Shown: positions 1-64,000 of the stretch, one piece after another | Numbering within the stretch: position 1 is the first letter of the stretch | Layout: the number at the start of each line of letters is the position of its first letter | From: Bacteroidales bacterium | GTDB taxonomy: Bacteria > Bacteroidota > Bacteroidia > Bacteroidales > UBA932 | Length of the DNA: 64,000 nt | Assembly (NCBI GenBank): GCA_024398105.1 | Contig: JAKSJP010000003.1 | Location: forward strand, 19,780 to 83,779 | Reading direction: 5' to 3' | The notes under the pieces: generated by a model | The model's input: only the letters and a program-made list of their open reading frames with translations | What the model was told of the DNA's origin: nothing | Database searches by the model: none | Position numbers and translations under genes: made by a program

Positions 1-2009
1 CTTCTTCCTTCAGTAAATGATACGTTTATATTTCTTTTCGCCGCCGGCGGGATACTTCCTGACCATATGAGAGTAATGCCTCTCTTATGTCCGAAAAGGA
101 GCGTCTTTGAAACCGGATTCAAAGACACGGAGTTTCCGCAGTAACTATAGGCAGGTATACCTTCATAGCTGGAGAAAGAACGTATGTCCTGGCTGTTGAC
201 ATTCATTCTCGAAAGACCCTGGTCTGTACTTATCCAAAGATATTCGCCGTCTGGGAGGAGTCCTCTTACTCTGTTGTCGATAAGTCCTTCAGATGTAGAG
301 AACTGCCTCGTCTGGGATGCCTCTATATTATATAGGTAAAGGCCGCTGTCAAAGCCTCCAAGCCAGAAATTGCCATGGGTATCAAACGCAAGAGTAACAG
401 GAAAGAACGGCAGTGGATGCGACTTCAGTTCACGTGTGACCATATTTATCCTTAGGAGACCGTCGCTGTGTGTGATCCAGAGATTATCACTCGCATCACG
501 TAGTATGCATGAGCACATACGCACATTCTCCTGGCACTTGACCAATACTTTCTTTGCAATATCATAGTAATAGATGCCAGTCCGGGCAGCCACCCACATG
601 AAATCATTTATCCGGTCATACTCAAGATCATAGATATCATCAAGAGAGAAATGCTCCGGGATACCTGGCACCTGAGTTATTGCAGAAGGATTCGCCGGGT
701 CCATTATATCCAGTTCACCGCCGAGTGTTCCGACCCAGATCATACCCCTGGAGTCCTCTGTCATGGCACTGATCGAGTTATGCTTGAGGCCGGAATTCCT
801 GGTGTTGAAGCCATGGAAATTGAAGGTTCTATCTTCTCTTTGGAAGAGACCGTTCTCAGAAGTACCGATCCAATGTCTGCCTTTTGAATCAAAGAATATA
901 GAAAGGATCTGGGCGTCAGGAAGCGAACGAAGGTCATTCTCCCTGTGCCTTACATCTGTGACACTGAGATGCTTGCGTCTGAGAATCGAGATTCCGTCAC
1001 GGTCGCTTCCGACCCAAAGGTCTTCGCCGACAGCCTTGAGGCTCCTGACCTGGTTGCCAGCCAGCGCACGATAACCATAAGAGCTGACAGATGCATTGTA
1101 GGCATCGAAGGTATCATTGACTGGATTATATATATTCAGGCCGGACAACGTGCCTACCGCAATGCTGCCATCGGCTGTGACGGCAATACTGGTAATCTCA
1201 TTGCTGAGAAGTTTGTCGTCAAAATATGACTTAGTCTCGCCTGTCGCCTGGTCGATCACATAGAGGCCGTTGCTTGTACCAACCCAGATCTCATAGCCTC
1301 TCCTGACGATCGCATTGGCACGGATCTCTTCTCCGAGGTAGAGGAAACGGTTGATGTTCGTCATCTGGAAGCCCTTGCCATCCAGATACTTGATCTTTGT
1401 GATATAGCCGTCTATGAAAGTCCATACAGAAGCATCTTCATCAACTTCCGAGAGGACTAACCTGAGATCGAAATTGCTGTCTGAGCACTTGACTGAATCA
1501 CGGGATTCAATCTGTCCGTTCATCTTAAATGTAATGCGATGAAGGAAATTCCTGTTGCTGTACCAGATAGCACCGTCACTGGTACACACAGGCGCCGAGC
1601 AGAATGCACCTCCCGTTGAAGGCACGAACTGTTCCGCTATCTCAGAATTGGTCAGGGTCTTCAGGTCAATGATGTCAAGTCCGCCGACAGATCCCACCCA
1701 GAGTCTGTCAAAGCCGTCCTGAACGGCACCTGAGAGATAGTTATTGCAGAGGCTGGTCGGTGTATCCTTACGGAAAGTGGTGAATTCAGATCCATCATAC
1801 CTTACAAGGCCGCCTCCAAAAAGGGAGATCCACATGAAACCTGCCTTGTCCTGGTATAGGTCTACTACATTATTATATGTCTGGCCACCTATGTCAGTCA
1901 GAAAAACTGATGAATAATTCCCTACTGAACTATTCTGTGCGGTGACGACTCTTTCTGAAGTCAAAAGAGATAGAAAAATTAACAGGAATTTTTCCACCCT
2001 ACGCAACAT
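1..2009 (-). CDS. Hybrid two-component system (HTCS) sensor, N-terminal periplasmic beta-propeller part; 3' end lies outside the window
   Basis: Absent from the ORF track because the window edge cuts it. My translation of the minus strand from ATG 2009-2007 stays open to position 1. It reads MLRRVEKFLLIFLSLLTSERVVTAQ..., followed by many Reg_prop-like repeats (DKAGFMWISLFGGGLVRYDG, DRLWVGSVGGLDIIDL, YEIWVGTSNGLYVIDQ, GMIWVGTLGGELDIMD). Divergent from a GH10 gene. Confidence 0.7.
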   Translation of the reverse strand, partial: MLRRVEKFLLIFLSLLTSERVVTAQNSSVGNYSSVFLTDIGGQTYNNVVDLYQDKAGFMWISLFGGGLVRYDGSEFTTFRKDTPTSLCNNYLSGAVQDGFDRLWVGSVGGLDIIDLKTLTNSEIAEQFVPSTGGAFCSAPVCTSDGAIWYSNRNFLHRITFKMNGQIESRDSVKCSDSNFDLRLVLSEVDEDASVWTFIDGYITKIKYLDGKGFQMTNINRFLYLGEEIRANAIVRRGYEIWVGTSNGLYVIDQATGETKSYFDDKLLSNEITSIAVTADGSIAVGTLSGLNIYNPVNDTFDAYNASVSSYGYRALAGNQVRSLKAVGEDLWVGSDRDGISILRRKHLSVTDVRHRENDLRSLPDAQILSIFFDSKGRHWIGTSENGLFQREDRTFNFHGFNTRNSGLKHNSISAMTEDSRGMIWVGTLGGELDIMDPANPSAITQVPGIPEHFSLDDIYDLEYDRINDFMWVAARTGIYYYDIAKKVLVKCQENVRMCSCILRDASDNLWITHSDGLLRINMVTRELKSHPLPFFPVTLAFDTHGNFWLGGFDSGLYLYNIEASQTRQFSTSEGLIDNRVRGLLPDGEYLWISTDQGLSRMNVNSQDIRSFSSYEGIPAYSYCGNSVSLNPVSKTLLFGHKRGITLIWSGSIPPAAKRNINVSFTEGR

Positions 2010-2079
2010 ATTATCCACTTTACTCTTTTTTTAGTCCGTTTTCTCTTGCAAATATATAGTTTTTTGTAGATTTGTTAAC

Positions 2080-3228
2080 ATGAAAAGACTCAAGTATCTA
2101 TCAATAATTGCGTCATTGCTCGTAATTTCTTCCTGTGAGCAGAGTTCCAAGGAGGTATCAGGCAGTCTTAAAGACTGTTACAAGGATTCTTTCCTTATCG
2201 GAACCTGTGTCGACAACCATCTGGTCAACGGCAGATGCCCTGAAGACGAGGAGATTCTTCTCAGACACTTCAATGCTATCACAGCGGAGAATGACATGAA
2301 AACTGAGTCCATCCACCCTAAGCCTGATGTATGGAATTTCAAGAGGAGTGATGAATTCGTCCAGTTCGGACTCGACAACGACATGTGGAAGCTTGGACAT
2401 GCCCTTGTATGGCACAACCAGACCCCTTCGTTCTTCTGGTTCCACGAAGACGGCACTCCTAAGACCAAACCGGAACTTATAGAGACCATGAGGTCCTACA
2501 TCGAGACCGTAGCAGGCAGATATGCAGGCAAGATCGACGCCTGGGATGTAGTCATAGAGATCATCGGAGAGCAAGGCGAATACAGGAATCTCGGATGGGT
2601 CAAGGCATTTGACGGCGACGGATACGAAGTTGTAAAGAATGCATTCACATTTGCAAGCCAGTACGCTCCCGAGGCAGAATTGTACTATAGTGACTTCAAC
2701 GTATGGAGAAGAAGCCATCTCGACGGCATCGTAGCGATGGTCAAGAGACTCAAGAAGGATGGAGTCAGGATCGACGGTGTCGGAATCCAGGGCCACTGGG
2801 GACTCAACTACCCCTCAGCGCAGGACATCGAGCATGCGATCGACACCCTCTCGTCGCTGGGTCTTAAAATTTCCATCAGTGAGCTTGACATAGATGTACT
2901 TCCGTTAACCAAGGAAGGTCAGGTCATCGGAAAGTGTCTCCAGGAGGCACAGTTCCAGCTTGAAGAGTTCAAGGCGTACCTCGATCCTTACAGAGACGGA
3001 CTACCTCAAGACGTAGCCAAGGAGCTGGACGCACGATACGAAGAGCTGTTCCGCATCTTCTACAAGCACAGGAGCCAGATTGAACGAGTATCGTTCTGGG
3101 GACTGACCGACGAGAAATCATGGAAGAACGGCTACCCTATCCCTAACAGGACAAACTACCCTCTTCTGTTCAACAGAGACCACAGCGCAAAGCCTGCACT
3201 CAAGGCCCTGCTGACAATCCCGGAATAA
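2080..3228 (+). CDS. Glycoside hydrolase family 10 endo-beta-1,4-xylanase, lipoprotein
   Basis: 382-aa ORF with ATG start and lipobox LVISS|C. GH10 acid/base region KIDAWDVVIEII and nucleophile region KISISELDIDV. C-terminal SFWGLTDEKSW motif. Confidence 0.85.
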   Translation: MKRLKYLSIIASLLVISSCEQSSKEVSGSLKDCYKDSFLIGTCVDNHLVNGRCPEDEEILLRHFNAITAENDMKTESIHPKPDVWNFKRSDEFVQFGLDNDMWKLGHALVWHNQTPSFFWFHEDGTPKTKPELIETMRSYIETVAGRYAGKIDAWDVVIEIIGEQGEYRNLGWVKAFDGDGYEVVKNAFTFASQYAPEAELYYSDFNVWRRSHLDGIVAMVKRLKKDGVRIDGVGIQGHWGLNYPSAQDIEHAIDTLSSLGLKISISELDIDVLPLTKEGQVIGKCLQEAQFQLEEFKAYLDPYRDGLPQDVAKELDARYEELFRIFYKHRSQIERVSFWGLTDEKSWKNGYPIPNRTNYPLLFNRDHSAKPALKALLTIPE

Positions 3229-3246
3229 TCAGACCAAGACTATAAC

Positions 3247-3633
3247 ATGAAAAGAAACATCAGACTCATCATTGTCGCAATCATCACCATGATGTCATTG
3301 TCTTCCTGCGCCAGCATGCTCCCAGCACGCTTTGACGCACTTGCAACCAACGTTGAGAGACATGGCGACAACTACACCATCCAACAGTGGGAAAGAAAGA
3401 ATGACAAGTTCAAGGCTCTCTGCCATGAATACAAAGAGCACTTCACAGAATATACACGCTCAGAAAGAAGCCGCATCCACAATTCGATGGCGACTTACGT
3501 GAAGAGCGCCGCTAAGTCTGGAGTCGTCACTGTCGCTGACACTGTAACAGAGATCGCGAACCAGATCTCAGAGCTTTTCGAAGATGCAAAGGCATTCTTC
3601 CAGAGCCTCGGGTTCGGAAAGAACAAAGAATGA
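3247..3633 (+). CDS. Small hypothetical lipoprotein (helical)
   Basis: 128-aa ORF with signal peptide and lipobox MSLSS|C. No recognisable catalytic motif. 18 nt downstream of the GH10 gene. Confidence 0.55.
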   Translation: MKRNIRLIIVAIITMMSLSSCASMLPARFDALATNVERHGDNYTIQQWERKNDKFKALCHEYKEHFTEYTRSERSRIHNSMATYVKSAAKSGVVTVADTVTEIANQISELFEDAKAFFQSLGFGKNKE

Positions 3634-3635
3634 TA

Positions 3636-5867
3636 TCAGATCTTTGAGCCTGCGATCCAGACCAGGTCGCCGGCTTCAAACACGAAATCTGGAGAAGGAT
3701 TGGTTATCGGCTTGCCGTTTCTGACGACGCTGATAACCATTTTTCTTTGTGATCGGAGGTCAATGTCACGCAAAGCCAGGCCTACAAGTTCAGAATCTTC
3801 CGTAAGGAGATGCTTCCTTATGGCGAAATCTGACTCATAGCTTTCATTCTGAGGCGTCTGCACCCTCACCGTCTTCACGAACCTGTCAAGCTGGTCCGCC
3901 GTTCCCACAGCGACAAGCTTGTCATAAGGAAAGACCCTTTCGTCTCCGGACGGGAGCTCGATGCTTCTTGACCCACGAATGATCTTGAAGATATTGACGC
4001 CGCATTCCTTTCGGAACGGCAGATCCTTCAGCTTAGAGCCTACAGCGGGATAGTCCGGCGATATCTCCTCGATGACGGAACGGATGTCGTAGACGGACAG
4101 TTTATCCTTGACAGAAGTGGTCACAGGAGCCTTTCTTCTATGAATCTCTTCCTTCTTGTTGAGGTTCTGGAGGAATCTTGACTCTATCTTCAGCAGGCGG
4201 TGATATGACTGCTTGATGAAGAAAAAGAATACCAGCACGGCAAGGAATATCACCATCACGGCCTGAGCTGAGCTAAGGGTGAAACAAGACGCGATGACCA
4301 TGAAAATATAGACCATGGCTACCGCCATCTTCATCAGGCTCATGGAAAGAAGCAGCCAGAGATTGGCCTCATTACGTTCCAGAAGCTTATGGGACGATGC
4401 TCTCTGGGAGTGAGTCTCCATGACCATGGCAAGGAGGAACGGTGCCATCAGGAACAAGGTCGCCGAGACGCGGATGATGCCCGACACAAGCTGCGGCAGA
4501 TCAGGGAGAAGGCGCTGGATCAGCGGTACCATGATCATTTTCGAGCCGAACATTATCGCAAGTATGACGACGCTGTAGAGACCGACGCGCACGAGCTGGG
4601 TGCGGACAAGACGGATCCACTCGGCATGTTCATAGTCGGTGTTGCCAGGATCGCGGTCAGAGGCTTCCAGGCGCTCGATTATGCGTGTCGGAAGCTTTCT
4701 TCGGAGGAATGCGGCGAAAGGTGTCGCCGATTTGATCATGTACGGAGTGAGGAAGGTCGTGATGACCGACACTGCGATCATGACAGGATAGATGAAGTCT
4801 CTCATCACGCCTAGGGACACTCCAAGGCCGGCCAGGATGAATGAGAACTCGCCTATCTGGGCAAGCGAGAAGCCGCAGCTCACGGCATCGTCCAGACCCT
4901 TTCCGGAAAGCAAGGCGCCAGAAGTCGAGAAGAACGACATTCCTGCCAGCGCGGAAACCGTAACCAGGAGTATCACGAACCAGTGCGCGGCGATGACCGA
5001 AGGGTCGAGCATCATACCCACCGATACAAAGAAGATTGCGCCGAAAAGGTTCTTTATGCTGCCGACCAGCTTCATGATTTTCTCCCCTTCCACGGTCTCG
5101 GACATGATCGAGCCCATCACGAAGGCACCGAGCGCGGCGGAGAAGCCTGCCGTCTCAGCGATCATAACCATTCCGAAGCAAAGGCCGATGCTGATGATGA
5201 GCAGGATCTCGTCTGTCATATACTTATGTGCCCTCTGCAGGGCTGTCGGTATCACATAGATGCCCACCAGGAACCACAGGACGATGCAGAAAAGCAGCTT
5301 TCCTATACCTTTTACGGTCTCGATGCCTGAGAAAGTATGGGACACGGCCATCGTCGAGAGGACGACCATCAGGAGAATGGCGATAAGGTCCTGCACGACA
5401 AGCGTTCCGAAGACAGTCGACGCATAGGAGGAGTTCTTCAGGCCAAGGTCGTCATAGGCCTTGATCACTATGGCCGTCGAGGACATCGAGAGCATGCCTC
5501 CAAGGAATACACTTTCCATGGTTGCCCAGCCCATGGCCTGTCCCAGCATGATTCCGAGGCACATCATTCCGAGGCATTGGCAACCTGCCATGACAAGTCC
5601 CGTGCTTCCTACCTTGAGCAGTTTCTTGAAGGAGAATTCAAGGCCCAGGGCGAAGAGAAGGAAGATGATACCGATCTCCGACCACTGGTTTACGGATTCT
5701 GTGCTTGTGATGCCCGGAAAGAAGCCGACATGGGGTCCCACGAGGAAACCTGCCACGATGTATCCGAGGATAAGTGGCTGCTTCAGGGCCCGCGATATGA
5801 TGGTGAAGACTCCGGCGGAAATGAGAATGACCGCAAGGTCGTGCACCAGGTTCAATTCTTCTGTCAT
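3636..5867 (-). CDS. CPA2-family monovalent cation:proton antiporter with two C-terminal RCK_C (TrkA-C) domains
   Basis: The ORF-track start at 5879 is TTG; the first ATG is at 5867 (MTEELNLVHDLAVILISAGVF...). About 12 TM helices with a Na_H_exchanger-like core (GYIVAGFLVGP), then two TrkA-C-like repeats (GSKLKDL...LVAVGTADQL and LVGLALRDIDL...GDLVWIAGS). Confidence 0.85.
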   Translation of the reverse strand: MTEELNLVHDLAVILISAGVFTIISRALKQPLILGYIVAGFLVGPHVGFFPGITSTESVNQWSEIGIIFLLFALGLEFSFKKLLKVGSTGLVMAGCQCLGMMCLGIMLGQAMGWATMESVFLGGMLSMSSTAIVIKAYDDLGLKNSSYASTVFGTLVVQDLIAILLMVVLSTMAVSHTFSGIETVKGIGKLLFCIVLWFLVGIYVIPTALQRAHKYMTDEILLIISIGLCFGMVMIAETAGFSAALGAFVMGSIMSETVEGEKIMKLVGSIKNLFGAIFFVSVGMMLDPSVIAAHWFVILLVTVSALAGMSFFSTSGALLSGKGLDDAVSCGFSLAQIGEFSFILAGLGVSLGVMRDFIYPVMIAVSVITTFLTPYMIKSATPFAAFLRRKLPTRIIERLEASDRDPGNTDYEHAEWIRLVRTQLVRVGLYSVVILAIMFGSKMIMVPLIQRLLPDLPQLVSGIIRVSATLFLMAPFLLAMVMETHSQRASSHKLLERNEANLWLLLSMSLMKMAVAMVYIFMVIASCFTLSSAQAVMVIFLAVLVFFFFIKQSYHRLLKIESRFLQNLNKKEEIHRRKAPVTTSVKDKLSVYDIRSVIEEISPDYPAVGSKLKDLPFRKECGVNIFKIIRGSRSIELPSGDERVFPYDKLVAVGTADQLDRFVKTVRVQTPQNESYESDFAIRKHLLTEDSELVGLALRDIDLRSQRKMVISVVRNGKPITNPSPDFVFEAGDLVWIAGSKI

Positions 5868-5896
5868 GACTATGGTCAAATGTCACGCAATATTAC

Positions 5897-5904
5897 TATT
5901 TTTG
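5897..5904 (+). promoter_or_regulatory. Candidate Bacteroidetes -7 promoter box (TATTTTTG) for the COG0523 gene
   Basis: Exact match to the TAnnTTTG consensus, 32 nt upstream of ATG 5936. Embedded in the inverted repeat at 5896-5926. Confidence 0.35.
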
Positions 5905-5935
5905 TAAAGAATCTGCAAAAAAATAGAATAGTCAT

Positions 5936-7225
5936 ATGGAAGTCAATAACATTCCGGTACTCCTTCTGACAGGATACCTTGGAAGCGGAAAGACGACACT
6001 CCTGAACAGGATCCTTTCCAACAGACGTGGAATCAAGTTCGCAGTGATAGTGAACGACATCGGCGAGGTCAACATCGATGCGGACCTCATCCAGAAAGGC
6101 GGCATCGTCGACAAGAAAGACGACAGCCTCGTCGCCCTTGAGAACGGCTGTATCTGCTGCACCCTCAAGATGGACCTCGTGGAGCAGCTCTCGGAAATCA
6201 GCCGCATGGGCAAGTTCGACTACATCGTCATCGAGGCCAGCGGAATCTGCGAGCCTGCGCCTATCGCCCAGACCATCTGCTCATTCCCTCAGCTCGGTCC
6301 TAAATACGACGACGGAAGTCCTATGCCTGTCCTCGACTGCATCGTGACGGTCGTCGACGCACTCAGGCTCCAGAGCGAGTTCGCCTGCGGAGATGACCTC
6401 ACCAAGGAGCACATCGACGAGGAGGACATCGAGAACCTCGTCATCCAGCAGATCGAGTTCTGCAACATCGTGCTTCTCAACAAGGCATCAGAGGTCAAGC
6501 CGGAGGAACTTGAGAGGATACGTCAGATAATCAGGGCCCTCCAGCCTAAGGCAGAGATCATCGACTGCGACTACGGCGACGTCGACTTCGACAAGATACT
6601 CCACACCGGCATGTTCGACTTCGAGAAGGTTGCCACTTCCGCTGCATGGATCGCCGCCATCGAGGGCGATGTCCATGACGAGGATGACGACGATGACGAG
6701 GACGACGATCACGAGTGCGAGATCTGCGGCGGTCACCACCACGAGCACGAATGCCATCATCACGAGCACGAACATGAGCATGAGCACGAACATGAGCACG
6801 GTCATCATCACCACCATCACCATCATGGCGAAGGTGAAGCGGAGGAATATGGTATCGGAACATACGTATATTTCCGTCGCCCATCGCTGAACATCAACAT
6901 GTTCGACCGCTTCGTCTCAAAGGTATGGCCAAAGAACATCATTCGCGCCAAGGGCATCTGCTGGTTCAGCGACGAGATCGACAAGTGCTATCTCTTCGAG
7001 CAGGCCGGAATCCAGAAATCACTCAAGGACGCCGGCTACTGGTATGCCACCATGCCTGACGAGAAGATCGACGAGATGCTGGTGAAAGATCCTGTCCTTG
7101 CACGCGACTGGGATCCGGAATATGGCGACAGGATGATCAAGATCGTCTTCATCGGCCAGAACCTCGACAAGAAGATGATTGCCGAGGAACTCGACAAGTG
7201 CCTCGAGCAGCCGCTGTGGATGTAA
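5936..7225 (+). CDS. CobW/COG0523-family G3E GTPase metallochaperone with His/Asp/Glu-rich insert (ZigA/YeiR-like, putative zinc chaperone)
   Basis: 429 aa. P-loop GYLGSGKTTLLN, metal-binding CxCC motif (GCICCT) and a switch region. Insert reads DEDDDDDEDDDHECEICGGHHHEHECHHHEHEHEHEHEHEHGHHHHHHHHGEGE. CobW_C-like C-terminus. Confidence 0.85.
   Translation: MEVNNIPVLLLTGYLGSGKTTLLNRILSNRRGIKFAVIVNDIGEVNIDADLIQKGGIVDKKDDSLVALENGCICCTLKMDLVEQLSEISRMGKFDYIVIEASGICEPAPIAQTICSFPQLGPKYDDGSPMPVLDCIVTVVDALRLQSEFACGDDLTKEHIDEEDIENLVIQQIEFCNIVLLNKASEVKPEELERIRQIIRALQPKAEIIDCDYGDVDFDKILHTGMFDFEKVATSAAWIAAIEGDVHDEDDDDDEDDDHECEICGGHHHEHECHHHEHEHEHEHEHEHGHHHHHHHHGEGEAEEYGIGTYVYFRRPSLNINMFDRFVSKVWPKNIIRAKGICWFSDEIDKCYLFEQAGIQKSLKDAGYWYATMPDEKIDEMLVKDPVLARDWDPEYGDRMIKIVFIGQNLDKKMIAEELDKCLEQPLWM
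6675..6826 (+). repeat. Low-complexity coding tract (GAY/GAR then CAY/GAR codon runs) encoding the acidic/His-rich insert
   Basis: Direct reading: gacgaggatgacgacgatgacgaggacgacgat ... cacgagcacgaacatgagcatgagcacgaacatgagcacggtcatcatcaccaccatcaccatcat. Confidence 0.9.
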
Positions 7226-7229
7226 AAAA

Positions 7230-7263
7230 AGTCCTGTAGACTGAATCGACCTACAGGACTTTT
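7230..7263. terminator. Bidirectional rho-independent terminator between convergent COG0523 and purC genes
   Basis: 10-bp perfect stem agtcctgtag / ctacaggact with an 11-nt loop. Preceded by an A-run (7224-7230) and followed by TTT. Confidence 0.7.
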
Positions 7264-7283
7264 ATCAATTATTTGACAGTCAA

Positions 7284-8222
7284 TTACTTGAGTGAAGCAA
7301 GACAAGCAGTGATCTTGGCCTCGATCTCGGCTGGAGAGTAGTCCTCCTTGACGAATGGCTCGCCGACGATGTGCTCGTAGAGCTCGATGTAGCGGTCGGT
7401 GATGCTGTTCACGATCTCAGGAGTCATCTCTGGGACCTTCTGGCCTTCCTGGCCCTGGAAGCCGTTGGCCATGAGCCACTCTCTTACGAACTCCTTCGAG
7501 AGCTGCTTCTGTCTTTCGCCTGCTGCGAGTCTCTCTTCATAGCCTCCTGCGTAGAAGTATCTTGAAGAGTCAGGTGTGTGAATCTCGTCCATGAGATAGA
7601 TCACGCCGTCCTTCTTACCGAACTCGTACTTGGTGTCGACAAGGATGAGACCCTGCTTTGCAGCAATCTCGGTGCCTCTCTGGAAGATTGCACGGGTGTA
7701 CTTCTCGAGCTGCTCGTAGTCCTCGCGTGACACGAGACCTGTAGCGATGATGTCCTCCTTTGAGATATCCTCATCGTGACCCTCAGCTGCCTTTGTGGTA
7801 GGGGTGATGATAGGCTCAGGGAACTTCTGGTTCTCTACCATGCCGTCCGGCATGGTAACTCCGCAGATCTCTCTCTTTCCAGCCTTGTACTCTCTCCATG
7901 CATGACCTGAAAGATAGCCTCTGATGACCATCTCTACCTTGAACGGCTCGCACTTGTAGCCTACTGTCACTGAAGGAGAAGGGACTGCGACTTTCCAGTT
8001 AGGAAGGATGTCTGCTGTCGCGTCAAGGAACTTCGCTGCGATCTGGTTGAGCACCTGGCCCTTATAAGGGATACCCTCAGGAAGGACTACGTCAAACGCA
8101 GAGATTCTGTCTGAAACGACCATGACGAGGTATTCGCCTGCATCGTAGACGTCACGTACCTTGCCAACATACTTTCCGGCCTGGCCTGGGAAAGTGAAAT
8201 CTGTCTTTACAATTGCTTTCAT
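7284..8222 (-). CDS. purC: Phosphoribosylaminoimidazole-succinocarboxamide (SAICAR) synthase
   Basis: 312 aa with ATG start. Long-form PurC motifs: [27 protein letters not shown]. Confidence 0.93.
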
Positions 8223-8288
8223 CTATGATATGTAATTACTTTTTCATTCGAGGACGGCCCACAAGCCGAAGCATAGCCGTATTCATGG

Positions 8289-8296
8289 CAAATTTA
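8289..8296 (-). promoter_or_regulatory. Candidate -7 box (TAAATTTG on minus strand) for purC
   Basis: Plus-strand caaattta is the reverse complement of TAAATTTG, about 67 nt upstream of purC ATG (8222). Confidence 0.3.
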
Positions 8297-8319
8297 GTCA
8301 TAAAAAACAAAATTAGTCG

Positions 8320-8327
8320 TATATTTG
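8320..8327 (+). promoter_or_regulatory. Candidate -7 box (TATATTTG) for tRNA-Gly
   Basis: Exact TAnnTTTG match ending 11 nt before the mature tRNA 5' end. Confidence 0.45.
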
Positions 8328-8338
8328 TCAACGATTTC

Positions 8339-8414
8339 GCGGAATTAGCTCAGTTGGTAGAGCGTTGGCTTCCCAAGCCGAAGGTCGCGGGTTCGAACCC
8401 CGTATTCCGCTCCA
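8339..8414 (+). tRNA. tRNA-Gly (anticodon CCC), CCA encoded
   Basis: Manual cloverleaf. Acceptor gcggaat/attccgc, D arm gctc-agttggta-gagc, anticodon stem ttggc/gccga with loop ttCCCaa, 5-nt variable loop, T arm gcggg-ttcgaac-cccgt, discriminator U, then cca. Confidence 0.9.
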
Positions 8415-8420
8415 TGACAA

Positions 8421-8448
8421 CCCGCACTCGATGCGGGATAATTTTTTT
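8421..8448 (+). terminator. Rho-independent terminator after tRNA-Gly
   Basis: Stem cccgca/tgcggg with loop ctcga, followed by ataattttttt. Confidence 0.65.
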
Positions 8449-8457
8449 CTATCAGTT

Positions 8458-11358
8458 ATGAAGCAAATCAGAAACATTGCCCTCGCAGTATTCATGGTAC
8501 TGTCAGTGGCATCCTGCGGACGATACAAGTACGAGACCGTGGCAGGAGACCCTATGGGAACAAAGATCTACACCCTTGACAATGGACTCAAGGTCTACAT
8601 GTCAGTCAATAAGGAAACGCCAAGGATCCAGGCGAACATCGCCGTCAGGGTCGGCGGAAAGAACGACCCGTCTGACAACACCGGTCTTGCCCACTATCTC
8701 GAGCACATAATGTTCAAGGGAAGTGAGAACTTCGGCACCACCGACTATGCCGCTGAGAAGCCGCTTCTCGACCAGATCCAGGCACTGTATGATATCTACA
8801 GGACAAAGACCGACACCTTCGAGAGGGATTTCATCTACCACCAGATCGACTCGATCAGCTACGAGGCCTCAAAGATCGCCATCGCCAACGAGTACGACAA
8901 GCTCATGTCCCTCATCGGATCGCAGGGCTCAAACGCCTACACATCCAACGACGTGACCTGCTACATCGAGAACATCCCTTCCAACCAGGTCGAGAACTGG
9001 GCCAGGATACAGGCTGACAGGTTCAAGAACATGGTAGTCAGAGGTTTCCACACAGAACTTGAGGCTGTATACGAGGAGTTCAACATGGGTCTCACATCCG
9101 ATTCTGAAAAGGCCCTGGTCGCCGTTGACTCAGTCCTCTTCCCTAGCCATCCATACGGCACACAGACCGTCATCGGAACACAGGAGCATCTCAAGAACCC
9201 TGACATCAGCGCAATCCTCAGACAGAAGGCCACCTATTATGTCCCTAACAACTGCGCGATCTGTCTCGCCGGAGATTTCGACCCGGACGAGATGGTAGCA
9301 ATCATAGAGAAGTATTTCGGCGACTGGCAGCCTAACCCTGGCATCCCGGAGCTCGCCATCCCAGAAGAGGCGCCTATTACAGTGCCTGTCACCAAGCATG
9401 TATACGGCAACGACGCCGAATTCGCATTCATCACATGGAGATACCCTGGCAGCAAGTTCCCTGAGAGCGAGATCTCAGACATCGTCAGCATGATACTCTA
9501 CAACGGCATGGCCGGCCTTATCGACCTTGATGTCAACCAGCAGCAGAAGATGCTCGGCGCCTTCGCTGAGAACTATACAAGGACAGACCATGGCGAGTTC
9601 ATCATCGAAGGTATGCCTCAGGACGGCCAGAGCCTCGACGAGGTGCGTGACATCATCCTGGCCGAAGTCGAGAAGCTCCGCAGCGGCGACTTCGACGAGA
9701 GCCTCGTGGAGTCCGCCATCAGCAACTACAAGCTTGCAGACATGAGGCAGCTCGAGAGAAACAGCTCCAGGGCAAGCAAGTTCGTGGAGTCTTTCATCTC
9801 TCTCCATGACTGGAAGGACGACGTACACCAGATCGACCGCATCAGCGCAATCACAAAGGCAGATGTAGTCGCTTGGGCGAACAAGTACCTCGGCGCAAAC
9901 AGCTATGCAGCAGCATACAAGCATATCGGAACCGACCCGAACATCAACAAGATCCAGGCACCGAAGATCACTCCTATCGAGACGAACCGCGACAAGCAGA
10001 GCGCCTTCCTTGCCGAATTCCAGAATTCGGAGGTCACGCCTATCGAGCCCGTGTTCGTGGACTACAGCAAGGACATGTCAAAGTTCGAGGAGAAAGGTGT
10101 CGAGGTCCTCTACAAGAAGAACGAAGTGAACGGTATATCTCAGGTCAACTTCATCTTCAACAAGGGTCTTGTCAACGATCCTGCACTTGAGATAGCCTTC
10201 TCATATCTGGACTACCTCGGGACAGCCGAAATGAGCGCTGAGGAATTTGCACAGGACATGTACTCGCTTGCATGCAACTTCAGCTGCCGCGTCTCAGACG
10301 ACAGGACCGTGATCTCGGTCTCAGGTCTTGACGAGAACATCGGAAAGGCCATCGACCTCGTGGAGAGCCTCATCCTCAACGCCGAGTCAGACGACGACGT
10401 ACTTGCAGGCCTCAAGGAAGACTACCTCAAGCAGAGGCACGACGAGAAACTCAGCATGAGTTCATGCTATTCTGCGCTTGAGTCATATATCTACTACGGT
10501 CCTGACTATGTGAAGAAGACCGTGCTCAGCGACTCTCAGCTTGCCGCTCTTACCTCCGAGGAACTCCTCGGCAAGATCCGCGGCATCCTCGGATACCAGC
10601 ACACAGTCCTCTATTACGGTCCTCAGAGCGAGGATGGTGCAAAGTCCCTCATCGCTCAGCACCACAACATCGGAGACAACCTCATCCCTCTCGAGAGGAC
10701 ACATATCAGCCAGATGGTGACCTCAGAGCCTAAGACATACATCGTCAACTACGACGCACGCCAGTTCAACTACATCCAGTACACCAACAAAGGTGAGAAG
10801 TACGATCTTTCCGAGGATGCGGACCTCACCCTCTTCAACGAGTATTTCGGAGCCGGAATGAACACGATCGTATTCCAGGAGATGAGAGAGTCCAGGGCCC
10901 TCGCCTACTCAGCACGTGCGCGCCTGAACTTCCCTTCATATGCCGGCGACGACTACAGCTTCTATGCTTACATCGGATCCCAGAACGACAAGCTCGTCAA
11001 GGCTGTGACTGCGTTCGACGAGATCATCAACGACATGCCTCAGGAGCAGAAGAACTTCGACATCGCGAAGAAGTCTCTTGATTCGCAGCTCCGCACAAGC
11101 AGAGTTACCGGAGCCTCAGTGCTCAACAGCTATCTCAACGACCGCGAGCTTGGTCTGAGCGAGCCGAAGGCGAAGGGAATCTTCAAGAATCTCGAGAGCC
11201 TCACCATGGAAGACCTTGTTGCTACCCAGCAGAAGTGGATCAAGGACAGGACATACGTCTACGGTATCGTAGGCGACATCCGTGACCTTGACCTTGACTT
11301 CCTCAGGACCCTCGGTCCTGTCCAGGAGCTATCTCTCGAAGAGGTATTCGGATACTAG
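8458..11358 (+). CDS. M16-family (insulinase/pitrilysin-like) zinc peptidase, lipoprotein, double-module about 966 aa
   Basis: The ORF-track ORF starts at 8365 (TTG) inside the tRNA. The plausible start is ATG 8458 (MKQIRNIALAVFMVLSVAS|C). Inverted zinc motif HYLEH (HxxEH), then the downstream E of LEAVYEEFN. A second inactive M16 half follows. Confidence 0.88.
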   Translation: MKQIRNIALAVFMVLSVASCGRYKYETVAGDPMGTKIYTLDNGLKVYMSVNKETPRIQANIAVRVGGKNDPSDNTGLAHYLEHIMFKGSENFGTTDYAAEKPLLDQIQALYDIYRTKTDTFERDFIYHQIDSISYEASKIAIANEYDKLMSLIGSQGSNAYTSNDVTCYIENIPSNQVENWARIQADRFKNMVVRGFHTELEAVYEEFNMGLTSDSEKALVAVDSVLFPSHPYGTQTVIGTQEHLKNPDISAILRQKATYYVPNNCAICLAGDFDPDEMVAIIEKYFGDWQPNPGIPELAIPEEAPITVPVTKHVYGNDAEFAFITWRYPGSKFPESEISDIVSMILYNGMAGLIDLDVNQQQKMLGAFAENYTRTDHGEFIIEGMPQDGQSLDEVRDIILAEVEKLRSGDFDESLVESAISNYKLADMRQLERNSSRASKFVESFISLHDWKDDVHQIDRISAITKADVVAWANKYLGANSYAAAYKHIGTDPNINKIQAPKITPIETNRDKQSAFLAEFQNSEVTPIEPVFVDYSKDMSKFEEKGVEVLYKKNEVNGISQVNFIFNKGLVNDPALEIAFSYLDYLGTAEMSAEEFAQDMYSLACNFSCRVSDDRTVISVSGLDENIGKAIDLVESLILNAESDDDVLAGLKEDYLKQRHDEKLSMSSCYSALESYIYYGPDYVKKTVLSDSQLAALTSEELLGKIRGILGYQHTVLYYGPQSEDGAKSLIAQHHNIGDNLIPLERTHISQMVTSEPKTYIVNYDARQFNYIQYTNKGEKYDLSEDADLTLFNEYFGAGMNTIVFQEMRESRALAYSARARLNFPSYAGDDYSFYAYIGSQNDKLVKAVTAFDEIINDMPQEQKNFDIAKKSLDSQLRTSRVTGASVLNSYLNDRELGLSEPKAKGIFKNLESLTMEDLVATQQKWIKDRTYVYGIVGDIRDLDLDFLRTLGPVQELSLEEVFGY

Positions 11359-11360
11359 TC

Positions 11361-12455
11361 CTACTTGAGCACATATTCAGTGATGTTCTTGACGCCGGGG
11401 AGGCCATAATAGGCTTCGACGATATCTCCTTTGAAGAACACCTTCCTTCCTCGGTTTTCAGGATGGTCCACCAGGTTAAGCACATTTCTCATCTCGCCCT
11501 TCTTAAGTTCGACTGAAAGGCACACGTCATTCGTCGAAGCTGAGGTCTTGCCGGATATGGCAAGGTTGGTGGCGGTGGGGAATGGTGCTTCAAACTGGAT
11601 ATGGTTGGTCGACTTAAACGAGCCTACCACATAGCCATAGACCCACACATTCTCTGCCCCTATGGATTTCCGGGCAGTGGCGACGTCGATGGCATTGTCA
11701 GGGACCGATCCCGACCCGGACTCTCCTCCGATGACGATGTCGGCACCTGTCCAGTTCCTTGTCGTATCTATCGAGATATGGATTCCGCCGACTCCGCCAT
11801 CAGAAGAGCTAGGTTCCGGCGCAGAGATGCCCACAGTCAGTATTTCCTTAGGCTCGAGCGAGCGTGTCAACAGATTGGACTGGGTACCGTCGTTGTCTAT
11901 GATAAGCGACACTTCCCCGGGCTGGAAATACGCGATTCTCTTCTCCGAATAGGAATACATCAGCCTTCCCTCAGAAGACTTCAGGAAAAGCGCTCCCTTA
12001 GGGTATGAGGTCAGGAAATTCGGCTCTATCTTAAGCCGAACGCCTGAATTCACCTGCGTGCACAGTATATCTACGCTTTCAACGCCTCCAGGAGGAACTA
12101 TCACGCATTGGTCGTCACCATAGACCGGAGTTGAGAAATCCGGTCTGCTGAACTCTGAAGAGCGGACCGATATGTTGTAGGTGCCGGACTCGACAATCAT
12201 ATTTTCCGGAACATTTCCGTACTTGTCATCGAATATCACCTTGCCCCCTCCGTCTTTGATAATGAGATTGAAATCGTTGGTGTCAGGCAGTTCGGTGACC
12301 GCTTTTGTCGCGAACTGTCCACGGACGAAATGGATACGCAGACTGCCCTCCTTCCTGTCACCAATAAGGCTTTCGCATGATGTCAATGAAATTGCAGACA
12401 GACAAAGGACCGTAGCTGCGACGGTCCGGACTTTTGAAAAAAGTAATCCTCGCAT
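11361..12455 (-). CDS. Hypothetical surface lipoprotein; C-terminal OB-like domain resembling DUF6359, N-terminal part resembling DUF4493 (family names from memory)
   Basis: 364 aa with lipobox SLTS|C. C-terminal pattern NVWVYGYVVG...LNLVDHPENRGRKVFFKGDIVEAYYGLPGVKN. Confidence 0.5.
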   Translation of the reverse strand: MRGLLFSKVRTVAATVLCLSAISLTSCESLIGDRKEGSLRIHFVRGQFATKAVTELPDTNDFNLIIKDGGGKVIFDDKYGNVPENMIVESGTYNISVRSSEFSRPDFSTPVYGDDQCVIVPPGGVESVDILCTQVNSGVRLKIEPNFLTSYPKGALFLKSSEGRLMYSYSEKRIAYFQPGEVSLIIDNDGTQSNLLTRSLEPKEILTVGISAPEPSSSDGGVGGIHISIDTTRNWTGADIVIGGESGSGSVPDNAIDVATARKSIGAENVWVYGYVVGSFKSTNHIQFEAPFPTATNLAISGKTSASTNDVCLSVELKKGEMRNVLNLVDHPENRGRKVFFKGDIVEAYYGLPGVKNITEYVLK

Positions 12456-12542
12456 AGCTTTTTTTCAGCCAATATAGGACCTGATCCGCAAAGCGAGGGC
12501 AAGAATCCTGAATTGTTCCTGCAGGACAGGGTATCAATTTTT

Positions 12543-12613
12543 CTTTACCAGGTAAACAATTCCTGCTTACCTGGTAAACACAAGCCTTTACCATGGCAGA
12601 AGAATTCTTTACC
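12543..12613. promoter_or_regulatory. Phased array of four CTTTACC-type repeats (two inside 13-bp palindromes); candidate operator upstream of the 11361-12455 gene
   Basis: CTTTACC at 12543, 12586 and 12607, and gCTTACC at 12565, giving 22/21/21-bp spacing. Palindromes are TTTACCAGGTAAA (12544-12556) and cTTACCTGGTAAA (12566-12578). Confidence 0.4.
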
Positions 12614-12637
12614 GCATAAGAACGGGCATAAAATAAT

Positions 12638-12667
12638 GCGCGGCGTCGCATCACTGCGATACCGCGC
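12638..12667 (-). terminator. GC-rich hairpin downstream of the helicase gene (probable terminator)
   Basis: gcgcgg-c-gtcgca tcac tgcgat-a-ccgcgc. On the minus strand it is followed by cattatttta. Lies 76 nt after the helicase stop. Confidence 0.5.
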
Positions 12668-12742
12668 CTCTTAACCTAAACTTAAACTATGAAAAACTTC
12701 ACCGCAAATATGATGATAGTTTACATCATTTGCAAATATTTT

Positions 12743-15232
12743 TTACGCCATGCGTATTTTTGCATATCTCAGTATCAATATCTTCTCCCCAAAATCATCA
12801 AATCTGATCTTAGCCTTGAGGTCTGCAGGCGAACCGCTGATTTCAAGGATATCGCCGTATCCGAACCTGCTATGTTCAATTCTCATGCCTTCGCGCAAAG
12901 ACAAGGCTGATACAGGGATGAAATTCGGATCTTCGTCCCTTTTCGGAACCTGAGGCACCTTAGGTATCTGAGGCTTCGGAGGCAGGGGTACAGACGCCGG
13001 GCGCTGGGTACCATGGGCCTGTCTCTGGACGGCAGAAGGGCCTCTCTGGACGGATGGTCCTCTCTGGACTGCACCGGACCTTCCGTAGTTGTTTCCGCTC
13101 TGGCGTGACGGGAAAGCGCCCATCCTTGTCTGGCCGAAGCCGCTCGTCCTTGGCATAAGGTCGTCCTCACCCTTCTTCCGGAGCGGATTCTCGACGTATT
13201 GTTCAGCTATGTCCCTGAGGAAACGGCTTGGCGGGAACTCGACGGTCTTGCCGTTCCTGAGCCTGCTCTGGCAGAATGAGAGCTCGACGGTCCTCTCTGC
13301 CCTTGTGACAGCCACATAGAAAAGTCTTCTTTCCTCTTCAAGTTCCTCCGGAGAGACGGAGAATGAGTCGTTGTACGAAGGGAAAAGTCCGTCCTCCATT
13401 CCGACCACATAGACATGAGGGAACTCAAGTCCTTTCGACGAATGGACCGTCATCATGGCAACTTTATTGTCGGCATCCTCCTCGTTTCCGTCGGCAGTGT
13501 CGACAGCGCTCAACAGAGAGATGTCCTCAAGGAACTCTCCGAGGCTCACGACAGGAAGATCACTCTCTGCAATCTCCTCATTATCAGAGATAAGGCCATC
13601 TGACATCATCTCCTCGACATAGTCGTTATGACGCTTGTCCACAAAGTCCTTGACACTGTTGAGAAGCTCCTCGACATTGGCCGCGCGCGACTGGCTCTCC
13701 ACGGAATTGTCCTCCTTCAGGCTCCTGTAGAGGCCGCATTCATCCGAGAGAGCCATGGCGACATCGTAGGCATCAGCACTTGCCATAGACGTATACGCCT
13801 TGGTTATCATTGCCTGGAATTCCTTAAGTTTCCTGAGAGCAGCCGCACGCAGTCCGAACTGCTCAAGATCCGGAAGGTCAATGGCCTTCAGGAGCGGCAT
13901 CTGATGTGCCTTCGCAGCTGCGGCAAGAGCCTCCACCGATGTGTCTCCGATGCCTCTTGCAGGGGTGTTCACGATGCGTCTGAAAGACTCGTCGTCATTG
14001 ATGTTGACGGCCAGCTTGAAATAGGCCATCATGTCCTTGACCTCCTGACGGTCGAAGAACGAATTGCCCGAGAAGATGCGGTAAGGAATGTTCCTTTTCC
14101 TGAGCGCCTCCTCAAGCGCCTTCGACTGGGAGTTAGTCCTATATAAAATTGCAAAATCCTGATACTGACCATGTTCCGCAGCCATCTTCGAGATGATTGA
14201 AGAGACTACAAGCAGCGCCTCTTCCTTGTCGGTATAGGCGTTGATGAGCCTGATCTTCTTTCCTTCCTCATCGGCTGAATAGCAGACCTTAGGAATCCTG
14301 CCTTCGTTCTTCGCGATGACGGAATTTGCAGCGTTCACGATGGTCTGGGTAGAACGGTAGTTCCTCTCGAGCTTGAAGAGCTTATAGTCCGGATAGTCCT
14401 TGCTGAAATTGAGGATGTTCTGGATCCTGGCGCCACGGAATGCATAGATCGACTGGGAGTCGTCTCCCACGACGCAGATGTTCCTATGCCTTGCAGAAAG
14501 TGCCTTCAGGATAAGGTACTGCGAGAAGTTCGTATCCTGATACTCGTCTACGAGGATGTAGTCGAAGCGCCCTGAGATGTCCGCCAGAGCCTCCGGATTA
14601 TGCTTCAGCAGGATGTTCATGTTCATCAGGATGTCATCGAAGTCCATGACGCCAGACTGCTTGAGCAGTGTCTGGTAGGCCTCGTAGACATCAGCCATGC
14701 GGGGCATCTTCCTCTGGCTGTCCCTTTTGCTGAACTCGAGGTTCTTCCTGTATGCCGGCACCGTCCAGAGATCATTCTTCGCAGCGGAGATCACTGACAG
14801 CACCGTCTTCGGCTTATAGACCTTGTCGTCAAGGTTCAAGGTCTTGAGGCAGCGCTTCACTGCGCTCATCGAATCCGAAGTGTCGTAGATAGTGAAGGCA
14901 GACGGGTATCCGAGGTAGTCCGCATACTCCCTGAGGAAGCGGATGAACACCGAATGGAAGGTTCCCATGAACAGTCTGCGGGCCTTCTTTTCACCAACCA
15001 TGAGACCGATGCGGTCCTTCATCTCAGTGGCCGCTTTCTTGGTGAAAGTCAGGGCCATGATCCTTCCGGGATCGCATCCTTTCTCCAGCACATATGCAAT
15101 TCTGCTGGTCAGCACACGCGTCTTTCCGGCGCCCGCTCCTGCCACGATCAGGACCGGTCCGTCGGTCGTCTGCACAGCTTTTAGCTGAACTGCATCCAAT
15201 CCTTTGATAATTGTTCCAATATTGTTGTCCAT
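12743..15232 (-). CDS. UvrD/PcrA/Rep-type superfamily-1 ATP-dependent DNA helicase with low-complexity linker and C-terminal Tudor-like domain
   Basis: 829 aa. Walker A AGAGAGKT, motif II VDEYQDTN, and further SF1 motifs (VGDDSQSIYAFRGA, YRS, TVHSSKGLEF, YVAVTRA). Linker contains VQRGPSVQRGPSAVQR. C-terminus reads GMRIEHSRFGYGDILEISG...KIRFDDFGEKILILRYAKI. Confidence 0.92.
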   Translation of the reverse strand: MDNNIGTIIKGLDAVQLKAVQTTDGPVLIVAGAGAGKTRVLTSRIAYVLEKGCDPGRIMALTFTKKAATEMKDRIGLMVGEKKARRLFMGTFHSVFIRFLREYADYLGYPSAFTIYDTSDSMSAVKRCLKTLNLDDKVYKPKTVLSVISAAKNDLWTVPAYRKNLEFSKRDSQRKMPRMADVYEAYQTLLKQSGVMDFDDILMNMNILLKHNPEALADISGRFDYILVDEYQDTNFSQYLILKALSARHRNICVVGDDSQSIYAFRGARIQNILNFSKDYPDYKLFKLERNYRSTQTIVNAANSVIAKNEGRIPKVCYSADEEGKKIRLINAYTDKEEALLVVSSIISKMAAEHGQYQDFAILYRTNSQSKALEEALRKRNIPYRIFSGNSFFDRQEVKDMMAYFKLAVNINDDESFRRIVNTPARGIGDTSVEALAAAAKAHQMPLLKAIDLPDLEQFGLRAAALRKLKEFQAMITKAYTSMASADAYDVAMALSDECGLYRSLKEDNSVESQSRAANVEELLNSVKDFVDKRHNDYVEEMMSDGLISDNEEIAESDLPVVSLGEFLEDISLLSAVDTADGNEEDADNKVAMMTVHSSKGLEFPHVYVVGMEDGLFPSYNDSFSVSPEELEEERRLFYVAVTRAERTVELSFCQSRLRNGKTVEFPPSRFLRDIAEQYVENPLRKKGEDDLMPRTSGFGQTRMGAFPSRQSGNNYGRSGAVQRGPSVQRGPSAVQRQAHGTQRPASVPLPPKPQIPKVPQVPKRDEDPNFIPVSALSLREGMRIEHSRFGYGDILEISGSPADLKAKIRFDDFGEKILILRYAKIRMA

Positions 15233-15311
15233 AGTGTCGCGAAATTACGAAAAAAATGGTTAAATTCGCGCCTGGAATTTTCCAATGAAATTTGTATTTA
15301 ATTTTATCATA

Positions 15312-16655
15312 ATGTCAAACAACATCGTACTGAAACGCGGGTTGGACATTCCTATCAACGGAGTGGCAGCCCAGGAGACCGTCAAGACGGTTAAGCCAAG
15401 CGTTGTCGCTATGAAACCAACTGACTTCAAGGGTCTTGTTCCAAGGCTCCTCGTCAGAGAAGGCGACAAGGTCCTGGCCGGTTCTCCAGTGATGGCCGAC
15501 AAGAATTGTCTGGACATCCTTTTCACATCTCCAGTCAGTGGTACTGTAGCAGAGGTTGTAAGAGGCGATAAGAGAAAGCTCCTCGAAGTGCGCATCAAGG
15601 CAGACGAGGCTCAGGAGTACGTCGACTTCGGCGTGCAGAACGTAGCTTCAATGTCAGCTGAGGACGTAAAGGCACTTCTCCTCAAGAGCGGACTCTGGAC
15701 TTCACTTGTCCAGAGACCTTACGGTATCCTCGCCAACCCTCAGGCTCAGCCTAAGGCTATCTTCATCTCAGCTTTCAACACAGCCCCTCTCGCAGCAGAC
15801 TACGAGTACACTCTCGGTTCTGAGGTCGAGGCGATCCAGGCTGGTGTCAACGCTCTCGCGAAGCTCGCACAGGTCCATGTATCTGTAAACAGCGCTTCTT
15901 CAGCTTTCGCCAAGCTCCAGAACGCAACTCTCCACACATTCACAGGAAAGCATCCTGCTGGAAACGTCGGAGTACAGATCGCAAACATCTCATACATCCG
16001 CAAGGAGGAGACAGTATGGACAGTGGCACTTCCACTCGTAGCAGCTATCGGCAAGCTCTTCACCACAGGTAAGGTCGACCTTTGCAGAAAGGTAGCCGTA
16101 ACCGGTCCTGAGGCTGTCAACCCTGCATACGTCAACGCTCTCCCAGGCGTTGCCATGAAGGACCTCGAGTCATTCTACGCAGGCGCAGAGAACATCCGTA
16201 TCGTATCCGGCGACGTCCTCTCAGGAAAGACCATAGGTGCTGAAGGTTATCTCGGTTTCTTCGACACACAGGTCAGCATCCTCAAGGAGGGTAACACACA
16301 CGAGCTCTTCGGATGGGCAAGACCTCTCCGTCTCAACCAGTTCTCGTCTACACGTTCATACTTCTCATGGCTCTGCCCTAAGAAGAAGTACAACATGGAC
16401 ACAAACCTCCACGGCGGTCCAAGAGCATTCCTCATGTCAGATTCATTCTATGCTGACGTCCTCCCTATGGACATCTTCCCTCTCTACCTCACAAAGGCCT
16501 GCCTTGCAGGTGACATCGAGAAGATGGAGAAGTTCGGCATCTATGAGGTGCTTCCTGAGGATCTCGCTCTCTGCGAGTTCGTGGATCCTTCGAAGAATTA
16601 CATTCAGGATATAATCGCAAAGGGTATCGACCTGATGCTTAAAGAAATGGCTTAA
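15312..16655 (+). CDS. nqrA: Na+-translocating NADH:quinone oxidoreductase subunit A
   Basis: The ORF begins at 15285, but the NqrA-like N-terminus MSNNIVLKRGLDIPINGVA starts at ATG 15312. First gene of a six-gene nqr array. Confidence 0.93.
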   Translation: MSNNIVLKRGLDIPINGVAAQETVKTVKPSVVAMKPTDFKGLVPRLLVREGDKVLAGSPVMADKNCLDILFTSPVSGTVAEVVRGDKRKLLEVRIKADEAQEYVDFGVQNVASMSAEDVKALLLKSGLWTSLVQRPYGILANPQAQPKAIFISAFNTAPLAADYEYTLGSEVEAIQAGVNALAKLAQVHVSVNSASSAFAKLQNATLHTFTGKHPAGNVGVQIANISYIRKEETVWTVALPLVAAIGKLFTTGKVDLCRKVAVTGPEAVNPAYVNALPGVAMKDLESFYAGAENIRIVSGDVLSGKTIGAEGYLGFFDTQVSILKEGNTHELFGWARPLRLNQFSSTRSYFSWLCPKKKYNMDTNLHGGPRAFLMSDSFYADVLPMDIFPLYLTKACLAGDIEKMEKFGIYEVLPEDLALCEFVDPSKNYIQDIIAKGIDLMLKEMA

Positions 16656-16660
16656 AAGTT

Positions 16661-17779
16661 ATGAACAGCATATTTGAAAAAGGCGGCAAGCTCTACTGGC
16701 TGCACTCAACCGTCGACGCTTTTGAGACATTCCTCAATGTTCCTGATACAGTTTCCCTCAAGGGTACTCACGTCAAGGATTCCATTGACCTCAAGAGAAT
16801 CGTCATCATCGCACTCATCTCCACAATCCCTGCAGCATTGTTCGGAATGTGGAACGTCGGATACCAGCACAGCCTCGCCATCGGCGCAGCTCCTGCATTC
16901 TGGTCTGACTTCTTCTATGGCCTCCTCAAGGTCATTCCTCTCTATGTCGTAGCTTACATCGTAGGTCTCAGCATCGAGTTCGCCTCTGCCCAGATCCGCA
17001 ACGAGGAAGTGAACGAGGGTTACCTCATGACAGGTTTCATCATTCCTCTCATCGTCCCTGTAGACGTTCCGCTCTGGATGCTCGCAGTCGCAGTCGCATT
17101 CGCAGTACTCTTCGGCAAGGAGGTATTCGGCGGTACAGGTATGAACATCTGGAACCCTGCACTCCTTACCCGTGCATTCCTCTTCTTCTCTTATCCTAGC
17201 AGCATGTCAGGTGAGAGCACATGGATCGCACTCAGGAAGGGTGAGGCTCTCATCGACGGCGCTACAGGCGCAACACCTCTTTCATTCGTGAACGAGGGTC
17301 TCGACTCAGTAGCCACACAGTACGGCACATCATTCATGGACATGTTCCTCGGCACCATCCCTGGATCAGTCGGTGAGACATCCGCTCTCGCAATCCTCCT
17401 CGGTGCCGCCATCCTCATCTGGACAGGCGTCGCAAGCTGGAAGATCATGGTATCTTCTGTCCTTGGTGCTCTCTGCGTAGGTATCCTCGCACAGCTCGGA
17501 GGCTCAGACATTCCTTGCTACTATCACCTCGTGATGGGTGGTTTCGCATTCGGTGCAGTCTTCATGGCTACAGACCCAGTGACAGCAGCACAGACAGAGT
17601 GTGGCAAGTGGATCTATGGTTTCTTCATCGGTGCAGTCTGCGTCATCGTAAGACTCTTCAACCCAGGTTACGCTGAGGGTATGATGCTCGCCATCCTCCT
17701 CGGTAACACCTTCGCACCTATCATCGACCACTGTGTCATCAGCGCATCTATTTCAAGAAAGGCAAAGAAAATCGCATAA
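16661..17779 (+). CDS. nqrB: Na+-NQR subunit B
   Basis: 372 aa, polytopic. FMN-attachment region DGATGATPL. Operon position. Confidence 0.95.
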   Translation: MNSIFEKGGKLYWLHSTVDAFETFLNVPDTVSLKGTHVKDSIDLKRIVIIALISTIPAALFGMWNVGYQHSLAIGAAPAFWSDFFYGLLKVIPLYVVAYIVGLSIEFASAQIRNEEVNEGYLMTGFIIPLIVPVDVPLWMLAVAVAFAVLFGKEVFGGTGMNIWNPALLTRAFLFFSYPSSMSGESTWIALRKGEALIDGATGATPLSFVNEGLDSVATQYGTSFMDMFLGTIPGSVGETSALAILLGAAILIWTGVASWKIMVSSVLGALCVGILAQLGGSDIPCYYHLVMGGFAFGAVFMATDPVTAAQTECGKWIYGFFIGAVCVIVRLFNPGYAEGMMLAILLGNTFAPIIDHCVISASISRKAKKIA

Positions 17780-17782
17780 GTC

Positions 17783-18580
17783 ATGAATACAAACAACAAC
17801 ATATATACAGTCGTATATACAGCGGTGATCGTAATCATCGTATCTGCGGTACTTGCCTTCGCTTCATCTTCACTCAAAAGCAGACAGGAAGCTAACGAGA
17901 AGGCTGAGGTAGTCAGCCAGATCCTCACAGCCGGCAAGTTCGGCGAGAAGAGCGAGTGGTCTGCAAAGGGCAACGATGCTGTCCTCGCTTTCTACAAGGA
18001 GAACATCGCTGAGGCTTACACAGTGAATGCAGCAGGTGCAAAGGTCGCAGACCTCAACACAGCAGACGCACAGGTCTACACAGTCTCTGACCTCAAGGCT
18101 CAGAACTACAACATCAAGGGTGGCAGCGACGTATGTCTCCCAGTATACGTCTTCAAGAACGGCACAGTCGTAGTTCCTATCTACGGAGCCGGTCTCTGGG
18201 GACCAGTATGGGGCTACATCGGATTCGAGCCTAACCGTCAGGACATGGTGGGTGCATACTTCGACCATGACTCTGAGACCCCAGGTCTCGGTGGCAAGAT
18301 CAAGGACGACCCTTCTTTCCGCGCAATGTTCGAAGACAAGGCTGTTGATTTCTCTGACGCAACTCCTTTCGCAATCGTGAAGGGCGGCGCTCCAGCAGGC
18401 AAGATCAACGCCATCGACGCAATTTCAGGTGCCACAATGACATCAAACGGTGTCAGCGAGGCTATCAACAACTGGCTCAACGCATACAAGAGCTTCCTTA
18501 CAGCTGTCGTTCCTGCATCAGAGGAGAACCAGCTCAGAGGCAGAATGATGGGCGAGCCAACTAATGCAGAGGAGGAATAA
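17783..18580 (+). CDS. nqrC: Na+-NQR subunit C
   Basis: 265 aa with a single N-terminal TM. FMN-attachment motif ISGATMTS. Confidence 0.93.
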   Translation: MNTNNNIYTVVYTAVIVIIVSAVLAFASSSLKSRQEANEKAEVVSQILTAGKFGEKSEWSAKGNDAVLAFYKENIAEAYTVNAAGAKVADLNTADAQVYTVSDLKAQNYNIKGGSDVCLPVYVFKNGTVVVPIYGAGLWGPVWGYIGFEPNRQDMVGAYFDHDSETPGLGGKIKDDPSFRAMFEDKAVDFSDATPFAIVKGGAPAGKINAIDAISGATMTSNGVSEAINNWLNAYKSFLTAVVPASEENQLRGRMMGEPTNAEEE

Positions 18581-18582
18581 TC

Positions 18583-19188
18583 ATGGCAAATCTCAAAGAA
18601 ACCATTCTCAATCCAATCACAAAGGGCAATCCTATCACTGTCCTCGTCCTTGGTATCTGCTCCTCACTCGCTGTAACAGTCGAGCTCAAGGGAGCATTCG
18701 TAATGGCACTTTCAGTAATCGCAGTGACTGGACTTTCAAGTCTTGTAGTATCACTCCTCAGAAAGACCATTCCTAACCGTGTACGTATCATCGTACAGCT
18801 CGTTGTCGTAGCTATGATGGTAATCCTCGTGGACCAGTTCCTCAAGGCATTCGCATATGGCATCGACAAGCAGCTCTCAGTATACATCGGACTTATCATC
18901 ACCAACTGTATCGTGATGGGTCGTATCGAGGCGTTCGCACTCGGTAACGAGCCTATCCCTTCACTCCTTGATGGTCTTGCAAACGGTGTAGGCTACGGAG
19001 CCATCCTCATCATCGTCGCATTCTTCCGCGAGCTCTTCGGTTCAGGAACCCTCTTCGGTTTCCCTGTACTCTCAGCTATCGGTTACACAAACAACGGTCT
19101 CATGATCCTTCCTCCTATGGCACTCATCCTCCTCGGCTGTGTGATCTGGGTTCAGAGAAGCATCCAGAAGGACCTTCAGGAAAAATAA
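18583..19188 (+). CDS. nqrD: Na+-NQR subunit D
   Basis: 201 aa, Rnf/Nqr D/E-type six-TM protein (NPITVLVLGICSSLAVT). Confidence 0.95.
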   Translation: MANLKETILNPITKGNPITVLVLGICSSLAVTVELKGAFVMALSVIAVTGLSSLVVSLLRKTIPNRVRIIVQLVVVAMMVILVDQFLKAFAYGIDKQLSVYIGLIITNCIVMGRIEAFALGNEPIPSLLDGLANGVGYGAILIIVAFFRELFGSGTLFGFPVLSAIGYTNNGLMILPPMALILLGCVIWVQRSIQKDLQEK

Positions 19189-19207
19189 CAGTTAGACAAG
19201 ATATACT

Positions 19208-19813
19208 ATGGAATATTTAAGCTTATTCGTAAAGTCAATCTTCGTTGACAATATGATCTTTGCATACTTCCTTGGTATGTGTTCATACCTGGCAGTATCA
19301 AAGAATGTCAAGACAGCTAACGGTCTGGGTCTCGCTGTTATCTTCGTACTTGTGTGCACCCTCCCGCTCAACTACCTTCTCAACAAGTACATCCTCACCC
19401 CTGGTGAGAACTGCATCTTCGGAGAGGGTGTTGACCTTAGCTTCCTCAGCTTCATCATCTTCATCGCAGTCATCGCTGCATTCGTACAGCTTGTCGAGAT
19501 GATCGTGGAGAAGTTCCTCCCTTCCCTTTACTCATCACTCGGTATCTTCCTTCCACTGATTGCCGTGAACTGTGCGATCCTCGGTGGTTCACTCTTCATG
19601 CAGCAGAAGGATTTCATCAATGTAGGTGAGTCAGCAGTCTATGCGCTCGGCAGCGGTATCGGCTGGTACCTCGCTATCGTAGCTCTCGCAGCAATCCGCG
19701 AGAAGATGTCATACTCTAACGTCCCTGCAGGACTCAAGGGCACCGGCATCACCTTCATCACAGTAGGTCTCATGGGTATCGCATTCATGGCATTCATGGG
19801 TATTTCACTTTAG
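19208..19813 (+). CDS. nqrE: Na+-NQR subunit E
   Basis: 201 aa, paralogous to NqrD ([11 protein letters not shown]; [11 protein letters not shown]). Confidence 0.95.
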
Positions 19814-19825
19814 GAGGACAGATAT

Positions 19826-21097
19826 ATGAATACAATTTTAGCATCAATCATCGTTACAACCATTGTAACACTGATCCTCGTGGTGGCTCTCCTCATCGTG
19901 AAGTCAGCCATCACTCCTAAGGGTAAGATCAAGCTCGACATCAACGAGGGCAAGAAGGTCATCGAATGCAACCCAGGCGGAAACCTCATGGGCACACTCG
20001 CAGAGAACGGCATCTTCCTTCCATCAGCTTGTGGTGGAAAGGCCAACTGCGGCCAGTGTAAGATCCAGGTCCTCGCAGGTGGTGGAGAGATCCTTCCTAC
20101 TGAGGTAGGTTTCTTCAACCGCAAGCAGATCAAGGCCGGCTGGCGCCTCGGTTGCCAGGTCAAGGTCAAGGAAGACCTCAAGGTCCAGATGGACGAGAGC
20201 GCTCTCAGCATCAAGAAGCTCGAGTGCGAGGTCATCTCAAACGACAACGTAGCTACCTTCATCAAGGAGTTCACAGTGAAGCTTCCTGAGGGAGAGAACA
20301 TCGAGTTCAAGTCAGGTCAGTACATCCAGATCGACATCCCTAAGTACGAGCTTGATTTCAAGGATATCGACGTAGATCCTATCTATAAGGGTGACTGGGA
20401 GAAGTTCGGTTTCTTCAACCTTCATTCCTCAAACCCTGTAGATACCATCAGAGCTTACTCAATGGCCTCTTACCCAGGTGAGAAGGGCATCATCAAGCTC
20501 AACGTACGTATCGCTACCCCTCCATTCGACAGATCAGTTCCACGCGAGCTCGGTCCTAAGCTTCTCCCTGTAAATCCAGGTATCGCTTCATCATACGTAT
20601 TCACCAGAAAGCCAGGTGACAAGGTGATGATCTCAGGTCCTTACGGAGACTTCCTTCTTCCTAAGAACGATCCTGATTCACAGCAGTATGTATTCGTCGG
20701 TGGTGGTGCAGGTATGGCTCCGCTCAGAAGCCACATCATGCAGCTCTTCAAGACTCTCAAGACCGGTAAGGAGGTACACTTCTTCTACGGTGCACGTGCA
20801 CTCGTCGAGGCATTCTACCTCGAGGACTTCGCTGAGATCGAGAAGGACTTCCCTAACTTCCACTTCCATCTTGCTCTCGACCGTCCAGATCCAGCAGCAG
20901 ATGCAGCAGGAGTCAAGTACGTCGCTGGTTTCGTACACAACGTAATGTACGAGACATTCCTCAAGGAGCACGAGGCACCAGAGGACATCAAGTACTTCAT
21001 GTGCGGTCCTCCTATGATGACCAAGTGCGTTGTCGACCTTCTCGACAGCCTTGGAGTAGCTCCAGAGAGCATCCTCTTCGACAACTTCGGTGCATAA
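19826..21097 (+). CDS. nqrF: Na+-NQR subunit F (2Fe-2S ferredoxin plus FAD/NADH domains)
   Basis: 423 aa with an N-terminal TM. 2Fe-2S cysteines CGGKANCGQCK...C, FAD motif RAYSMAS, NAD motif FVGGGAGMAP. Confidence 0.95.
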   Translation: MNTILASIIVTTIVTLILVVALLIVKSAITPKGKIKLDINEGKKVIECNPGGNLMGTLAENGIFLPSACGGKANCGQCKIQVLAGGGEILPTEVGFFNRKQIKAGWRLGCQVKVKEDLKVQMDESALSIKKLECEVISNDNVATFIKEFTVKLPEGENIEFKSGQYIQIDIPKYELDFKDIDVDPIYKGDWEKFGFFNLHSSNPVDTIRAYSMASYPGEKGIIKLNVRIATPPFDRSVPRELGPKLLPVNPGIASSYVFTRKPGDKVMISGPYGDFLLPKNDPDSQQYVFVGGGAGMAPLRSHIMQLFKTLKTGKEVHFFYGARALVEAFYLEDFAEIEKDFPNFHFHLALDRPDPAADAAGVKYVAGFVHNVMYETFLKEHEAPEDIKYFMCGPPMMTKCVVDLLDSLGVAPESILFDNFGA

Positions 21098-21120
21098 TCA
21101 CCATATACCTTATTAATAAG

Positions 21121-21148
21121 AGGCTGACTTCAATGTCAGCCTTTTTTT
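21121..21148 (+). terminator. Rho-independent terminator of the nqr operon
   Basis: Stem aggctgac/gtcagcct with loop ttcaat, followed by a T7 run. Confidence 0.8.
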
Positions 21149-21371
21149 GTGCCTGCAGGAAAAGGTTAAGATTCATGTATTTCTGCATAATAAATCTTTA
21201 CTCCACACTTTCTGACAAGAAGGAGACATTAGATTTGCCATAGAAATACCCAGGTGCAGAATGAACGTAGCGATACATATAGGAAAGAGGGACAAAGGTC
21301 GGAGAAAATCCTCGAGGTCAAGCAATGGATTCTGGCCCGACTTGCTACAACAATACAACTCAAAATATTCA

Positions 21372-22355
21372 ATGGGCCCCATTCATGTAAGAACAATTCT
21401 GGCCTTTCTCCCGGTTTCCATGGCGATTGCCGGATGCTCAGTTTCCCTGACTCCGGAAGAGACGGTCTGCGAGATGTCCCTGACCAAGGCCCCGGCAAGC
21501 GGGATATCAAGTCTTGACCTATTCTATTATAATGACGATACGGAAAGCCGTCTTGACTCATACCAGAGGTTCACAGATGTCGGAACCCAGGTCCTTGGAG
21601 CATCACGAAACGGGAAAAAGAGCGTGGTAGCCATCACTAATCTGCGTGAAGACAGATACAGCTGGTCCGACATCAGTTCCCTTCCATCCCTTGAGAAAGT
21701 CGTCGCACGTCTTGACGAGGACTCACCTTCCGAGCCTGTAATGAGTGCGTCGGCGCATATAGACGCCGGCAGGCAGTCTTCCTGCAGCATGGTATTCAGG
21801 CCTGTCATGTCCGAAGTCATACTGCGCTCAATACGATGTGACTTCAGCAGCAGGAGCTACCATGATGCCCAGCTCGAGGACATCGAAGTATATCTCACTA
21901 ATGTGTGCACTGCGTGGCCGGTACTCAAGGACACGCTCGCCCACTCCTCGGACTATGTCAACGTAGGACGAGCCGACAGTACCACGATGTCGAAGATGGC
22001 ACATCCTGAATATATCTACAGTCACCCAGGAACCAAGGTAGGATCAGCTACGGTCAGGCCGGACCTGCACTTCTTCTGCTACCCTAATGTCGAGAAGGAA
22101 GAAAGCCTTGGTTCTCCGTTCACCAGACTGGTGATAGAAGGGACTCTCGAAGGCAAGCGATACTACTACCCTGTGAACGTCAACCGCCGTTCCGACGCCA
22201 AAGGAGTGGAAAGGAACTGCGTATATATTCTTGACATGGTACTGACACGACGCGGCACGACGGACCCTGACACAGCCGTAGACACAGAGACCGCGCAGAT
22301 AACGGTGTCCGTCGTGGACTGGAACGACAAAGGAAAGCAATACGTCAGCTATTAG
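21372..22355 (+). CDS. Type V pilus accessory lipoprotein, FimB/Mfa2-like (anchor-type) subunit
   Basis: The ORF runs from 21261, but a lipoprotein signal starts at ATG 21372 (MGPIHVRTILAFLPVSMAIAG|C). About 328 aa, the same size class as Mfa2. Pattern LDLFYYNDD...VVAITNL...MSEVILRSIRCDF resembles the Mfa2/FimB family as I remember it. Confidence 0.5.
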   Translation: MGPIHVRTILAFLPVSMAIAGCSVSLTPEETVCEMSLTKAPASGISSLDLFYYNDDTESRLDSYQRFTDVGTQVLGASRNGKKSVVAITNLREDRYSWSDISSLPSLEKVVARLDEDSPSEPVMSASAHIDAGRQSSCSMVFRPVMSEVILRSIRCDFSSRSYHDAQLEDIEVYLTNVCTAWPVLKDTLAHSSDYVNVGRADSTTMSKMAHPEYIYSHPGTKVGSATVRPDLHFFCYPNVEKEESLGSPFTRLVIEGTLEGKRYYYPVNVNRRSDAKGVERNCVYILDMVLTRRGTTDPDTAVDTETAQITVSVVDWNDKGKQYVSY

Positions 22356-22366
22356 ACAGAAGCGAT

Positions 22367-23386
22367 ATGACCAGAAAAGACATAGACCGATATTGTGGAG
22401 GAATAGTGAAAGGGCTGCTTGTCAGCCTGGCAGCCGCGCTTCTCCTGTCCTGTGAGAAAGCAGGAGAGGCGCAGCTGATCACTGTCGTCTTAGATGCGTC
22501 GGGGGCTATGGAGACCAAGTCTGCAGACCCTGACGAGACTCTGGTATCAGACATCAACCTGTTCATTTTCAGCGAAGATGGATATCTTGAGGATTTCCGA
22601 TACCTGTCAAGAAGGACCGTCGAAAATGCCGGAGGAAGAATAAGTATTCAGGTGCCACTGGTACGAGGAATAAAGGAAAGCATTGTCTGCTGCGCCAATT
22701 TCGGGTATGAGATCAAAGGTATAATGACACATAAGGAGCTGTCAGAGTACCGATTCAATCTCGCGTATCCGGACGAGTTCTCGCGAGGAATACCGATGAC
22801 TGCGGAAGTTGAGCGTATCTTCAGAGTTGACGAGGAGGTCATCACGATTCCACTTGTCAGGATGATGTCAAAGATATCGATAGCGATGGACAGGACCGAG
22901 CTGGACAGCGATGTGAGACTGCTCGTGAAGGGCGTATGGATAGGAAACTGTCCAAGATCCGCCAGCGTCACAGGGCCGAGCTCAGTGCAAGGCAGCAGGG
23001 ATGTTTTCGAGAAAGGCTATGTCAAGACATTCGCGCAGGTGGACCAGATGAACAAGGAAGTCGCACCTGGAATAAGCGGAGAAGCAAATGTATATATGCT
23101 TGAGAACATGATGGGAGACCTTCTGGACGACACGGTCGACGACCATGGCAAGATAATCAAAGGAGCTGTTGCCGGATCCTGCTCTTTCATTGCAGTAGAG
23201 TGCGAATACTATTCCCCTGTCCATCATACAAGGCCGGGAGAATACCTGCTCTACCGTTTCTTTCTTGGTGAAAGCAACAGCAACTTTGACATTGAGAGGA
23301 ACTGCCACTACCACTTTGTAGTCCAACCTTTCGGGGACGGGCTCGGAGACAGCAGCTGGCGCATTGACAAGACGGCATTGGAATAA
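22367..23386 (+). CDS. DUF4906-domain fimbrial-associated lipoprotein
   Basis: 339 aa with lipobox LLLS|C. Fimbrillin-like N-terminal pattern (VSDINLFIFSEDGYL). C-terminal CSFIAVECEYYS...YLLYRFFLGESNSNFDIERNCHYHFVVQP matches the DUF4906 pattern from memory. Confidence 0.55.
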   Translation: MTRKDIDRYCGGIVKGLLVSLAAALLLSCEKAGEAQLITVVLDASGAMETKSADPDETLVSDINLFIFSEDGYLEDFRYLSRRTVENAGGRISIQVPLVRGIKESIVCCANFGYEIKGIMTHKELSEYRFNLAYPDEFSRGIPMTAEVERIFRVDEEVITIPLVRMMSKISIAMDRTELDSDVRLLVKGVWIGNCPRSASVTGPSSVQGSRDVFEKGYVKTFAQVDQMNKEVAPGISGEANVYMLENMMGDLLDDTVDDHGKIIKGAVAGSCSFIAVECEYYSPVHHTRPGEYLLYRFFLGESNSNFDIERNCHYHFVVQPFGDGLGDSSWRIDKTALE

Positions 23387-23397
23387 CAGGAAAGGGT

Positions 23398-24288
23398 ATG
23401 GATGCTGTGTTGGTGTGGACGGATGTCGAGGCGAAGGAATACCGCAGGTCAAGACTCAGATATTTCAAGGACAATCCAGGGGAAAGCGACGACTGGAGAC
23501 AGGACCGTGGCAAAAGCGAGTTCCTGCTTTGTCTCGGGGCGATCCTGAGGAACTGCCCAAGGATCAGGAGGATATCCGTATTGTCAGCCATAAAGATCGG
23601 CTTGCCGGAGGAATTCCTGGACATGAACTTCCCCGACAGGGAGACAGAGGTCAGGATGATGGGCTTCGACGAGCTCTTCGCAGACGGGATGGAAGGCTTC
23701 CTCCCCTGCCTCAGCCCCATAGCGGCCGTCACACAGCTATACAAAGCCAGGTCAATCGATGACAGTTTCTATCTTTTCAATGTCGGTTGTCTACCTGTAA
23801 GGAAAATGGACATCCTTAAGTTCTGGAAAGACGGGGAATCTGTCTGCTACGGGAAATGGGAGCGCAGCGATTCCATCTCAGGAAGAAGGAAAGAACGCAT
23901 CTTCATACCGGGAATGGTGCCTATGCTGATGAGCCGCAGGACTATGGAGGAATGCCTGACAAGCCATCCCGGACTGCTCACATCCAACCTGCGCCATCAC
24001 CTGGACAGCCCGCGTTCGAGGTTCAATCCGCAGGGACAGACAGACATCAGGCTGATTATGGCAAACAGACGGGATTCCGTCAGAGTCGATACAGGCAGAG
24101 GACGGCGGGATCATGGTACCATGGTCCTGAGGCTTGACCCTTGCGACGACCGTACGTTCTTCGAGACAATCGAGAAAGCGGACGGGGCCGAGTTCATCGA
24201 GACCGCCCCGCTGAAGGACTTCGACCTGGGCCAAAGGCGCGCAATCGTCGATTTCCTATGCCACCTGTTACAGATACGCCTGCCTTGA
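23398..24288 (+). CDS. Highly divergent, probably catalytically dead Stealth-like paralogue
   Basis: 296-aa intact ORF with ATG start. Collinear by eye with the adjacent Stealth protein. DAVLVWTDVE aligns with DFVITWVDMN, and FYLFNVGCLPVRKMDILKFWKDG aligns with FVYFNDDMYMIAPTSPERFFKDG at identical spacing. Invariant residues are lost. Several long alternative-frame ORFs overlap, so coding status is less certain. Confidence 0.5.
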   Translation: MDAVLVWTDVEAKEYRRSRLRYFKDNPGESDDWRQDRGKSEFLLCLGAILRNCPRIRRISVLSAIKIGLPEEFLDMNFPDRETEVRMMGFDELFADGMEGFLPCLSPIAAVTQLYKARSIDDSFYLFNVGCLPVRKMDILKFWKDGESVCYGKWERSDSISGRRKERIFIPGMVPMLMSRRTMEECLTSHPGLLTSNLRHHLDSPRSRFNPQGQTDIRLIMANRRDSVRVDTGRGRRDHGTMVLRLDPCDDRTFFETIEKADGAEFIETAPLKDFDLGQRRAIVDFLCHLLQIRLP

Positions 24289-24317
24289 AGTATCGTTAAA
24301 TTTTGTAATTTTGCATT

Positions 24318-25328
24318 ATGGAAATGCAGAATACACCAGAGATTGATTTCGTCATCACATGGGTCGACATGAACGATCCTGCATGGATGGCTGACTTCAG
24401 GAAATTCAAGACCGGGATAGACAACAGCACCAATCAGTATTCAGAGGCCAGGTTCAGAGACTATGGATTCCTACGCTACTGGTTCCGCGCTGTCGAGAAG
24501 AACGCCCCATGGGTAAGGAAGATCCATTTCGTGACTTGCGGGCAGAAGCCTCAGTGGCTGGACACCAAGCATCCCAAGCTCCATCTGGTCGACCACAAGG
24601 ACTATATCCCGAATGAGTTCCTTCCTGTCTTCAATTCATCGCTGATCGAGCTGTATTTCCACAAGATCGAAGGCATTGCGGACAGATTCGTCTATTTCAA
24701 CGACGACATGTACATGATAGCGCCTACCTCTCCCGAGAGATTCTTCAAGGACGGGCTGCCATGTGACATCGCGGCCTTCCGCTTCAATTCCGGAGCCAGC
24801 CTCTGGGCCAAGTGCCTGAAGAACAACATCCGTCTGATCAACAGCAAGTTCGACAAGAAGGAAGTCCTCAGCAGGGACAGGGACAAATGGTTCGCGGAGG
24901 AATACGGCAGCAAGAGGCGTCTCACCCGAGTGCTCCAGCCTTTCAACAGATTCTTCACGCTGAAAGTGCCGCACAATGCCAACGCCTATCTCAAGCAGAC
25001 ATACGAGGAAGTGTGGGCCGAGTTCGGCAAGGAGCTGACAGAAGTGTCTGTGAACAGGTTCCGCAGTGAGAACGACTACACGCAGGAGCTTTTCCGCACA
25101 TGGCAGATCTGCAGGAGCAACTTCACTCCTTACAATGTCTATAAGGACACCAGGATGTTCCCTCTCCTGACCAGGCCGAAGCAGGCCGTGGAAGCGATCA
25201 GGACGCAGAGCCACAAGCTCGTCTGCATAAACGACAACATCCATATCCGCAACTACGAGGCTGTCATGAAGGAGATCGAGGACGCATTCGAGTCGCTGTT
25301 CCCGGAGAAGTCAAGTTTTGAACTATAG
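24318..25328 (+). CDS. Stealth-family protein (putative hexose-1-phosphoryl transferase for polysaccharide)
   Basis: 336 aa. CR1 IDFVITWVDMNDPAW. CR2 FLRYWFRAVEKNAPWVRKIHFVTCGQKPQWL...LPVFNSSLIE...FVYFNDDMYM. CR3 VPHNANAY...NRFRSENDY. CR4 LVCINDN. Confidence 0.8.
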   Translation: MEMQNTPEIDFVITWVDMNDPAWMADFRKFKTGIDNSTNQYSEARFRDYGFLRYWFRAVEKNAPWVRKIHFVTCGQKPQWLDTKHPKLHLVDHKDYIPNEFLPVFNSSLIELYFHKIEGIADRFVYFNDDMYMIAPTSPERFFKDGLPCDIAAFRFNSGASLWAKCLKNNIRLINSKFDKKEVLSRDRDKWFAEEYGSKRRLTRVLQPFNRFFTLKVPHNANAYLKQTYEEVWAEFGKELTEVSVNRFRSENDYTQELFRTWQICRSNFTPYNVYKDTRMFPLLTRPKQAVEAIRTQSHKLVCINDNIHIRNYEAVMKEIEDAFESLFPEKSSFEL

Positions 25329-25343
25329 TTTTTTGGACCATAT

Positions 25344-26015
25344 ATGAACATCAAGAAAGCGATCAGGCAGTGGGGTCTGAAGCATTGGGGCCCAAGAGTC
25401 CGCAAGCAGCAGATGCTCAAGGAGAAAGGAGCCGGTATCATCGGAAGCATAACTGAATTCCTCGAGAAGGAAGGCGTCGACTGTTTCCTTGAGTTCGGCA
25501 CCCTGCTGGGTATGTACAGAGACAAGGATTTCATCAAGTCAGACGACGACATCGATTTCGGTGCATGGCTCAAGGACGCCCCTGTGATCACCAGGACCAT
25601 GCTTGCCCATGGCTATACACTCCGACGTGAGTACCACCTCATCGGGGGCCTTGGTATGGAACAGACCTTCCGCAACAAGGACGGCATGAACATCGATTTC
25701 TTCTATTACGAGCCGGAAGGCGACCATCTGGCAGCGTATGGATTCAGGAAATATCAGCACTACAGACACCACAAGGCATCCTTCTTCAAGGTGTCAAAGT
25801 ATATCTTCAAGACTTTCACCGTAGCAGAAGCGAGCTTCAAGGGGGTCAGGGTAAAGGTCCCTGCAAACACCGAGGAACATATCATGGAGGTATACGGTCC
25901 TGGATACAAGGTCTACGACCCGCATTTCAAGCATGGCGGAAACAAGACCATGTACGAATTCAACGAATCCGGATTCGCCGGAGTGGGATTCAGGAAAGGA
26001 ATGCCTACGAAGTAA
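25344..26015 (+). CDS. LicD-family phosphotransferase (transfers phospho-alcohol from a CDP-activated donor)
   Basis: 223 aa. LicD signature CFLEFGTLLGMYRDKDFIKSDDDIDFG. Confidence 0.7.
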   Translation: MNIKKAIRQWGLKHWGPRVRKQQMLKEKGAGIIGSITEFLEKEGVDCFLEFGTLLGMYRDKDFIKSDDDIDFGAWLKDAPVITRTMLAHGYTLRREYHLIGGLGMEQTFRNKDGMNIDFFYYEPEGDHLAAYGFRKYQHYRHHKASFFKVSKYIFKTFTVAEASFKGVRVKVPANTEEHIMEVYGPGYKVYDPHFKHGGNKTMYEFNESGFAGVGFRKGMPTK

Positions 26016-26025
26016 AGCCTGGTAA

Positions 26026-27051
26026 CTACCTTAGGCTTTCATACCAACGGTAGATCTCGTCTACCATAGGGACAGGGACGCCCAGTTCCGATGCTTTCTC
26101 ACGTATGAAGCGGAGCCCGAACGGAAAATCCTCAGTGAAATAGCGGCTGGCGAGGTCCGGAATCCAGCCCTCCGCAGTCTGCACCATAGGCGAAAGTATG
26201 CCCTTGAAGCCGCCTATCGAGCGTATCTTCCTTGTCAGTGACGGAGCATCGACGCTCTCATAGTACTCCAGGATAGGTTTCAGGAAACCTTCTGTCACAT
26301 CGAGACGGGCCAACACGCTGAACAGCTCGGCATCCAGCCTGATCAGAAGTTCGGAAGCCTCATCGGTCCATTCCTCATAGAACAGGAACTGCCTGTCATA
26401 TACGACGCCGGGATGCCAGTCCTTGAACAGCGTGTATATCCTGGAAGGATGCAATATCGGATTGCTGTTTGTGAAACTTGCCTCGTAATAGTTCTTCAGC
26501 AGATTCACAGGGCTGCCGAACAGTTCCTCCACCAGCGCGCGGAAGGATTCAGGATCCTCGGCATTCTCCACTGCTATATTATGTGACTGCTTGAATCCCA
26601 GAAGGTTGGCCTTGTGGCCATATTCCTTTGTACGGGAGATGAAAGGCACTCTCTGGAAGCCCCACAGAGGGATGTCGCTGCTGAAATATCTATGGGCTGT
26701 GAAGAAGAATCCCGTTGAGCAGAAAACGCTGCCGACGAATGTTCCCGGCCTGACATGAGGGGCTATCGAGGAAAGCATCTCCTCTATAGAGAATCCTGGC
26801 AGACACACAAGTACGATGTCCGCAGTCGGGATGACCTCGGCAGGATCTGAAGACACCTTGGCCAGAGGGCTCTCGAAAGAGGTTCCATCGGGAAGATTCA
26901 GCCCCATGGTATCACCCCAGCTGGACGGTCTTCTGGTAAGGACATTGACCTTGACACCCTCACGATGGGCAAGGAAGCCTGCGCATACATGTCCCAGCGA
27001 ACCTCCGCCGCAGACACATACCGTCACATCAGATCTCTTGAGGGATACCAT
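26026..27051 (-). CDS. NAD(P)-dependent octopine/nopaline (opine) dehydrogenase-family oxidoreductase
   Basis: 341 aa. N-terminal Rossmann VCVCGGGSLGHVCAG. C-terminal SRYFTEDFPFGLRFIREKASELGVPVP, typical of the Octopine_DH domain. Confidence 0.7.
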   Translation of the reverse strand: MVSLKRSDVTVCVCGGGSLGHVCAGFLAHREGVKVNVLTRRPSSWGDTMGLNLPDGTSFESPLAKVSSDPAEVIPTADIVLVCLPGFSIEEMLSSIAPHVRPGTFVGSVFCSTGFFFTAHRYFSSDIPLWGFQRVPFISRTKEYGHKANLLGFKQSHNIAVENAEDPESFRALVEELFGSPVNLLKNYYEASFTNSNPILHPSRIYTLFKDWHPGVVYDRQFLFYEEWTDEASELLIRLDAELFSVLARLDVTEGFLKPILEYYESVDAPSLTRKIRSIGGFKGILSPMVQTAEGWIPDLASRYFTEDFPFGLRFIREKASELGVPVPMVDEIYRWYESLR

Positions 27052-27054
27052 AGT

Positions 27055-28875
27055 CTATCTTATATAACTTGCCATGGAATCGACCAGACGGTCATTGTCC
27101 TCCGCGCTTCTGACTGCGATGCGGATGAAACTGCGTCCATCGAAGCCCTTCTTGGTCGAGCAGTCCTTGATCAGGATGTTGAAATCCTTGAGCAGGCTGG
27201 CAGTCAGTGCCTCCGACGTCATCGGAGCAAGGACCTCACACAGGAAATAGTTAGCCTGAGATGGAATGACCCTGAGGAACGGGACAGTGCTCAGCCTTGA
27301 GCGGAGCCTCTCTCTTTCGGCGATGAACAGCCTGCAGGCCTCGAAGTACTGTTTCTCATACTTGCCGAATATCTGCATATAGAACTCGGCAAAGGAATTG
27401 ATGTTCCATATCGCCACATCTTTCTTCATCGATGCGATCAGTTCCTTGTCTGCCGAAGCCAGCACTCCCAGACGAAGCCCAGGGACGCCATACGACTTGC
27501 TGATCGACTTCATCACGACCATCCTTGGATGAGATTCGAGGACATGGTCATGGAGAAGTGAATTGTTCTCGAAGCCCTCGCTGAAATCGACGAAGCTTTC
27601 GTCGACTACGAGACGGATTCCTCTCTCTGCACACCAGTCCTCCAGGTCAAGCACATCGGACAGCGGGATATAGTTTCCTGACGGATTGTCCGGATTGACG
27701 AGAAGAAGAGTGTCCAGATCCTTGTCTGCAAAGAAAGACTTGAGGTCCTGTGCGGTATAGCTGAAATCCTGATTCTCAGGCACGAACTTTACGACAGAGT
27801 CTGAAGGGAGCCTGTTAGGATACTCCTCGAAAGTCGGATAGGTCAATCCTACCCTGCCTGGAGAAGACATCTCCATCAATGACTTTATAAGCTCCGCCGC
27901 ACCGTTCCCGACACAGACGTGCGAGCTCGAGATGCCGAAGTACTTGCCGGCGAGAAGTGAGTTGACGCCCATTCCCGACGGATAATTGACCAGCACGACA
28001 TCGAAGTTCGCCCTCATCTCGTCCTTCATCCTGGCTGTAGGGAAGAATGGATTGACCAGATAGCAGAAGTCCAGCATGTCAGGGAAACGCCAGTATCCGC
28101 CGTAGCGCTTCTGGTATTTCTGAAGCTTATCCTCATCGGATGCGAAGATGTTCTCAGCTATGTCCAGATCCTGAACGTCATCGATCTCATACCACTTGCA
28201 GTCCCCGATAGGAAGTGCCTTCAGGTCGATGTTGTCGAGAGACGTCAGAATCCTGAGGACCTGCTCATAGTACTCATTGTTGCCCATGACCTTGCTGTAG
28301 GCTTCGAGGAACGGAATATACTCATTGCACGAGAACTCCCGGCTGAACTTATAGATGTTGACAGTCTTGTAATAGTGCTGTACGTCCTCATAGCGGAAGC
28401 CGTTCTTAGGCACGAAGTTGAGGATCTTGTTATCGGAACCGATCCTGACCATGGTACCGTCCATCCAGGTCTGGTACTTCGCCACAAGGGCGATGTTCGG
28501 GCTCGGGTTCTCGACGGCCATCTTCAGCAGTGAGTCTTCTACGATCAGGTCCGACTCCAACAGAAGAGTGTCGTCTTCTTCCAGCTTTTCCTTCGCCAAT
28601 GCAAGCGAATAGATATTGTTGGTCCTGTCATAGACAGGGTTCTCGACATACTCTATCCTGAGGCGGTCGTCATAGCGGTCGCCGATATGGTCCATCAGCT
28701 TGCGGCCTTCGTAGCCTACGACGATCACGACCCTTCTGAGATCCAGGGCCGAAAGCTGGGTGAGCATCCTGTCGATCAAGGTTACTCCATTGACCTCGAT
28801 CATACATTTGGTATTGTTCTTCGTCAGGGCTCCGAGCCTCTTGCCCATACCTGCCGCCAAAATGATAGCCTGCAT
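27055..28875 (-). CDS. Fusion protein: N-terminal LicC-like sugar/alcohol-phosphate nucleotidyltransferase plus C-terminal class I/II PLP-dependent aminotransferase-fold domain (HisC/CobD-like)
   Basis: 606 aa. N-terminus MQAIILAAGMGKRLG...NNIYSL...WYEIDDVQDL. C-terminal domain has NPDNPSGNY, VVDESFVDF and the PLP-lysine motif SISKSYGVPGLRLG. Confidence 0.75.
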   Translation of the reverse strand: MQAIILAAGMGKRLGALTKNNTKCMIEVNGVTLIDRMLTQLSALDLRRVVIVVGYEGRKLMDHIGDRYDDRLRIEYVENPVYDRTNNIYSLALAKEKLEEDDTLLLESDLIVEDSLLKMAVENPSPNIALVAKYQTWMDGTMVRIGSDNKILNFVPKNGFRYEDVQHYYKTVNIYKFSREFSCNEYIPFLEAYSKVMGNNEYYEQVLRILTSLDNIDLKALPIGDCKWYEIDDVQDLDIAENIFASDEDKLQKYQKRYGGYWRFPDMLDFCYLVNPFFPTARMKDEMRANFDVVLVNYPSGMGVNSLLAGKYFGISSSHVCVGNGAAELIKSLMEMSSPGRVGLTYPTFEEYPNRLPSDSVVKFVPENQDFSYTAQDLKSFFADKDLDTLLLVNPDNPSGNYIPLSDVLDLEDWCAERGIRLVVDESFVDFSEGFENNSLLHDHVLESHPRMVVMKSISKSYGVPGLRLGVLASADKELIASMKKDVAIWNINSFAEFYMQIFGKYEKQYFEACRLFIAERERLRSRLSTVPFLRVIPSQANYFLCEVLAPMTSEALTASLLKDFNILIKDCSTKKGFDGRSFIRIAVRSAEDNDRLVDSMASYIR

Positions 28876-28880
28876 GTCTG

Positions 28881-31718
28881 TTAACTGTGCTTAAGATATC
28901 TAGCTGTAAATGTATCGCCGCTTGATGCCATATCCTCAGGAGTACCCTCGAACACGAGTGAGCCACCCTTGTCGCCGGCGTCAGGACCGAGGTCGATCAC
29001 CCAGTCCGCAGCCTTGATGACATCAAGGTTATGCTCGACCACGACAATTGAATGTCCCTTGGCAAGGAGTGCGTCGAATGACCTGAGGAGTTTCTCCACA
29101 TCGTAGAAATGGAGACCCGTGGTAGGCTCGTCGAAGATGAAAAGTATCCTCTTTGCCCTTGAGCTGCTCTCAGCGTCGTTCATGGAGAGGAAGTATGCGA
29201 GCTTCACTCGCTGGCTCTCGCCGCCTGAAAGCGTGCTGCTGCTCTGTCCGAGCTTGATATATGAAAGTCCGACATCCATCAGCGGCTGGAGCTTGCGGGC
29301 GATGGTCTTCGCCTCGTTCTCACTCTGGGCGCTGAAGAAGGCGATGGCCTCCTCTACGCTCATGTTGAGTATGTCGTCAATGTTCTTCTCCTTATATCTC
29401 ACCTCCAGGATGTCCGGCTTGAAACGACGGCCGCCGCAGGCCTCGCAGACCATCCTGACATCTGCCATGAACTGCATGCCTATCTTCACGAAGCCGTCGC
29501 CCTGGCACTCAGAGCAGCGGCCTCCCTCCTGGTTGAAGGAGAAGAACGAAGGAGTATAGCCATTGATCTTGGCATACTGCTGCTCAGCCATGAGCTTACG
29601 GATGTCGTCGTAGACCTTGAGGTAGGTCACGGCATTGGAACGCGAGCTCTTGCCTATAGGGTTCTGGTCCACATATTCCACCTGCGATACCCTGTCGAGA
29701 CTGCCGGAAAGCCCCCTGAACACACCAGGCTGGTCTCCTGTCTCGTTGATTCTTCTGAAAAGCGCCGGATAGAGGATGTCTCCCACCAGCGATGACTTGC
29801 CGCTTCCGCTGACTCCGGTCACCACGGTCAGGACGCCGAGAGGGAACCTCACATCGATATTCTTGAGGTTATGCTCCATGGCACCTTCGACCTTGATCCA
29901 ATAGTTCGGCTTACGTTTTTCCCTGCTGCAGCGAGGGCGTTCTCCGGTGATATACTGCAGAGTGAGCGACCTGTCGACCTCAGCCTTTGAGACTTCCGGC
30001 GTGACAGCACCCTGGAACATCAGCTCGCCGCCGAACACGCCTGCCTTTGGGCCCATGTCGATCAGCATGTCGGCAGAACGGATGATCTCCTCGTCATGTT
30101 CCACGACTATCACGGTATTGCCTATGTCACGCAGCCTCTTGAGGACCGCGATGAGTCTCTCTGTGTCCCTTGGATGGAGACCGATGCTCGGTTCATCAAG
30201 GATATACATCGAACCGACGAGCGAGCTGCCGAGCGCAGTCACGAGATTGACCCTCTGGCTCTCACCGCCCGAAAGCGTGTTGCACGGCCTGTCAAGGGTC
30301 AGGTACGAAAGTCCCACGTCGGCGATGCAGCGCAGGCGCGAGCAGATCTCCTCGATCGCCTTCCCTGCGATACCGCGTTCGTACTCAGTCAGTTCGAGGG
30401 AGCCGAAGAACGCCAGAAGCTCATCCACGTTCATGGTAAGAAGCTCATGTATGTTCTTCCCGCCTACCCTGACATACAGTGCATCCTTGCGAAGGCGGCT
30501 GCCCTTGCAGTCAGTACATGTAGTCTTGCCGGAGAATCGGCTGAGCATATATTTATACTGGATCTTATACTTGTTGGCATCGACCCACTTGAAGAAGCTG
30601 TTCAGGCCGATCAGCGAGGTCTCTTCCCTGCCTGTGTCATGTCCTTCCCAGATCAGTTCCCTCTGTTTCGGGGTAAGCTCGCAATATGGCTTGAAGACAG
30701 GAATGTCATAGATGTCCGCGACTTCCACGAGATGGTCCTTGAACCAGCCCATCTTGTCACCTCGCCAGCATGCTATCGCACCCTCATAGATGCTCTTTGC
30801 CTTGTCTGGCACCACCAGGTCCTCGCTTATTCCCACTATCTTGCCCAGTCCGCCGCATGTCGGACATGCTCCGAGCGGGCTGTTGAAGCTGAACATATAT
30901 TCATCCGGCTGGCGGAATGTCATTCCGTCGGCCTCGAAGCGGTTGCAGAAACGCTGGAGCATGACGTCGCCGGAAGCAGTCTCCCTGCGGACGAACATGG
31001 CACCATGACCAATGCTGAAGCAGTTGTCGATCGAAGAGCGGAGCCTTGTGTCCATGTCGTCCTTGTCCTCCGGTGCGAACGGAAGACGTACCCTGTCGAC
31101 CAGGAGATAGAGCTCGTCCGGAAACTGTCCGCTTTCGGAAAGCTGCATGATGTCCTCGATGCGCACCATCCTGTCGGTCCACATCCTCGAATAACCCTGT
31201 TCCTTGAGGGAAAGCATCAGCTCGACCTTGTCCTTCCTCTCCTTCCAGCCGAGGTCGGCAAGAAGATACGCCGATACCGATTCAGGGTCAAGCACGTACT
31301 CAAGCACATCGTTGACCGTATGGCACTTGACCTCGACTCCGCTGACAGGAGAATACGTCCTGCCTATCCTCGCGAAGAGAAGACGGAGGAAATCGTAGAT
31401 CTCGGTAGTGGTAGCGACTGTCGAGCGAGGATTGCGGATATTGACTTTCTGCTCGATGGCGATTGCCGGAGGAAGGCCTGCGATAAGCTCCACGTCAGGC
31501 TTTGACATCCTGCCGAGGAACTGTCTCGCATATGAGGAAAGACTCTCCGCAAAGCGTCTCTGACCCTCTGCGAAAAGAGTGTCGAAAGCCAGCGACGACT
31601 TTCCGGAACCCGAGATACCGGTTACTACGACCAGCCTGTTCCTTGGAATCTCAAGGCTGACATCCTTGAGGTTATTGGCCCTGGCTTTCCTGATGACAAT
31701 ATTTCCTTCCTGTGGCAT
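28881..31718 (-). CDS. uvrA: Excinuclease ABC subunit A
   Basis: 945 aa. Two ABC modules ([20 protein letters not shown]; LSGGESQR twice) and zinc-finger cysteines ([14 protein letters not shown]...CEACGG). Confidence 0.97.
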
Positions 31719-31820
31719 ATGTTGTATTTATCAACACAAATATAGCCAATATGTGACTTCTTTCCCCCATTTTTTATAACAAATGGTCCAAGATTGATAG
31801 ATAATCTCGGCTCTTTATCG

Positions 31821-31828
31821 TAATTTTG
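31821..31828 (+). promoter_or_regulatory. Candidate -7 box (TAATTTTG) for the GH9 gene
   Basis: Exact TAnnTTTG match, 51 nt upstream of ATG 31879. Confidence 0.35.
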
Positions 31829-31878
31829 AATATAATCCCGAAAATGCGGAAAACACAAGACACAAAAAAACTAAATAA

Positions 31879-34476
31879 ATGAACAAGAAACTCTTTTACC
31901 TGATCGGAACTGCAGCTCTCTCGCTCTCGGCATTACAGGCTAATGCCCAGTCGATGAAGCTCAACGACCTCGATTATTTCGAGAAGACCGGTGCGAACGT
32001 ACTCGTTTACAGCAACATCTACAACGGTGGATTCTGCGACGAGAAACTCGCAGGTCTTGAAATCATCCAGAGAGGCGAACGTATCGCTACCGGTGGTGGC
32101 GTACGTCTCATGAACACCCCTGAGCAGTGGGACATCTATGCTACCATGACTGACAGGAAGGTCAACAAGGCAGACAACAGCATCGAGGTCACCCTCAACT
32201 ACGAGGACTACGACTTCCAGTACAAGCTCCGCGTGACCCCTAAGGACAATGGTACCTGCATCCAGGTCATCCTCGACAAGCCGGTTCCTGCGAACCTCGT
32301 AGGCAAGGCCGGCATGAACCTCGAGTTCTTCCCTGCTTCATATTTCGGAAAGAACTACCTCGTAGACGGCAGCGCAAGGATCCTTCCTAAGTACGCTATG
32401 CACGACACAAAGGTACGCCCTGTATCCGAGAAGATTCCTCAGTACTTCGGCGAGACCACATTCGACGACAGAGGCCGCGGCGAATTCCTCGTTCCGCTTC
32501 CACTCTCTACAGGCCACAAGATCGTCATGGCACCAGAGGACAAGAACCTCCGCGTCAGCGTCACATCTGACGAGGAAGTGAGCCTCTATGACGGACGTCT
32601 CCTCGCCCAGAACGGTACTTTCGTAGTACGTTCGATCCTCCCTGCAGGCAAGAGCGGCAAGGTCCTCGAGTGGTATCTCGAGCCAGACGGAGACCCATCA
32701 TGGATCCGCAAGCCTAACATCGGTTTCTCACAGGTCGGCTACACCCCTGCACAGAGCAAGGTCGCAGTCGTAGAGCTTGACAAGAACTACAAGCCTGAGA
32801 AGACCGCTAAGATCCTCAAGATCGACGAGAACGGCCAGAAGGTCCTCGCTCTCCAGGCTGAGGCCAAGGAGTGGGGTGTATTCAACCACCGTTACAACTA
32901 CGTACAGATCGACTTCTCTTCAATCAAGGAGCCAGGTCTCTACTCTATCGAGTACGCTGGCGTCGAGACCAATGCATTCCCTATCGACCCTAAGGTATAC
33001 AGCGACAAGTGGCATGCTTCGATGGACATCTCACTCGTAGTCCAGATGGACCACATGGAGGTCAACGAAGGCTATAGGATCTGGCACGGACGCGCAAACA
33101 TGGACGATGCCATCATGGCCCCTGCAAATATCCGTCTCCACGACGGTTACACCCAGGGCAGCGAGAACTTCACCCAGTACAAGCCACTCGAGCATGTCCC
33201 TGGTCTCGCAGTCGGCGGATGGTATGACGCAGGTGACTTCGACATCCAGCAGAACTCAGTAGTGACCACCGAGCAGGACCTCGCGAAGCTCTGGAGACTC
33301 TTCGCACCTGAGCGCGATATGACCTATATCGACCAGGAGACACAGTTCGCCGACATCCACCGTCCTGACGGAGTTCCAGATGTGATCCAGCAGATCATGC
33401 ACGGAACCCTCAACATGAACGCTCAGATCGAGGCTCTCGGTTTCATGGCAGGTAACATCGGCCAGCCACAGATGCACCAGTACCATCACCTCGGTGACGC
33501 GCTCACCCTTACAGACGGTCTCATCTACGACCCTACCCTCAAGCCATACGAAGTATCTGCAGACGGAAAGCGCAGCGGTACCTACGACGACCGTATCATC
33601 ATGACACGCCAGCCTTCAGCTCAGGGTGTCATGGGAGCAATCATCGGTCTCGCATCTGCATATCCTGCACTCAAGGACTACTACCCTATCGAGGCGAACA
33701 GATCCCTCAAGAACGCTCTCATGCTCTGGGACAAGTATGTCGAGAACGAGCCTGCACAGCCTGCCAACCCTATGATGAACGGCAGATGGGGCGGCGGCGA
33801 GGCCAACAAGATCCGTGCAGCCATCGAGCTCTTCGATGCTACTGGCGAGCCAAGATTCAAGAACTACTACATGTCTAAGATCATGACCCTCGTCCAGCCG
33901 ACCACAGACGGCAACACAAACCGTGGCGGTGCATTCATCTCTCTCTTCAACTTCGAGAACGTGCTCCGCGTATACGACCAGCTCGACGCAAAGCAGAAGG
34001 CTCAGGTCGAGGCTGCCATCCCTGTATACGTAGAGACTCTCGGCAAGCTCGGTGCTGACAACCCATACAACGCTCCTATCAGCGGCGGTGGCTGGGGTGG
34101 CAACAACCTCGTGATCAGCACAGCCCTCAACCTCTACCTCATCTGGAAGCACAATCCGGAAGCAGTTGACGCTGAGCTCATCCTCAGAAGCCTCAACTAC
34201 CTCTACGGTACACATCCATACCACAACGCTTCATTCATCACCTCTGTAGGTGTGAACACAAAGAAGGTAGGTTACGGCAACACCCGTGCAGAGTACACCA
34301 CAATCCCAGGCAGCGTCATCCCTGGCCTTCTCCTCAGAAACCCTGACTTCTACGAGAACAAGGACGACTATCCTTTCCACTGGGGTGAGAACGAGTGCGT
34401 TGTCAACTCTACACCTAACTACGTAATGCTTGCTCTCGCAGCTCAGGAGGTTGCTGACTACATCAACAACAAGTAA
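31879..34476 (+). CDS. Glycoside hydrolase family 9 (endoglucanase/xyloglucanase-type) with N-terminal Ig-like region
   Basis: 865 aa with signal peptide ...LQANA|Q. GH9 motifs GGWYDAGDFD and HWGENECVVNSTPNYVM, plus an (alpha/alpha)6-type C-terminal half. Confidence 0.8.
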   Translation: MNKKLFYLIGTAALSLSALQANAQSMKLNDLDYFEKTGANVLVYSNIYNGGFCDEKLAGLEIIQRGERIATGGGVRLMNTPEQWDIYATMTDRKVNKADNSIEVTLNYEDYDFQYKLRVTPKDNGTCIQVILDKPVPANLVGKAGMNLEFFPASYFGKNYLVDGSARILPKYAMHDTKVRPVSEKIPQYFGETTFDDRGRGEFLVPLPLSTGHKIVMAPEDKNLRVSVTSDEEVSLYDGRLLAQNGTFVVRSILPAGKSGKVLEWYLEPDGDPSWIRKPNIGFSQVGYTPAQSKVAVVELDKNYKPEKTAKILKIDENGQKVLALQAEAKEWGVFNHRYNYVQIDFSSIKEPGLYSIEYAGVETNAFPIDPKVYSDKWHASMDISLVVQMDHMEVNEGYRIWHGRANMDDAIMAPANIRLHDGYTQGSENFTQYKPLEHVPGLAVGGWYDAGDFDIQQNSVVTTEQDLAKLWRLFAPERDMTYIDQETQFADIHRPDGVPDVIQQIMHGTLNMNAQIEALGFMAGNIGQPQMHQYHHLGDALTLTDGLIYDPTLKPYEVSADGKRSGTYDDRIIMTRQPSAQGVMGAIIGLASAYPALKDYYPIEANRSLKNALMLWDKYVENEPAQPANPMMNGRWGGGEANKIRAAIELFDATGEPRFKNYYMSKIMTLVQPTTDGNTNRGGAFISLFNFENVLRVYDQLDAKQKAQVEAAIPVYVETLGKLGADNPYNAPISGGGWGGNNLVISTALNLYLIWKHNPEAVDAELILRSLNYLYGTHPYHNASFITSVGVNTKKVGYGNTRAEYTTIPGSVIPGLLLRNPDFYENKDDYPFHWGENECVVNSTPNYVMLALAAQEVADYINNK

Positions 34477-34503
34477 TCAATCAAAAAACAGGACAGGCAT
34501 AAC

Positions 34504-35214
34504 ATGCTCGGAACCATCGTAAATACAAGCTGCATCATCATAGGCAGCATTGCAGGCTCCCTCATCAAGAAGGGCATCAAACCGGAGATCCAGAAGGTAA
34601 TGTTCACCGCCATGGGACTCGCATCCCTCGGCCTTGGTGTCAATGCATTCTGCGCACACTTCAGCGAGAGCACCTTCCCTGTCCTGTTCATCATATCTCT
34701 TGCCGTCGGAGGCCTGTTCGGAACTTGGATTGACATCGATGCGAGATTCAAGAATCTAGTGGACAGGCGCTCCGCCGGGCAGGATAATTCTGCCGACGGA
34801 AAGGCAAAGGGCGGACTTGCACAGGGTCTCTCGACCTGCATTCTCCTCTTCTGCATCGGCACATTCTCCATCGTAGGCCCTATGAACAGCGCCCTCTATG
34901 GAGACAATACTTTCCTCTTTACAAACGCCACGCTTGACCTCATCACGTCATGCGTATTCGCAACGACCTACGGCATCGGAATCATATTCGCTGCACCCGT
35001 ACTCTTCTGCTGGCAAGGTATGTTCTACCTTATAGCAAAGCTCGCCGGCGGAGTAATCCCGGATGCGCTCATCCATGAATTGATCTCCGTCGGCGGTCTT
35101 CTTATCGTTGCTTCAGGTCTCAGCCTTCTGGAACTCAAGGACTGCAAGAGTCTCAATCTTCTTCCTTCCCTGCTGGTTCCAGTCCTCTACTTTTTCATCC
35201 AGGGCTTATTCTAG
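34504..35214 (+). CDS. DUF554-family integral membrane protein (YdfK/YqgA-like)
   Basis: 236 aa, multi-TM. N-terminus MLGTIVNTSCIIIGSIAGSLIKKGI is typical of DUF554. Confidence 0.7.
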   Translation: MLGTIVNTSCIIIGSIAGSLIKKGIKPEIQKVMFTAMGLASLGLGVNAFCAHFSESTFPVLFIISLAVGGLFGTWIDIDARFKNLVDRRSAGQDNSADGKAKGGLAQGLSTCILLFCIGTFSIVGPMNSALYGDNTFLFTNATLDLITSCVFATTYGIGIIFAAPVLFCWQGMFYLIAKLAGGVIPDALIHELISVGGLLIVASGLSLLELKDCKSLNLLPSLLVPVLYFFIQGLF

Positions 35215-35225
35215 ACTGTCATAAT

Positions 35226-35319
35226 ACAGACGCCGGTGAAGCGTAAGTGGCGCCCTCAGCCGCAGCCGAGCAAGGCGAGGCGAGAATGGACAAGCCACGT
35301 CGCTTGCACCGGCGTCTGT
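35226..35319. other. 94-nt GC-rich long imperfect hairpin between convergent genes (bidirectional terminator or structured RNA/REP-like element)
   Basis: The arms acagacgccggtg-aagcg-taa-gtggc (35226-35251) and gccac-gt-cgctt-g-caccggcgtctgt (35294-35319) pair over 13+5+5 bp around a 42-nt GC-rich loop. Confidence 0.6.
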
Positions 35320-35322
35320 CCG

Positions 35323-36684
35323 TTATTCAACAGTCCACCAGTCCCAGTTGAAGAGATTGCCCTTCTGACGGGCATTGCCCTTGAACACGAAGTAGACGTC
35401 GTGTACTCCGCTTGCACCCTTGAGCGAGCATGAAATCTGCTCGAACACATCCTTGGTCGCAGGAACAGTGATCTTACCGGCGCACTTACCTGAAGGAGAG
35501 TCAAGGCGTACCTCCATTGAACCACCATAGAGATGGCTTGCTACAGATGCGGTGAACTTGCTTGCACCCTTTCCGAAATCAACACCCTTGACGAGAAGGT
35601 ACTCACCCTCGTCGATATCGGTCACGAAGATAGAGTCGAACCTTGGACCTGACGCAAGAGCCTGCGCGGTCTTGAGGCCATAGCCCCATGCCATTGTCTC
35701 AGCCTCTACCCTGCGGTATGGGTTGAAAGGCTCCACCTGCTCGAGCTTCGCATCGAGGAAGTAAGGAACCTCATTGATGGTACCGTCGGCATTGTAGGTC
35801 ATCTCGGCAGCTGCTACAGAGCGCTGCTCGGCGTGCTTATGGTTGGAAAGACGGAAAACGTCATAGTTGAGACCGAACACATAGGACTTGCCCTTGTAGT
35901 CGATCACGCCTGGATGGTTACCGCGGGTGCGGACTGTATGGTCCATGATATGTCCCTTGTACTCCCATGGTCCGAGAGGACCGTCTGCCATAGCGTAGCC
36001 GATACCCTCAGGGCAGCATGTAGAAGCGAATGCGAGATAGTAATGGCCGTCACGCTTCCAGAACCATGGTCCTTCCTGATAGTCCTCGATATGAGGCATC
36101 TTCATGATCTCGCCTGAATATGAGATCATATCCTCGTTGAGCTTCACGCAGTATAAGTTAGGATTGCCCCAGTACATGTAGGCCTGGCCGTCGTCGTCGA
36201 CCCATACGGTAGGATCGATGTCGTCCCAGTGCTCCTTCTGCCATACGAGAGGTTCTCCGAGAGGGTCACGATATGGTCCCTCAGGCTTGTCAGCAACGAG
36301 GACACCGATTCCATGTCCATGGATAGGACAGTACATATACCATTTGCCGTTGCGCTCTACGACCTGCTCTGCCCATGCACCGTTGTTACCCTGGTACCAG
36401 CGGAAATTACGCAGGGATGCTACCGGACCGTGGTCCTGCCAGTTGACCATGTCGGTCGATGTGTAGAGAAGCCAGTCACGCATCTGGAATCCCTCTGCGC
36501 CGTCCTCGTCGTGAGTGGTGAACAGATAGACGACACCGTCATGCACGAAAGGTGCAGGGTCTGCGGTGAACTTGGTCTGGACGACAGGCATGTTGAGGTC
36601 AGCAAGAGGTGCCTGAGGCTCGTTTGTCGAGCATGATGCGAGAAGTGCGGCTGAGATGCCAAGTAAAAGTGATGTGTGTTTCAT
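35323..36684 (-). CDS. GH43 family glycoside hydrolase (xylosidase/arabinofuranosidase-type) with C-terminal CBM6, lipoprotein
   Basis: 453 aa with lipobox LLAS|C. GH43 motifs FTADPAPFVHDG, IDPTVWVDDDG and EGPWFWKRDGHYYL. CBM6-like C-terminus (RVEAETMAWGYG...YGGSMEVRLDS). Confidence 0.85.
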   Translation of the reverse strand: MKHTSLLLGISAALLASCSTNEPQAPLADLNMPVVQTKFTADPAPFVHDGVVYLFTTHDEDGAEGFQMRDWLLYTSTDMVNWQDHGPVASLRNFRWYQGNNGAWAEQVVERNGKWYMYCPIHGHGIGVLVADKPEGPYRDPLGEPLVWQKEHWDDIDPTVWVDDDGQAYMYWGNPNLYCVKLNEDMISYSGEIMKMPHIEDYQEGPWFWKRDGHYYLAFASTCCPEGIGYAMADGPLGPWEYKGHIMDHTVRTRGNHPGVIDYKGKSYVFGLNYDVFRLSNHKHAEQRSVAAAEMTYNADGTINEVPYFLDAKLEQVEPFNPYRRVEAETMAWGYGLKTAQALASGPRFDSIFVTDIDEGEYLLVKGVDFGKGASKFTASVASHLYGGSMEVRLDSPSGKCAGKITVPATKDVFEQISCSLKGASGVHDVYFVFKGNARQKGNLFNWDWWTVE

Positions 36685-36701
36685 TATGTTTGAGTTTTGT
36701 T

Positions 36702-38603
36702 TTAAAGTGAAGGATGTACAGGGATGATGGTACCGTCAGGGTTGAACTCCATCCTGTCGATGCAGACTTCCCTGTTGTAGCCACCTGAAAGGCCCATCTT
36801 CACACCTTCTGGACGTGTGAAGCGATGGTAGACTATGTACCACTCGTCGGTTCCAGGCATGCAGATGACCGAATGGTGTCCTGTTCCGAAGATCTGGAGA
36901 GAAGGATCCTGCTGGATCACGATGGTCTCCTCGACCTTCGCAGGCTTACCGTTGCGCACGAGCTCGGTAGGAGAATCCGAGATGAGATAGCGGACTCTGT
37001 AATAAGATGAACGGGTGATGTTCTCAGACCACATGAAGTAGTAGAGGCCGTTGCGCTCGAAAACGTATGAGCCCTCGAGATAGTGGTACTCACCTATCTT
37101 CGATCTTGGGATGAGCTCATGCATGGTGCCAGGCACAAGCGAGATCATATCGTCCGCAAGCTCTGCCATCCAGAGGTATGAATTGCCCCAGTAGAGATAG
37201 TACTTGCCGGTCTTAGGATCCTGGAACACATCAGGGTCGATGATCTGGTTAGGAGCGTTGATCTCCTCCTGGGTAAGGAGGGCCTTTCCGAGCACGTCCT
37301 TGAAAGGTCCTTCAGGACGGTCAGCCACAGCCACGCCGATGGTTCCATGGTGAACGAAATAGAAGTAGTACTTGTAACCCTTTATCTTAGTGTGCTTTGC
37401 ATTCTTATAGACAGGCCTCTCGATGATACATGGAGCCCATGCGTACTCCCTGTCACCCCATGTGAGGTCACGCAGGTCGAGGATCACGCCCTCGTCCTTC
37501 CATGTCTTGAAGTCCTCAGATGAAAGGCAGTGGAAATCAAAGCTGTGCCAGCCGTAAGCGCCATCAGTGGTCGGATAGATGTAGAACTTGCCGGTCTTCT
37601 CACTGTAAAGGACCTCAGGGTCAGCATGGAGATTAGGAAAGATAGGATTCTTGACGTTCGGAGCAAGATGCTTTGGCTCCTCGGCGTCGCTCCACTTCTG
37701 GAGCCTCTCGTACTCCTGCTGGTTTAGAGTGATGAACGAGCCCTTGTCAGGACCGTAGAGGCCCTCGATGTTCTTCGCGCCATAGAATCTGGTCATTCCC
37801 TCGTCAGAAGAACAGAGACGGTAGCCACCCGTAGTGTGGTCCACATAGCCGAACTGCCAGCCCTTCTGCTCCTTCACCTTGAGAGAAGCATAGCTTCCTG
37901 TACCGTTGCCTCTCTCGACGTCGAACGACTGGGATGGCTTTGCCCAAGGTCCCTCTACACTCTGGGAGAATGCTACCATGAACCCGGACTGGCTGAGGTC
38001 ATCGACGACCATCGCATATCTGCCGTCCTCCGGCATCCAGGTGATGTCGACGCTGCCGACAGGAATGTCCCAGCCGAAAAGCTGAGCCTCGTCGCCGGTC
38101 TGGGAGAGCGACCTGTCGAGGCGGCAGAACCAGATGCTGTCTGTGCCGAGCTTGTTGAAATAGAGGACGTACGAGCTGCCGTCCCAGATGAGCTTCGCGT
38201 CTGAAGCCGGAGAAATCTTCGGAGAAGCCACTGTCTTCCAGCTGATGAGGTCCTCGCTGGTCTGAAGGACCATGGTACCTCCGATCTCGCTTGTCACCAT
38301 CACATAGCCCTTTCCTTCCGCCCTGCGGCAGAGGAAGACATTGGTAACGACACCCTTAGGACCCTTGTCGTCCTGCGAGAAGATCGAATCTCCGCAGAGC
38401 ATGTCGTGGAAATGGATCGCGTCAGGAGAGGTCGCGAAGGCAGGCCACTGTCCATGGGCGGACTTATGGGCGAACATATAGCCATAGACTTCGTCCTCCG
38501 GGATCGAATAGTTGCCGTTCTGGGCAAATGACACGGATGTCGAGGCAGCGAATGCAAGTGCAGCCGCCATGACCGGGATCTTAAGAATGTACTTCACTGT
38601 CAA
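36702..38603 (-). CDS. Two-domain GH43-family glycoside hydrolase
   Basis: 633 aa. The ORF-track start 38603 is TTG and the next ATG is 38570; the start is uncertain, but the TTG version gives a better signal peptide. The C-terminal half has NPIFPNLHADPEV, IDPDVFQDPKTGKYYLYWG and YLEGSYVFERNGLYYF. The N-terminal half is propeller-like. Confidence 0.8.
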   Translation of the reverse strand: MTVKYILKIPVMAAALAFAASTSVSFAQNGNYSIPEDEVYGYMFAHKSAHGQWPAFATSPDAIHFHDMLCGDSIFSQDDKGPKGVVTNVFLCRRAEGKGYVMVTSEIGGTMVLQTSEDLISWKTVASPKISPASDAKLIWDGSSYVLYFNKLGTDSIWFCRLDRSLSQTGDEAQLFGWDIPVGSVDITWMPEDGRYAMVVDDLSQSGFMVAFSQSVEGPWAKPSQSFDVERGNGTGSYASLKVKEQKGWQFGYVDHTTGGYRLCSSDEGMTRFYGAKNIEGLYGPDKGSFITLNQQEYERLQKWSDAEEPKHLAPNVKNPIFPNLHADPEVLYSEKTGKFYIYPTTDGAYGWHSFDFHCLSSEDFKTWKDEGVILDLRDLTWGDREYAWAPCIIERPVYKNAKHTKIKGYKYYFYFVHHGTIGVAVADRPEGPFKDVLGKALLTQEEINAPNQIIDPDVFQDPKTGKYYLYWGNSYLWMAELADDMISLVPGTMHELIPRSKIGEYHYLEGSYVFERNGLYYFMWSENITRSSYYRVRYLISDSPTELVRNGKPAKVEETIVIQQDPSLQIFGTGHHSVICMPGTDEWYIVYHRFTRPEGVKMGLSGGYNREVCIDRMEFNPDGTIIPVHPSL

Positions 38604-38620
38604 TCAACATATTTGGTTAT

Positions 38621-39328
38621 CTACTTTTGGCCGACATACATGCGGCAGATGCCGAAAGTGAAGGCCTTGTGCTGGACCCTGCTGTATCCACATGAAGCCA
38701 TCGTCGCCATCCATTCCTTCTTTCCTGGAAATTTCAGCACAGAGGCAGGCAGATAGTTGTATGCGGCCTGGTCGCCGGAGATCTTGCCTCCGATAAGCGG
38801 GAGAATCCTGGTGAAATAGAGATTGTAGCACCAACGGATGATTGGATTCGCAGGGACGGAGAGTTCCAGGATGACGAGCTTTCCGCCAGGCCTGAGCACC
38901 CTGAGGATTTCACGCAGAGCAGCCTCCCTGTGCTCGAAGTTACGAATGCCGAAAGCGATTGTGACGCGGTCGAAGCTGTCATCTGCGAAATCCATCTTCT
39001 CGCAGTCCCCCTGCTCGGCGGTGATCCGATCCTGCAGGCCGAGCTTCGCGACCTTCTGCCTCATTACCTCGAGCATGCCGGCGGACAGGTCAAGGCCGTG
39101 GACCATGGTACCATGATCCGACTTCCTTGCGATTGCGATACTGAAGTCGCCGGTACCGCAGGCGATATCGAGTATCTCCTGTTTCTTTCCCTTCTCGACG
39201 ATCTGCTTCAAGGCCCTGCGCCTCCACGTCCTGTCGATGTCAAGGGACATTATATGGTTGAGGCGGTCGTAGTCTTTTGCTATCGAGTCGAACATCTGCT
39301 CGACGTTTTCTTTCTTTGGTCCGTTCAT
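38621..39328 (-). CDS. ubiE: Demethylmenaquinone methyltransferase (UbiE/MenG family)
   Basis: 235 aa. MFDSIAKDYDRLNHIMSLDIDRTWRR, SAM motif ILDIACGTGD, and RVLRPGGKLVILE. Confidence 0.9.
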   Translation of the reverse strand: MNGPKKENVEQMFDSIAKDYDRLNHIMSLDIDRTWRRRALKQIVEKGKKQEILDIACGTGDFSIAIARKSDHGTMVHGLDLSAGMLEVMRQKVAKLGLQDRITAEQGDCEKMDFADDSFDRVTIAFGIRNFEHREAALREILRVLRPGGKLVILELSVPANPIIRWCYNLYFTRILPLIGGKISGDQAAYNYLPASVLKFPGKKEWMATMASCGYSRVQHKAFTFGICRMYVGQK

Positions 39329-39446
39329 ATTACAAAATTAACATCTAAATGGCTGAGAAACAAGATTTTTGATACCATTATTCATAAATAGGAATATTAT
39401 TCATACTATTTTCATTAAATTATTAGACAAATGTTGGAAAAACTAA

Positions 39447-39454
39447 TATCTTTG
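39447..39454 (+). promoter_or_regulatory. Candidate -7 box (TATCTTTG) for the SusC/SusD locus
   Basis: Exact TAnnTTTG match in the 326-bp AT-rich intergenic region, 201 nt upstream of ATG 39655. This implies a long leader, so confidence is low. Confidence 0.25.
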
Positions 39455-39654
39455 CATCTTAAAGTGTTTCCCAAAACGCCTTCTGACTGTACAGAAAGCA
39501 ATCCTTTACCGGATTTTCGAGGCACAGAAAACATCAATTTATAACTCTTGCATCTTTATTCATTACAAATAGCAATGGATAATGATGTGATTTGTTATAA
39601 ATGCTTACTTATTGCCAATATACAGTAATAATTTAATATTTTAACTATCGCCCA

Positions 39655-42600
39655 ATGAAAAAGGCTAGACTTATTTTAGCAGTGATCGCGATGCTTGCGT
39701 TCTCTCTCAGTGCCTATGCACAGCAGAGAACCGTCAAAGGTACCGTGACCGCCGAAGAAGACGGATTGCCAGCAATTGGCGTCTCTGTCTTTGTGAAAGG
39801 CAATACCAAACTTGGTACTGTCACAGACCTGGACGGTAAATTCAGCCTCAGCGTGCCTGCGTCTGCAACGCAGCTCATCGTTTCGTCGCTGGGTTACCTC
39901 GAGCAGGTAGTCGACATCCAGCCTGAGATGGAAATCGTTCTCAAGCCAGACTCAGAAATGCTTGAGCAGGTTGTCGTCACAGGTATGCAGAAGATGGACA
40001 GACGACTGTTCACAGGTTCTACCACCAAGATCGAAGCTTCCGAGTCCCAGATCAACGGTATGGCCGACATCAGCCGCTCCCTCGAAGGAAGAGCAGCCGG
40101 TGTCTCAGTCCAGAACGTATCAGGTACCTTCGGTACAGCACCTAAGATCCGTGTCCGTGGTGCAACATCTATCTACGGTTCGTCAAAACCACTCTGGGTC
40201 GTTGACGGTGTGATTATGGAAGACGTAGTCGACGTAAGCGCCGACCAGCTTTCTTCCGGAGACGCCAACACCCTCATCTCATCAGCTATCGCCGGACTCA
40301 ACTCTGAAGATATCGAGAGCTTCGACATCCTCAAGGACGGTTCCGCTACCTCTATTTATGGTGCGCGCGCGATGGCCGGTGTCATCGTCGTAACCACCAA
40401 GAAGGGTAAGGCAGGAGCTACAAGGCTTAACTACACAGGTGAATTCACAATGCGCCTCAAGCCTTCTTACAGCACCTTCAACATCATGAACTCCCAGGAC
40501 CAGATGGAAATCTACCAGGAGCTCGAGCAGAAGGGCTACCTCACATACGCTTCGACAGCGAACGCCTCATCAAGCGGTATCTATGGTAAGATGTACCAGC
40601 TCATCGGCCAGTACAACACAACCAGCGGCCAGTTCGGTCTCGCAAATACCCCTGAAGCACGCGCCCAGTACCTCAGAGCAGCTGAGTACAGGAACACCGA
40701 CTGGTTCGGTCTCCTCTTCTCCATGGCTCCTCAGCAGAACCACTCAGTGAGTGCATCCGGCGGTTCTGACAAGGGTACATACTACGCATCTCTCTCGTTG
40801 ATGGATGACCCAGGTTGGACAAAGCAGTCTGACGTACGCCGTTACACTGCCAACCTCAACACAACCTACAAGTTCCTCGACAACCTCAGCTTCAACCTCA
40901 TCTCCAACGCATCTTACCGTAACCAGAGAGCACCTGGAACCCTCGGTCAGACAACTGACGTCGTTTCCGGAGAGGTTAAGCGTGACTTCGATATCAACCC
41001 ATACTCATACGCCCTCAACACATCACGTGCGCTTGATCCAAACGAGTACTACACCAGGAACTACTCGAAGTTCAACATCATGCACGAGCTCGACAACAAC
41101 TACATCGACCTCAACGTGACTGACTTCCGTATCCAGGGCGAGGTGAAGTTCACACCTATCAAGAGCCTCGAGTTCAGTGCGATCGGTGCTGCCAAGTACA
41201 CCCATACCTCACAGGAGCACTATATCCTCGATGAGTCGAACCAGGCACTTGCATACCGTGAGATGAGCACATCTACCATCCGCAACAGCAACCCTTACCT
41301 CTATACTGACCCAGACAACCCATACTCACTTCCTATTTCGGTTCTCCCAGTAGGTGGTATCTATGAGCGTGAGGACAACTCAATGATGGGTTACGACTTC
41401 CGTGCTACAGCCAACTACAACAAGACTTTCGCTGGAAAGCATATCGTGAATCTCTATGGCGGTACCGAGATCAACAGCATCGAGCGCCATGGTTCATGGT
41501 TCCGTGCATGGGGTATCCAGTACGGAATGGGTGAGACACCTAACTACGACTACCGTGTATTCAAGAGAGGTAACGAGGAGAACTCAAACTACTACAGCAT
41601 GACCAACAGGCATGACCGCAGTGCTGCATTCTTCGCAAACGGTACCTACTCATACGACGGACGTTACGTCATCAACGGCACCTACCGTTACGAGGGTACC
41701 AACAAGCTCGGCAAGAGCCGTCAGGCACGCTGGCTCCCTACATGGAACATCTCCGGAGCATGGAACATGAGCGAGGAGAAGTGGATGAGCAACCTCTATC
41801 CTGCACTTTCACACCTCAGCCTCAAGGCTTCCTACTCACTTACCGCTGACCGTGGCCCTTCTACAGTGACCAACTCAGCCGTGATCATCAGCTCTACGAC
41901 TCCGTGGAGACCTTTCACAAGCGTACGTGAGTCAGAGCTCTACATCCAGGACCTCGCCAACACAGACCTCACATACGAGAAGAAGAAGGAGCTCAACCTC
42001 GGTTTCGAGGCCGGCTTCATCGACAACAGGATCAACTTCACCTTCGACTGGTACACACGTAACAACTACGACCTCATCGGTGTGATCAACACCCAGGGTA
42101 TCGGTGGACAGGTTGAAAAGATGGGTAACATCGCTACCATGAAGTCAGGCGGTTATGAGATCTCACTCTCTACCACCAACATCAAGAACAAGGACTTCTG
42201 CTGGACCACAAACCTCATCTTCTCGCACGCCCAGACAAAGGTCACAGACCTCAAGACAACCGTCAGGATGATCGACCTCATCACAGGTAACGGTTTCGCA
42301 CAGGAAGGCTACCCTGTACGTGGTATCTTCTCAATTCCTTTCGTAGGCCTCAATGAGCAGGGTCTCCCTGTATTCAAGGACCAGGATGGAAACGAGTCAG
42401 TCACAGGCGTCTACTTCCAGGAGTCTGAGCCAGAGAAGCTCAAGTTCCTTGAGTACTCAGGCAGCGCTGACCCTACAGACGTAGGTTCACTCGGAAACAC
42501 ATTCCAGTGGAAGAACTTCCGCCTCAACGCATTCATCACCTACTCATTCGGCAACGTCATCCGTCTTGACCCTGTATTCAGCAGCAGCTACAACGACCTT

Positions 42601-42987
42601 GACTCAATGCCTAAGGAGTTCAAGAACAGATGGACCGTTCCAGGAGATGAGAAGTACACTACTATCCCAGTGATCGCAAGTGCATGGCAGAACAAGCAGA
42701 ATTCACAGCTCAGCTATGCATACAACGCATACAACTACTCATCTGAGCGTATCGCAAGGGGCGACTTCATCCGTATGAAGGAAATCTCCCTCAGCTATGA
42801 CTTCCCTAAGTCTCTCGTAGAAAAGATGAAGCTCAACAGCCTCGGACTCAAGCTCCAGGCTACGAACCTCTTCCTCCTCTATGCAGACAAGAAGCTCAAC
42901 GGACAGGATCCTGAGTTCTTCAACACCGGTGGTGTAGCAGTGCCTATGCCTAAGCAGTTCACCTTCACACTCAAGATCGGTCTTTAA
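39655..42987 (+). CDS. SusC/RagA-family TonB-dependent outer-membrane transporter
   Basis: 1110 aa with signal peptide ...SAYA|Q. CarboxypepD_reg-like N-domain (VKGTVTAEEDGLPAIGVSVFVKG...TDLDGKFSL), plug (GRAAGVSVQ...IRVRGATS) and a C-terminal barrel ending FTFTLKIGL. No STN domain. Confidence 0.93.
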   Translation: MKKARLILAVIAMLAFSLSAYAQQRTVKGTVTAEEDGLPAIGVSVFVKGNTKLGTVTDLDGKFSLSVPASATQLIVSSLGYLEQVVDIQPEMEIVLKPDSEMLEQVVVTGMQKMDRRLFTGSTTKIEASESQINGMADISRSLEGRAAGVSVQNVSGTFGTAPKIRVRGATSIYGSSKPLWVVDGVIMEDVVDVSADQLSSGDANTLISSAIAGLNSEDIESFDILKDGSATSIYGARAMAGVIVVTTKKGKAGATRLNYTGEFTMRLKPSYSTFNIMNSQDQMEIYQELEQKGYLTYASTANASSSGIYGKMYQLIGQYNTTSGQFGLANTPEARAQYLRAAEYRNTDWFGLLFSMAPQQNHSVSASGGSDKGTYYASLSLMDDPGWTKQSDVRRYTANLNTTYKFLDNLSFNLISNASYRNQRAPGTLGQTTDVVSGEVKRDFDINPYSYALNTSRALDPNEYYTRNYSKFNIMHELDNNYIDLNVTDFRIQGEVKFTPIKSLEFSAIGAAKYTHTSQEHYILDESNQALAYREMSTSTIRNSNPYLYTDPDNPYSLPISVLPVGGIYEREDNSMMGYDFRATANYNKTFAGKHIVNLYGGTEINSIERHGSWFRAWGIQYGMGETPNYDYRVFKRGNEENSNYYSMTNRHDRSAAFFANGTYSYDGRYVINGTYRYEGTNKLGKSRQARWLPTWNISGAWNMSEEKWMSNLYPALSHLSLKASYSLTADRGPSTVTNSAVIISSTTPWRPFTSVRESELYIQDLANTDLTYEKKKELNLGFEAGFIDNRINFTFDWYTRNNYDLIGVINTQGIGGQVEKMGNIATMKSGGYEISLSTTNIKNKDFCWTTNLIFSHAQTKVTDLKTTVRMIDLITGNGFAQEGYPVRGIFSIPFVGLNEQGLPVFKDQDGNESVTGVYFQESEPEKLKFLEYSGSADPTDVGSLGNTFQWKNFRLNAFITYSFGNVIRLDPVFSSSYNDLDSMPKEFKNRWTVPGDEKYTTIPVIASAWQNKQNSQLSYAYNAYNYSSERIARGDFIRMKEISLSYDFPKSLVEKMKLNSLGLKLQATNLFLLYADKKLNGQDPEFFNTGGVAVPMPKQFTFTLKIGL

Positions 42988-43005
42988 TCAATGGAGGGAA
43001 TAATT

Positions 43006-44589
43006 ATGAAAATGAACAGAATCATATACTCATTCGCAGCTCTCGCACTTCTCGCTACATCCTGTGACAAGTTCCTCGATGTAATGCCTGACAACCGTAC
43101 AGAGCTGAACAATCAGGAGAAGATCAGGACTTTCCTCACATCTGCATATCCTGAGACAGACTATATGCTCGTCACAGAGTTCTCTTCTGACAACGTAGAC
43201 GACTATGGTGAGAACAATCCTAACCATGACCGTTTCATCGACCAGGTCTATTTCTGGCAGGACATCACCGAGACAGACAACGAGGACACTGAGAACCTCT
43301 GGGGTAACAGCTACATCGCGATCGCAGCAGCCAACCAGGCAATCGAGGCTATCAACAACATGGGTGGTCCCGAAGAAGCAGGAATGCAGGCTGAGATGGC
43401 GGAGGCGCTTCTTTCACGTGCCTACAACCACTTCATCCTCGTAACCGTATTCGCTCAGGCATACTCAAAAGAGACTGCGGAAAGCGACCCAGGTGTGACC
43501 TACATGCTCCAGCCAGAGCAGGGCCTCAACCCTAAGTACAAGAGAAACACTGTCGCAGAGGTCTACGACTTTATCGACAAGGACCTCCAGGCAGCTCTCC
43601 CATATGTGAGCGACCAGTACTACACAGTACCTAAGTACCACTTCAACAAGAAGGCGGCATATGCGTTCGCTACCAGGTTCTACCTCTACTACGAGAAGTG
43701 GGATGAGGCTGTGAAGTGGGCTGACGCATGTCTCGGCACCCAGCCTGAATCGCTCCTTCGTGACTGGAAGAACGTCGCGACTCTCACAAAGGACGAGGAC
43801 GTCATCATGCAGCACTACATCGACGCAGGTCTCAACTGCAACCTTCTTCTCCTTACCGCATACTCAAAGATGGGCCTCTGCTTCGGTCCATACAGGGTCT
43901 ATTCAAGATATTCTCATGGTTCATACCTCGCCAACAACGAGACAGGTATTGCACTGGCAAATATCCTTGGATACGCCAAGGACAGTGATTTCTACTACTC
44001 TCCAATGTACAGATACACTGCCACAAACCTTGACAAGACTATCTTCTGGAAACTGCCTTACCTCTTTGAGTACACCGACCCTGTCGCACAGATAGGCTAC
44101 TACCGTACAGTATATCCAGCTCTTACTACCGATATGGCACTCCTCGAGAGAGCAGAGGCCAAGATACTCCTCAAGCAGTACGACGCAGCAGTGGAGGACA
44201 TCAACATCTGGATCGGCAACATCTCAAAGAAGGGCGGAAACTACACTGCAGAGCAGATCATATCAGCAATCAAGGCACTCCCATACAGCAAATGGGACGA
44301 ATCTTCTCCTAAGAAGAGACTCAACCCTGGTTTCGAGATCGGTGCAGAAGGTTCCCCACAGGAAAGCCTTCTCCAGTTCGTTCTCCTTCTCAAGAGAGTC
44401 GAGGGCCTTCAGCTTGGTCTCAGATGGTTTGACATCAACCGCTACGGAATCGAGATCGAGCGTCGTGTCATCGGCATGGACGGAGAGCCTGAGTCATACC
44501 AGGACAAGCTCAGCGTACGTGACCCTAGAAGAGCTATCCAGATCCCTAAGAAGGTTACCGACGCAGGTTATGAGCCTAACAAACGTTAA
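43006..44589 (+). CDS. SusD/RagB-family outer-membrane lipoprotein
   Basis: The ORF runs from 42991; the likely start is ATG 43006 (MKMNRIIYSFAALALLATS|CDKF). TPR-like helical protein directly after SusC (WGNSYIAIAAANQAIE). Confidence 0.85.
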   Translation: MKMNRIIYSFAALALLATSCDKFLDVMPDNRTELNNQEKIRTFLTSAYPETDYMLVTEFSSDNVDDYGENNPNHDRFIDQVYFWQDITETDNEDTENLWGNSYIAIAAANQAIEAINNMGGPEEAGMQAEMAEALLSRAYNHFILVTVFAQAYSKETAESDPGVTYMLQPEQGLNPKYKRNTVAEVYDFIDKDLQAALPYVSDQYYTVPKYHFNKKAAYAFATRFYLYYEKWDEAVKWADACLGTQPESLLRDWKNVATLTKDEDVIMQHYIDAGLNCNLLLLTAYSKMGLCFGPYRVYSRYSHGSYLANNETGIALANILGYAKDSDFYYSPMYRYTATNLDKTIFWKLPYLFEYTDPVAQIGYYRTVYPALTTDMALLERAEAKILLKQYDAAVEDINIWIGNISKKGGNYTAEQIISAIKALPYSKWDESSPKKRLNPGFEIGAEGSPQESLLQFVLLLKRVEGLQLGLRWFDINRYGIEIERRVIGMDGEPESYQDKLSVRDPRRAIQIPKKVTDAGYEPNKR

Positions 44590-44601
44590 TTCCGGCAGAG
44601 T

Positions 44602-45504
44602 ATGAAAATGAAAAAGAATATTTTTATCATAGCAGCTATGGCTGCGGCACTCTTTGGAGCCGTTGCATGCCAGGAGGACGCCCTTGATCCAAACAGCGTC
44701 ATCAAGGCAGACAGCTACGAGAAGAATGCTTTCGACAAGTGGCTTGAGGTCAACTACGTCAACCCTTACAACATCGACTTCAAGTATCGTTTCGAGATGA
44801 ACGAGTCCGACATGAACTACTACACAGTTCCGGCTCCTCTCGAAAGCTCTATCATGATGGCTCATCTTGTGAAATACCTCTGTATCGACACATACGACGA
44901 GGTGGCAGGTATCGAGTTCACACGTGGATACTTCCCTAAGATGTTCTTCCTTATCGGCGAGTGGGAATACCGCAACAACGGTACTATCATCCTCGGTACG
45001 GCAGAAGGTGGAAAGAAGATCCTCCTCTCAGGTATCATCTATCTTCCTCTGTACATCCAAGCCGGAGCTGATGCACTCAACGAGTACTACATCAAGACAA
45101 TCCACCATGAGTTCACCCATATCCTGAACCAGACCAAGGACTTCCCTACCGACTTCAAGCTCGTGACCGGTTCAGGTTATGTAGCCGACAGCTGGAGCGA
45201 GGAGCCTTACGACAGGGAATACCTCCAGAACGGATTCATCAGTGCGTACTCACAGTACTCTGAGGGCGAGGATTTCGCCGAGATGCTCTCCATCTACATC
45301 ACCAACGACCAGGCATACTGGGACGCACAGCTCAAGGCTGCCGGAGACGGTGCTGCTGCCATCAATACTAAGCTTGACATCGTCAGAGGCTACATGAAGG
45401 ACAGCTGGGGAATCGACATCAACGAACTCCGCTCAACCATCCTCAGACGTCAGAATGACGTGATCAAGGGCAAGGTTGACCTCACAGACATTTCAATCGA
45501 CTAA
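44602..45504 (+). CDS. Substrate-import-associated zinc metallohydrolase lipoprotein (putative zinc-binding metallopeptidase)
   Basis: 300 aa with lipobox GAVA|CQED. HExxH motif in IHHEFTHILNQ. Position after SusD and before a DUF4302 gene matches the family context I recall (TIGR04549-type). Confidence 0.7.
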   Translation: MKMKKNIFIIAAMAAALFGAVACQEDALDPNSVIKADSYEKNAFDKWLEVNYVNPYNIDFKYRFEMNESDMNYYTVPAPLESSIMMAHLVKYLCIDTYDEVAGIEFTRGYFPKMFFLIGEWEYRNNGTIILGTAEGGKKILLSGIIYLPLYIQAGADALNEYYIKTIHHEFTHILNQTKDFPTDFKLVTGSGYVADSWSEEPYDREYLQNGFISAYSQYSEGEDFAEMLSIYITNDQAYWDAQLKAAGDGAAAINTKLDIVRGYMKDSWGIDINELRSTILRRQNDVIKGKVDLTDISID

Positions 45505-45516
45505 ACGCAGGAAGAT

Positions 45517-46797
45517 ATGAAAATCAGAAACATATTCAGCTTAATTGCAGCTCTTGCATTCATGGTCCCTATGCAGTCATGCCTCAAGGACACAGAGGAG
45601 GTTTTCGAAGACTCTCCGTCAGCAAGACTCTCTGCATACAATGACGGCCTGCACAAGGTCCTCTGCGACGGTGACGGAACCTGGATCATGGAATATTATC
45701 CAGGAGCTAACCAGATGTACGGTGGATACACCTACATCATGAACTTCGCAGAGAAAGAAGTCACCGTGAAGGGCGAGCTTTCAGACAAATCAGCTACAAG
45801 CCTCTACAAGTTCGCAGCGGACAACGGCCCTGTGATCAGCTTCGATTCATACAACGAGGTATTCCACCACTTCTCTACCCCATCTTCTTCTAAGTATGAG
45901 GCATACGGCGGTGACTTCGAGTTCACAATCGTCAACTTCACAGATGACGAAGTAATCCTCAAGGGCAAGAGGACAGGCAACCGCTACACCATGAGAAGAG
46001 CGGAAGCAGGCTTCAAGGCCGATGAGTACCTTGCAGGAATCAATGCTCTCAAGAACAGCTTCAAGGCTCCTGCCATCGAAGGTATGATCGGTGACCTTGC
46101 AGTCACAGGTTCAATCGACCTCAGCAAGAGAACCATCCATATCTTCTATCCAAGCGGAGAGGTTGACGAAGACGGAGAGGAGATCCTCACAGACCTCAGC
46201 TCAGCATTCATCATCACTCCGGAAGGATTCCATATGTACAACCCTATCGAGGTCAACGGCTACACCATCAGGGATCTCTTCTATCTTTCTAACTACAACA
46301 GCGTCACCAACGGTGTGTTCACCCTCAAGGGTAAGCGTCCAGAAGGATATAAGGAGTACGACGAGCTTGTAGGTGACTACAGGATCGTATGGAGCAACGG
46401 TTCCGCAAACGTGACACTCAAGGAGACACCGAACCGCGATTCATTCATCATGACCGGATTCGTCAATGGAAAGGACGTAGTCGTAGGCTATGACGAGGCA
46501 AGGGGTGGCATGTCAATTGTCTACCAGACACTCGGCGCTGACGGAGACCTTACTGTCAGACTCTGTCCATGGGATACATCAGCGGGCTACCTCACCAAGA
46601 CCGAGGGCTCAGGACTCAATATCCAGTACAGCGAGACAGACGGCTACTTCAAGTTCTCTGACAACGGTGCATGGGAAGGTAACAAGGTTGACTCCTTCAT
46701 CATCTATTCATTCAATGCGGCTGACGCGTTCAACGCCGAGTACACCGGCTACGGAAACTCTCGTTTCGTAAGGCTTTCATCGATGACAAAACTTTAA
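45517..46797 (+). CDS. DUF4302-like surface lipoprotein
   Basis: 426 aa with lipobox PMQS|CLKDTEE. N-terminal pattern RLSAYNDGLHKVL...GTWIMEYYPG...YGGYTYIMNF. C-terminal LG-x-W/Y module. Confidence 0.6.
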   Translation: MKIRNIFSLIAALAFMVPMQSCLKDTEEVFEDSPSARLSAYNDGLHKVLCDGDGTWIMEYYPGANQMYGGYTYIMNFAEKEVTVKGELSDKSATSLYKFAADNGPVISFDSYNEVFHHFSTPSSSKYEAYGGDFEFTIVNFTDDEVILKGKRTGNRYTMRRAEAGFKADEYLAGINALKNSFKAPAIEGMIGDLAVTGSIDLSKRTIHIFYPSGEVDEDGEEILTDLSSAFIITPEGFHMYNPIEVNGYTIRDLFYLSNYNSVTNGVFTLKGKRPEGYKEYDELVGDYRIVWSNGSANVTLKETPNRDSFIMTGFVNGKDVVVGYDEARGGMSIVYQTLGADGDLTVRLCPWDTSAGYLTKTEGSGLNIQYSETDGYFKFSDNGAWEGNKVDSFIIYSFNAADAFNAEYTGYGNSRFVRLSSMTKL

Positions 46798-46809
46798 TAG
46801 GGACGGAAA

Positions 46810-49002
46810 ATGAAACACAAATTACTTATACTCGCTGCGGCCCTCAGCTCACTCTTCCTTGTATCCTGCAAGGAAGATGAGCCGGTCGCAAAGGAGCCTA
46901 CACTTTCTGTAGTCAAGAATGAACTTTCCATTCCAGGAAAGGGAGGCGAGGCTGTCGTTGAAGTACAGGCAGAAGGCGCATTCGAGGCTACCGTGGACAA
47001 GGACTGGCTCAATTGTTCGAAGGAAGGTTCCAAGATCGTGCTCAGCGCCGGCGAGAACCCATCTATCGAATCCCGCTACGCTTCCCTCCTCATCAAGAAC
47101 AATGAGGAGTCCATCAAGCTCAGCGTAGTCCAGCTTGGACAGAAGACTTCAGGATTCGATCCTGACGACATCAAGGCATCTTCTGACGGCGGCGAATTCA
47201 CATTCGAATACAGCTACGACACCAAGATGACCGCGACTGCCGACGCAGAATGGGTATCTCTCGACATCACTGAGGACTGCCTGACTGTCACCATCGCAGA
47301 GAACACTGTCCAGGGCACACCTGAGAATCCTGCAAGATTCGCAGAGATCAAGTGGACTCTCGGAGCAGACAACGGCGTCATCGGAATCAGACAGAGCAAT
47401 GTCTCATTCATGAAGGTAGACCCTAACTGGAACGTCGAATATCTTGGCGTCCAGGACTACGAAGGCGAAGATGTCGAGGAAATCCAGAACAACGTAACCG
47501 ATCCTACCATCTCAGGCAAGTATGCAGTCTCATTCCTTTCTAAGGCTGAAGTGACAGCCAGCGGAATGGAGATCCAGGATTATATCAGCGACGTCTTTGC
47601 ACCTGCATACATCGCGGAAGTAGAAGAGATCATCGCATTCTATGCACAGTACGGAATCACCCTCGCTTTCGAGGATCTCCTCTTCGAGGACACTGATTTC
47701 CAGATTTTCGACATCTTCACCCCTGGTGATTACTACGGTATCGCTGTCGGATTCACAGAAGACGCAGATCTTACCGGACACTACGCTTACTGCGAGTTCA
47801 CCAAGGAAGGCGGTTCAGACCCAGGTCCAGGCGATGGTGGATATTCATCATGGCTCGGAGAATGGAAAGACGAAGAAGGAAGCACTTGGACAATCACTGA
47901 GAAAGTGAAGGACAAGAGCTACACTATCAACGGTATCGAGGGTATAACTACACTTCCTATCGAGGCAGAGTATGATGCTGCCAGCGAGGCACTCGTCGTA
48001 CGTGCACAGGAAGGCCTTGGTTCATATGAAGATATCGAGAATGTAGGATACTATGGTATTGCCGAAGATGGATATTTCTACACTCCTGGAACCGAACCTT
48101 ACGCAATCTTCACAGCTAAGCTTGCATCGGATGGATCTTCTGCAAACCTTGTTGGAGAAATGATCGCTACTGAAGATGGAAATCTCAGACTCGTGAACGC
48201 AATCTACATTGGAGAAGGCGATGACGGATACTACTCACTCAGCAAGTCATACATTTCACTTCCTTCTACCATCAAGAGAGTTGGAGGAAACGGAGGCGGA
48301 GACAACCCTGGATCGGGTTCTGCGGAATATAACAAGTTCCTCGGCTCATACAGCGTAGAGCCATCTGACAGTTCTCTGGATCCTTGGACAACCACAATCA
48401 GACAGGATGTGGCTGACAAGAGCTTCAAGGCATATGATTGGCAGGGCTGGAGCGACGACTGGATGAGCCCGGCAGAGGCTGACTACAAGGACGGAGCAAT
48501 CGTATTCAAAGGCGGAACCGGCAAAAAGGCTGCTTCGAATGTCCAGATCGATGACAGTGGAGAGGCATTCGACATCTATTACATGGGACGCGCTGAGATG
48601 AACGGAAAGGTCTATGTGATTACTTCCGGAACAGGTATGTACGATGCTTGCCAGGGCAAGATAGACAACAGCGGAAACATAACCCTCACCGGACTCGACG
48701 TTGAGCTCAGTGACGGTGGTACATATCCATTCGTAGACTACAGTATCGTAGCCATGAACGCTGACAAGACATCAATCTACACCTTCAGGAATATGATGAA
48801 CTCGTTCCCTGTCACAATGACCAAGGCCGGTTCAGGTTCTTCAGTGAAGCGTATGTCTCTCTCATCAAAGAACGCTGTAAAGATCGATCCAAGCCAGGTA
48901 ATCGACATCGCACAGCTCCGAAACAGCCAGGAGAGAATCAAGATGTCAGGCAAGGCTGCGATTTCACAGCCAAGAATGATCCATATTAAAATAGCCAGAT
49001 AA
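46810..49002 (+). CDS. Large surface lipoprotein: two BACON-like domains plus two LG-x-W lipocalin-like modules
   Basis: 730 aa with lipobox FLVS|CKEDE. BACON-like segments (LSIPGKGGEAVVEVQAEG...WLNCS...LSVVQLG; SSDGGEFTFEYSY...WVSLD...GIRQ). No catalytic motif recognised. Confidence 0.6.
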   Translation: MKHKLLILAAALSSLFLVSCKEDEPVAKEPTLSVVKNELSIPGKGGEAVVEVQAEGAFEATVDKDWLNCSKEGSKIVLSAGENPSIESRYASLLIKNNEESIKLSVVQLGQKTSGFDPDDIKASSDGGEFTFEYSYDTKMTATADAEWVSLDITEDCLTVTIAENTVQGTPENPARFAEIKWTLGADNGVIGIRQSNVSFMKVDPNWNVEYLGVQDYEGEDVEEIQNNVTDPTISGKYAVSFLSKAEVTASGMEIQDYISDVFAPAYIAEVEEIIAFYAQYGITLAFEDLLFEDTDFQIFDIFTPGDYYGIAVGFTEDADLTGHYAYCEFTKEGGSDPGPGDGGYSSWLGEWKDEEGSTWTITEKVKDKSYTINGIEGITTLPIEAEYDAASEALVVRAQEGLGSYEDIENVGYYGIAEDGYFYTPGTEPYAIFTAKLASDGSSANLVGEMIATEDGNLRLVNAIYIGEGDDGYYSLSKSYISLPSTIKRVGGNGGGDNPGSGSAEYNKFLGSYSVEPSDSSLDPWTTTIRQDVADKSFKAYDWQGWSDDWMSPAEADYKDGAIVFKGGTGKKAASNVQIDDSGEAFDIYYMGRAEMNGKVYVITSGTGMYDACQGKIDNSGNITLTGLDVELSDGGTYPFVDYSIVAMNADKTSIYTFRNMMNSFPVTMTKAGSGSSVKRMSLSSKNAVKIDPSQVIDIAQLRNSQERIKMSGKAAISQPRMIHIKIAR

Positions 49003-49019
49003 CAACAAACTATTATATT

Positions 49020-52000
49020 ATGAAAAAAGGTATTATTGCAGCTCTTTTTGCTGCGGCTATCGCAGTTGTAGGTTGCTACAACGACGATGAGCTTCAGAAG
49101 AAGGTCAATGACCTCGACAAGAGAGTCACTACTCTCGAGGAGCAGGTCAAGGAACTCAATGAAAAGACAGTTCCAGGTCTTCAGGCTACTGTTGCCGCCA
49201 TCCAGGATGGTGTATTCGTATCTAAGGTATCAAAGACTGCAGAAGGTGTGACAATCACTTTCTCAGACGGTACTTCCGCTTTCATCAAGGATGGTGCAAA
49301 GGGTGACAAGGGTGATTCTCCTGTAATTGCAGTCAAGGAAATTGACGGCGTATTCTACTGGACTATCAACGGTGAAGTCGTAGAGGATGCTGAAGGCAAT
49401 CCTATCACAGTCTACGAGGCTCTTCCTGAGTTCCGTATCAACAACGGCAAGTGGGAAGTTTCATACGACGAAGGCAAGACATGGACAATCGTTGACGTAA
49501 TGGGCGAAGCAGAAGCTCTTCCTATCTCTATCCAGGACGACGCTGACACCGTTACATTCTACATCGGCGAAGAGTCTTACGTCATCCAGAAGGAGCATGC
49601 ATTCTTCATCAGCTTCAACATCTCTGACCGCAAGAACATCGGTGTTCCAGAGGGAGAGGAGTTCATGTATGAGTACACAATCAACGGTCTCCGCGAGGAT
49701 GATGAGCTTGAGGTTGACATTCTCAATGTAACTGCAGGCTGGGAGGCTAAGGTAGTATCTCTTCCTAAGGGAGAGACTCCTGGCTACATCGCTGTCAAGA
49801 ACCTTGAGAACAAGGACGGAAAGGTATTCGTATATGCCGCTAACGGAAAGGGCAAGACTGACATCAAGTCTCTCGTATTCGAGGGTGGTGTCCTTACTGC
49901 TGACATGGATGTCAAGACAGTCGGTGCAGAGGGTGGAAACCTCATCCTCACAGTTGTCACCAACATGGACTATGAGCTCTATATCCCTAAGAACCAGAAG
50001 TGGCTTACACAGGCTCCAGAGACAAAGGCTACACATACAGATGTAATCACTCTCGTTGCTGCTCCTAATGAGACCGGAGCATACCGTTCAACAGAGGTTG
50101 ACGTCATCCTCCAGAACATGGAGACCAAGGCATTCGTAATCCTCCAGGAGCAGAGTGCATCTGTAGCAACAGACATCGCTTCTCTTGCAAATGTCGAGGA
50201 AGGCACAGAGGTTACACTCTTCAATGAGGTAGTCGTAGCAGCTGCTGCAGAAGGTTTCGTAATCTCAGACGGCAAGAAGAATCTCTACATCGCTGACCAG
50301 ACAGCAGCAAAGGGTGACCTTGTTGAGATCAGCGGTACTGTCACCGAGGACGGTTTCGTTGCATCTTCAGTTGAGATCAAGGGTAACGACCATGCTCTTC
50401 CAGCAGAGACAAGATTCTACTATTTCGCTTACAGCCAGATCTATGATTGCGTATTCACTGCTGTAAACGGTATTCTTAACATCGACGGTGAGACATACTC
50501 TATCGAGATGCCTTACGGCGATGTCATCACACTTGCGACACCTTCATCAGTCGAAGGTCTTGTAGCAGGCAATGTCGTTTCTGCAAAGGGCTACATGATC
50601 GGTTACGAGGAAGGTGATGAGGCTGACGAGTATACAATGCTCGCAGCAGAGATTGCATCAGCTCCATTCACAAAGAAGGGAGAGATGACATACAATCCTG
50701 ACGGAAGCAACTCTTCTTATCCAGACGAGATCGACTGGCCAGGATTTACCGAGGGATATGCTCAGTATTCTATCTACAAGAAGGAAGCTATCGGCGAAAT
50801 GTCTGAGGCTGAATTTGCTTATAACATATCAATGCAGGCTGCTGACGACTATCAGTATGATTATCTCCATTCATACGGCGCAAGCATGGCTCCAGCTACC
50901 CTCGCACCTCTCGTTCTCTATGCTCCAGGCGAGACATGTGCTGCTAAGCTTCCATACGGCGAGTATATCGTTGTAGCTACCGGTATGGATGAATATGGTC
51001 GTCTCAGTGGCGACTATGGATTCCTTGAGATCATTAAGGAAGAGCCTGTTTCAAACGCAGCTTACGAGGATTACCTCGGAACATGGAAGATGGGCACTGA
51101 TCTTCTTACCATCTCACAGAAGGAAGCTGGAAAGACATACAACATCTCAGGTATCAAGGGTCAGAAGAATGACAACTACGGATACAACGTCGAAGCTGTT
51201 GTCGCTGAGTTCGTAAACGGTAACATCGTACTTAAGGAGCAGGCAACATCTGCTACTGCAGAGGTCGGAACAAATGGTCTCTGCAACATCTACCTCTCTG
51301 GTGTATTCGCATACTCTGGAAAGACCTACGGATATTATCCTATCAACGGTGATGAGCCTCAGGTTATTTTCTCAGGAGCACTGGTTGATGACAAGATCGT
51401 CCTTACTGCAGGTTCTTGTGAATATGGAAGCTTCACAAGCATGGGCTTCTCATGGGTGATTGCAGAAGGCACAAACGCAGGAAAGGGCAACACATTCACC
51501 GGTACTACACTTGGCAACATGGAGAAGCCAGGCGAAGCTAAGGAGGCTTATAAGAAGTGGCTTGGCAACTACACATTCGTCATCGGCGGTGAAACCTACA
51601 ACGCAACAATCCAGCAGCTTAATGCAAATACCGACATGATTGTCTCATTCGACGATGAGTATATCGAGGACTATGAAGCAGTCGCAACATGGGATGAGGC
51701 TAAGGACGTGCTTACCATCAGTGGACAGAAGTTAGGAACATGGACTCATTCTACTTATGGAACAATCACAGATACAGTATGCGGCATCATCGAATACAAC
51801 GGCAACAAGACAAGCGTAACAGGTTCATATGATATCGCTACTCTCAGCTATAATGATGGTAACATCACAGTAGATACTGCCGGTAAGGTTACCCTCTCTG
51901 TAGGTGACTTCGACATCATCGGTATGTCAATGTTCGGTGTAACTTCCGACAACAAAGTCCTCAGATATGTAGATGTAGAGGACTACCAGATGTTCCCATA

Positions 52001-52196
52001 TGAGCTTACAAAGGCAGCTGGTACAACTGCTACAAGCAGCAAGTCAGCAGGTAAGACTCCTGTAATCGCTGGTAAGGCAGTTGCAGAGAAGGCTGTAGCA
52101 CAGCCAGCTAAGCTTACATCTGCAAAGACTCAGAGCACTTTCAACAAGAAAGTATCTGTAAAGGCAGAGGTAAAGAGCGTAAGAAACATCAAGTAA
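49020..52196 (+). CDS. Very large surface lipoprotein: N-terminal coiled-coil/DUF4988-like region, BACON-like domain, two LG-x-W modules, basic C-terminal tail
   Basis: 1058 aa with lipobox AVVG|CYNDDE. Coiled coil LQKKVNDLDKRVTTLEEQVKELNEK, GAKGDKGDS, then VFYWTINGEVV. BACON-like VGAEGGNLILTVVTNMDYELYIPKNQKWL. Confidence 0.6.
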   Translation: MKKGIIAALFAAAIAVVGCYNDDELQKKVNDLDKRVTTLEEQVKELNEKTVPGLQATVAAIQDGVFVSKVSKTAEGVTITFSDGTSAFIKDGAKGDKGDSPVIAVKEIDGVFYWTINGEVVEDAEGNPITVYEALPEFRINNGKWEVSYDEGKTWTIVDVMGEAEALPISIQDDADTVTFYIGEESYVIQKEHAFFISFNISDRKNIGVPEGEEFMYEYTINGLREDDELEVDILNVTAGWEAKVVSLPKGETPGYIAVKNLENKDGKVFVYAANGKGKTDIKSLVFEGGVLTADMDVKTVGAEGGNLILTVVTNMDYELYIPKNQKWLTQAPETKATHTDVITLVAAPNETGAYRSTEVDVILQNMETKAFVILQEQSASVATDIASLANVEEGTEVTLFNEVVVAAAAEGFVISDGKKNLYIADQTAAKGDLVEISGTVTEDGFVASSVEIKGNDHALPAETRFYYFAYSQIYDCVFTAVNGILNIDGETYSIEMPYGDVITLATPSSVEGLVAGNVVSAKGYMIGYEEGDEADEYTMLAAEIASAPFTKKGEMTYNPDGSNSSYPDEIDWPGFTEGYAQYSIYKKEAIGEMSEAEFAYNISMQAADDYQYDYLHSYGASMAPATLAPLVLYAPGETCAAKLPYGEYIVVATGMDEYGRLSGDYGFLEIIKEEPVSNAAYEDYLGTWKMGTDLLTISQKEAGKTYNISGIKGQKNDNYGYNVEAVVAEFVNGNIVLKEQATSATAEVGTNGLCNIYLSGVFAYSGKTYGYYPINGDEPQVIFSGALVDDKIVLTAGSCEYGSFTSMGFSWVIAEGTNAGKGNTFTGTTLGNMEKPGEAKEAYKKWLGNYTFVIGGETYNATIQQLNANTDMIVSFDDEYIEDYEAVATWDEAKDVLTISGQKLGTWTHSTYGTITDTVCGIIEYNGNKTSVTGSYDIATLSYNDGNITVDTAGKVTLSVGDFDIIGMSMFGVTSDNKVLRYVDVEDYQMFPYELTKAAGTTATSSKSAGKTPVIAGKAVAEKAVAQPAKLTSAKTQSTFNKKVSVKAEVKSVRNIK

Positions 52197-52224
52197 CAAG
52201 GCGCTGAGACAACATAATGTAAAG

Positions 52225-52250
52225 CGGGCCAGATGATTCTGGCCCGTTTT
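52225..52250 (+). terminator. Rho-independent terminator closing the SusC-to-1058-aa gene string
   Basis: 9-bp stem cgggccaga/tctggcccg with loop tgat, followed by ttttatttattttt. Confidence 0.8.
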
Positions 52251-52278
52251 ATTTATTTTTATGCCAGAAAATCGTAAA

Positions 52279-52298
52279 TTGCAGAAATTTATCTGCAA
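52279..52298 (+). promoter_or_regulatory. Perfect 7-bp inverted repeat abutting the S8 protease start codon
   Basis: TTGCAGA-aattta-TCTGCAA at 52279-52298, followed directly by ATG at 52299. Confidence 0.35.
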
Positions 52299-54575
52299 AT
52301 GAAAAAGACCATCCTATACCTCAGCATATTAGTGACTGTATTAGCCGCTTCATGCGCCAAGAACGAGGTTGATAAAAATGATTTGACGGCATCTACGGGA
52401 GCAAAGGCACCCATAGAATCTGAAGAGATCACTCCGGAGAAGGCTGAGAAGGCAATGTTCTTCGAGGGGAAAGCCATCGTCAGATTCTCTGAAGAGATGA
52501 CTCAGGCAATCGAAAGAGGTGCTGCTACAAAGGCTACGGCATCACTTCCCGAGGAGCTGGGTCTCAGGATCATCGAGAGAGTATTCCCACACGCAGGAGA
52601 ATTCGAGGAAAGGACAAGAAGGGAAAGACTCCACAGATTCTATATCGTAGAGTTCGACAAGGCACTCTCCTACTCCAAGGCAAGCGAGCTCATCTCTCAG
52701 ATGGAGGGCGTCGAGAACGTCGAGCCTTGCCGCAAGGTAAGGATCACGGAATACAACGACCCGCTGATGAGGCTTATGTGGGAATATTCCGGCAAATACA
52801 GCATACACGCCAAGGAGGCATGGGAATATACCACAGGTGACCCTTCAGTAATTGTCTGCGTCGTAGACGAAGGCATCCAGCAGGACCATCCAGACCTCCA
52901 GTGGAACCTCAGCTCAGACAACTACAACTTCGTCAGAAGAAATACCACCATCAACGGAGGTGACCATGGTACCCATGTGGCCGGAACCATCGGAGCTGTC
53001 GGCAACAACGAGGAAGGACTGGCCGGAATAGCAGGTGGTGACTATGCGAAAGGAAAGAGAGGCATCACACTCCAGAGCGCCCAGGTATTCGACGGCAGCA
53101 GCTCCGCATACGAATTCGGAAGAGCAATCAAGTGGGGAGCAGACCATGGTGCAGTCATCAGCCAGAACAGCTGGGGCTATAACTTCGACTGGAATCAAGA
53201 CGGAAGACTCACCGGCGATGAACTTACCGCAGCCCTTGCTGCAGAAGTTCCTGAAAGCGACGCAGCTGCCATGGACTACTTCACCAAGTACGCAGGCTGC
53301 GACAATGACGGCAACCAGCTTCCTGGCTCACCTATGAAGGGAGGTATCGTTGTCTTTGCAGCAGGTAACGACGGCATCGAGAACGGAATCCCTGGAAAGT
53401 ATCCAGCAGCGGTAGCAGTAGGCGCCACCCACTCCGGTGGTTCGGTAACATCCTTCTCCAACTGGGGAGACTGGGTTGACATCTGCGCTCCTGGCCAGAG
53501 CATCACAAGCTGCGTCACAGGCAGCGAGTACGGAAACATGTCAGGAACATCCATGGCATGTCCTCACGTATCGGGAGCATGCGCGTTGCTGGTCTCTTTC
53601 TTCGGAGGAGAAGGCTTTACCAACGACATGCTGAGGGAGATCCTTCTGAACGGAGCGAATCCATCGCTGATCAACTCAGGAGACCACCCTGTAGGTCCAT
53701 ATCTTGACCTTACCGGATCCCTCCAGTACGGAATCGACAAATTCAAGAGAGAGAACAATAACGCCCCTGAGATCACGACAGACTATGACGGCGATTTCGT
53801 ATTCCGTCAGTATCAGAACATCTCTATCCCATTCAGGATCAGTGATCCTGATGGAGACAAGGTGATGGTCACTGCTGAATTCAGCGGAAAAGGAGAACTC
53901 GTCCAGGACCAGAACGATCCTGAGATCTGGAACTTCAACCTCATCGGCGAGCTTGTCAGCAACTTCAATCCTCAGACAGCGAAGATCACAGTAAGTGACT
54001 ACTACGGAGGCGAGGCAGAGTATACATTTACCTACCAGGTCCTCAGGAACAATGCCCCTAAGGCTGTCAGGAATCTCGATGACATGATCATCATCGGAAC
54101 CGGTACCCAGCAGAAGATCAGCCTGGCCGGACTTTTCACTGACGAGGACGGAGAAACACTCGAGGTAACAGCCAAGGACATAGTCGGCGCACCTGCTAAA
54201 TTCATGATCGACGGGGAAACCATGACCCTTACTCCATTTGACTACGGTTCATCGACCATCACAGTCTCTGCGACCGACGCGCTCAAGGAGAAGGCTTCAG
54301 TCAAGTTCAGGTATCTTGTAAGGTCACAGGACGTCGAGATGGACTTCTACCCTAACCCTGTCAGAGACTATCTCCACGTCCGTACAGGAATCACTGAGGA
54401 AGACACAAGGATAGTAGTCGAGAATTCAACAGGAAACGTCCTTTACGACGAGACCGTGAGATGCAGCGCTTTCGAGCCTGCGGAGATCAACATGAAGAAC
54501 TACGCACCAGGTCTCTATACACTTCGTGTAACCATGGGCGGAAAGACCTATACAAACAACATAGCCAAGCGATGA
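52299..54575 (+). CDS. S8 (subtilisin-family) serine peptidase with two Ig/cadherin-like domains and a T9SS type-A C-terminal sorting domain
   Basis: 758 aa with N-terminal signal ending LAAS|C. Catalytic triad contexts VCVVDEGI, HGTHVAGTIGA and GTSMACPHVSG. C-terminus FYPNPVRDYLHVRT...APGLYTLRVTMGGKTYTNNIAKR. Confidence 0.88.
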   Translation: MKKTILYLSILVTVLAASCAKNEVDKNDLTASTGAKAPIESEEITPEKAEKAMFFEGKAIVRFSEEMTQAIERGAATKATASLPEELGLRIIERVFPHAGEFEERTRRERLHRFYIVEFDKALSYSKASELISQMEGVENVEPCRKVRITEYNDPLMRLMWEYSGKYSIHAKEAWEYTTGDPSVIVCVVDEGIQQDHPDLQWNLSSDNYNFVRRNTTINGGDHGTHVAGTIGAVGNNEEGLAGIAGGDYAKGKRGITLQSAQVFDGSSSAYEFGRAIKWGADHGAVISQNSWGYNFDWNQDGRLTGDELTAALAAEVPESDAAAMDYFTKYAGCDNDGNQLPGSPMKGGIVVFAAGNDGIENGIPGKYPAAVAVGATHSGGSVTSFSNWGDWVDICAPGQSITSCVTGSEYGNMSGTSMACPHVSGACALLVSFFGGEGFTNDMLREILLNGANPSLINSGDHPVGPYLDLTGSLQYGIDKFKRENNNAPEITTDYDGDFVFRQYQNISIPFRISDPDGDKVMVTAEFSGKGELVQDQNDPEIWNFNLIGELVSNFNPQTAKITVSDYYGGEAEYTFTYQVLRNNAPKAVRNLDDMIIIGTGTQQKISLAGLFTDEDGETLEVTAKDIVGAPAKFMIDGETMTLTPFDYGSSTITVSATDALKEKASVKFRYLVRSQDVEMDFYPNPVRDYLHVRTGITEEDTRIVVENSTGNVLYDETVRCSAFEPAEINMKNYAPGLYTLRVTMGGKTYTNNIAKR

Positions 54576-55489
54576 GAAAGTTCAGTCTTATTACAATATT
54601 CACCATGCTCTGCATAGCGTTGCCTGCGCAGGACATGGCCTTGATTTCCAGCAGGATCATCAATGACCCTGTCAACATGGCGACTGCCGGATCAGCATCA
54701 GCCAGCTCAAGGAACATCTCGATGTCGGCATTCGGAAATGCAGCCACGATGGCCTTCTACGAGGGCAAGGGTGACATCCAGGCCTCATTCAACAGATGGG
54801 CTCCTGACGGCCAGCTTTCCACACGTCTAAGCCTCGGTGGAGGATTCCGTCTGGGAAAGGCTTTCTCGCTCTCCGCAGCTGGTGTATATGGGGCAGGTCA
54901 GGAATACCAGGCAGTTGACGACCGTGGCGTCCCTGGGAACATGGTGAAGCCTAGCGACATGATGCTCGGTCTAGGTATCGGAATTGCAGCCAGCGAACAC
55001 TTCGGACTCGGTTTCAACTTCCGCTACAGTTCAGAGATGCTCTACGAGGACACCTCCGTCCGCGCGATCATGGTAGATGCTTCGCTGATGTACCACAACA
55101 ATGGTCTCAACGTATCAGCAGGAGTACGAAGCCTCGGACCTAAGGTACATGACCAGGCAGAGACTCAGTTCAACCTTCCTTACGCAGTCAACCTTGCAGC
55201 ATATTATGACATGGAATTCGCCGAGCAGCACAGCCTCGGATTCGGAATCGACGGCAACTACTTCCTCAATGGAGGAATCAGTGCTGCTGCAGGAGTGGAG
55301 TACTCATGGAACGACACAGTGTTCGCCAGAGCCGGTTTCCACTATGGCAACTCAGGTTCGCCTCTTCCGACAAACCTCGCTCTTGGACTTGGAGCGAAGT
55401 TCATCGGAATCAGCGTCAACGTCTCATATCTTACTCTTAACGAAGCCCTTGGCAACACTCTTTGTGTCGGCCTTGGATACAGCTTCTAA
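54572..55489 (+). CDS. Outer-membrane beta-barrel, PorV/PorQ-family-like (T9SS-associated)
   Basis: The ORF runs from 54461; the plausible start is ATG 54572, overlapping the protease stop (ATGA). 305 aa with signal peptide MRKFSLITIFTMLCIALPA|Q. N-terminal pattern NMATAGSASASS...SAFGNAATMAF resembles the PorV/PorQ signature. Alternating beta-strand pattern, terminal GLGYSF. Confidence 0.55.
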   Translation: MRKFSLITIFTMLCIALPAQDMALISSRIINDPVNMATAGSASASSRNISMSAFGNAATMAFYEGKGDIQASFNRWAPDGQLSTRLSLGGGFRLGKAFSLSAAGVYGAGQEYQAVDDRGVPGNMVKPSDMMLGLGIGIAASEHFGLGFNFRYSSEMLYEDTSVRAIMVDASLMYHNNGLNVSAGVRSLGPKVHDQAETQFNLPYAVNLAAYYDMEFAEQHSLGFGIDGNYFLNGGISAAAGVEYSWNDTVFARAGFHYGNSGSPLPTNLALGLGAKFIGISVNVSYLTLNEALGNTLCVGLGYSF

Positions 55490-56836
55490 GCTGTTCCTGG
55501 ACAGGTCCATCAACCTGTGTCCTGAAACGCCTTCCCTTGTCCTGACAGACGAGAACTCATAGCCGAGCTCCTTCAAGGAGCAACGGCTGATGCAGTATTC
55601 TGCCGGGTATATCGTATAGTCCTGCCTGATCTTGTTGATTCCCAGGACAAAGACAATCTCGTCAGGATCCTCTCCCCCGCAGATATCTACGATGGATGCA
55701 ATGTCATTACGGTCCCAGATACGTCCATTGTCATACATGTTCTGAGGAGTATACCATATCATCTCCAGCATCTGCTGTGGAGATGTACACTGCTCGAAAT
55801 ATGGGATGTACTGAGGATCCATACGTGCCTGGTTGAACTGGAACTGTGACAGAGAAGCCATGGCATTGGCGACCTGAGAATCAGATGCACTGTAGAAATC
55901 CAGGCCGAAATACAGCTTGGAATCCCCGTTGAAGCTCATCGCGTTGGTAATCACTCCCTGGTTTCCGCTCTTGTCATAGCCAGTGACATGGAGCAGTACT
56001 CCAAGCTCGCGGTTGTCATAGGTATAGATCATCGTATGCAGGTTTTCAGTCCTCTTCTCATCGATCGCGACGAAACCGTCCAGCGATGGAGTGAAGATGA
56101 ATCTGGTGATGGAAGACACGATGCGGAGCTTCTCATCAACTGCAGCTACAGCCACCATGACATCGAGGTCCGGATAATTCTCATTCATGACAAGGTCGGT
56201 ACCGACTGAAGCAATCTCGGAGAAGGTCGAGCCTAAAGAGACCTCGTTGCTCATATAATAGCTGATGTATGTAGCCACCAGCTCATCGTCCATCTCAGAG
56301 AACCTGTCCCTGGTTCCAAGGAAAGTGAATGAATACCAGCCAACATCCTCGCGGCTAGGGATGACCTCCGCGACGAAATCGAACGGCCTGCTCTCGCTCA
56401 TCCTGATGTCGAAGCTTACTTTCTCAGTCTGGACGTCCAGGATCACAGGATCGGTAGTCATCTCTCCAGCTCCGTTGAGGCCGAACGCAACTATGACATA
56501 GTCAGTATCGGTCATCAGGCCGGTAAATGGCACGGTCTGGCTTCCCACCTTGAGCAGAGAGCCCCAGTTCGCGCCAAGATCGACCTTTTCACGAAGGTCT
56601 GAGACCATGGACTCAGGAGTCACCTTGTACTTCCTGTAATCAGACTTGGTATATTTCGCGATATAGAACGGTGTCGCATCTGGAACGTCAACCTTGACTT
56701 CGATGCTGGTCAGGCCGTTGTCCACGACCGACGCCCTTAAGAACATCTCCTGAGGAATCTCCAGCGGTTCCTCGCAGGCTGACACGAAAAGGCCGGCAAG
56801 CACAGCCAGCATCAACATTATGCGTGATTTCATCAT
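55424..56836 (-). CDS. Hypothetical surface lipoprotein (last gene of the five-gene operon)
   Basis: 470 aa with lipobox LFVSA|CEEPLE. No recognised domain. Its start overlaps the stop of the upstream gene (ATGA). Its 3' end overlaps the convergent barrel gene by 66 nt. Confidence 0.6.
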   Translation of the reverse strand: MMKSRIMLMLAVLAGLFVSACEEPLEIPQEMFLRASVVDNGLTSIEVKVDVPDATPFYIAKYTKSDYRKYKVTPESMVSDLREKVDLGANWGSLLKVGSQTVPFTGLMTDTDYVIVAFGLNGAGEMTTDPVILDVQTEKVSFDIRMSESRPFDFVAEVIPSREDVGWYSFTFLGTRDRFSEMDDELVATYISYYMSNEVSLGSTFSEIASVGTDLVMNENYPDLDVMVAVAAVDEKLRIVSSITRFIFTPSLDGFVAIDEKRTENLHTMIYTYDNRELGVLLHVTGYDKSGNQGVITNAMSFNGDSKLYFGLDFYSASDSQVANAMASLSQFQFNQARMDPQYIPYFEQCTSPQQMLEMIWYTPQNMYDNGRIWDRNDIASIVDICGGEDPDEIVFVLGINKIRQDYTIYPAEYCISRCSLKELGYEFSSVRTREGVSGHRLMDLSRNSLEAVSKADTKSVAKGFVKSKI

Positions 56837-58239
56837 TTCGTTTCGTATTTGAGTGTTATGCTCTGACCTACTGGAACGATTACGCTGTTGTCCACGAATT
56901 CCACGTGGTCGCGATAATAGTTCAGCTTCTCGACTGCCTGAGGACCGGAGACGGTCTGTCTGGTGACATAGACCACCACAGAAAGCTTGTTCTTGTCCAG
57001 TACCGTAGCTGGTATATCCATCGTATAGTTGAACGCATTGATACTGCGTCCAGAGGCTGAGAACTCATCTCCGGTCAACAGCTTTGTCGCATATGAACGC
57101 ACCACATTGCCATGTTCAAAGTTCTCGAGTTCAGACGCAGTGTAGAGATTTGTGTAGTCGGTCTGGGCAGCCACGACTCCGTTCTCCATCAGTGCGACAT
57201 GGACATGGTATGTGCCGGCGTCCTTGACGAAAATAGTCGGATGGACCTCTACCTTGCCTTTCGAATAGAGCACCTGCGCGCTTATCGCGGTCTGAGCCTT
57301 GTAGGATGTCTTCTCTTCCTCGCAGAAAGCCTTTATGATCTCATAGAAGGTCGGAGAAGCGACGCTGAACGCGAATCCACGCTCATCGAGCGTCAAAGTA
57401 GGCTTGCCTGTCACCGAGAAGCGCTTCTCATAGCGTGATGACTCACTGAAGCGGAGACGGGAGACAGAGTTCGCATCATAGAAACAGATGCAGTTCAGCC
57501 TGCCTGGTTCCTCTGTGCTGAACCTTGCGACGTCATATGCAAGATTAGGGCAGAAACCGCACCAGTCACCGGTGAAGCGGTAACCGAGGACTCCCTTGTA
57601 GAAATCCCTGGTCCAGTCAACCTCGACATGAGCCGCCTGTATGACAGATACGGAAAGAGTCTTTCCGTCAGCTGTCGCAAAGGCGAGATGGCCTGAACGC
57701 GAACTTGTCTTGGTGTTGGCCTTGACCCCGAAGGCGATCTCTTCCTCGTTTCCTTCACCCTTGAAGGATGTGGAAGACGGGAGTGTAACCCAATCTACGT
57801 CGGCTGTCACGGTATAGTCCACATTGGACTTGACGCGCACCACAAAGCCACCTTCCTCCGGGACATAATACATTTCGTTGTCCGTGCTGATGATATCCAC
57901 GCTAGGCTGGGTGAAGCTGTACATGATCGTATTTGCGCCGTCGACTATATAGAAGGCGCCTGTACGGCCCTTCATCGAAGAGTTCTCATCGAAATGGACA
58001 GTGATCACAGCTTCGCCAGGAAGACCTGCAGAAGGCGTGACATACATCCAGTCATTGTCGTTCACGACGCTCCATCTCTCGGTCGCGGTGAATCTGTATG
58101 TCATGGAAGATTTCTCCGGGCCTATGGTCTCAGATGCGCCGGGCTTGTCCTCCGGATGGATATTTGGCTGGCACGCGACGAAAGCCGATGTCAGCAAGGT
58201 CACCATCGCAAGAATTGAAATTAGTTTGCGGATTCTCAT
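56833..58239 (-). CDS. Lipoprotein with two BACON-like domains and an Omp28-related thioredoxin-fold domain carrying CxxC
   Basis: The ORF-track start 58245 is TTG; the first ATG is 58239 (MRIRKLISILAMVTLLTSAFVA|C). BACON-like segments (RWSVVNDNDWMYVTPSAGLPGEAVITV; VDWVTLPSS...SVSVIQ). Then GYRFTGDWCGFCPNLA, similar to the GTWCGxCP motif of Omp28-related proteins as I recall them. Confidence 0.6.
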   Translation of the reverse strand: MRIRKLISILAMVTLLTSAFVACQPNIHPEDKPGASETIGPEKSSMTYRFTATERWSVVNDNDWMYVTPSAGLPGEAVITVHFDENSSMKGRTGAFYIVDGANTIMYSFTQPSVDIISTDNEMYYVPEEGGFVVRVKSNVDYTVTADVDWVTLPSSTSFKGEGNEEEIAFGVKANTKTSSRSGHLAFATADGKTLSVSVIQAAHVEVDWTRDFYKGVLGYRFTGDWCGFCPNLAYDVARFSTEEPGRLNCICFYDANSVSRLRFSESSRYEKRFSVTGKPTLTLDERGFAFSVASPTFYEIIKAFCEEEKTSYKAQTAISAQVLYSKGKVEVHPTIFVKDAGTYHVHVALMENGVVAAQTDYTNLYTASELENFEHGNVVRSYATKLLTGDEFSASGRSINAFNYTMDIPATVLDKNKLSVVVYVTRQTVSGPQAVEKLNYYRDHVEFVDNSVIVPVGQSITLKYETK

Positions 58240-58245
58240 AATCAA

Positions 58246-59823
58246 CTAGAATGAGGTAGTTAGCGTGAAGTTCGCACCTGTATATGCAGGGATGAGCCTG
58301 CAGACTCCTCCGGCACACTGATAGCCCTCGCGGAACCTTCCGAAATTGAGAGCCGCGCGTATCTTGGAGCGTGAATAGCTGAGGCCTCCGTTGAAATAGT
58401 GGATACGTGTGAAACCATAGTTCCACATATCGCTGACGGAGAAGCTCCAGCCTGGGGAGATAGTGTACTCCACGGTGCCCGCGCACCAGTTGCCGTCGCC
58501 CTGACCGCTCCAGAGATGCTGATACTCCGCACGTACTGCGTGCTTGTTGTTGATCTTGTAGGTAACGTCTCCCACGATGGTATGGCTTCTGCGGAACTCA
58601 TACGAAGGATGGGCTCCGACCCTGTTGTTGTAGGTCTGCCATGTATAGAGCACGACCGTCTTGACATGCCTTCCCCACCATCTTTCCGCGTCAAGGGTCA
58701 AGTCTCGGAAATAGAGCTCATCAGCCTTGATCTCAGGCATAGGAGAAGGACCGTAGAATGTCGAGAAGTTGGTATGCACCCTCATTCCACGGTTTCCTCC
58801 GAGCTTCGAGCCCCTTGCGAAGAAATAATAGACATCTGCCTGTCCTCCGACCTCGCCGTCCATCTGACTCTGATAAGGAGTGAGCGAAGCGAGGGAATAA
58901 GTATGCTGCTGGGTCAAGGCCGGGATATAGTTCAGAGCCGTGAACATGGTACCCTGATTGTAGTCCGACTGGAATCCGGCGTTCAGGATACGTCTGAAAG
59001 TCAGGTTCGCGCCGAATCCGCCGCTGGTGTATGTACCTTCGGCCAGGATGGCACGGGACTTACCTGTCTCATAGTTGTTATATACGCTTACGTCCGAATC
59101 CCTCAGGACATATTCTCCCTTGAGCGTCAGGCCGTTCCAGTCGAACAGGAGACGGGCCGACCCTCCGTTCACGTCCGGGCTGATCAAGCCTTCCATCCAC
59201 TCGCTTTCCAATGCCTGATGCTTGTTGATGAAGCTGCCCTCGAGCGAGAGATTGAAGAGGTCCCCGTGACCGGCAAGTTCCATAAGATTGACACTGAAGT
59301 CCGCGCCGATTATCCTCGAGCCGTAATTATACTCCTTGAACGCCTTCGGGAAACCAACCATGGCCGAGACTGAGATCTTGCCGTCCCAGTTGTAGCCGAG
59401 ATTCACTCCCTCGAGCGCCGTATTGAGGCCCAGGGACCTTTCCTCATAGGCCCTGAAAAGCAAACCGCTGCCGTACTGGCCATAGAAATCACCGACAGTG
59501 GCGGTGAATCCCTTGTCGCGGAATCGAAGATATCTGTTCGACAGAGAGAAGCCCTTGAGCTGCTCGGGATATCCAAGGAGCTGAGGGAAGTAGCCTTCCA
59601 TCTGCAGTCCCGCCTCGAACTTGCCAAGGCCGCAGTCGATCTTGAGGTAGTTGTTTGTACCGAAACCGCCATCCGGACGGACGCTGCCTCCAGCAGGGTC
59701 TTCCACATAGTAGATCGAGTTGGACTCGAGTCCACCTGTCACATAACCCTTCTCCCAGAAACTCTGAGCGGAAGCGCTGAACGCTCCCGCTGACAACAAT
59801 ATGGTAAATATGATTTTTCTCAT
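58246..59823 (-). CDS. Large plug-less outer-membrane beta-barrel (DUF6029-like)
   Basis: 525 aa with signal peptide ...AFSASA|Q. Alternating amphipathic strands rich in Y/G/N, C-terminal FTLTTSF. No TonB box or plug motif seen. The DUF6029 assignment is from memory of the N-terminal pattern SFWEKGYVTGGLESNSIYY. Confidence 0.55.
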   Translation of the reverse strand: MRKIIFTILLSAGAFSASAQSFWEKGYVTGGLESNSIYYVEDPAGGSVRPDGGFGTNNYLKIDCGLGKFEAGLQMEGYFPQLLGYPEQLKGFSLSNRYLRFRDKGFTATVGDFYGQYGSGLLFRAYEERSLGLNTALEGVNLGYNWDGKISVSAMVGFPKAFKEYNYGSRIIGADFSVNLMELAGHGDLFNLSLEGSFINKHQALESEWMEGLISPDVNGGSARLLFDWNGLTLKGEYVLRDSDVSVYNNYETGKSRAILAEGTYTSGGFGANLTFRRILNAGFQSDYNQGTMFTALNYIPALTQQHTYSLASLTPYQSQMDGEVGGQADVYYFFARGSKLGGNRGMRVHTNFSTFYGPSPMPEIKADELYFRDLTLDAERWWGRHVKTVVLYTWQTYNNRVGAHPSYEFRRSHTIVGDVTYKINNKHAVRAEYQHLWSGQGDGNWCAGTVEYTISPGWSFSVSDMWNYGFTRIHYFNGGLSYSRSKIRAALNFGRFREGYQCAGGVCRLIPAYTGANFTLTTSF

Positions 59824-59833
59824 GGATACGGTC

Positions 59834-60316
59834 CTACAGCTTCTTCAATGTCTCATAGACCGCCTGCTCGTCTCCAGGAGTATATCCTATATGGGTATAT
59901 ACGACCTTGCCGGTCTTATCCAGGATGAACATGGTAGGATTGCTCTGGACATTCATGGATCTCTTGAAATCGCCATTCTTGTCAAGAGCGATGACAAACG
60001 GCCAACCTCTGCCTTTCGCCAGAGGCAATGCCTTGCTGCTGTTCCTGGAGTCATCCGTAGATACAGCGACGACCTCGAAGTCGAACTCGTCCATCCAGTC
60101 GAAATAGCAGTCACTTATCGCTCCCATCTCCTGAAGGCATGGCTTGCAGGAGGTATCCCAGAACGACAGGACTACAGGCTTGCCCTTAGGAAGGATGCTG
60201 GCAACGCTGACGGTCTCGCCCTTGGCGTTGACCACATTGACAGTAGTCACCACCTTCTGGGCACTCGCCCCTACCGCGACCAACATCGCAGCCATCAAAA
60301 GAATGAATCTCTTCAT
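59834..60316 (-). CDS. TlpA-family periplasmic thiol:disulfide oxidoreductase (thioredoxin fold)
   Basis: 160 aa with cleavable signal ...GASA|Q. Active site FWDTSCKPCLQEM (CxxC). Confidence 0.8.
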   Translation of the reverse strand: MKRFILLMAAMLVAVGASAQKVVTTVNVVNAKGETVSVASILPKGKPVVLSFWDTSCKPCLQEMGAISDCYFDWMDEFDFEVVAVSTDDSRNSSKALPLAKGRGWPFVIALDKNGDFKRSMNVQSNPTMFILDKTGKVVYTHIGYTPGDEQAVYETLKKL

Positions 60317-60318
60317 AT

Positions 60319-61560
60319 CTACTTGAGGATGAAGCTTGTAGTATTGAAGCTATCGTCAATTCCGTATCCGAAAGCGCATGAGTTGTCAGGTGCGATGTAG
60401 CACATCTTGGTCTCTGCGAAGACGTCAAGCACATCTGCGCCAAGCATCTCGGCTACGTCGACAGCGCTCTTCTCGCCTGCCTTCCATACATAGGAATGTA
60501 CCGGCTTAGGATCCCACATGCTCTGCTTGGTAGAGCCTACTACAGTTCCGTCATCAGAGATGCTTCCTGGCTCAAAGTCGCCATTCTCGCAGATCACGAG
60601 CTCCTTTGTCTTGAGGTTGAAGCGTGCTGCCACCTCTGCTACGTCGAACTCCTCTGAGTACTCCTGGACTGTAAGAGCGACCCACTCTCCATTGGCGCTG
60701 ATGCCGCATGGATGGAACATCATGTATGGAGCGTTCACAGGTGTCTCAGGGTCCCACTCGAAAGGATGGAAGAATGCCTTGCAGACAGGATCTACAACAT
60801 ATGATCCATCTGCCTGCCTGTTCCAGATCACGAGAGGCCAGCTGGCTGTGTCGTCAATCACGAAGCCGCAGAGGACGCTTGCATCGGCAGACATCCATCT
60901 TACCTCTGCACCGTCTACATTGAAACCGATAGACTCTGAGCTAGGGACCGGAAGAGTGATTCTGTCAGACTCAGATGTGAAAGGAGCCTTCCAGATACAT
61001 GGGAGCGGGCTGTATCCGTTATAGTAGAAACCAGCGATGAGGTTGCCCTCCTCGTTGATCGAATATGCAGCTGATCCATCCTCCACTGCTACAGTATATG
61101 TATAGATGCTGCCATCCCAGTCCTCATAGGACTGCTCCACGACGTCTGGGTTATAGTAAAGGAACTTGCCGGCAGTGCCCTTGCCCATGAAAGCATAGTT
61201 GTTGAAAGAATCATCTCCGGCATTTGCGTCACGACCCTGTCCTACGATAGTTCCGGCCAGATTCATACCGAAAGAATCACCCAGGATATTGGCGATCTCA
61301 ACTACATCCTTATTCTCGACATCCCATACTGCAGGGTTGCCGCTGATGAAGTTGGAGCCTGCCGCGAACTTTCCGTCAGGAGTGCCGGTAAGCACCATCA
61401 TTTCGACTGATGAGCTTGAAGGTGAAAGGGTGAGTGTAGTGAATGTGCCGTCGTATACTACCTCTGGTTCCTGGTCATCACCGCCTTCCGGACCTGGTTT
61501 GTTACAACTGATGGACATGATGGCCAGAGCCGCCATCGCAAGCAAAGAAATCTTCTTCAT
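60319..61560 (-). CDS. Surface lipoprotein with 6-7 beta-propeller-like repeats (first gene of operon)
   Basis: 413 aa with lipobox MSIS|CNKPGPEGGDDQEPE. Recurring blade-like motif: NLAGTIVG, INEEGNLIAG, MSADASVLCG, ISANGEWVA, ISDDGTVVG, IAPDNSCAFG. Confidence 0.55.
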   Translation of the reverse strand: MKKISLLAMAALAIMSISCNKPGPEGGDDQEPEVVYDGTFTTLTLSPSSSSVEMMVLTGTPDGKFAAGSNFISGNPAVWDVENKDVVEIANILGDSFGMNLAGTIVGQGRDANAGDDSFNNYAFMGKGTAGKFLYYNPDVVEQSYEDWDGSIYTYTVAVEDGSAAYSINEEGNLIAGFYYNGYSPLPCIWKAPFTSESDRITLPVPSSESIGFNVDGAEVRWMSADASVLCGFVIDDTASWPLVIWNRQADGSYVVDPVCKAFFHPFEWDPETPVNAPYMMFHPCGISANGEWVALTVQEYSEEFDVAEVAARFNLKTKELVICENGDFEPGSISDDGTVVGSTKQSMWDPKPVHSYVWKAGEKSAVDVAEMLGADVLDVFAETKMCYIAPDNSCAFGYGIDDSFNTTSFILK

Positions 61561-61604
61561 AAGTGCTGTGTGATATAAAATTGTTATTGTTCGTCAAACA
61601 AGAA

Positions 61605-61628
61605 AAGCCTCAGATTTCTCTGAGGCTT
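61605..61628 (-). terminator. Rho-independent terminator after tRNA-Asp (minus strand)
   Basis: 10-bp stem aagcctcaga/tctgaggctt with loop tttc. On the minus strand it is followed by ttttcttgttt. Confidence 0.75.
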
Positions 61629-61631
61629 CTG

Positions 61632-61705
61632 CGGTGCGGAAGGGACTCGAACCCTCGACCTCCGGCGTGACAGGCCGGCATTCTAACCAGCTGAACTACC
61701 GCACC
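61632..61705 (-). tRNA. tRNA-Asp (anticodon GUC), CCA not encoded
   Basis: The reverse complement reads GGTGCGGTAGTTCAGCTGGTTAGAATGCCGGCCTGTCACGCCGGAGGTCGAGGGTTCGAGTCCCTTCCGCACCG. Anticodon stem CCGGC/GCCGG with loop CTGTCAC. T arm GAGGG-TTCGAGT-CCCTT. Confidence 0.9.
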
Positions 61706-61742
61706 AAGCTAAATAGTCAGGCGTTTTTCTCAAACGCGGATA

Positions 61743-61750
61743 CAAATATA
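61743..61750 (-). promoter_or_regulatory. Candidate -7 box (TATATTTG on minus strand) for tRNA-Asp
   Basis: Plus-strand caaatata is the reverse complement of TATATTTG, 38 nt upstream of the tRNA 5' end. Same octamer as upstream of tRNA-Gly. Confidence 0.4.
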
Positions 61751-61784
61751 GGCATAATTTCCCAACTTCCAAGAATTATTTTAT

Positions 61785-61792
61785 TATTTTTG
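61785..61792 (+). promoter_or_regulatory. Candidate -7 box (TATTTTTG) for cstA
   Basis: Exact TAnnTTTG match, 57 nt upstream of ATG 61849. Confidence 0.35.
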
Positions 61793-61848
61793 TAATGTTT
61801 TCCCCGGAAACTCATTCCGACCTGTAAACGAATTTAACACTAACCGTT

Positions 61849-63315
61849 ATGATTTCATTCATAATCAGCCTTTTAGCTTTAATAATCGGATATTGCGTCT
61901 ATGGAGCCTTCGTCGACAAGGTCTTCGGACCAGACCCAGCAAGGCTCACCCCTTCTGTAACCAAGGCCGACGGAGTCGACTTCATCCCTATGCCGACATG
62001 GAAGGTATTCATGATCCAGTTCCTCAACATCGCAGGAACAGGTCCTATCTTCGGTGCCATCATGGGAGCAAAGTTCGGTCCGTCAGCATATCTCTGGATC
62101 GTCTTCGGGTGCATCTTTGCCGGCGCGGTCCATGACTACCTCTCAGGCATGGTATCCATCCGCAAGGACGGAACAGGACTTCCTGAGATCATCGGAGAGT
62201 ATCTCGGCGGAACGACCAAGAAAGTCATGCTCGCGTTCTCCGTCCTGCTTCTGGTCATGGTCGGAGCAGTGTTCGTATACAGCCCTGCCGTGATTCTCAA
62301 GGACGTGGCAGGAAACGGAACCAACACAGCGATGATGATCTGGGTGGCCGTGATATTCATCTATTATATAATAGCGACCATGCTCCCTATCGACAAGATC
62401 ATCGGAAAGATCTATCCTGTCTTCGCCGTCGCTCTTATATTCATGGCAATCGCACTCATGGTCGGACTCTTCATCAAGTGGCCGACAATCCCTGAGTTCT
62501 GGCAGGGCCTCGCAAACCGCGGTCCGTCAGTAGGAGTCACAGGCCAGCCTATCCTCCCTTGCCTGTTCATCACCATCGCATGTGGTGCGATCAGCGGCTT
62601 CCATGCAACCCAGAGCCCTATGATGGCCCGTTGCCTGAAGAACGAGACATTGGGAAGGCCTGTGTTCTATGGTGCCATGATCACGGAAGGAATGGTCGCT
62701 CTCGTATGGGCGGCGATCTCGTCTTATTTCTTCTTCGACGGAGGTGCCGCAGAGGTAGGAGCCGAGCTCAGCGCGTCCGCCCCTGTAATCGTCACGAAGA
62801 TCTCGACCGCATGGCTTGGTGTCGCAGGCGGAATCCTCGCGATGCTCGGTGTTGTCGCAGCGCCTATCACAAGCGGCGACACAGCTCTCAGAGGAGCGCG
62901 CCTGATCGTAGCGGACGCATTCCATATGGAGCAGAAGACTAACAGGAGCAGGCTCATCATCTGCATTCCTATCTTCGTCATCGCAGCCCTCATCCTCTGG
63001 TACAACATCGCAGACGCCAACGGATTCAACACAATCTGGAAGTACTTCGGCTGGGCTAACCAGTCACTCTCGATATTCACACTCTGGGCTCTTACAGTAT
63101 TCCTCAGGAGAGAGCGCAAGGGCATGTACTACATCATCACCCTCATTCCTGCGATGTTCATGACCGCGATATGCACGACATACATCTTCATCGACAAGAC
63201 ATGTCTCGGACTGGACCCTAAGTTCAGTTTCCCTGTCGCACTCGGCACAGCGCTCATTTCTTTCGTCCTTTTCCTTATATGGAACAGTAAAGAAGACAAA
63301 AAATCACTATCTTAG
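61849..63315 (+). CDS. cstA: Carbon starvation protein A family transporter (peptide/pyruvate uptake)
   Basis: 488 aa, polytopic. CstA N-terminal signature PMPTWKVFMIQFLNIAGTGPIFGAIMGAKFGP. Confidence 0.88.
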   Translation: MISFIISLLALIIGYCVYGAFVDKVFGPDPARLTPSVTKADGVDFIPMPTWKVFMIQFLNIAGTGPIFGAIMGAKFGPSAYLWIVFGCIFAGAVHDYLSGMVSIRKDGTGLPEIIGEYLGGTTKKVMLAFSVLLLVMVGAVFVYSPAVILKDVAGNGTNTAMMIWVAVIFIYYIIATMLPIDKIIGKIYPVFAVALIFMAIALMVGLFIKWPTIPEFWQGLANRGPSVGVTGQPILPCLFITIACGAISGFHATQSPMMARCLKNETLGRPVFYGAMITEGMVALVWAAISSYFFFDGGAAEVGAELSASAPVIVTKISTAWLGVAGGILAMLGVVAAPITSGDTALRGARLIVADAFHMEQKTNRSRLIICIPIFVIAALILWYNIADANGFNTIWKYFGWANQSLSIFTLWALTVFLRRERKGMYYIITLIPAMFMTAICTTYIFIDKTCLGLDPKFSFPVALGTALISFVLFLIWNSKEDKKSLS

Positions 63316-63342
63316 TAGAAACCCATAAAAACACAGAACAAT

Positions 63343-64000
63343 ATGCTCGATAAAGAACGTGGCTTGTACATAGCCCATTGCGAAAACGGTCCTATCAGCC
63401 TTGTCGGCAAGATGGCAAACAGACATGGTCTCATCGCCGGCGCGACCGGAACAGGTAAGACCGTGACACTCCAGGTGATGGCGGAGACATTCTGCCAGGC
63501 CGGGGTACCATGTTTCATGGCCGATATGAAGGGAGACCTTTCAGGTGTAAGCCAGGCAGGCAAGCTTTCAGGCTTCATCGAGAAGAGAATGCCTGAGTTC
63601 GGCATCGAGGATCCTCAGTTCGCAGGATGTCCGGTAAGGTTCTATGACGTATTCGGCGAGCAGGGCCACCCTATGAGGACGACCATCTCAGACATGGGTC
63701 CTCAGCTTCTCGCACGTCTCCTTGACCTCAACGAGACCCAGACAGGAATCCTCAACATCGTCTTCAAGGTTGCGGACGACAGAGGTCTCCTCATCCTCGA
63801 CATGAAGGACCTCAGGGCCATGCTCGACTACACAGCGAAGCATGCCTCAGAATTCACGACAAGCTATGGCAACGTCTCTGCGACCTCTATCGGAGCAATC
63901 CAGAGAGCGCTCCTCACCCTTGAGGCACAGGGTGCGGACAAGTTCTTCGGCGAGCCTGCATTCAACACATACGACCTGATGGACACAGAAGGCGGAAAGG
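63343..64000 (+). CDS. HerA-like/DUF853 (YjgR-type) P-loop ATPase, 5' part; continues beyond the window
   Basis: My translation from ATG 63343 reads MLDKERGLYIAHCENGPISLVGKMANRHGLIAGATGTGKTVTLQVMAETF...MADMKGDLSG and is open to the window end. Walker A GATGTGKT. Confidence 0.7.
   Translation, partial: MLDKERGLYIAHCENGPISLVGKMANRHGLIAGATGTGKTVTLQVMAETFCQAGVPCFMADMKGDLSGVSQAGKLSGFIEKRMPEFGIEDPQFAGCPVRFYDVFGEQGHPMRTTISDMGPQLLARLLDLNETQTGILNIVFKVADDRGLLILDMKDLRAMLDYTAKHASEFTTSYGNVSATSIGAIQRALLTLEAQGADKFFGEPAFNTYDLMDTEGGK

Follow-up and report, generated by a model that had tools for sequence, protein, structure and literature searches.

Meningococcal CsaB and CsxA are Stealth hexose-1-phosphate transferases, and C. 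jejuni Cj1436 and Sulfurospirillum SMUL_1544 are CobD-like phospho-amino-acid decarboxylases. In the FR-900098 pathway of Streptomyces rubellomurinus, FrbH cytidylylates and then decarboxylates 2-amino-4-phosphonobutyrate (PMC8976061, PMC6697681). By our own structural comparison this substrate is the C-P isostere of phosphoserine. Mf1, a LicD enzyme of Mycoplasma, transfers phosphoethanolamine with CDP-ethanolamine as the donor (PMC11982090). The Treponema denticola protein Tde1415 (PntC-AEPT) is encoded close to LicD-like transferases, in a system directed at the cell surface (PMC6697681). Proteus O-antigens are known to carry N-[(R)-1-carboxyethyl]ethanolamine phosphate as a substituent (PMC9630907).

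The locus described here consists of five genes at positions 23398-28875 of a 64-kb stretch of DNA from a gut Bacteroidales bacterium (the window). Three lie on the forward strand (ORF1, 23398-24288, 296 aa; ORF2, 24318-25328, 336 aa; ORF3, 25344-26015, 223 aa) and two on the reverse strand (ORF4, 26026-27051, 341 aa; ORF5, 27055-28875, 606 aa). The ORF list confirms the coordinates, the orientations and the convergent layout proposed in a first-pass annotation, and the strands converge between ORF3 and ORF4, whose stop codons are 10 bp apart. An inverted repeat read off the sequence (AAGCCT...AGGCTT, 26014..26037) covers both stops and may be a bidirectional terminator; the terminator scan made no call at this repeat. 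The module is preceded by two FimA/FimD-like fimbrial lipoprotein genes (21261-22355 and 22367-23386, forward strand), which have Pfam and NCBIfam profile matches to DUF4906, P_gingi_FimA and FimD_tip_adhes. Gaps of 11 bp occur within this pair and between it and ORF1 (intergenic gaps overall are 11–29 bp). Because the pair is on the same strand and this close to ORF1, it is perhaps co-transcribed with ORF1–ORF3. Related genomes hold three versions of the island, each flanked by these fimbrial-like genes. Every gene of the five is intact both here and in the orthologous block of a Ca. Cryptobacteroides MAG, and dN/dS between the two blocks is 0.19 for ORF1 and 0.04–0.08 for the other four; purifying selection acts on all five. 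The profile scan covered the five ORFs and the two fimbrial-like genes, and it bore out the gene families proposed earlier for ORF2–ORF5. Inspection of the ORF list across the 64-kb window recognised no glycosyltransferase (GT), Wzx flippase or Wzy polymerase, as had been claimed.

ORF5 is a fusion of a nucleotidyltransferase (NTase) domain and a PLP-fold domain. The N-terminal domain (aa 1-245; 28141..28875, reverse strand) is a predicted LicC/PntC-type cytidylyltransferase, and the C-terminal domain (aa 250-606; 27055..28128, reverse strand) a predicted CobD-like PLP-dependent phospho-amino-acid decarboxylase. Pfam matches are NTP_transf_3/NTP_transferase at residues 1-123 and Aminotran_1_2 at residues 312-600. 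The best PDB match of the N-terminal domain is LicC (1jyk), and PntC (6pd1) is matched with E = 5e-10. All 83 sequences compared carry its GxGxR motif, Lys23, Glu107, Glu204 and Asp232. Glu107 corresponds to PntC Glu104, an amine contact, and both Glu107 and Glu204 fall at or near amine-contacting positions of PntC and LicC, which is consistent with an amino-alcohol product. The C-terminal domain matches 6oux (E = 1e-42) and CobD (1lc5, E = 1e-31), and the PLP lysine (Lys460), Asn397, Asp425, Arg585 and Arg589 are likewise invariant (83/83). It shares the fold, the PLP lysine, the NPxNPxG motif and the C-terminal arginine with CobD and its relatives. Unlike CobD, however, it is fused to an NTase, has no cobamide context and scores below the family cutoff. 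This last point, a best NCBIfam match to CobD (TIGR01140) of 191 bits, under the equivalog cutoff of 290, counts against the reading preferred below.

ORF3 passes the Pfam LicD cutoff (31.4 bits vs 22.6) and aligns with canonical LicD neighbours (HHalign probability 99.2%, E = 1e-19) through the motif GTLLG...DDDID. Its best NCBIfam match is the Mf1 cholinephosphotransferase and its dN/dS is 0.036. We predict that this short LicD-family protein transfers a phospho-alcohol from a CDP-alcohol donor.

ORF4 matches Octopine_DH with 114 bits, above the Pfam cutoff, and its best PDB match is the octopine dehydrogenase of Pecten (E = 1e-29). The His/Arg/Asp triad is kept, as is the arginine that binds the keto-acid carboxylate. 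Two further arginines, Arg134 and Arg204, are specific to the ORF4 subfamily and are absent in Pecten OcDH and a siderophore-type opine dehydrogenase (OpDH). In profile matches the N-terminal domain is faintly like glycerol-3-phosphate dehydrogenase. ORF4 is predicted to be an NAD(P)H reductase that N-carboxyalkylates an amino-alcohol phosphate. In three otherwise identical contexts, the same slot is occupied by either an opine dehydrogenase or an ornithine-cyclodeaminase/mu-crystallin (OCD) protein; the closest structures to the latter are all alpha-imino-acid reductases, and its carboxylate-binding Lys and Arg are kept. Similarly, an OpDH-family gene of a Proteus siderophore cluster sits in the slot of SbnB, an OCD-family protein. 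We take the role of SbnB in the SbnA/SbnB logic to be N-carboxyalkyl-amine chemistry, so the two families would be interchangeable on such chemistry. They may not be strictly equivalent, since they co-occur in three loci and are joined in one double-domain protein (P0319). ORF4-type enzymes also occur as fusions with the ORF5-type protein, with LicD and with cytidylyltransferases. Some of the more divergent OpDH-LicD pairs lack a nearby NTase-PLP fusion gene, which counts against the preferred reading.

The remaining two genes are related to Stealth proteins. ORF2 carries CR1, CR2, CR3 and CR4, each above its Pfam gathering score, together with the FNDD motif (dN/dS 0.043). It is a canonical Stealth protein and a predicted hexose-1-phosphate transferase. 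ORF1 is both the final gene of the fimbrial-like run and the first gene of the module, and had been described as a dead Stealth paralogue. The profile scan found no Pfam or NCBIfam match for it. However, residues 1-150 are colinear with Stealth CR1-CR2 (BLASTP E = 1e-4; local HMM E ~1e-6; HHalign 56%), with FNDD changed to FNVG and the CR2 'NDD' position holding an invariant N-x-G-C. The top three Foldseek matches in the PDB are GNPTAB catalytic domains, from a poor model (pLDDT 45). A search of 5.8 billion proteins yielded only four relatives, and the homologue in two loci (L086/L087) is likewise directly 3' of a DUF4906 fimbrial gene. These three lines agree on a probable Stealth-derived orphan, although the earlier description is weakly supported.

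The NTase-PLP fusion has >8000 homologues, and together with LicD and an imine reductase it forms a recurring cassette in Bacteroidales (~62–73% identity) and beyond. LicD is present in 66 of the 80 fusion loci examined, and an opine-DH or OCD reductase in 65 (32 opine-DH only, 30 OCD only, 3 both). Several of the 15 loci without a reductase (e.g. L023, L026, L033, L038) keep the fusion and LicD, so the reductase seems to be an optional tailoring step. NTase-CobD-OpDH in-frame triple fusions occur in seven loci and in P0031 and P0047, and OpDH-LicD fusions are also found. There are in addition cytidylyltransferase-OpDH fusions (TagD-type); these would equally fit a keto-phosphate reductase and cytidylyltransferase logic like that of TarI/TarJ, which goes against the preferred reading. 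Many related LicD loci also have Wzx, GTs or GalE, and 15 of 47 well-flanked loci (about a third) have no GT or flippase at all and lie amid housekeeping genes. The homologues are therefore not confined to complete CPS loci, and many genomes share the synteny of reductase and fusion. The three-gene core is thus a widespread, uncharacterised cassette of gut bacteria, which goes beyond the first-pass annotation.

The preferred reading, which we rate at a little under even odds (about 0.45), is that the module converts phosphoserine to CDP-ethanolamine, followed by reductive N-carboxyalkylation and LicD transfer to a glycan built elsewhere. We infer each substrate and product, the order of the steps and the acceptor. 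The LicC-type domain of ORF5 would cytidylylate a phospho-amino acid in the manner of FrbH, most likely the central metabolite O-phospho-L-serine, and the CobD-like domain would strip the carboxylate to give CDP-ethanolamine; phosphothreonine would instead yield CDP-1-amino-2-propanol. By reductive condensation, ORF4 would join an alpha-keto acid (e.g. pyruvate) to the free amine and so form an N-(1-carboxyalkyl)amino-alcohol phosphate; its substrate could be the phospho compound, the CDP derivative or the glycan-bound form. ORF3 would move the phospho-alcohol from CDP to a sugar hydroxyl, and ORF2 would put hexose-1-phosphate on the same or a neighbouring acceptor, possibly with ORF1 as a non-catalytic Stealth-derived partner. 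The general logic proposed earlier, in which LicD would install a small CDP-activated phospho-compound with a Stealth sugar-1-phosphate transferase alongside, is supported. Among the compounds then listed, CDP-ethanolamine with an opine-type N-carboxyalkyl group fits best with the FrbH-like architecture, the PLP residues and the OCD swap. We know of no Bacteroidales glycan bearing an N-carboxyalkyl amino-alcohol phosphate.

The analogy first favoured was a CDP-2-glycerol pathway homologous to pneumococcal Gtp1/Gtp2/Gtp3 and WchX. Here the reductase would convert dihydroxyacetone to glycerol, the CobD-like domain would be a glycerol 2-phosphotransferase, the NTase would make CDP-2-glycerol and LicD would install glycerol-2-phosphate. 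Wang et al. in 2010 reportedly assigned Gtp1 as the reductase, Gtp3 as the glycerol-2-phosphotransferase and Gtp2 as the cytidylyltransferase. These we presume to match the opine-DH, aminotransferase-fold and NTase families; if so, this pathway would be the sole experimental precedent for the gene set. The faint glycerol-3-phosphate dehydrogenase likeness of ORF4 and the TagD-type fusions point the same way, and gtp1-3 with wchX track glycerol-2-phosphate in serogroups 15 and 23 (PMC1391919). However, a pure kinase would need none of the PLP-site Lys, Asp, Asn and Arg that never vary in the 83 sequences, and FrbH, with the same two-domain architecture, is a cytidylyltransferase/decarboxylase. 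The in situ replacement of the reductase by relatives of alpha-imino-acid reductases, the keto-acid arginine of ORF4 and the acidic amine-contacting positions of the NTase also argue against a polyol. CDP-2-glycerol consequently fits less well than CDP-ethanolamine; it is unlikely, and does not hold as the lead.

It is slightly less probable still that phosphoethanolamine or phospho-aminopropanol is put on the glycan unmodified by the fusion and LicD, with an ancillary reductase that perhaps reductively aminates phosphohydroxypyruvate to the phospho-amino acid or acts on another glycan moiety. The reductase-less loci are compatible with this, as are the alanine dehydrogenases of the OCD family (1omo is among the best matches) and the formyltransferase-like and N-acetyltransferase genes that adjoin the fusion in other lineages. 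However, the triple and OpDH-LicD fusions bind the reductase to the late steps, SerC already supplies cells with phosphoserine, and to our knowledge the opine-DH family does not use ammonia. A soluble or lipid-linked product, such as a natural product or lipid head group, seems improbable. Distant fusion homologues (~32% identity) in Bacillus/Erwinia plasmid natural-product clusters do lie beside ATP-grasp, ACP, CDP-alcohol phosphatidyltransferase and MFS genes, but natural-product tailoring genes are absent here, a Stealth sugar-phosphate transferase is present, and LicD is the usual partner, often with Wzx, GTs or GalE. Least probable is that the block is what remains of a larger, decaying polysaccharide locus and is now without function. 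The corresponding island of sister genomes holds GT4 and GT2 genes that are missing from the window, and ORF1 is without the Stealth catalytic motif; against this, two genomes carry all five genes intact under dN/dS of 0.04–0.19, and the recurrence of compact cassettes without GT or flippase argues that the block is not a remnant.

Compared with described systems, ORF2 shares all four conserved regions with the Stealth enzymes GNPTAB, CsaB and CsxA, and ORF1 keeps a Stealth-like N-terminal half, as in GNPTAB-type enzymes. Unlike those systems, the locus has no capsule export or polymerase context and pairs a catalytic with a motif-less paralogue. ORF4 has the Octopine_DH fold and catalytic triad of the opine dehydrogenases (Pecten octopine, tauropine, alanopine), one of which, tauropine dehydrogenase, acts on taurine, a structural analogue of phosphoethanolamine; its subfamily differs in the two extra arginines and in being dedicated to LicD/cytidylyltransferase contexts. 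As in the lic system (LicC and LicD) and Mf1, a LicC-type enzyme would make a CDP-amino-alcohol and a LicD-family enzyme transfer the phospho-alcohol to sugar, but the LicA kinase and LicB transporter are absent, decarboxylation of a phospho-amino acid is the predicted source of the phospho-alcohol, and the set includes an additional, dedicated imine reductase. Gtp1/2/3 and WchX, whose protein families may be the same, also combine a reductase, a cytidylyltransferase, a third enzyme and a phosphotransferase that place a small phospho-alcohol on polysaccharide (PMC1391919), but glycerol-2-phosphate has no amine, whereas the present cassette has PLP residues that never vary and a reductase that swaps with imine reductases. 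Tde1415, which serves CMP-aminoethylphosphonate synthesis, likewise fuses a LicC-like NTase to a PLP enzyme, but a class V transaminase dependent on PEP mutase, whereas that of ORF5 is class I/II and CobD-like. A PEP-mutase motif was absent from the window and present in 1 of 81 loci, and the CMP-aminoethylphosphonate-like route listed earlier is excluded. The substituent of Proteus mirabilis O-polysaccharide is of the exact kind predicted here, as a chemical precedent only (PMC9630907); the literature searched describes no biosynthetic genes for it, and the Proteus OpDH homologue lies in the siderophore cluster. FrbH, the sole characterised protein with the NTase-PLP two-domain architecture found in that literature, likewise joins an N-terminal PF12804-type cytidylyltransferase to a C-terminal PLP decarboxylase, a likeness of architecture; in both domains, ORF5 and its natural-product-cluster homologues have conserved catalytic residues. 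FrbH differs in its phosphonate substrate, its antibiotic pathway and the later removal of CMP, whereas the present locus has no PEP mutase, a LicD partner and a CDP-alcohol as the predicted donor for glycan decoration.

The block comprises two sets of genes, all intact, that converge on stop codons 10 bp apart, and the positions and orientation assigned to the five reading frames in the first-pass annotation are exact. ORF1 (23398–24288), ORF2 (24318–25328) and ORF3 (25344–26015) lie on the plus strand, and ORF4 (26026–27051) and ORF5 (27055–28875) on the minus strand. Profile searches uphold the family calls made from the sequence for four of the five (ORF2 to ORF5). Two fim-like genes, ORF1, ORF2 and ORF3 follow one another with gaps of just 11–29 bp, and on the minus strand only 5 bp separate uvrA from the fusion gene ORF5 (28875–28881) and 3 bp the fusion gene from the reductase gene ORF4 (27051–27055). 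Given these small gaps, co-transcription is plausible within each set, and judged by spacing the two biosynthetic genes may share a transcript with the DNA-repair gene uvrA. An inverted repeat (AAGCCT, 12 nucleotides, AGGCTT) at 26014–26037 spans the stops of ORF3 and ORF4, and may be a terminator common to both. Scans for sigma-70 promoters and for terminators give counts equal to those of shuffled sequences; Bacteroidales promoters differ from sigma-70.

By appearance, the neighbours of the block are an nqr operon, two FimA/FimD-like lipoprotein genes, uvrA, a GH9 gene and a SusC/D PUL, the uvrA and GH9 labels being those of Pfam for the orthologous genes in two compared loci (L001 and L086). 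Inspection of the ORF list for the 64-kb window, with profile scans of just seven ORFs (the five of the block and two fimbrial-like), reveals no recognisable GT, flippase or polymerase. The first-pass view that this is no canonical Bacteroidales CPS locus holds on the same inspection, as UpxY/UpxZ, an initiating transferase, GTs and Wzx/Wzy all go unrecognised. Comparison with the orthologous block of a Candidatus Cryptobacteroides MAG (L002) indicates purifying selection on all five genes, with dN/dS of 0.19 for ORF1 and 0.04–0.08 for the other four; the two copies of ORF5 are 95% identical.

ORF5 joins an NTP_transf_3/NTP_transferase domain to an Aminotran_1_2 domain. Among solved structures, residues 1–245 are related to LicC and to the N-terminal domain of the PntC fusion Tde1415, and residues 250–606 to CobD-type decarboxylases (6oux, E = 1e-42; 1lc5). 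The closest named relative is CobD, L-threonine-phosphate decarboxylase (TIGR01140), and the score of 191.4 bits against an equivalog cutoff of 290.55 marks the PLP domain as a relative of CobD rather than an orthologue. Its closest structural relative, 6oux, may be a Campylobacter enzyme, to judge from its composition, and no mention of it was found in the literature searched. An alignment of 83 sequences, which took in distant homologues from plasmids of the Bacillus cereus group and Erwinia and from Fusobacterium vincentii, shows invariant residues in both domains: GxGxR, Lys23, Glu107, Asp109 and Asp232 in the nucleotidyltransferase, and Lys460 (the PLP lysine), Asn397, Asp425, Arg585 and Arg589 in the PLP domain. 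Glu107 corresponds in alignment to PntC Glu104, and an invariant YYE204 motif falls beside PntC Glu196. In PntC these two glutamates contact the primary amine of aminoethylphosphonate, and their LicC counterparts are Asp105 and Asp192 (PMC6697681).

One characterised enzyme with this two-domain architecture appears in the searched literature. FrbH has a cytidylyltransferase at the N-terminus and a decarboxylase at the C-terminus; 2-amino-4-phosphonobutyrate is cytidylylated and the CMP conjugate is then decarboxylated (PMC8976061, PMC6697681, PMC9088020). Our own structural comparison identifies 2-amino-4-phosphonobutyrate as the C-P isostere of O-phosphoserine. ORF5 has the corresponding make-up, a PF12804-type nucleotidyltransferase followed by a PLP decarboxylase-type domain, and the likeness, drawn to FrbH as described in print (PMC8976061), lies in the domain order and in the catalytic lysine of each domain (Lys23 and Lys460). 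From these residues and this precedent we infer that ORF5 converts a phospho-amino acid to a CDP-amino-alcohol. Phosphoserine would be the most economical substrate; it would be cytidylylated and then decarboxylated to give CDP-ethanolamine. No threonine kinase is conserved near the cassette in the loci compared. A CMP-aminoethylphosphonate-like route, offered as an alternative at first pass, fails on several points. The C-terminal domain is Aminotran_1_2 and CobD-like, the PntC-type structure 6pd1 is matched by the N-terminal domain only, and a class V AEP transaminase is absent, as is the PEP-mutase motif (EDKxxxxxNS) from the window and from all but one of 81 loci. In the one exception (L047) the signature EDKTGLKKNS lies ~13.7 kb into the locus, possibly a phosphonate hybrid of the cassette.

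ORF4 belongs to the Octopine_DH family (114 bits). It shares its His/Arg/Asp triad with Pecten octopine dehydrogenase: His201, Arg303 and Asp308 align with His212, Arg324 and Asp329, and the arginine that binds the keto-acid carboxylate is among them. Two further arginines flank the catalytic histidine in the LicD-linked opine-DH subfamily (Arg134 in 52 of 53 sequences, Arg204 in 51 of 53). Both are missing from the Pecten enzyme and from a siderophore-type enzyme, and they would suit an amine that bears a phosphate. Elsewhere the same position is taken by a reductase of the OCD (ornithine-cyclodeaminase/mu-crystallin) type, closest to pyrroline-2-carboxylate reductase, archaeal alanine dehydrogenase, ketimine reductase, SbnB and iminosuccinate reductase, which retains the carboxylate-binding lysine and arginine of its family. 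The two types replace one another in three otherwise identical contexts (L007 and L010 against L009 and L025; L050 and L061 against L057 and L066; L080 against L081 and L074), an in-situ non-orthologous displacement. What the families have in common is the reduction of an imine formed from an amine and an alpha-keto acid.

An independent precedent for this interchange comes from a siderophore-type cluster on a Proteus mirabilis chromosome, filed as a plasmid (L085:502–10485), with IucA/C, a TonB receptor, a PLP decarboxylase, an SbnA-like PALP enzyme and an MFS transporter. Here an Octopine_DH-family gene stands beside the SbnA-like enzyme, in the slot that SbnB, an OCD-family enzyme, fills in the staphyloferrin-type clusters of staphylococci. 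Rhizobial plasmids likewise pair an opine-DH gene with a cysteine-synthase-family gene. The Proteus homologue was considered as a biosynthetic link to Cet-EtnP and rejected, given its place in an IucA/SbnA-like siderophore cluster; the paper on the Proteus O-antigen cluster names no relevant Cet-EtnP genes. Taken together, the triad, the exchange with OCD enzymes, the shared imine chemistry and the Proteus precedent lead us to infer that ORF4 reductively N-carboxyalkylates an amino-alcohol phosphate. An alpha-keto acid would be the co-substrate and NAD(P)H the reductant, and the amine could be free, CDP-linked or glycan-bound at that stage.

Gene fusions are the basis for coupling the reductase functionally to the cassette. 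In-frame triple fusions of the NTase-CobD-OpDH type are found in seven loci and in two further proteins (P0031 and P0047), and OpDH-LicD, LicD-OpDH and TagD/ECT-type cytidylyltransferase-OpDH fusions occur elsewhere. Fifteen of 80 loci have no reductase, and several of these (e.g. L023, L026, L033 and L038) still have the fusion and LicD, a pattern that fits an optional tailoring step. In two loci (L046 and L076) opine-DH and OCD genes both adjoin the fusion, and a single 636-residue protein (P0319, L094:943–2853) contains Octopine_DH and OCD_Mu_crystall domains, so the two reductases may sometimes act jointly rather than as alternatives.

The last component, ORF3, exceeds the Pfam LicD (PF04991) cutoff of 22.6 bits with 31.4 bits, the match being confined to the N-terminus. 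It contains GTLLG...SDDDID, an N-terminal poly-Asp motif of DxD type, and its HHalign comparison with the canonical LicD genes beside homologous loci gives a probability of 99.2% over residues 30–194. LicD-family enzymes use CDP-alcohols as donors, and Mf1 moves phosphoethanolamine from CDP-ethanolamine in vitro (PMC11982090). ORF3 would accordingly place a phospho-alcohol from a CDP-alcohol donor on a surface glycan.

All of the cassette chemistry is predicted, and its most far-reaching reading carries a probability of about 0.35. On that reading an opine-type zwitterion, N-(1-carboxyalkyl)ethanolamine phosphate, would be added to surface glycans by gut Bacteroidales and apparently also by some Fusobacteria, some Verrucomicrobia and even giant viruses. 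One protein, acting as a CDP-ethanolamine synthase independent of the Kennedy pathway, would cytidylylate phosphoserine and then decarboxylate it; a dedicated opine synthase would follow, and LicD would install the product. The first-pass annotation had instead leaned towards a CDP-2-glycerol pathway like that of pneumococcal Gtp1-3/WchX. Cytidylyltransferase-OpDH fusions, and OpDH-LicD pairs with no fusion nearby, are also compatible with a keto-phosphate reductase logic. However, the invariant residues for PLP chemistry, the FrbH precedent, the exchange with imine reductases and the acidic amine-contact residues of the nucleotidyltransferase are hard to reconcile with a kinase-made neutral polyol, and on these grounds we consider glycerol an unlikely product. 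Streptococcal entries are absent from the relatives of ORF4 in an exhaustive representative search, a low-GC profile search and name look-ups, and the pneumococcal literature searched gives gene names only, with no protein families for Gtp.

The amino-alcohol cassette that we propose is very common. More than 8000 homologues of ORF5, typically 62–73% identical, are distributed among Prevotellaceae, Muribaculaceae, Bacteroidaceae, Alloprevotella and Paludibacteraceae, and a few Verrucomicrobia MAGs. Partners were counted by calling and clustering ORFs in 80 reference-genome loci and annotating the recurrent clusters. LicD is present in 66 of these, at times fused to an IspD-type cytidylyltransferase, a reductase in 65 (opine-DH only in 32, OCD only in 30, both in three) and a Wzx-type flippase in 31. 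The cassette often lies outside polysaccharide loci, as in RecQ-RecJ / fusion-reductase-LicD / alkaline phosphatase-HflX or FtsX...QueA / IspD-LicD-fusion. Flanks of 5 kb or more on each side are available for 47 loci; within 7 kb, a flippase occurs in 20 of these, GTs alone in 12, and neither is recognisable in 15. Two outcomes named at first pass as counting against a functional module, confinement to complete CPS loci and a lack of synteny between reductase and fusion, are therefore not what is seen; the two genes are adjacent in many loci and fused in frame in seven. A truncated or decaying remnant is excluded by the selection on the block and the recurrence of stand-alone cassettes.

Other settings are more elaborate. 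A small conserved locus by gmk and yicC in Prevotellaceae and Muribaculaceae (L003–L006, L011, L016–L019, L022, L029, L036, L042 and L064) runs GtrB-like GT2, HAD or small ORF, Wzx-type flippase, GalE, LicD, fusion or triple fusion, and OCD. This layout resembles a polyprenyl-phosphate-sugar decoration pathway; the 7 kb examined reveals no final transferase. In three Verrucomicrobia, Opitutales and Ca. Spyradenecus MAGs (L046, L051 and L063) the fusion is 66–67% identical to that of Bacteroidales and has the same partners, which points to horizontal movement of the cassette between gut bacteria, or else to a binning error. The Fusobacterium vincentii homologue (49%) occurs with LicD in an O-antigen-like cluster. 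Two contigs carry a convergent opine-DH/LicD gene pair (L092:6001–7586 and L093:3762–5347) together with giant-virus-like genes (Evr1/Alr sulfhydryl oxidase, RNA polymerase Rpb5, ankyrin repeats, Endonuclease_7, FtsJ and NUDIX), and the pairing may thus extend to nucleocytoplasmic large DNA viruses.

Homologues of ORF5 at ~32% identity are found in natural-product-like clusters on plasmids of the Bacillus cereus group and Erwinia. On the Bacillus cereus plasmid NZ_CP053657.2 (L083:3443–12741) a 33% identical NTase-decarboxylase fusion is accompanied by an AAC(3)-family N-acetyltransferase, an ACP, an aminoacyl-tRNA-ligase-like gene and an ATP-grasp gene, with a plasmid-borne DXR gene lying 2.4 kb upstream. 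The cluster appears to be of the FR-900098/fosmidomycin type and to carry a resistance copy of the target enzyme. On the Erwinia rhapontici plasmid pERA53 (L084:5716–15448) a CDP-alcohol phosphatidyltransferase-family gene comes immediately after the fusion, in a cluster with two HAD phosphatases, an SDR, an ATP-grasp gene and an MFS transporter. By gene content, this is an uncharacterised small-molecule cluster with a predicted CDP-alcohol intermediate.

Within the family to which the window organism belongs, a variable island of glycan-modification genes lies between the fimbrial genes and uvrA/nqr and exists in three versions. In the window and in L002, ORF1-Stealth-LicD converges on OpDH-fusion; in L050, L057, L061 and L066 the order is GT4-LicD-Stealth-GT2-fusion-OpDH/OCD; and in L086, ORF1, a TagD-type cytidylyltransferase and a TupA-like ATP-grasp gene converge on two Stealth genes. 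Stealth is common to all three, and is found in just six of the 80 loci, all from relatives of the window organism. A DUF4906 fimbrial gene always immediately precedes ORF1, and in L086:333–4377 and L087:1354–3257 the ORF1 homologue (50% identity) overlaps its end. The site looks like a hotspot for swapping glycan-modification modules, and its adjacency to fimbrial genes prompts the speculation that the acceptor is a glycan of a fimbrial or other O-glycoprotein.

ORF2 is a Stealth protein with CR1–CR4 all above the Pfam gathering score (145, 41, 27 and 39 bits). ORF1 has been called a dead Stealth paralogue, a description that stands in part. It has no Pfam match even at E ≤ 0.05, belongs to no database family and has four relatives among 5.8 billion proteins, a tiny, lineage-restricted family. 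Its residues 1–150 align colinearly with Stealth CR1–CR2, the remote similarity being confined to that stretch, and the NDD (FNDD) of CR2 is replaced by an invariant N-x-G-C. The AlphaFold model is poor (pLDDT 45) and supports no claim beyond the identity of its top matches, the best three of 350,542 PDB chains in Foldseek being catalytic domains of GlcNAc-1-phosphotransferase (GNPTAB). The alignment, the lost FNDD and these matches make it reasonable to regard ORF1 as probably Stealth-derived and lacking the catalytic-region motif, but it is a non-canonical member, and "dead" is an interpretation.

Phosphocholine, phosphoethanolamine and zwitterionic motifs on surface glycans shape recognition by host immunity, phages and antimicrobial peptides. 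To our knowledge, the genetics of small charged glycan substituents are largely undescribed in Bacteroidales, the dominant gut order. The analysis turns an odd five-gene block into a defined, very common cassette with concrete predicted chemistry, which usefully marks glycan loci for annotation whether the product is an amino-alcohol or glycerol; were it glycerol-2-phosphate, a supposedly rare modification would be widespread in gut bacteria. If the amino-alcohol reading is true, bacteria would have a new way of making CDP-ethanolamine, starting from a central metabolite, and both opine dehydrogenases and imine reductases of the mu-crystallin type would gain a new biological role, the former being assigned to glycan decoration for the first time. 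The abundance of the cassette in gut Bacteroidales, and the combination of LicD decoration with a dedicated, interchangeable opine-type reductase, are undescribed in the literature searched; CDP-alcohol/LicD decoration and FrbH-type fusions are already known. The predicted substituent is the same N-(1-carboxyethyl)ethanolamine phosphate that occurs in Proteus mirabilis O-polysaccharides (PMC9630907), and the cassette would be the first gene set for this Proteus substituent, chemically known for decades.

Follow-up and report, generated by a model that had tools for sequence, protein, structure and literature searches.

This locus raises the question of why a large plug-less outer-membrane barrel should be encoded together with two thioredoxin-fold proteins and two further lipoproteins, and what these genes might do in concert. 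We find that the operon belongs to a gut-Bacteroidales module that is widespread but unstudied, and its best explanation is as the outer-membrane branch of an envelope thiol-reducing pathway, with the module probably carrying reducing power to the outer membrane or the cell surface.

A tightly packed five-gene operon

Five tightly packed open reading frames (g1 to g5) occupy positions 55424-61560 on the minus strand of the window, that is, the whole 64,000-nt stretch of DNA that was analysed, and lie downstream of a tRNA gene:

60319-61560, minus strand: g1, lipoprotein, 413 aa (open reading frame; lipobox SISC, then NKPGPEGGDDQEPE)
59834-60316, minus strand: g2, secreted TlpA-family thiol-disulfide reductase, 160 aa (Pfam and NCBIfam)
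58246-59823, minus strand: g3, DUF6029 outer-membrane beta-barrel, 525 aa (PF19494 and AlphaFold2)
56833-58245, minus strand: g4, BACON/Omp28 lipoprotein, 470 aa from TTG (Pfam, AlphaFold2 and family profile)
55424-56836, minus strand: g5, lipoprotein, 470 aa (lipobox VSAC, then EEPLEIPQE)
61603-61630, minus strand: terminator-like hairpin of the tRNA-Asp, 42 nt ahead of the g1 ATG
61631-61705, minus strand: tRNA-Asp, upstream context (whole entry 61603..61705)

Read from the sequence, the junctions are TAG-AT-ATG between g1 and g2 (gap of 2 nt), TAG-GACCGTATCC-ATG between g2 and g3 (10 nt), TAG-TTG between g3 and g4 (0 nt, or 6 nt if the ATG start is used) and ATGA between g4 and g5 (an overlap of 4 nt), which bears out both the spacings and the single packed unit described in the initial annotation; the motifs that it quoted, FWDTSCKPC, GDWCGFCP, CEEPLE and CNKPGPEGGDDQEPE, are all found in g1 to g5. 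The probable start of g4 is the ATG at 58239, 6 nt downstream of the TTG, where translation also begins in P0121, an orthologue with 94% identity. As had also been noticed, no exact -7 box follows the terminator: the sole exact Bacteroidetes box (TAnnTTTG) precedes the tRNA, at a distance of 182 nt from the g1 ATG, a placement conserved in locus L086. Relatives at 62-94% barrel identity keep all five genes.

The outer two genes are the least widely shared. Named a hypothetical protein by NCBI, g1 has no Pfam or NCBIfam match and no PDB relative, and profile self-alignment detects internal repeats in it (probability 70-90%) that are possibly those of a beta-propeller; the propeller first proposed for g1 is suggested by these repeats only. 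For g5, which comprises an FN3-like N-terminal module and a C-terminal domain lacking a family match, no Pfam, NCBIfam or PDB match was found, and relatives number only 37 among 1.84 billion representatives. Homologues of g1 (42-44% identity) and of g5 (56-63% identity) sit at the same positions in L083 and L084, g1-like genes adjoin g5-like genes in L088 and L089, and distant g5 homologues come after BACON-Omp28 (L089) or DsbD (L087). In 26 loci a lipoprotein of ~950 aa is encoded ahead of TlpA, and hhalign aligns this family with the N-terminal 170 aa of g5 at 95% probability. Judged by their homologues, g1 and g5 are accessory lipoproteins restricted to a sub-clade.

A conserved core of reductase, barrel and lipoprotein

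Among 80 Bacteroidales loci, taken from different species, 75 have TlpA immediately ahead of DUF6029 (median gap 6 nt), and 65-72 have CxxC (Omp28-like) lipoproteins on the flanks of the barrel. The gene arrangement is more than chance, recurring as it does across species, and what is conserved at its core is the combination of a TlpA-family reductase with a DUF6029 barrel and lipoproteins of the HBP35/Omp28 type. Co-conservation, which the initial annotation had named as a test of its five-gene set, holds for this trio and extends to g1 and g5 in the sub-clade only. No function can be recognised for the lipoproteins that often accompany the module (families of ~750 aa and of ~950 aa, and DUF4988), a point against the relay proposed below. 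Our literature search turned up no account of the system, in keeping with the earlier remark that no characterised system of such composition was known.

Functionally, g2 carries a type-I signal peptide without a lipobox and a WDTSCKPC active site (60137-60160), and its AhpC-TSA (E=4.5e-19) and Redoxin (E=4.3e-17) Pfam matches show that its first domain assignment was right. It matches the NCBIfam ResA, StoA, DsbE and TlpA models, each below the equivalog cut-off, and so is not an orthologue of TlpA, ResA, CcmG/DsbE or StoA; the CKPC motif is present in 62 of the 68 TlpA homologues upstream of DUF6029. It is established that DsbD is the hub from which periplasmic thioredoxin-fold reductases receive electrons (PMC3322552). 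Neither DsbD nor CcdA is encoded anywhere within the 64-kb window, as initially reported, which counts against a relay. Full-length DsbD nevertheless lies inside the operon in 14 related loci of two different architectures, stand-alone DsbD-alpha-like genes occur in three further loci (L001, L081, L084), and DsbD directly precedes a g5 homologue in L087; with a DsbD or DsbD-alpha-like gene in the operons of many relatives, a reductive relay becomes far better supported.

Structurally, g3 is a full-length match to PF19494 (DUF6029; E=1e-158), with no Plug domain detected by Pfam and no TonB box, a signal peptide ending ...SASA/QS and F as its last residue. AlphaFold2 models this 525-aa protein with pLDDT 90.4 and pTM 0.84 as a barrel of ~24 strands, the first at residue 27, so that the plug-less barrel of the earlier reading stands; the closest PDB folds are 24-strand usher pores, yet at TM 0.45-0.50 only. 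We met DUF6029 in one paper only, in a passing HHpred remark of a polysaccharide export survey, which reported similarity of plug-less Wzi-like barrels to it (PMC9603273), and one source labels a DUF6029 homologue 'Alginate...', both of which would fit a Wzi/AlgE-like secretion barrel for polysaccharide. We consider such an export porin highly improbable, as the ~24-strand model aligns with 18-strand AlgE at TM 0.28-0.32, worse than with usher pores, and the annotatable recurrent neighbours are redox proteins, lipoproteins, peptidases and SusCD, with no polysaccharide export or synthesis gene among them. Two segments of the barrel stand out:

59416-59484, minus strand: barrel loop L3, YGQYGSGLLFRAYEERSLGLNTA, the most conserved g3 segment
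58285-58332, minus strand: barrel loop L12, REGYQCAGGVCRLIPA, a beta-hairpin with C503 and C508 (C-x4-C)

Mean conservation reaches 0.82 in L3, against 0.19-0.36 in the variable loops L4, L5, L6, L8 and L9, and L3 is probably a lumen-facing or partner-binding site. L12, whose hairpin strands span residues 500-504 and 507-511 of the model, has a mean conservation of 0.79, above most strands; no cysteines other than C503 and C508 are invariant in the family (90 homologues), and the motif C[SA]GGVCR occurs in 80 of 82 barrels. This pair could alternatively be a plain structural disulfide, which counts against the relay. A plug-less barrel with conserved, probably lumen-lining loops and a periplasmic TlpA might also suggest that the barrel lets in small disulfide compounds or peptides, which TlpA then reduces, the second hypothesis of the initial annotation. 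This is very unlikely in our view: no synteny support was gained for it, the neighbourhoods contain no recurrent inner-membrane transporter, the SusCD importer commonly beside the module would make a second import route redundant, and the lipoproteins' own catalytic-type CxxC would be left unexplained.

That CxxC belongs to the second thioredoxin-fold component, with two landmarks in g4:

57547-57570, minus strand: g4 motif GDWCGFCP (Cys229, Cys232) at the N-terminus of helix 1, invariant CxxC
57397-57408, minus strand: g4 cis-proline motif GKPT, invariant proline

Behind the lipobox FVAC and its lipid-anchored Cys25, g4 consists of two BACON/Ig-like domains, a thioredoxin fold and a C-terminal beta-sandwich. 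Pfam supports the initial domain call with two BACON stretches and an Omp28 match (E=1e-20, 74.7 bits versus a cut-off of 34.9), and against the NCBIfam Omp28 subfamily model g4 scores 36.5 bits, far under the 150-bit cut-off. The AlphaFold2 model (pLDDT 79) contains strand 219-225, helix 233-245 and sandwich 319-458, with a low-confidence active-site loop (pLDDT <50 at residues 227-230) that counts against the relay. Evolutionarily, the g4-type family profile (47 members) matches HBP35 (5Y1A; 3e-19) and Omp28 (2R2C; 3e-12), the former over both thioredoxin and sandwich domains, and by homology g4 is placed in the HBP35/Omp28 family. The lipoprotein CxxC proved conserved: YRFTGDWCGxCP is invariant across 15 g4 orthologues, its cysteines and the cis-proline are invariant among 47 diverse Omp28-like neighbours of DUF6029, and a CxxC is found in 94 of 98 Omp28-like proteins. 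The three Omp28-like paralogues follow one another in a fixed order, and in six loci they form a single fused protein. A lipobox is present in 107 of 119 Omp28-like proteins, 89 of these 107 having at least two acidic residues right after the anchored Cys. Such acidic residues resemble the surface-export signal of Bacteroidota lipoproteins, and the g4 tail beyond the anchored Cys, QPNIHPED, is a weak match to it, counting against the relay.

Could TlpA and DsbD just maintain or correct cysteines during assembly of an LptD/LptE-like barrel-lipoprotein complex with a non-redox job in binding or export? TlpA and the barrel are the tightest and most universal pair, the minimal locus L081 has nothing beyond TlpA, the barrel and one DsbD-alpha-like protein, and a ~24-strand plug-less barrel would presumably need a closing partner. 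We nonetheless judge redox maturation alone, the third hypothesis of the initial annotation, unlikely, given that WCxxCP and the cis-proline have stayed invariant in all three types of paralogue and over hundreds of millions of years, which argues for catalysis and not structure alone, and that the relative HBP35 is catalytically active.

The neighbouring convergent locus and a putative reducing relay

Convergent with the operon is a second set of genes:

39655..55489, plus strand: convergent locus (Pfam and NCBIfam) with SusC, SusD, a TIGR04549 zinc metallohydrolase lipoprotein, DUF4302/DUF4987, a BACON protein, a DUF4988 lipoprotein, an S8 protease with a T9SS sorting domain and a PorV/PorQ-family barrel

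Orthologues of these neighbours are co-operonic with TlpA-DUF6029-Omp28-like genes in L060 (B. ovatus), L062 (Phocaeicola) and L016 (a Marinifilaceae MAG), and these are the same gene families as abut the operon of the window. The order is SusD, Mx1 metallohydrolase, DUF4302, TlpA, DUF6029, Omp28-like, BACON/M43 peptidase in L062 and L060, and SusC, SusD, TlpA, DUF6029, Omp28-like, PorV-like, S8 with T9SS domain, SusC, SusD in L016, where the gaps are 3-60 nt. From this gene content the convergent locus is probably linked functionally to g1-g5, and the initial proposal that the operon feeds the adjacent protease and SusCD locus has gained real synteny support (L060, L062, L016). Peptidase genes, though, lie within 10 kb in 9 of the 80 loci and SusC in 13, so that the foraging link is recurrent and not universal, which counts against a relay dedicated to foraging.

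Building on the gene linkage, conserved redox motifs, barrel fold and HBP35 homology described above, we infer the reducer and client pairs, a physical complex, its surface exposure, its substrate and an electron path over the outer membrane. Thus, with slightly less than even confidence, we posit a relay from DsbD through TlpA to an outer-membrane thioredoxin-lipoprotein/barrel assembly that serves the surface protein-foraging locus. Electrons from cytoplasmic thioredoxin would cross the inner membrane through DsbD, encoded elsewhere in the present genome and within the operon in relatives, and DsbD would reduce the secreted g2, whose dedicated clients would be the PDI-like WCGFCP of g4 and/or the C-x4-C hairpin of g3. 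The g3 barrel would act as a docking or insertion platform keeping the lipoproteins at the outer membrane, where g4, with g1 and g5 as binding lipoproteins, may reduce or reshuffle disulfides of extracellular (glyco)proteins; the opened proteins would then be cut by two secreted enzymes of the adjacent locus, the S8 protease and the zinc metallohydrolase, and the pieces imported via SusCD. For surface-exposed lipoproteins, however, we know of no mechanism that moves electrons over the outer membrane, and this counts against the relay.

The same chain could instead protect against oxidative stress, keeping surface or outer-membrane proteins and the barrel cysteines reduced against oxygen or peroxide at the mucosa, with nutrient acquisition incidental. 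The core module often lacks a nearby peptidase, there are known envelope reductases and peroxiredoxins that DsbD supplies (PMC3322552), a 2026 preprint ties Muribaculaceae surface thioredoxin-domain proteins to high-fat-diet conditions (PMC13404670), and the HBP35 authors suggested upkeep of cell-surface redox status, although their study saw no oxidative-stress phenotype (PMC2907840). As peroxidase, methionine sulfoxide reductase and other stress genes are not recurrent in the 80 neighbourhoods, and the 24-strand barrel, the many binding-type lipoproteins and the location inside SusCD operons would go unexplained, we hold this to be rather unlikely. Heme or iron capture, in which HBP35-like lipoproteins hold surface hemin, DUF6029 is a TonB-independent entry channel and TlpA keeps binders or cargo reduced, would draw on the HBP35 match across thioredoxin and sandwich domains, on HBP35 binding hemin and being required for low-hemin growth (PMC2907840), and on a P. 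intermedia locus (PorV/PorQ, S8 peptidase, BACON protein) that rises 8- to 11-fold on iron depletion (PMC10434189). Yet hemin binding by HBP35 is independent of the CxxC, the invariant feature of the module, Hmu or Hus-type heme genes are not recurrent nearby, and one Redoxin-family gene and one DUF4988 gene of B. thetaiotaomicron (candidate orthologues) fall, not rise, in low iron, making this account decidedly unlikely.

Comparison with known systems

Among known barrels, PapC/FimD usher pores share the ~24-strand size class and are the top PDB fold matches of g3, but at TM 0.45-0.50 and 9-11% identity, and g3 is without the usher plug, N- and C-terminal domains and chaperone or pilin genes. 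LptD/LptE, SusC/SusD and Neisseria Slam with its substrates are analogies, in that a large barrel gene adjoins lipoproteins that probably dock with or pass through the barrel and, as in LptD, the g3 cysteines may need envelope redox enzymes; none has a sequence or close fold relation to g3, and SusC has a TonB plug that g3 lacks. Paraprevotella clara 00502, compared with g4 and g1 by description only, is a gut Bacteroidales surface protein that shares the annotation 'Omp28-related' and recruits trypsin, a disulfide-rich host protein, for degradation (PMC9477747), but has WD40 and five Ig-like domains, a T9SS sorting domain and no reported thioredoxin domain.

Among redox proteins, TlpA, ResA, CcmG/DsbE and StoA, all DsbD/CcdA-fed, resemble g2 in their secreted thioredoxin fold and CxPC active site, and relatives of the module carry DsbD in the operon; unlike in those systems, cytochrome c, copper-centre or spore targets are not nearby and the fixed partner is an outer-membrane barrel. 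In the manner of DsbD-DsbC, g4 has a PDI-like CG[FY]C motif (its top single-sequence PDB match is human PDIA4) presumably kept reduced by DsbD, but instead of a DsbC-type dimerisation domain it has a predicted lipid anchor at the outer membrane. Although HBP35 of P. gingivalis is type IX secretion cargo anchored via its C-terminal domain, not a lipoprotein, and is without BACON domains, HBP35 (5Y1A) and Omp28 (2R2C, PF11551) share with g4-type proteins a thioredoxin fold with WCG[YF]CP followed by a beta-sandwich and, as predicted for g4, an outer-membrane or surface location; HBP35, found at the cell surface, showed thioredoxin activity in vitro that depended on its cysteines (PMC2907840).

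Operon layout and upstream region

The five minus-strand genes that the initial annotation had read as one tightly packed envelope operon (55424-61560) were recovered by ORF calling at exactly those positions, and the sequence bears out its junctions of 2 nt, 10 nt, 0 nt to a TTG start (6 nt to an ATG) and a 4-nt ATGA overlap; in a 94%-identical orthologue of the fourth gene, the ATG is the start. In transcriptional order the genes encode a 413-aa lipoprotein (g1; NCBI product name "hypothetical protein"), a TlpA-family reductase (g2; "TlpA family protein disulfide reductase"), a 525-aa barrel (g3; "DUF6029 family protein"), a BACON-containing, thioredoxin-fold lipoprotein (g4; "Omp28-related outer membrane protein") and a 470-aa lipoprotein (g5; "hypothetical protein"), with Pfam agreeing with the domain calls made earlier for g2, g3 and g4. 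The source is an uncultured Bacteroidales MAG, kin of Candidatus Cryptobacteroides.

Upstream, as described earlier, lie a tRNA-Asp gene and then a terminator-like hairpin, with 42 nt between the hairpin and the g1 ATG, and the stretch after the terminator indeed lacks an exact -7 box. The sole exact match to the Bacteroidetes -7 box precedes the tRNA gene, a position conserved in the nearest relative (L086):

61743-61750 (-): TATATTTG, exact -7 box upstream of tRNA-Asp

This box drives the tRNA and not the operon, which may be expressed by transcription that continues through the tRNA terminator. A sigma-70 promoter scan, using a model ill suited to Bacteroidetes, returned 8 sites against 6.1 expected, which is background, and an Rfam search for a riboswitch or RNA leader found tRNAs only in the window and, at four related loci, solely a group II intron. 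This intron (L039:7959-8055, with a 611-aa ORF) splits a SusD gene upstream of the related module in a Bacteroides xylanisolvens MAG.

The conserved module and its electron supply

A scan of one genome per species yielded 580 DUF6029 relatives, and the best 80 loci (37-47% barrel identity) were analysed, drawn from Alistipes, Bacteroides, Phocaeicola, Cryptobacteroides, Coprenecus, Odoribacter, Marinifilaceae and Muribaculaceae. In 75 of these best 80, a close g2 homologue encoded on the same strand immediately precedes a DUF6029 gene (median gap 6 nt); of the five exceptions, two fall at contig edges. Omp28-like genes adjoin the barrel gene in 65/80 of the same best loci by phmmer and 72/80 by clustering, mostly directly 3' of it (median gap 27.5 nt). 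For g1 and g5, direct sequence search of the best 80 loci gave zero close homologues, and profile searches gave a few remote g5-like lipoproteins and one g1-like; both genes are retained at the same positions in relatives with 62%, 76% and ~94% barrel identity, and more distant g5-like genes on other contigs adjoin BACON-Omp28, g1-like or DsbD genes. The distribution of g1 and g5, set against the recurrence of the TlpA and Omp28-like genes, shows a conserved core of TlpA, DUF6029 and Omp28-like proteins, with g1 and g5 as accessories of a sub-clade; the co-conservation on which the initial annotation had made its reading depend holds for this core broadly and for g1 and g5 within the sub-clade.

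Two features of individual loci concern the flank of TlpA. An apparent 512-aa "TlpA fusion" at L057 is an artefact of a simple ORF caller, which merged TlpA with the DDE transposase of an IS element inserted directly upstream (L057:8439-9977). Ten Cryptobacteroides-type loci encode a 400-aa MauE/DoxX-family membrane protein, a few genes ahead of TlpA and between housekeeping genes (thymidylate kinase, FolP), which may be coincidental synteny or a further redox partner:

L014, L015, L017, L019, L030, L031, L049, L054, L068, L080: loci with the MauE/DoxX-family gene

Functionally, g2 has the features of a TlpA/ResA/DsbE periplasmic thiol-disulfide reductase, being secreted (type-I signal peptide), carrying a CxPC site (WDTSCKPC) and matching AhpC-TSA, Redoxin and Thioredoxin_8, all of thioredoxin fold, above the Pfam cut-offs. 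Orthology to a characterised member was not found with NCBIfam, where g2 misses the cut-offs for ResA (64.9 vs 170), DsbE (45.1 vs 123), TlpA (39.9 vs 230) and StoA (53 vs 210). The barrel-linked TlpA homologues match g2 at 1e-37 to 1e-60 and keep CKPC in 62/68, and therefore form a dedicated subfamily.

The 64-kb window encodes no DsbD or CcdA, in agreement with the initial annotation. Full-length DsbD (alpha, membrane and thioredoxin domains) is found inside the operon in 14 of the best 80 loci, in two architectures: DsbD, BACON/Omp28-like, TlpA, DUF6029 in the seven loci closest to the window, and DsbD, ~950-aa lipoprotein, TlpA, DUF6029, Omp28-like in seven Alistipes loci. At a further relative (L087) a g5 homologue lies directly 3' of DsbD. 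Stand-alone DsbD-alpha-like proteins are encoded in the operon at three further loci:

L001:7563-8015: DsbD-alpha-like, upstream of the module
L081:9595-10146: DsbD-alpha-like, downstream of the barrel in a minimal locus
L084:8119-8601: DsbD-alpha-like, between the g4 and g5 homologues, in a relative with 76% barrel identity

These proteins carry a C-x4-C or C-x5-C hairpin, two of the three with a C-terminal membrane helix; no such gene is present in the window, whose g4 and g5 overlap by 4 nt. Electrons from cytoplasmic thioredoxin reach periplasmic thioredoxin-fold proteins by way of DsbD, their established hub (PMC3322552), and the operon linkage in relatives suggests that g2 would be a DsbD-reduced protein. 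It is this linkage that makes a reductive relay the best-supported reading of the module, within which the order of who reduces whom is a prediction.

The barrel and the thioredoxin-fold lipoproteins

The 525-aa g3 matches DUF6029 (PF19494) over its whole length (residues 1-525 to model positions 1-538; 529.9 bits vs a cut-off of 27, E=1e-158). The AlphaFold2 model (90 homologues; pLDDT 90.4, pTM 0.84) agrees with the earlier call of an outer-membrane beta-barrel, with ~24 transmembrane strands, periplasmic turns mostly of 2-4 residues, a signal peptide and a C-terminal end of ...TLTTSF. The barrel had been described as plug-less, and this stands, since the first strand begins 7 residues past the predicted signal-peptide cleavage site and the Pfam Plug domain is unmatched; on the same two observations, g3 does not qualify as a TonB-dependent transporter or SusC. 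An uptake route for small disulfides through such a barrel, with reduction by TlpA behind it, would be a rival to the relay. The best PDB folds for g3 are 24-strand usher pores, at TM 0.45-0.50, ahead of TonB-dependent receptors (0.39-0.44) and AlgE (0.28-0.32); g3 has no close solved structural relative. The one paper found to mention DUF6029, as an aside, hints at a Wzi/AlgE-like porin (PMC9603273), which would fit a rival role in polysaccharide export; the g3 model does not support this, as an 18-strand porin of that type is at odds with ~24 strands and the low TM to AlgE, and polysaccharide export genes were absent from the annotatable recurrent neighbours at the best 80 of the 580 loci.

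Three predicted external loops of g3 exceed the strands in conservation, which is unusual among outer-membrane proteins:

L3 (loop): conservation 0.82
L7 (loop): conserved in its second half
L12 (loop): conservation 0.79; beta-hairpin with the family's only invariant cysteines, C503 and C508
58285-58332 (-): YQCAGGVCRLIP, the cysteine hairpin, with C-x4-C spacing and a trailing proline

Of 82 barrels, 80 carry the motif C[SA]GGVCR. The C-x4-C spacing of the hairpin and the proline that trails it recur in the redox hairpins of Bacteroidales DsbD-alpha (QACNVGTCLSP, WMACTSTSCTPP; compared with the DsbD N-terminal domains from L042, L003 and L001), a small lead from a short motif that could be due to chance. 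The initial annotation had also offered a barrel-lipoprotein complex needing dedicated redox maturation; a role in redox maturation only would be a rival reading of the module.

In g4, Omp28 (PF11551) scores 74.7 bits against a cut-off of 34.9, the NCBIfam Omp28 lipoprotein subfamily is missed (36.5 bits vs 150), and BACON scores 48.3 bits in two stretches, modelled as Ig-like sandwiches at 46-113 and 125-203. The model (pLDDT 79) places behind these two Ig-like domains a canonical thioredoxin fold (strand 219-225, CGFC 229-232 at the start of helix 233-245, P282 before strand 283-286) and a C-terminal beta-sandwich. A fold search with full-length g4, a multi-domain query, returned Ig-domain proteins only and was uninformative on the thioredoxin part; a word-indexed homologue search was swamped by BACON proteins at full length and gave only 11 orthologues with the C-terminal domain alone. 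A lack of CxxC conservation, which would have made this a purely structural fold, is not what the relatives show: YRFTGDWCGxCP is invariant in 15 g4 orthologues; across 47 diverse Omp28-like DUF6029 neighbours just five columns are invariant, three of them being both cysteines and the cis-proline; and CxxC is kept in 94/98 such neighbours. This conservation of CxxC and cis-proline argues for a catalytic-type motif and not a relic, and g4 is predicted to have the layout of a redox-active thioredoxin-fold protein.

A search of PDB sequences with the family profile did inform on the thioredoxin part: it matches HBP35 best (5Y1A, 3e-19, over both thioredoxin and sandwich domains), then Omp28 (2R2C, 3e-12), and ordinary thioredoxins more weakly. 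HBP35, a P. gingivalis surface protein, has thioredoxin activity in vitro (insulin reduction) that is lost on mutating two cysteines, and these cysteines are not needed for its hemin binding (PMC2907840). Activity of this kind is demonstrated only for this relative; for g4, disulfide reductase or isomerase activity is a prediction, and HBP35-style heme capture is the rival that the same relative brings with it.

In Bacteroides and relatives the Omp28-like proteins fall into three paralogue types whose order is fixed (TGTWCxYCPxM, TSVGCxNCPxL, TGxWCxxCPxG), of which g4 is the first, its BACON domains replacing the usual N-terminal Ig-like domain. Six loci fuse the three, in the order of the separate Bacteroides genes, into one 850-1000-aa protein in which each domain has its own CxxCP, which argues that the three act together:

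L023, L050, L055 (11634-14504), L061, L065, L074: loci with the fused Omp28-like protein

Several of these fusion loci hold two DUF6029 paralogues, one beside TlpA and one beside the fused protein.

Lipoboxes are present in g1, g4 and g5, and the acidic N-termini noted earlier are clear in g5 (CEEPLE) and g1 and weak in g4 (CQPNIHPED). Across the Omp28-like relatives, 89/107 have at least two acidic residues after the lipidated cysteine, and the thioredoxin-fold lipoproteins are probably surface-exposed. Neither g1 nor g5 has a Pfam, NCBIfam or PDB-sequence match; g1 has internal repeats (probability 70-90%), and its L083 homologue a weak DUF5122 propeller match (E=0.016); the beta-propeller of the initial annotation is a possible fold for it. 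Other lipoproteins with acidic N-termini are frequent partners in the best 80 of the 580 loci, namely a ~950-aa family (26 loci), a ~750-aa family (25) and DUF4988 proteins (22). The ~950-aa family shares a homologous N-terminal module with g5 (hhalign probability 95%), and Pfam (29 members) and PDB profile searches of the ~750-aa and ~950-aa proteins gave weak FN3/Ig hints only.

Foraging neighbours and a proposed mechanism

In the window, a plus-strand locus (Pfam, NCBIfam) converges on g5, and its SusCD genes, on the opposite strand, are not in the operon's transcription unit:

39655-55489 (+): SusC/SusD locus, converging on g5
39655-52196 (+): SusC, SusD, TIGR04549 [quoted passage not shown], DUF4302/DUF4987, 730-aa BACON protein, 1058-aa DUF4988 lipoprotein
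52299-55489 (+): S8 protease with type IX sorting domain, and PorV/PorQ-family barrel

The last two genes appear translationally coupled, the likely PorV-like start (MRKFSL..., ~54575) abutting the S8 stop codon, and the PorV-like gene and g5, on opposite strands, share 66 nt at their 3' ends; a dedicated PorV-like shuttle beside a single T9SS cargo is found in a Marinifilaceae locus (L016) too. The DUF4988 neighbours were rejected as hyaluronan lyases, sharing only their N-terminal ~300 residues with the BT3328 family (125 bits vs 1100), and no glycosaminoglycan link is therefore drawn; in the window's DUF4988 protein the shared part is the N-terminal ~160 residues.

At three loci, SusCD-type genes and the module share an operon. 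In Phocaeicola (L062) and B. ovatus (L060), the SusD of which matches that of the window at 4e-104, the order is SusD, Mx1 metallohydrolase, DUF4302, ~950-aa lipoprotein, TlpA, DUF6029, Omp28-like, BACON/M43 peptidase; in L016 it is BACON protein, SusC, SusD, lipoprotein, TlpA, DUF6029, Omp28-like, PorV-like, S8 with T9SS domain, SusC, SusD, with gaps of 3-60 nt. Across the best 80 of the 580 loci, peptidases lie within 10 kb of the module in 9 and SusC in 13, so the link to foraging genes is recurrent, not universal. By description, parts of the window neighbourhood resemble a P. intermedia locus of PorV/PorQ, S8 peptidase and BACON protein whose expression rises 8- to 11-fold when iron is depleted (PMC10434189), and a Paraprevotella "Omp28-related" surface protein that recruits trypsin for degradation (PMC9477747).

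We posit that DsbD would feed TlpA, from established knowledge and operon linkage; that TlpA would serve the outer-membrane module by reducing the thioredoxin-fold lipoprotein(s) and/or the barrel cysteine hairpin; that the barrel would be a platform retaining the lipoproteins at the outer membrane; and that the PDI-like lipoprotein would act on disulfides of extracellular proteins, which neighbouring proteases and SusCD would then process. The first two steps, the reductive relay, are the best supported; our confidence drops for the barrel as platform and is lowest for the protein-foraging role. Surface redox protection would be a rival to this model, which as a whole we hold tentatively, at a little short of even confidence. 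A bolder version, which we consider improbable, would make DUF6029 barrels an outer-membrane counterpart of DsbD, handing TlpA electrons on to thioredoxin lipoproteins exposed at the surface, either by way of the invariant C-x4-C hairpin or by a thioredoxin domain lodged in the 24-strand lumen. If this were true, it would equip the outside of a Gram-negative cell with a disulfide reductase that is recharged enzymatically and serves to unfold host and dietary proteins rich in disulfides.

Mucins, antibodies and digestive enzymes are among the disulfide-bonded proteins on which gut Bacteroidales feed, and we know of no way by which these bacteria open such substrates extracellularly. The module is a concrete, testable candidate for this opening step, tying a predicted electron supply (DsbD, TlpA) to thioredoxin-like lipoproteins at a barrel, inside protein-foraging loci. 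DUF6029 and the large Omp28/HBP35 family would thereby have their first assigned function, and one may ask whether an outer membrane can be crossed by reducing power. Genetics should be feasible, since orthologous loci are present in cultured species (Bacteroides ovatus, B. xylanisolvens, Phocaeicola coprocola, Alistipes timonensis and A. putredinis).

Each part falls in a named family, and the arrangement is widespread, the window being an ordinary example of it; literature searches found no description of the arrangement itself and nothing direct on a characterised Bacteroides TlpA/Omp28/surface thioredoxin-lipoprotein system. The closest known class is that of DsbD-fed envelope reductive pathways, from the other members of which the present one would differ in having an obligatory outer-membrane barrel and, as its end members, lipid-anchored and probably surface-exposed thioredoxin-fold proteins.
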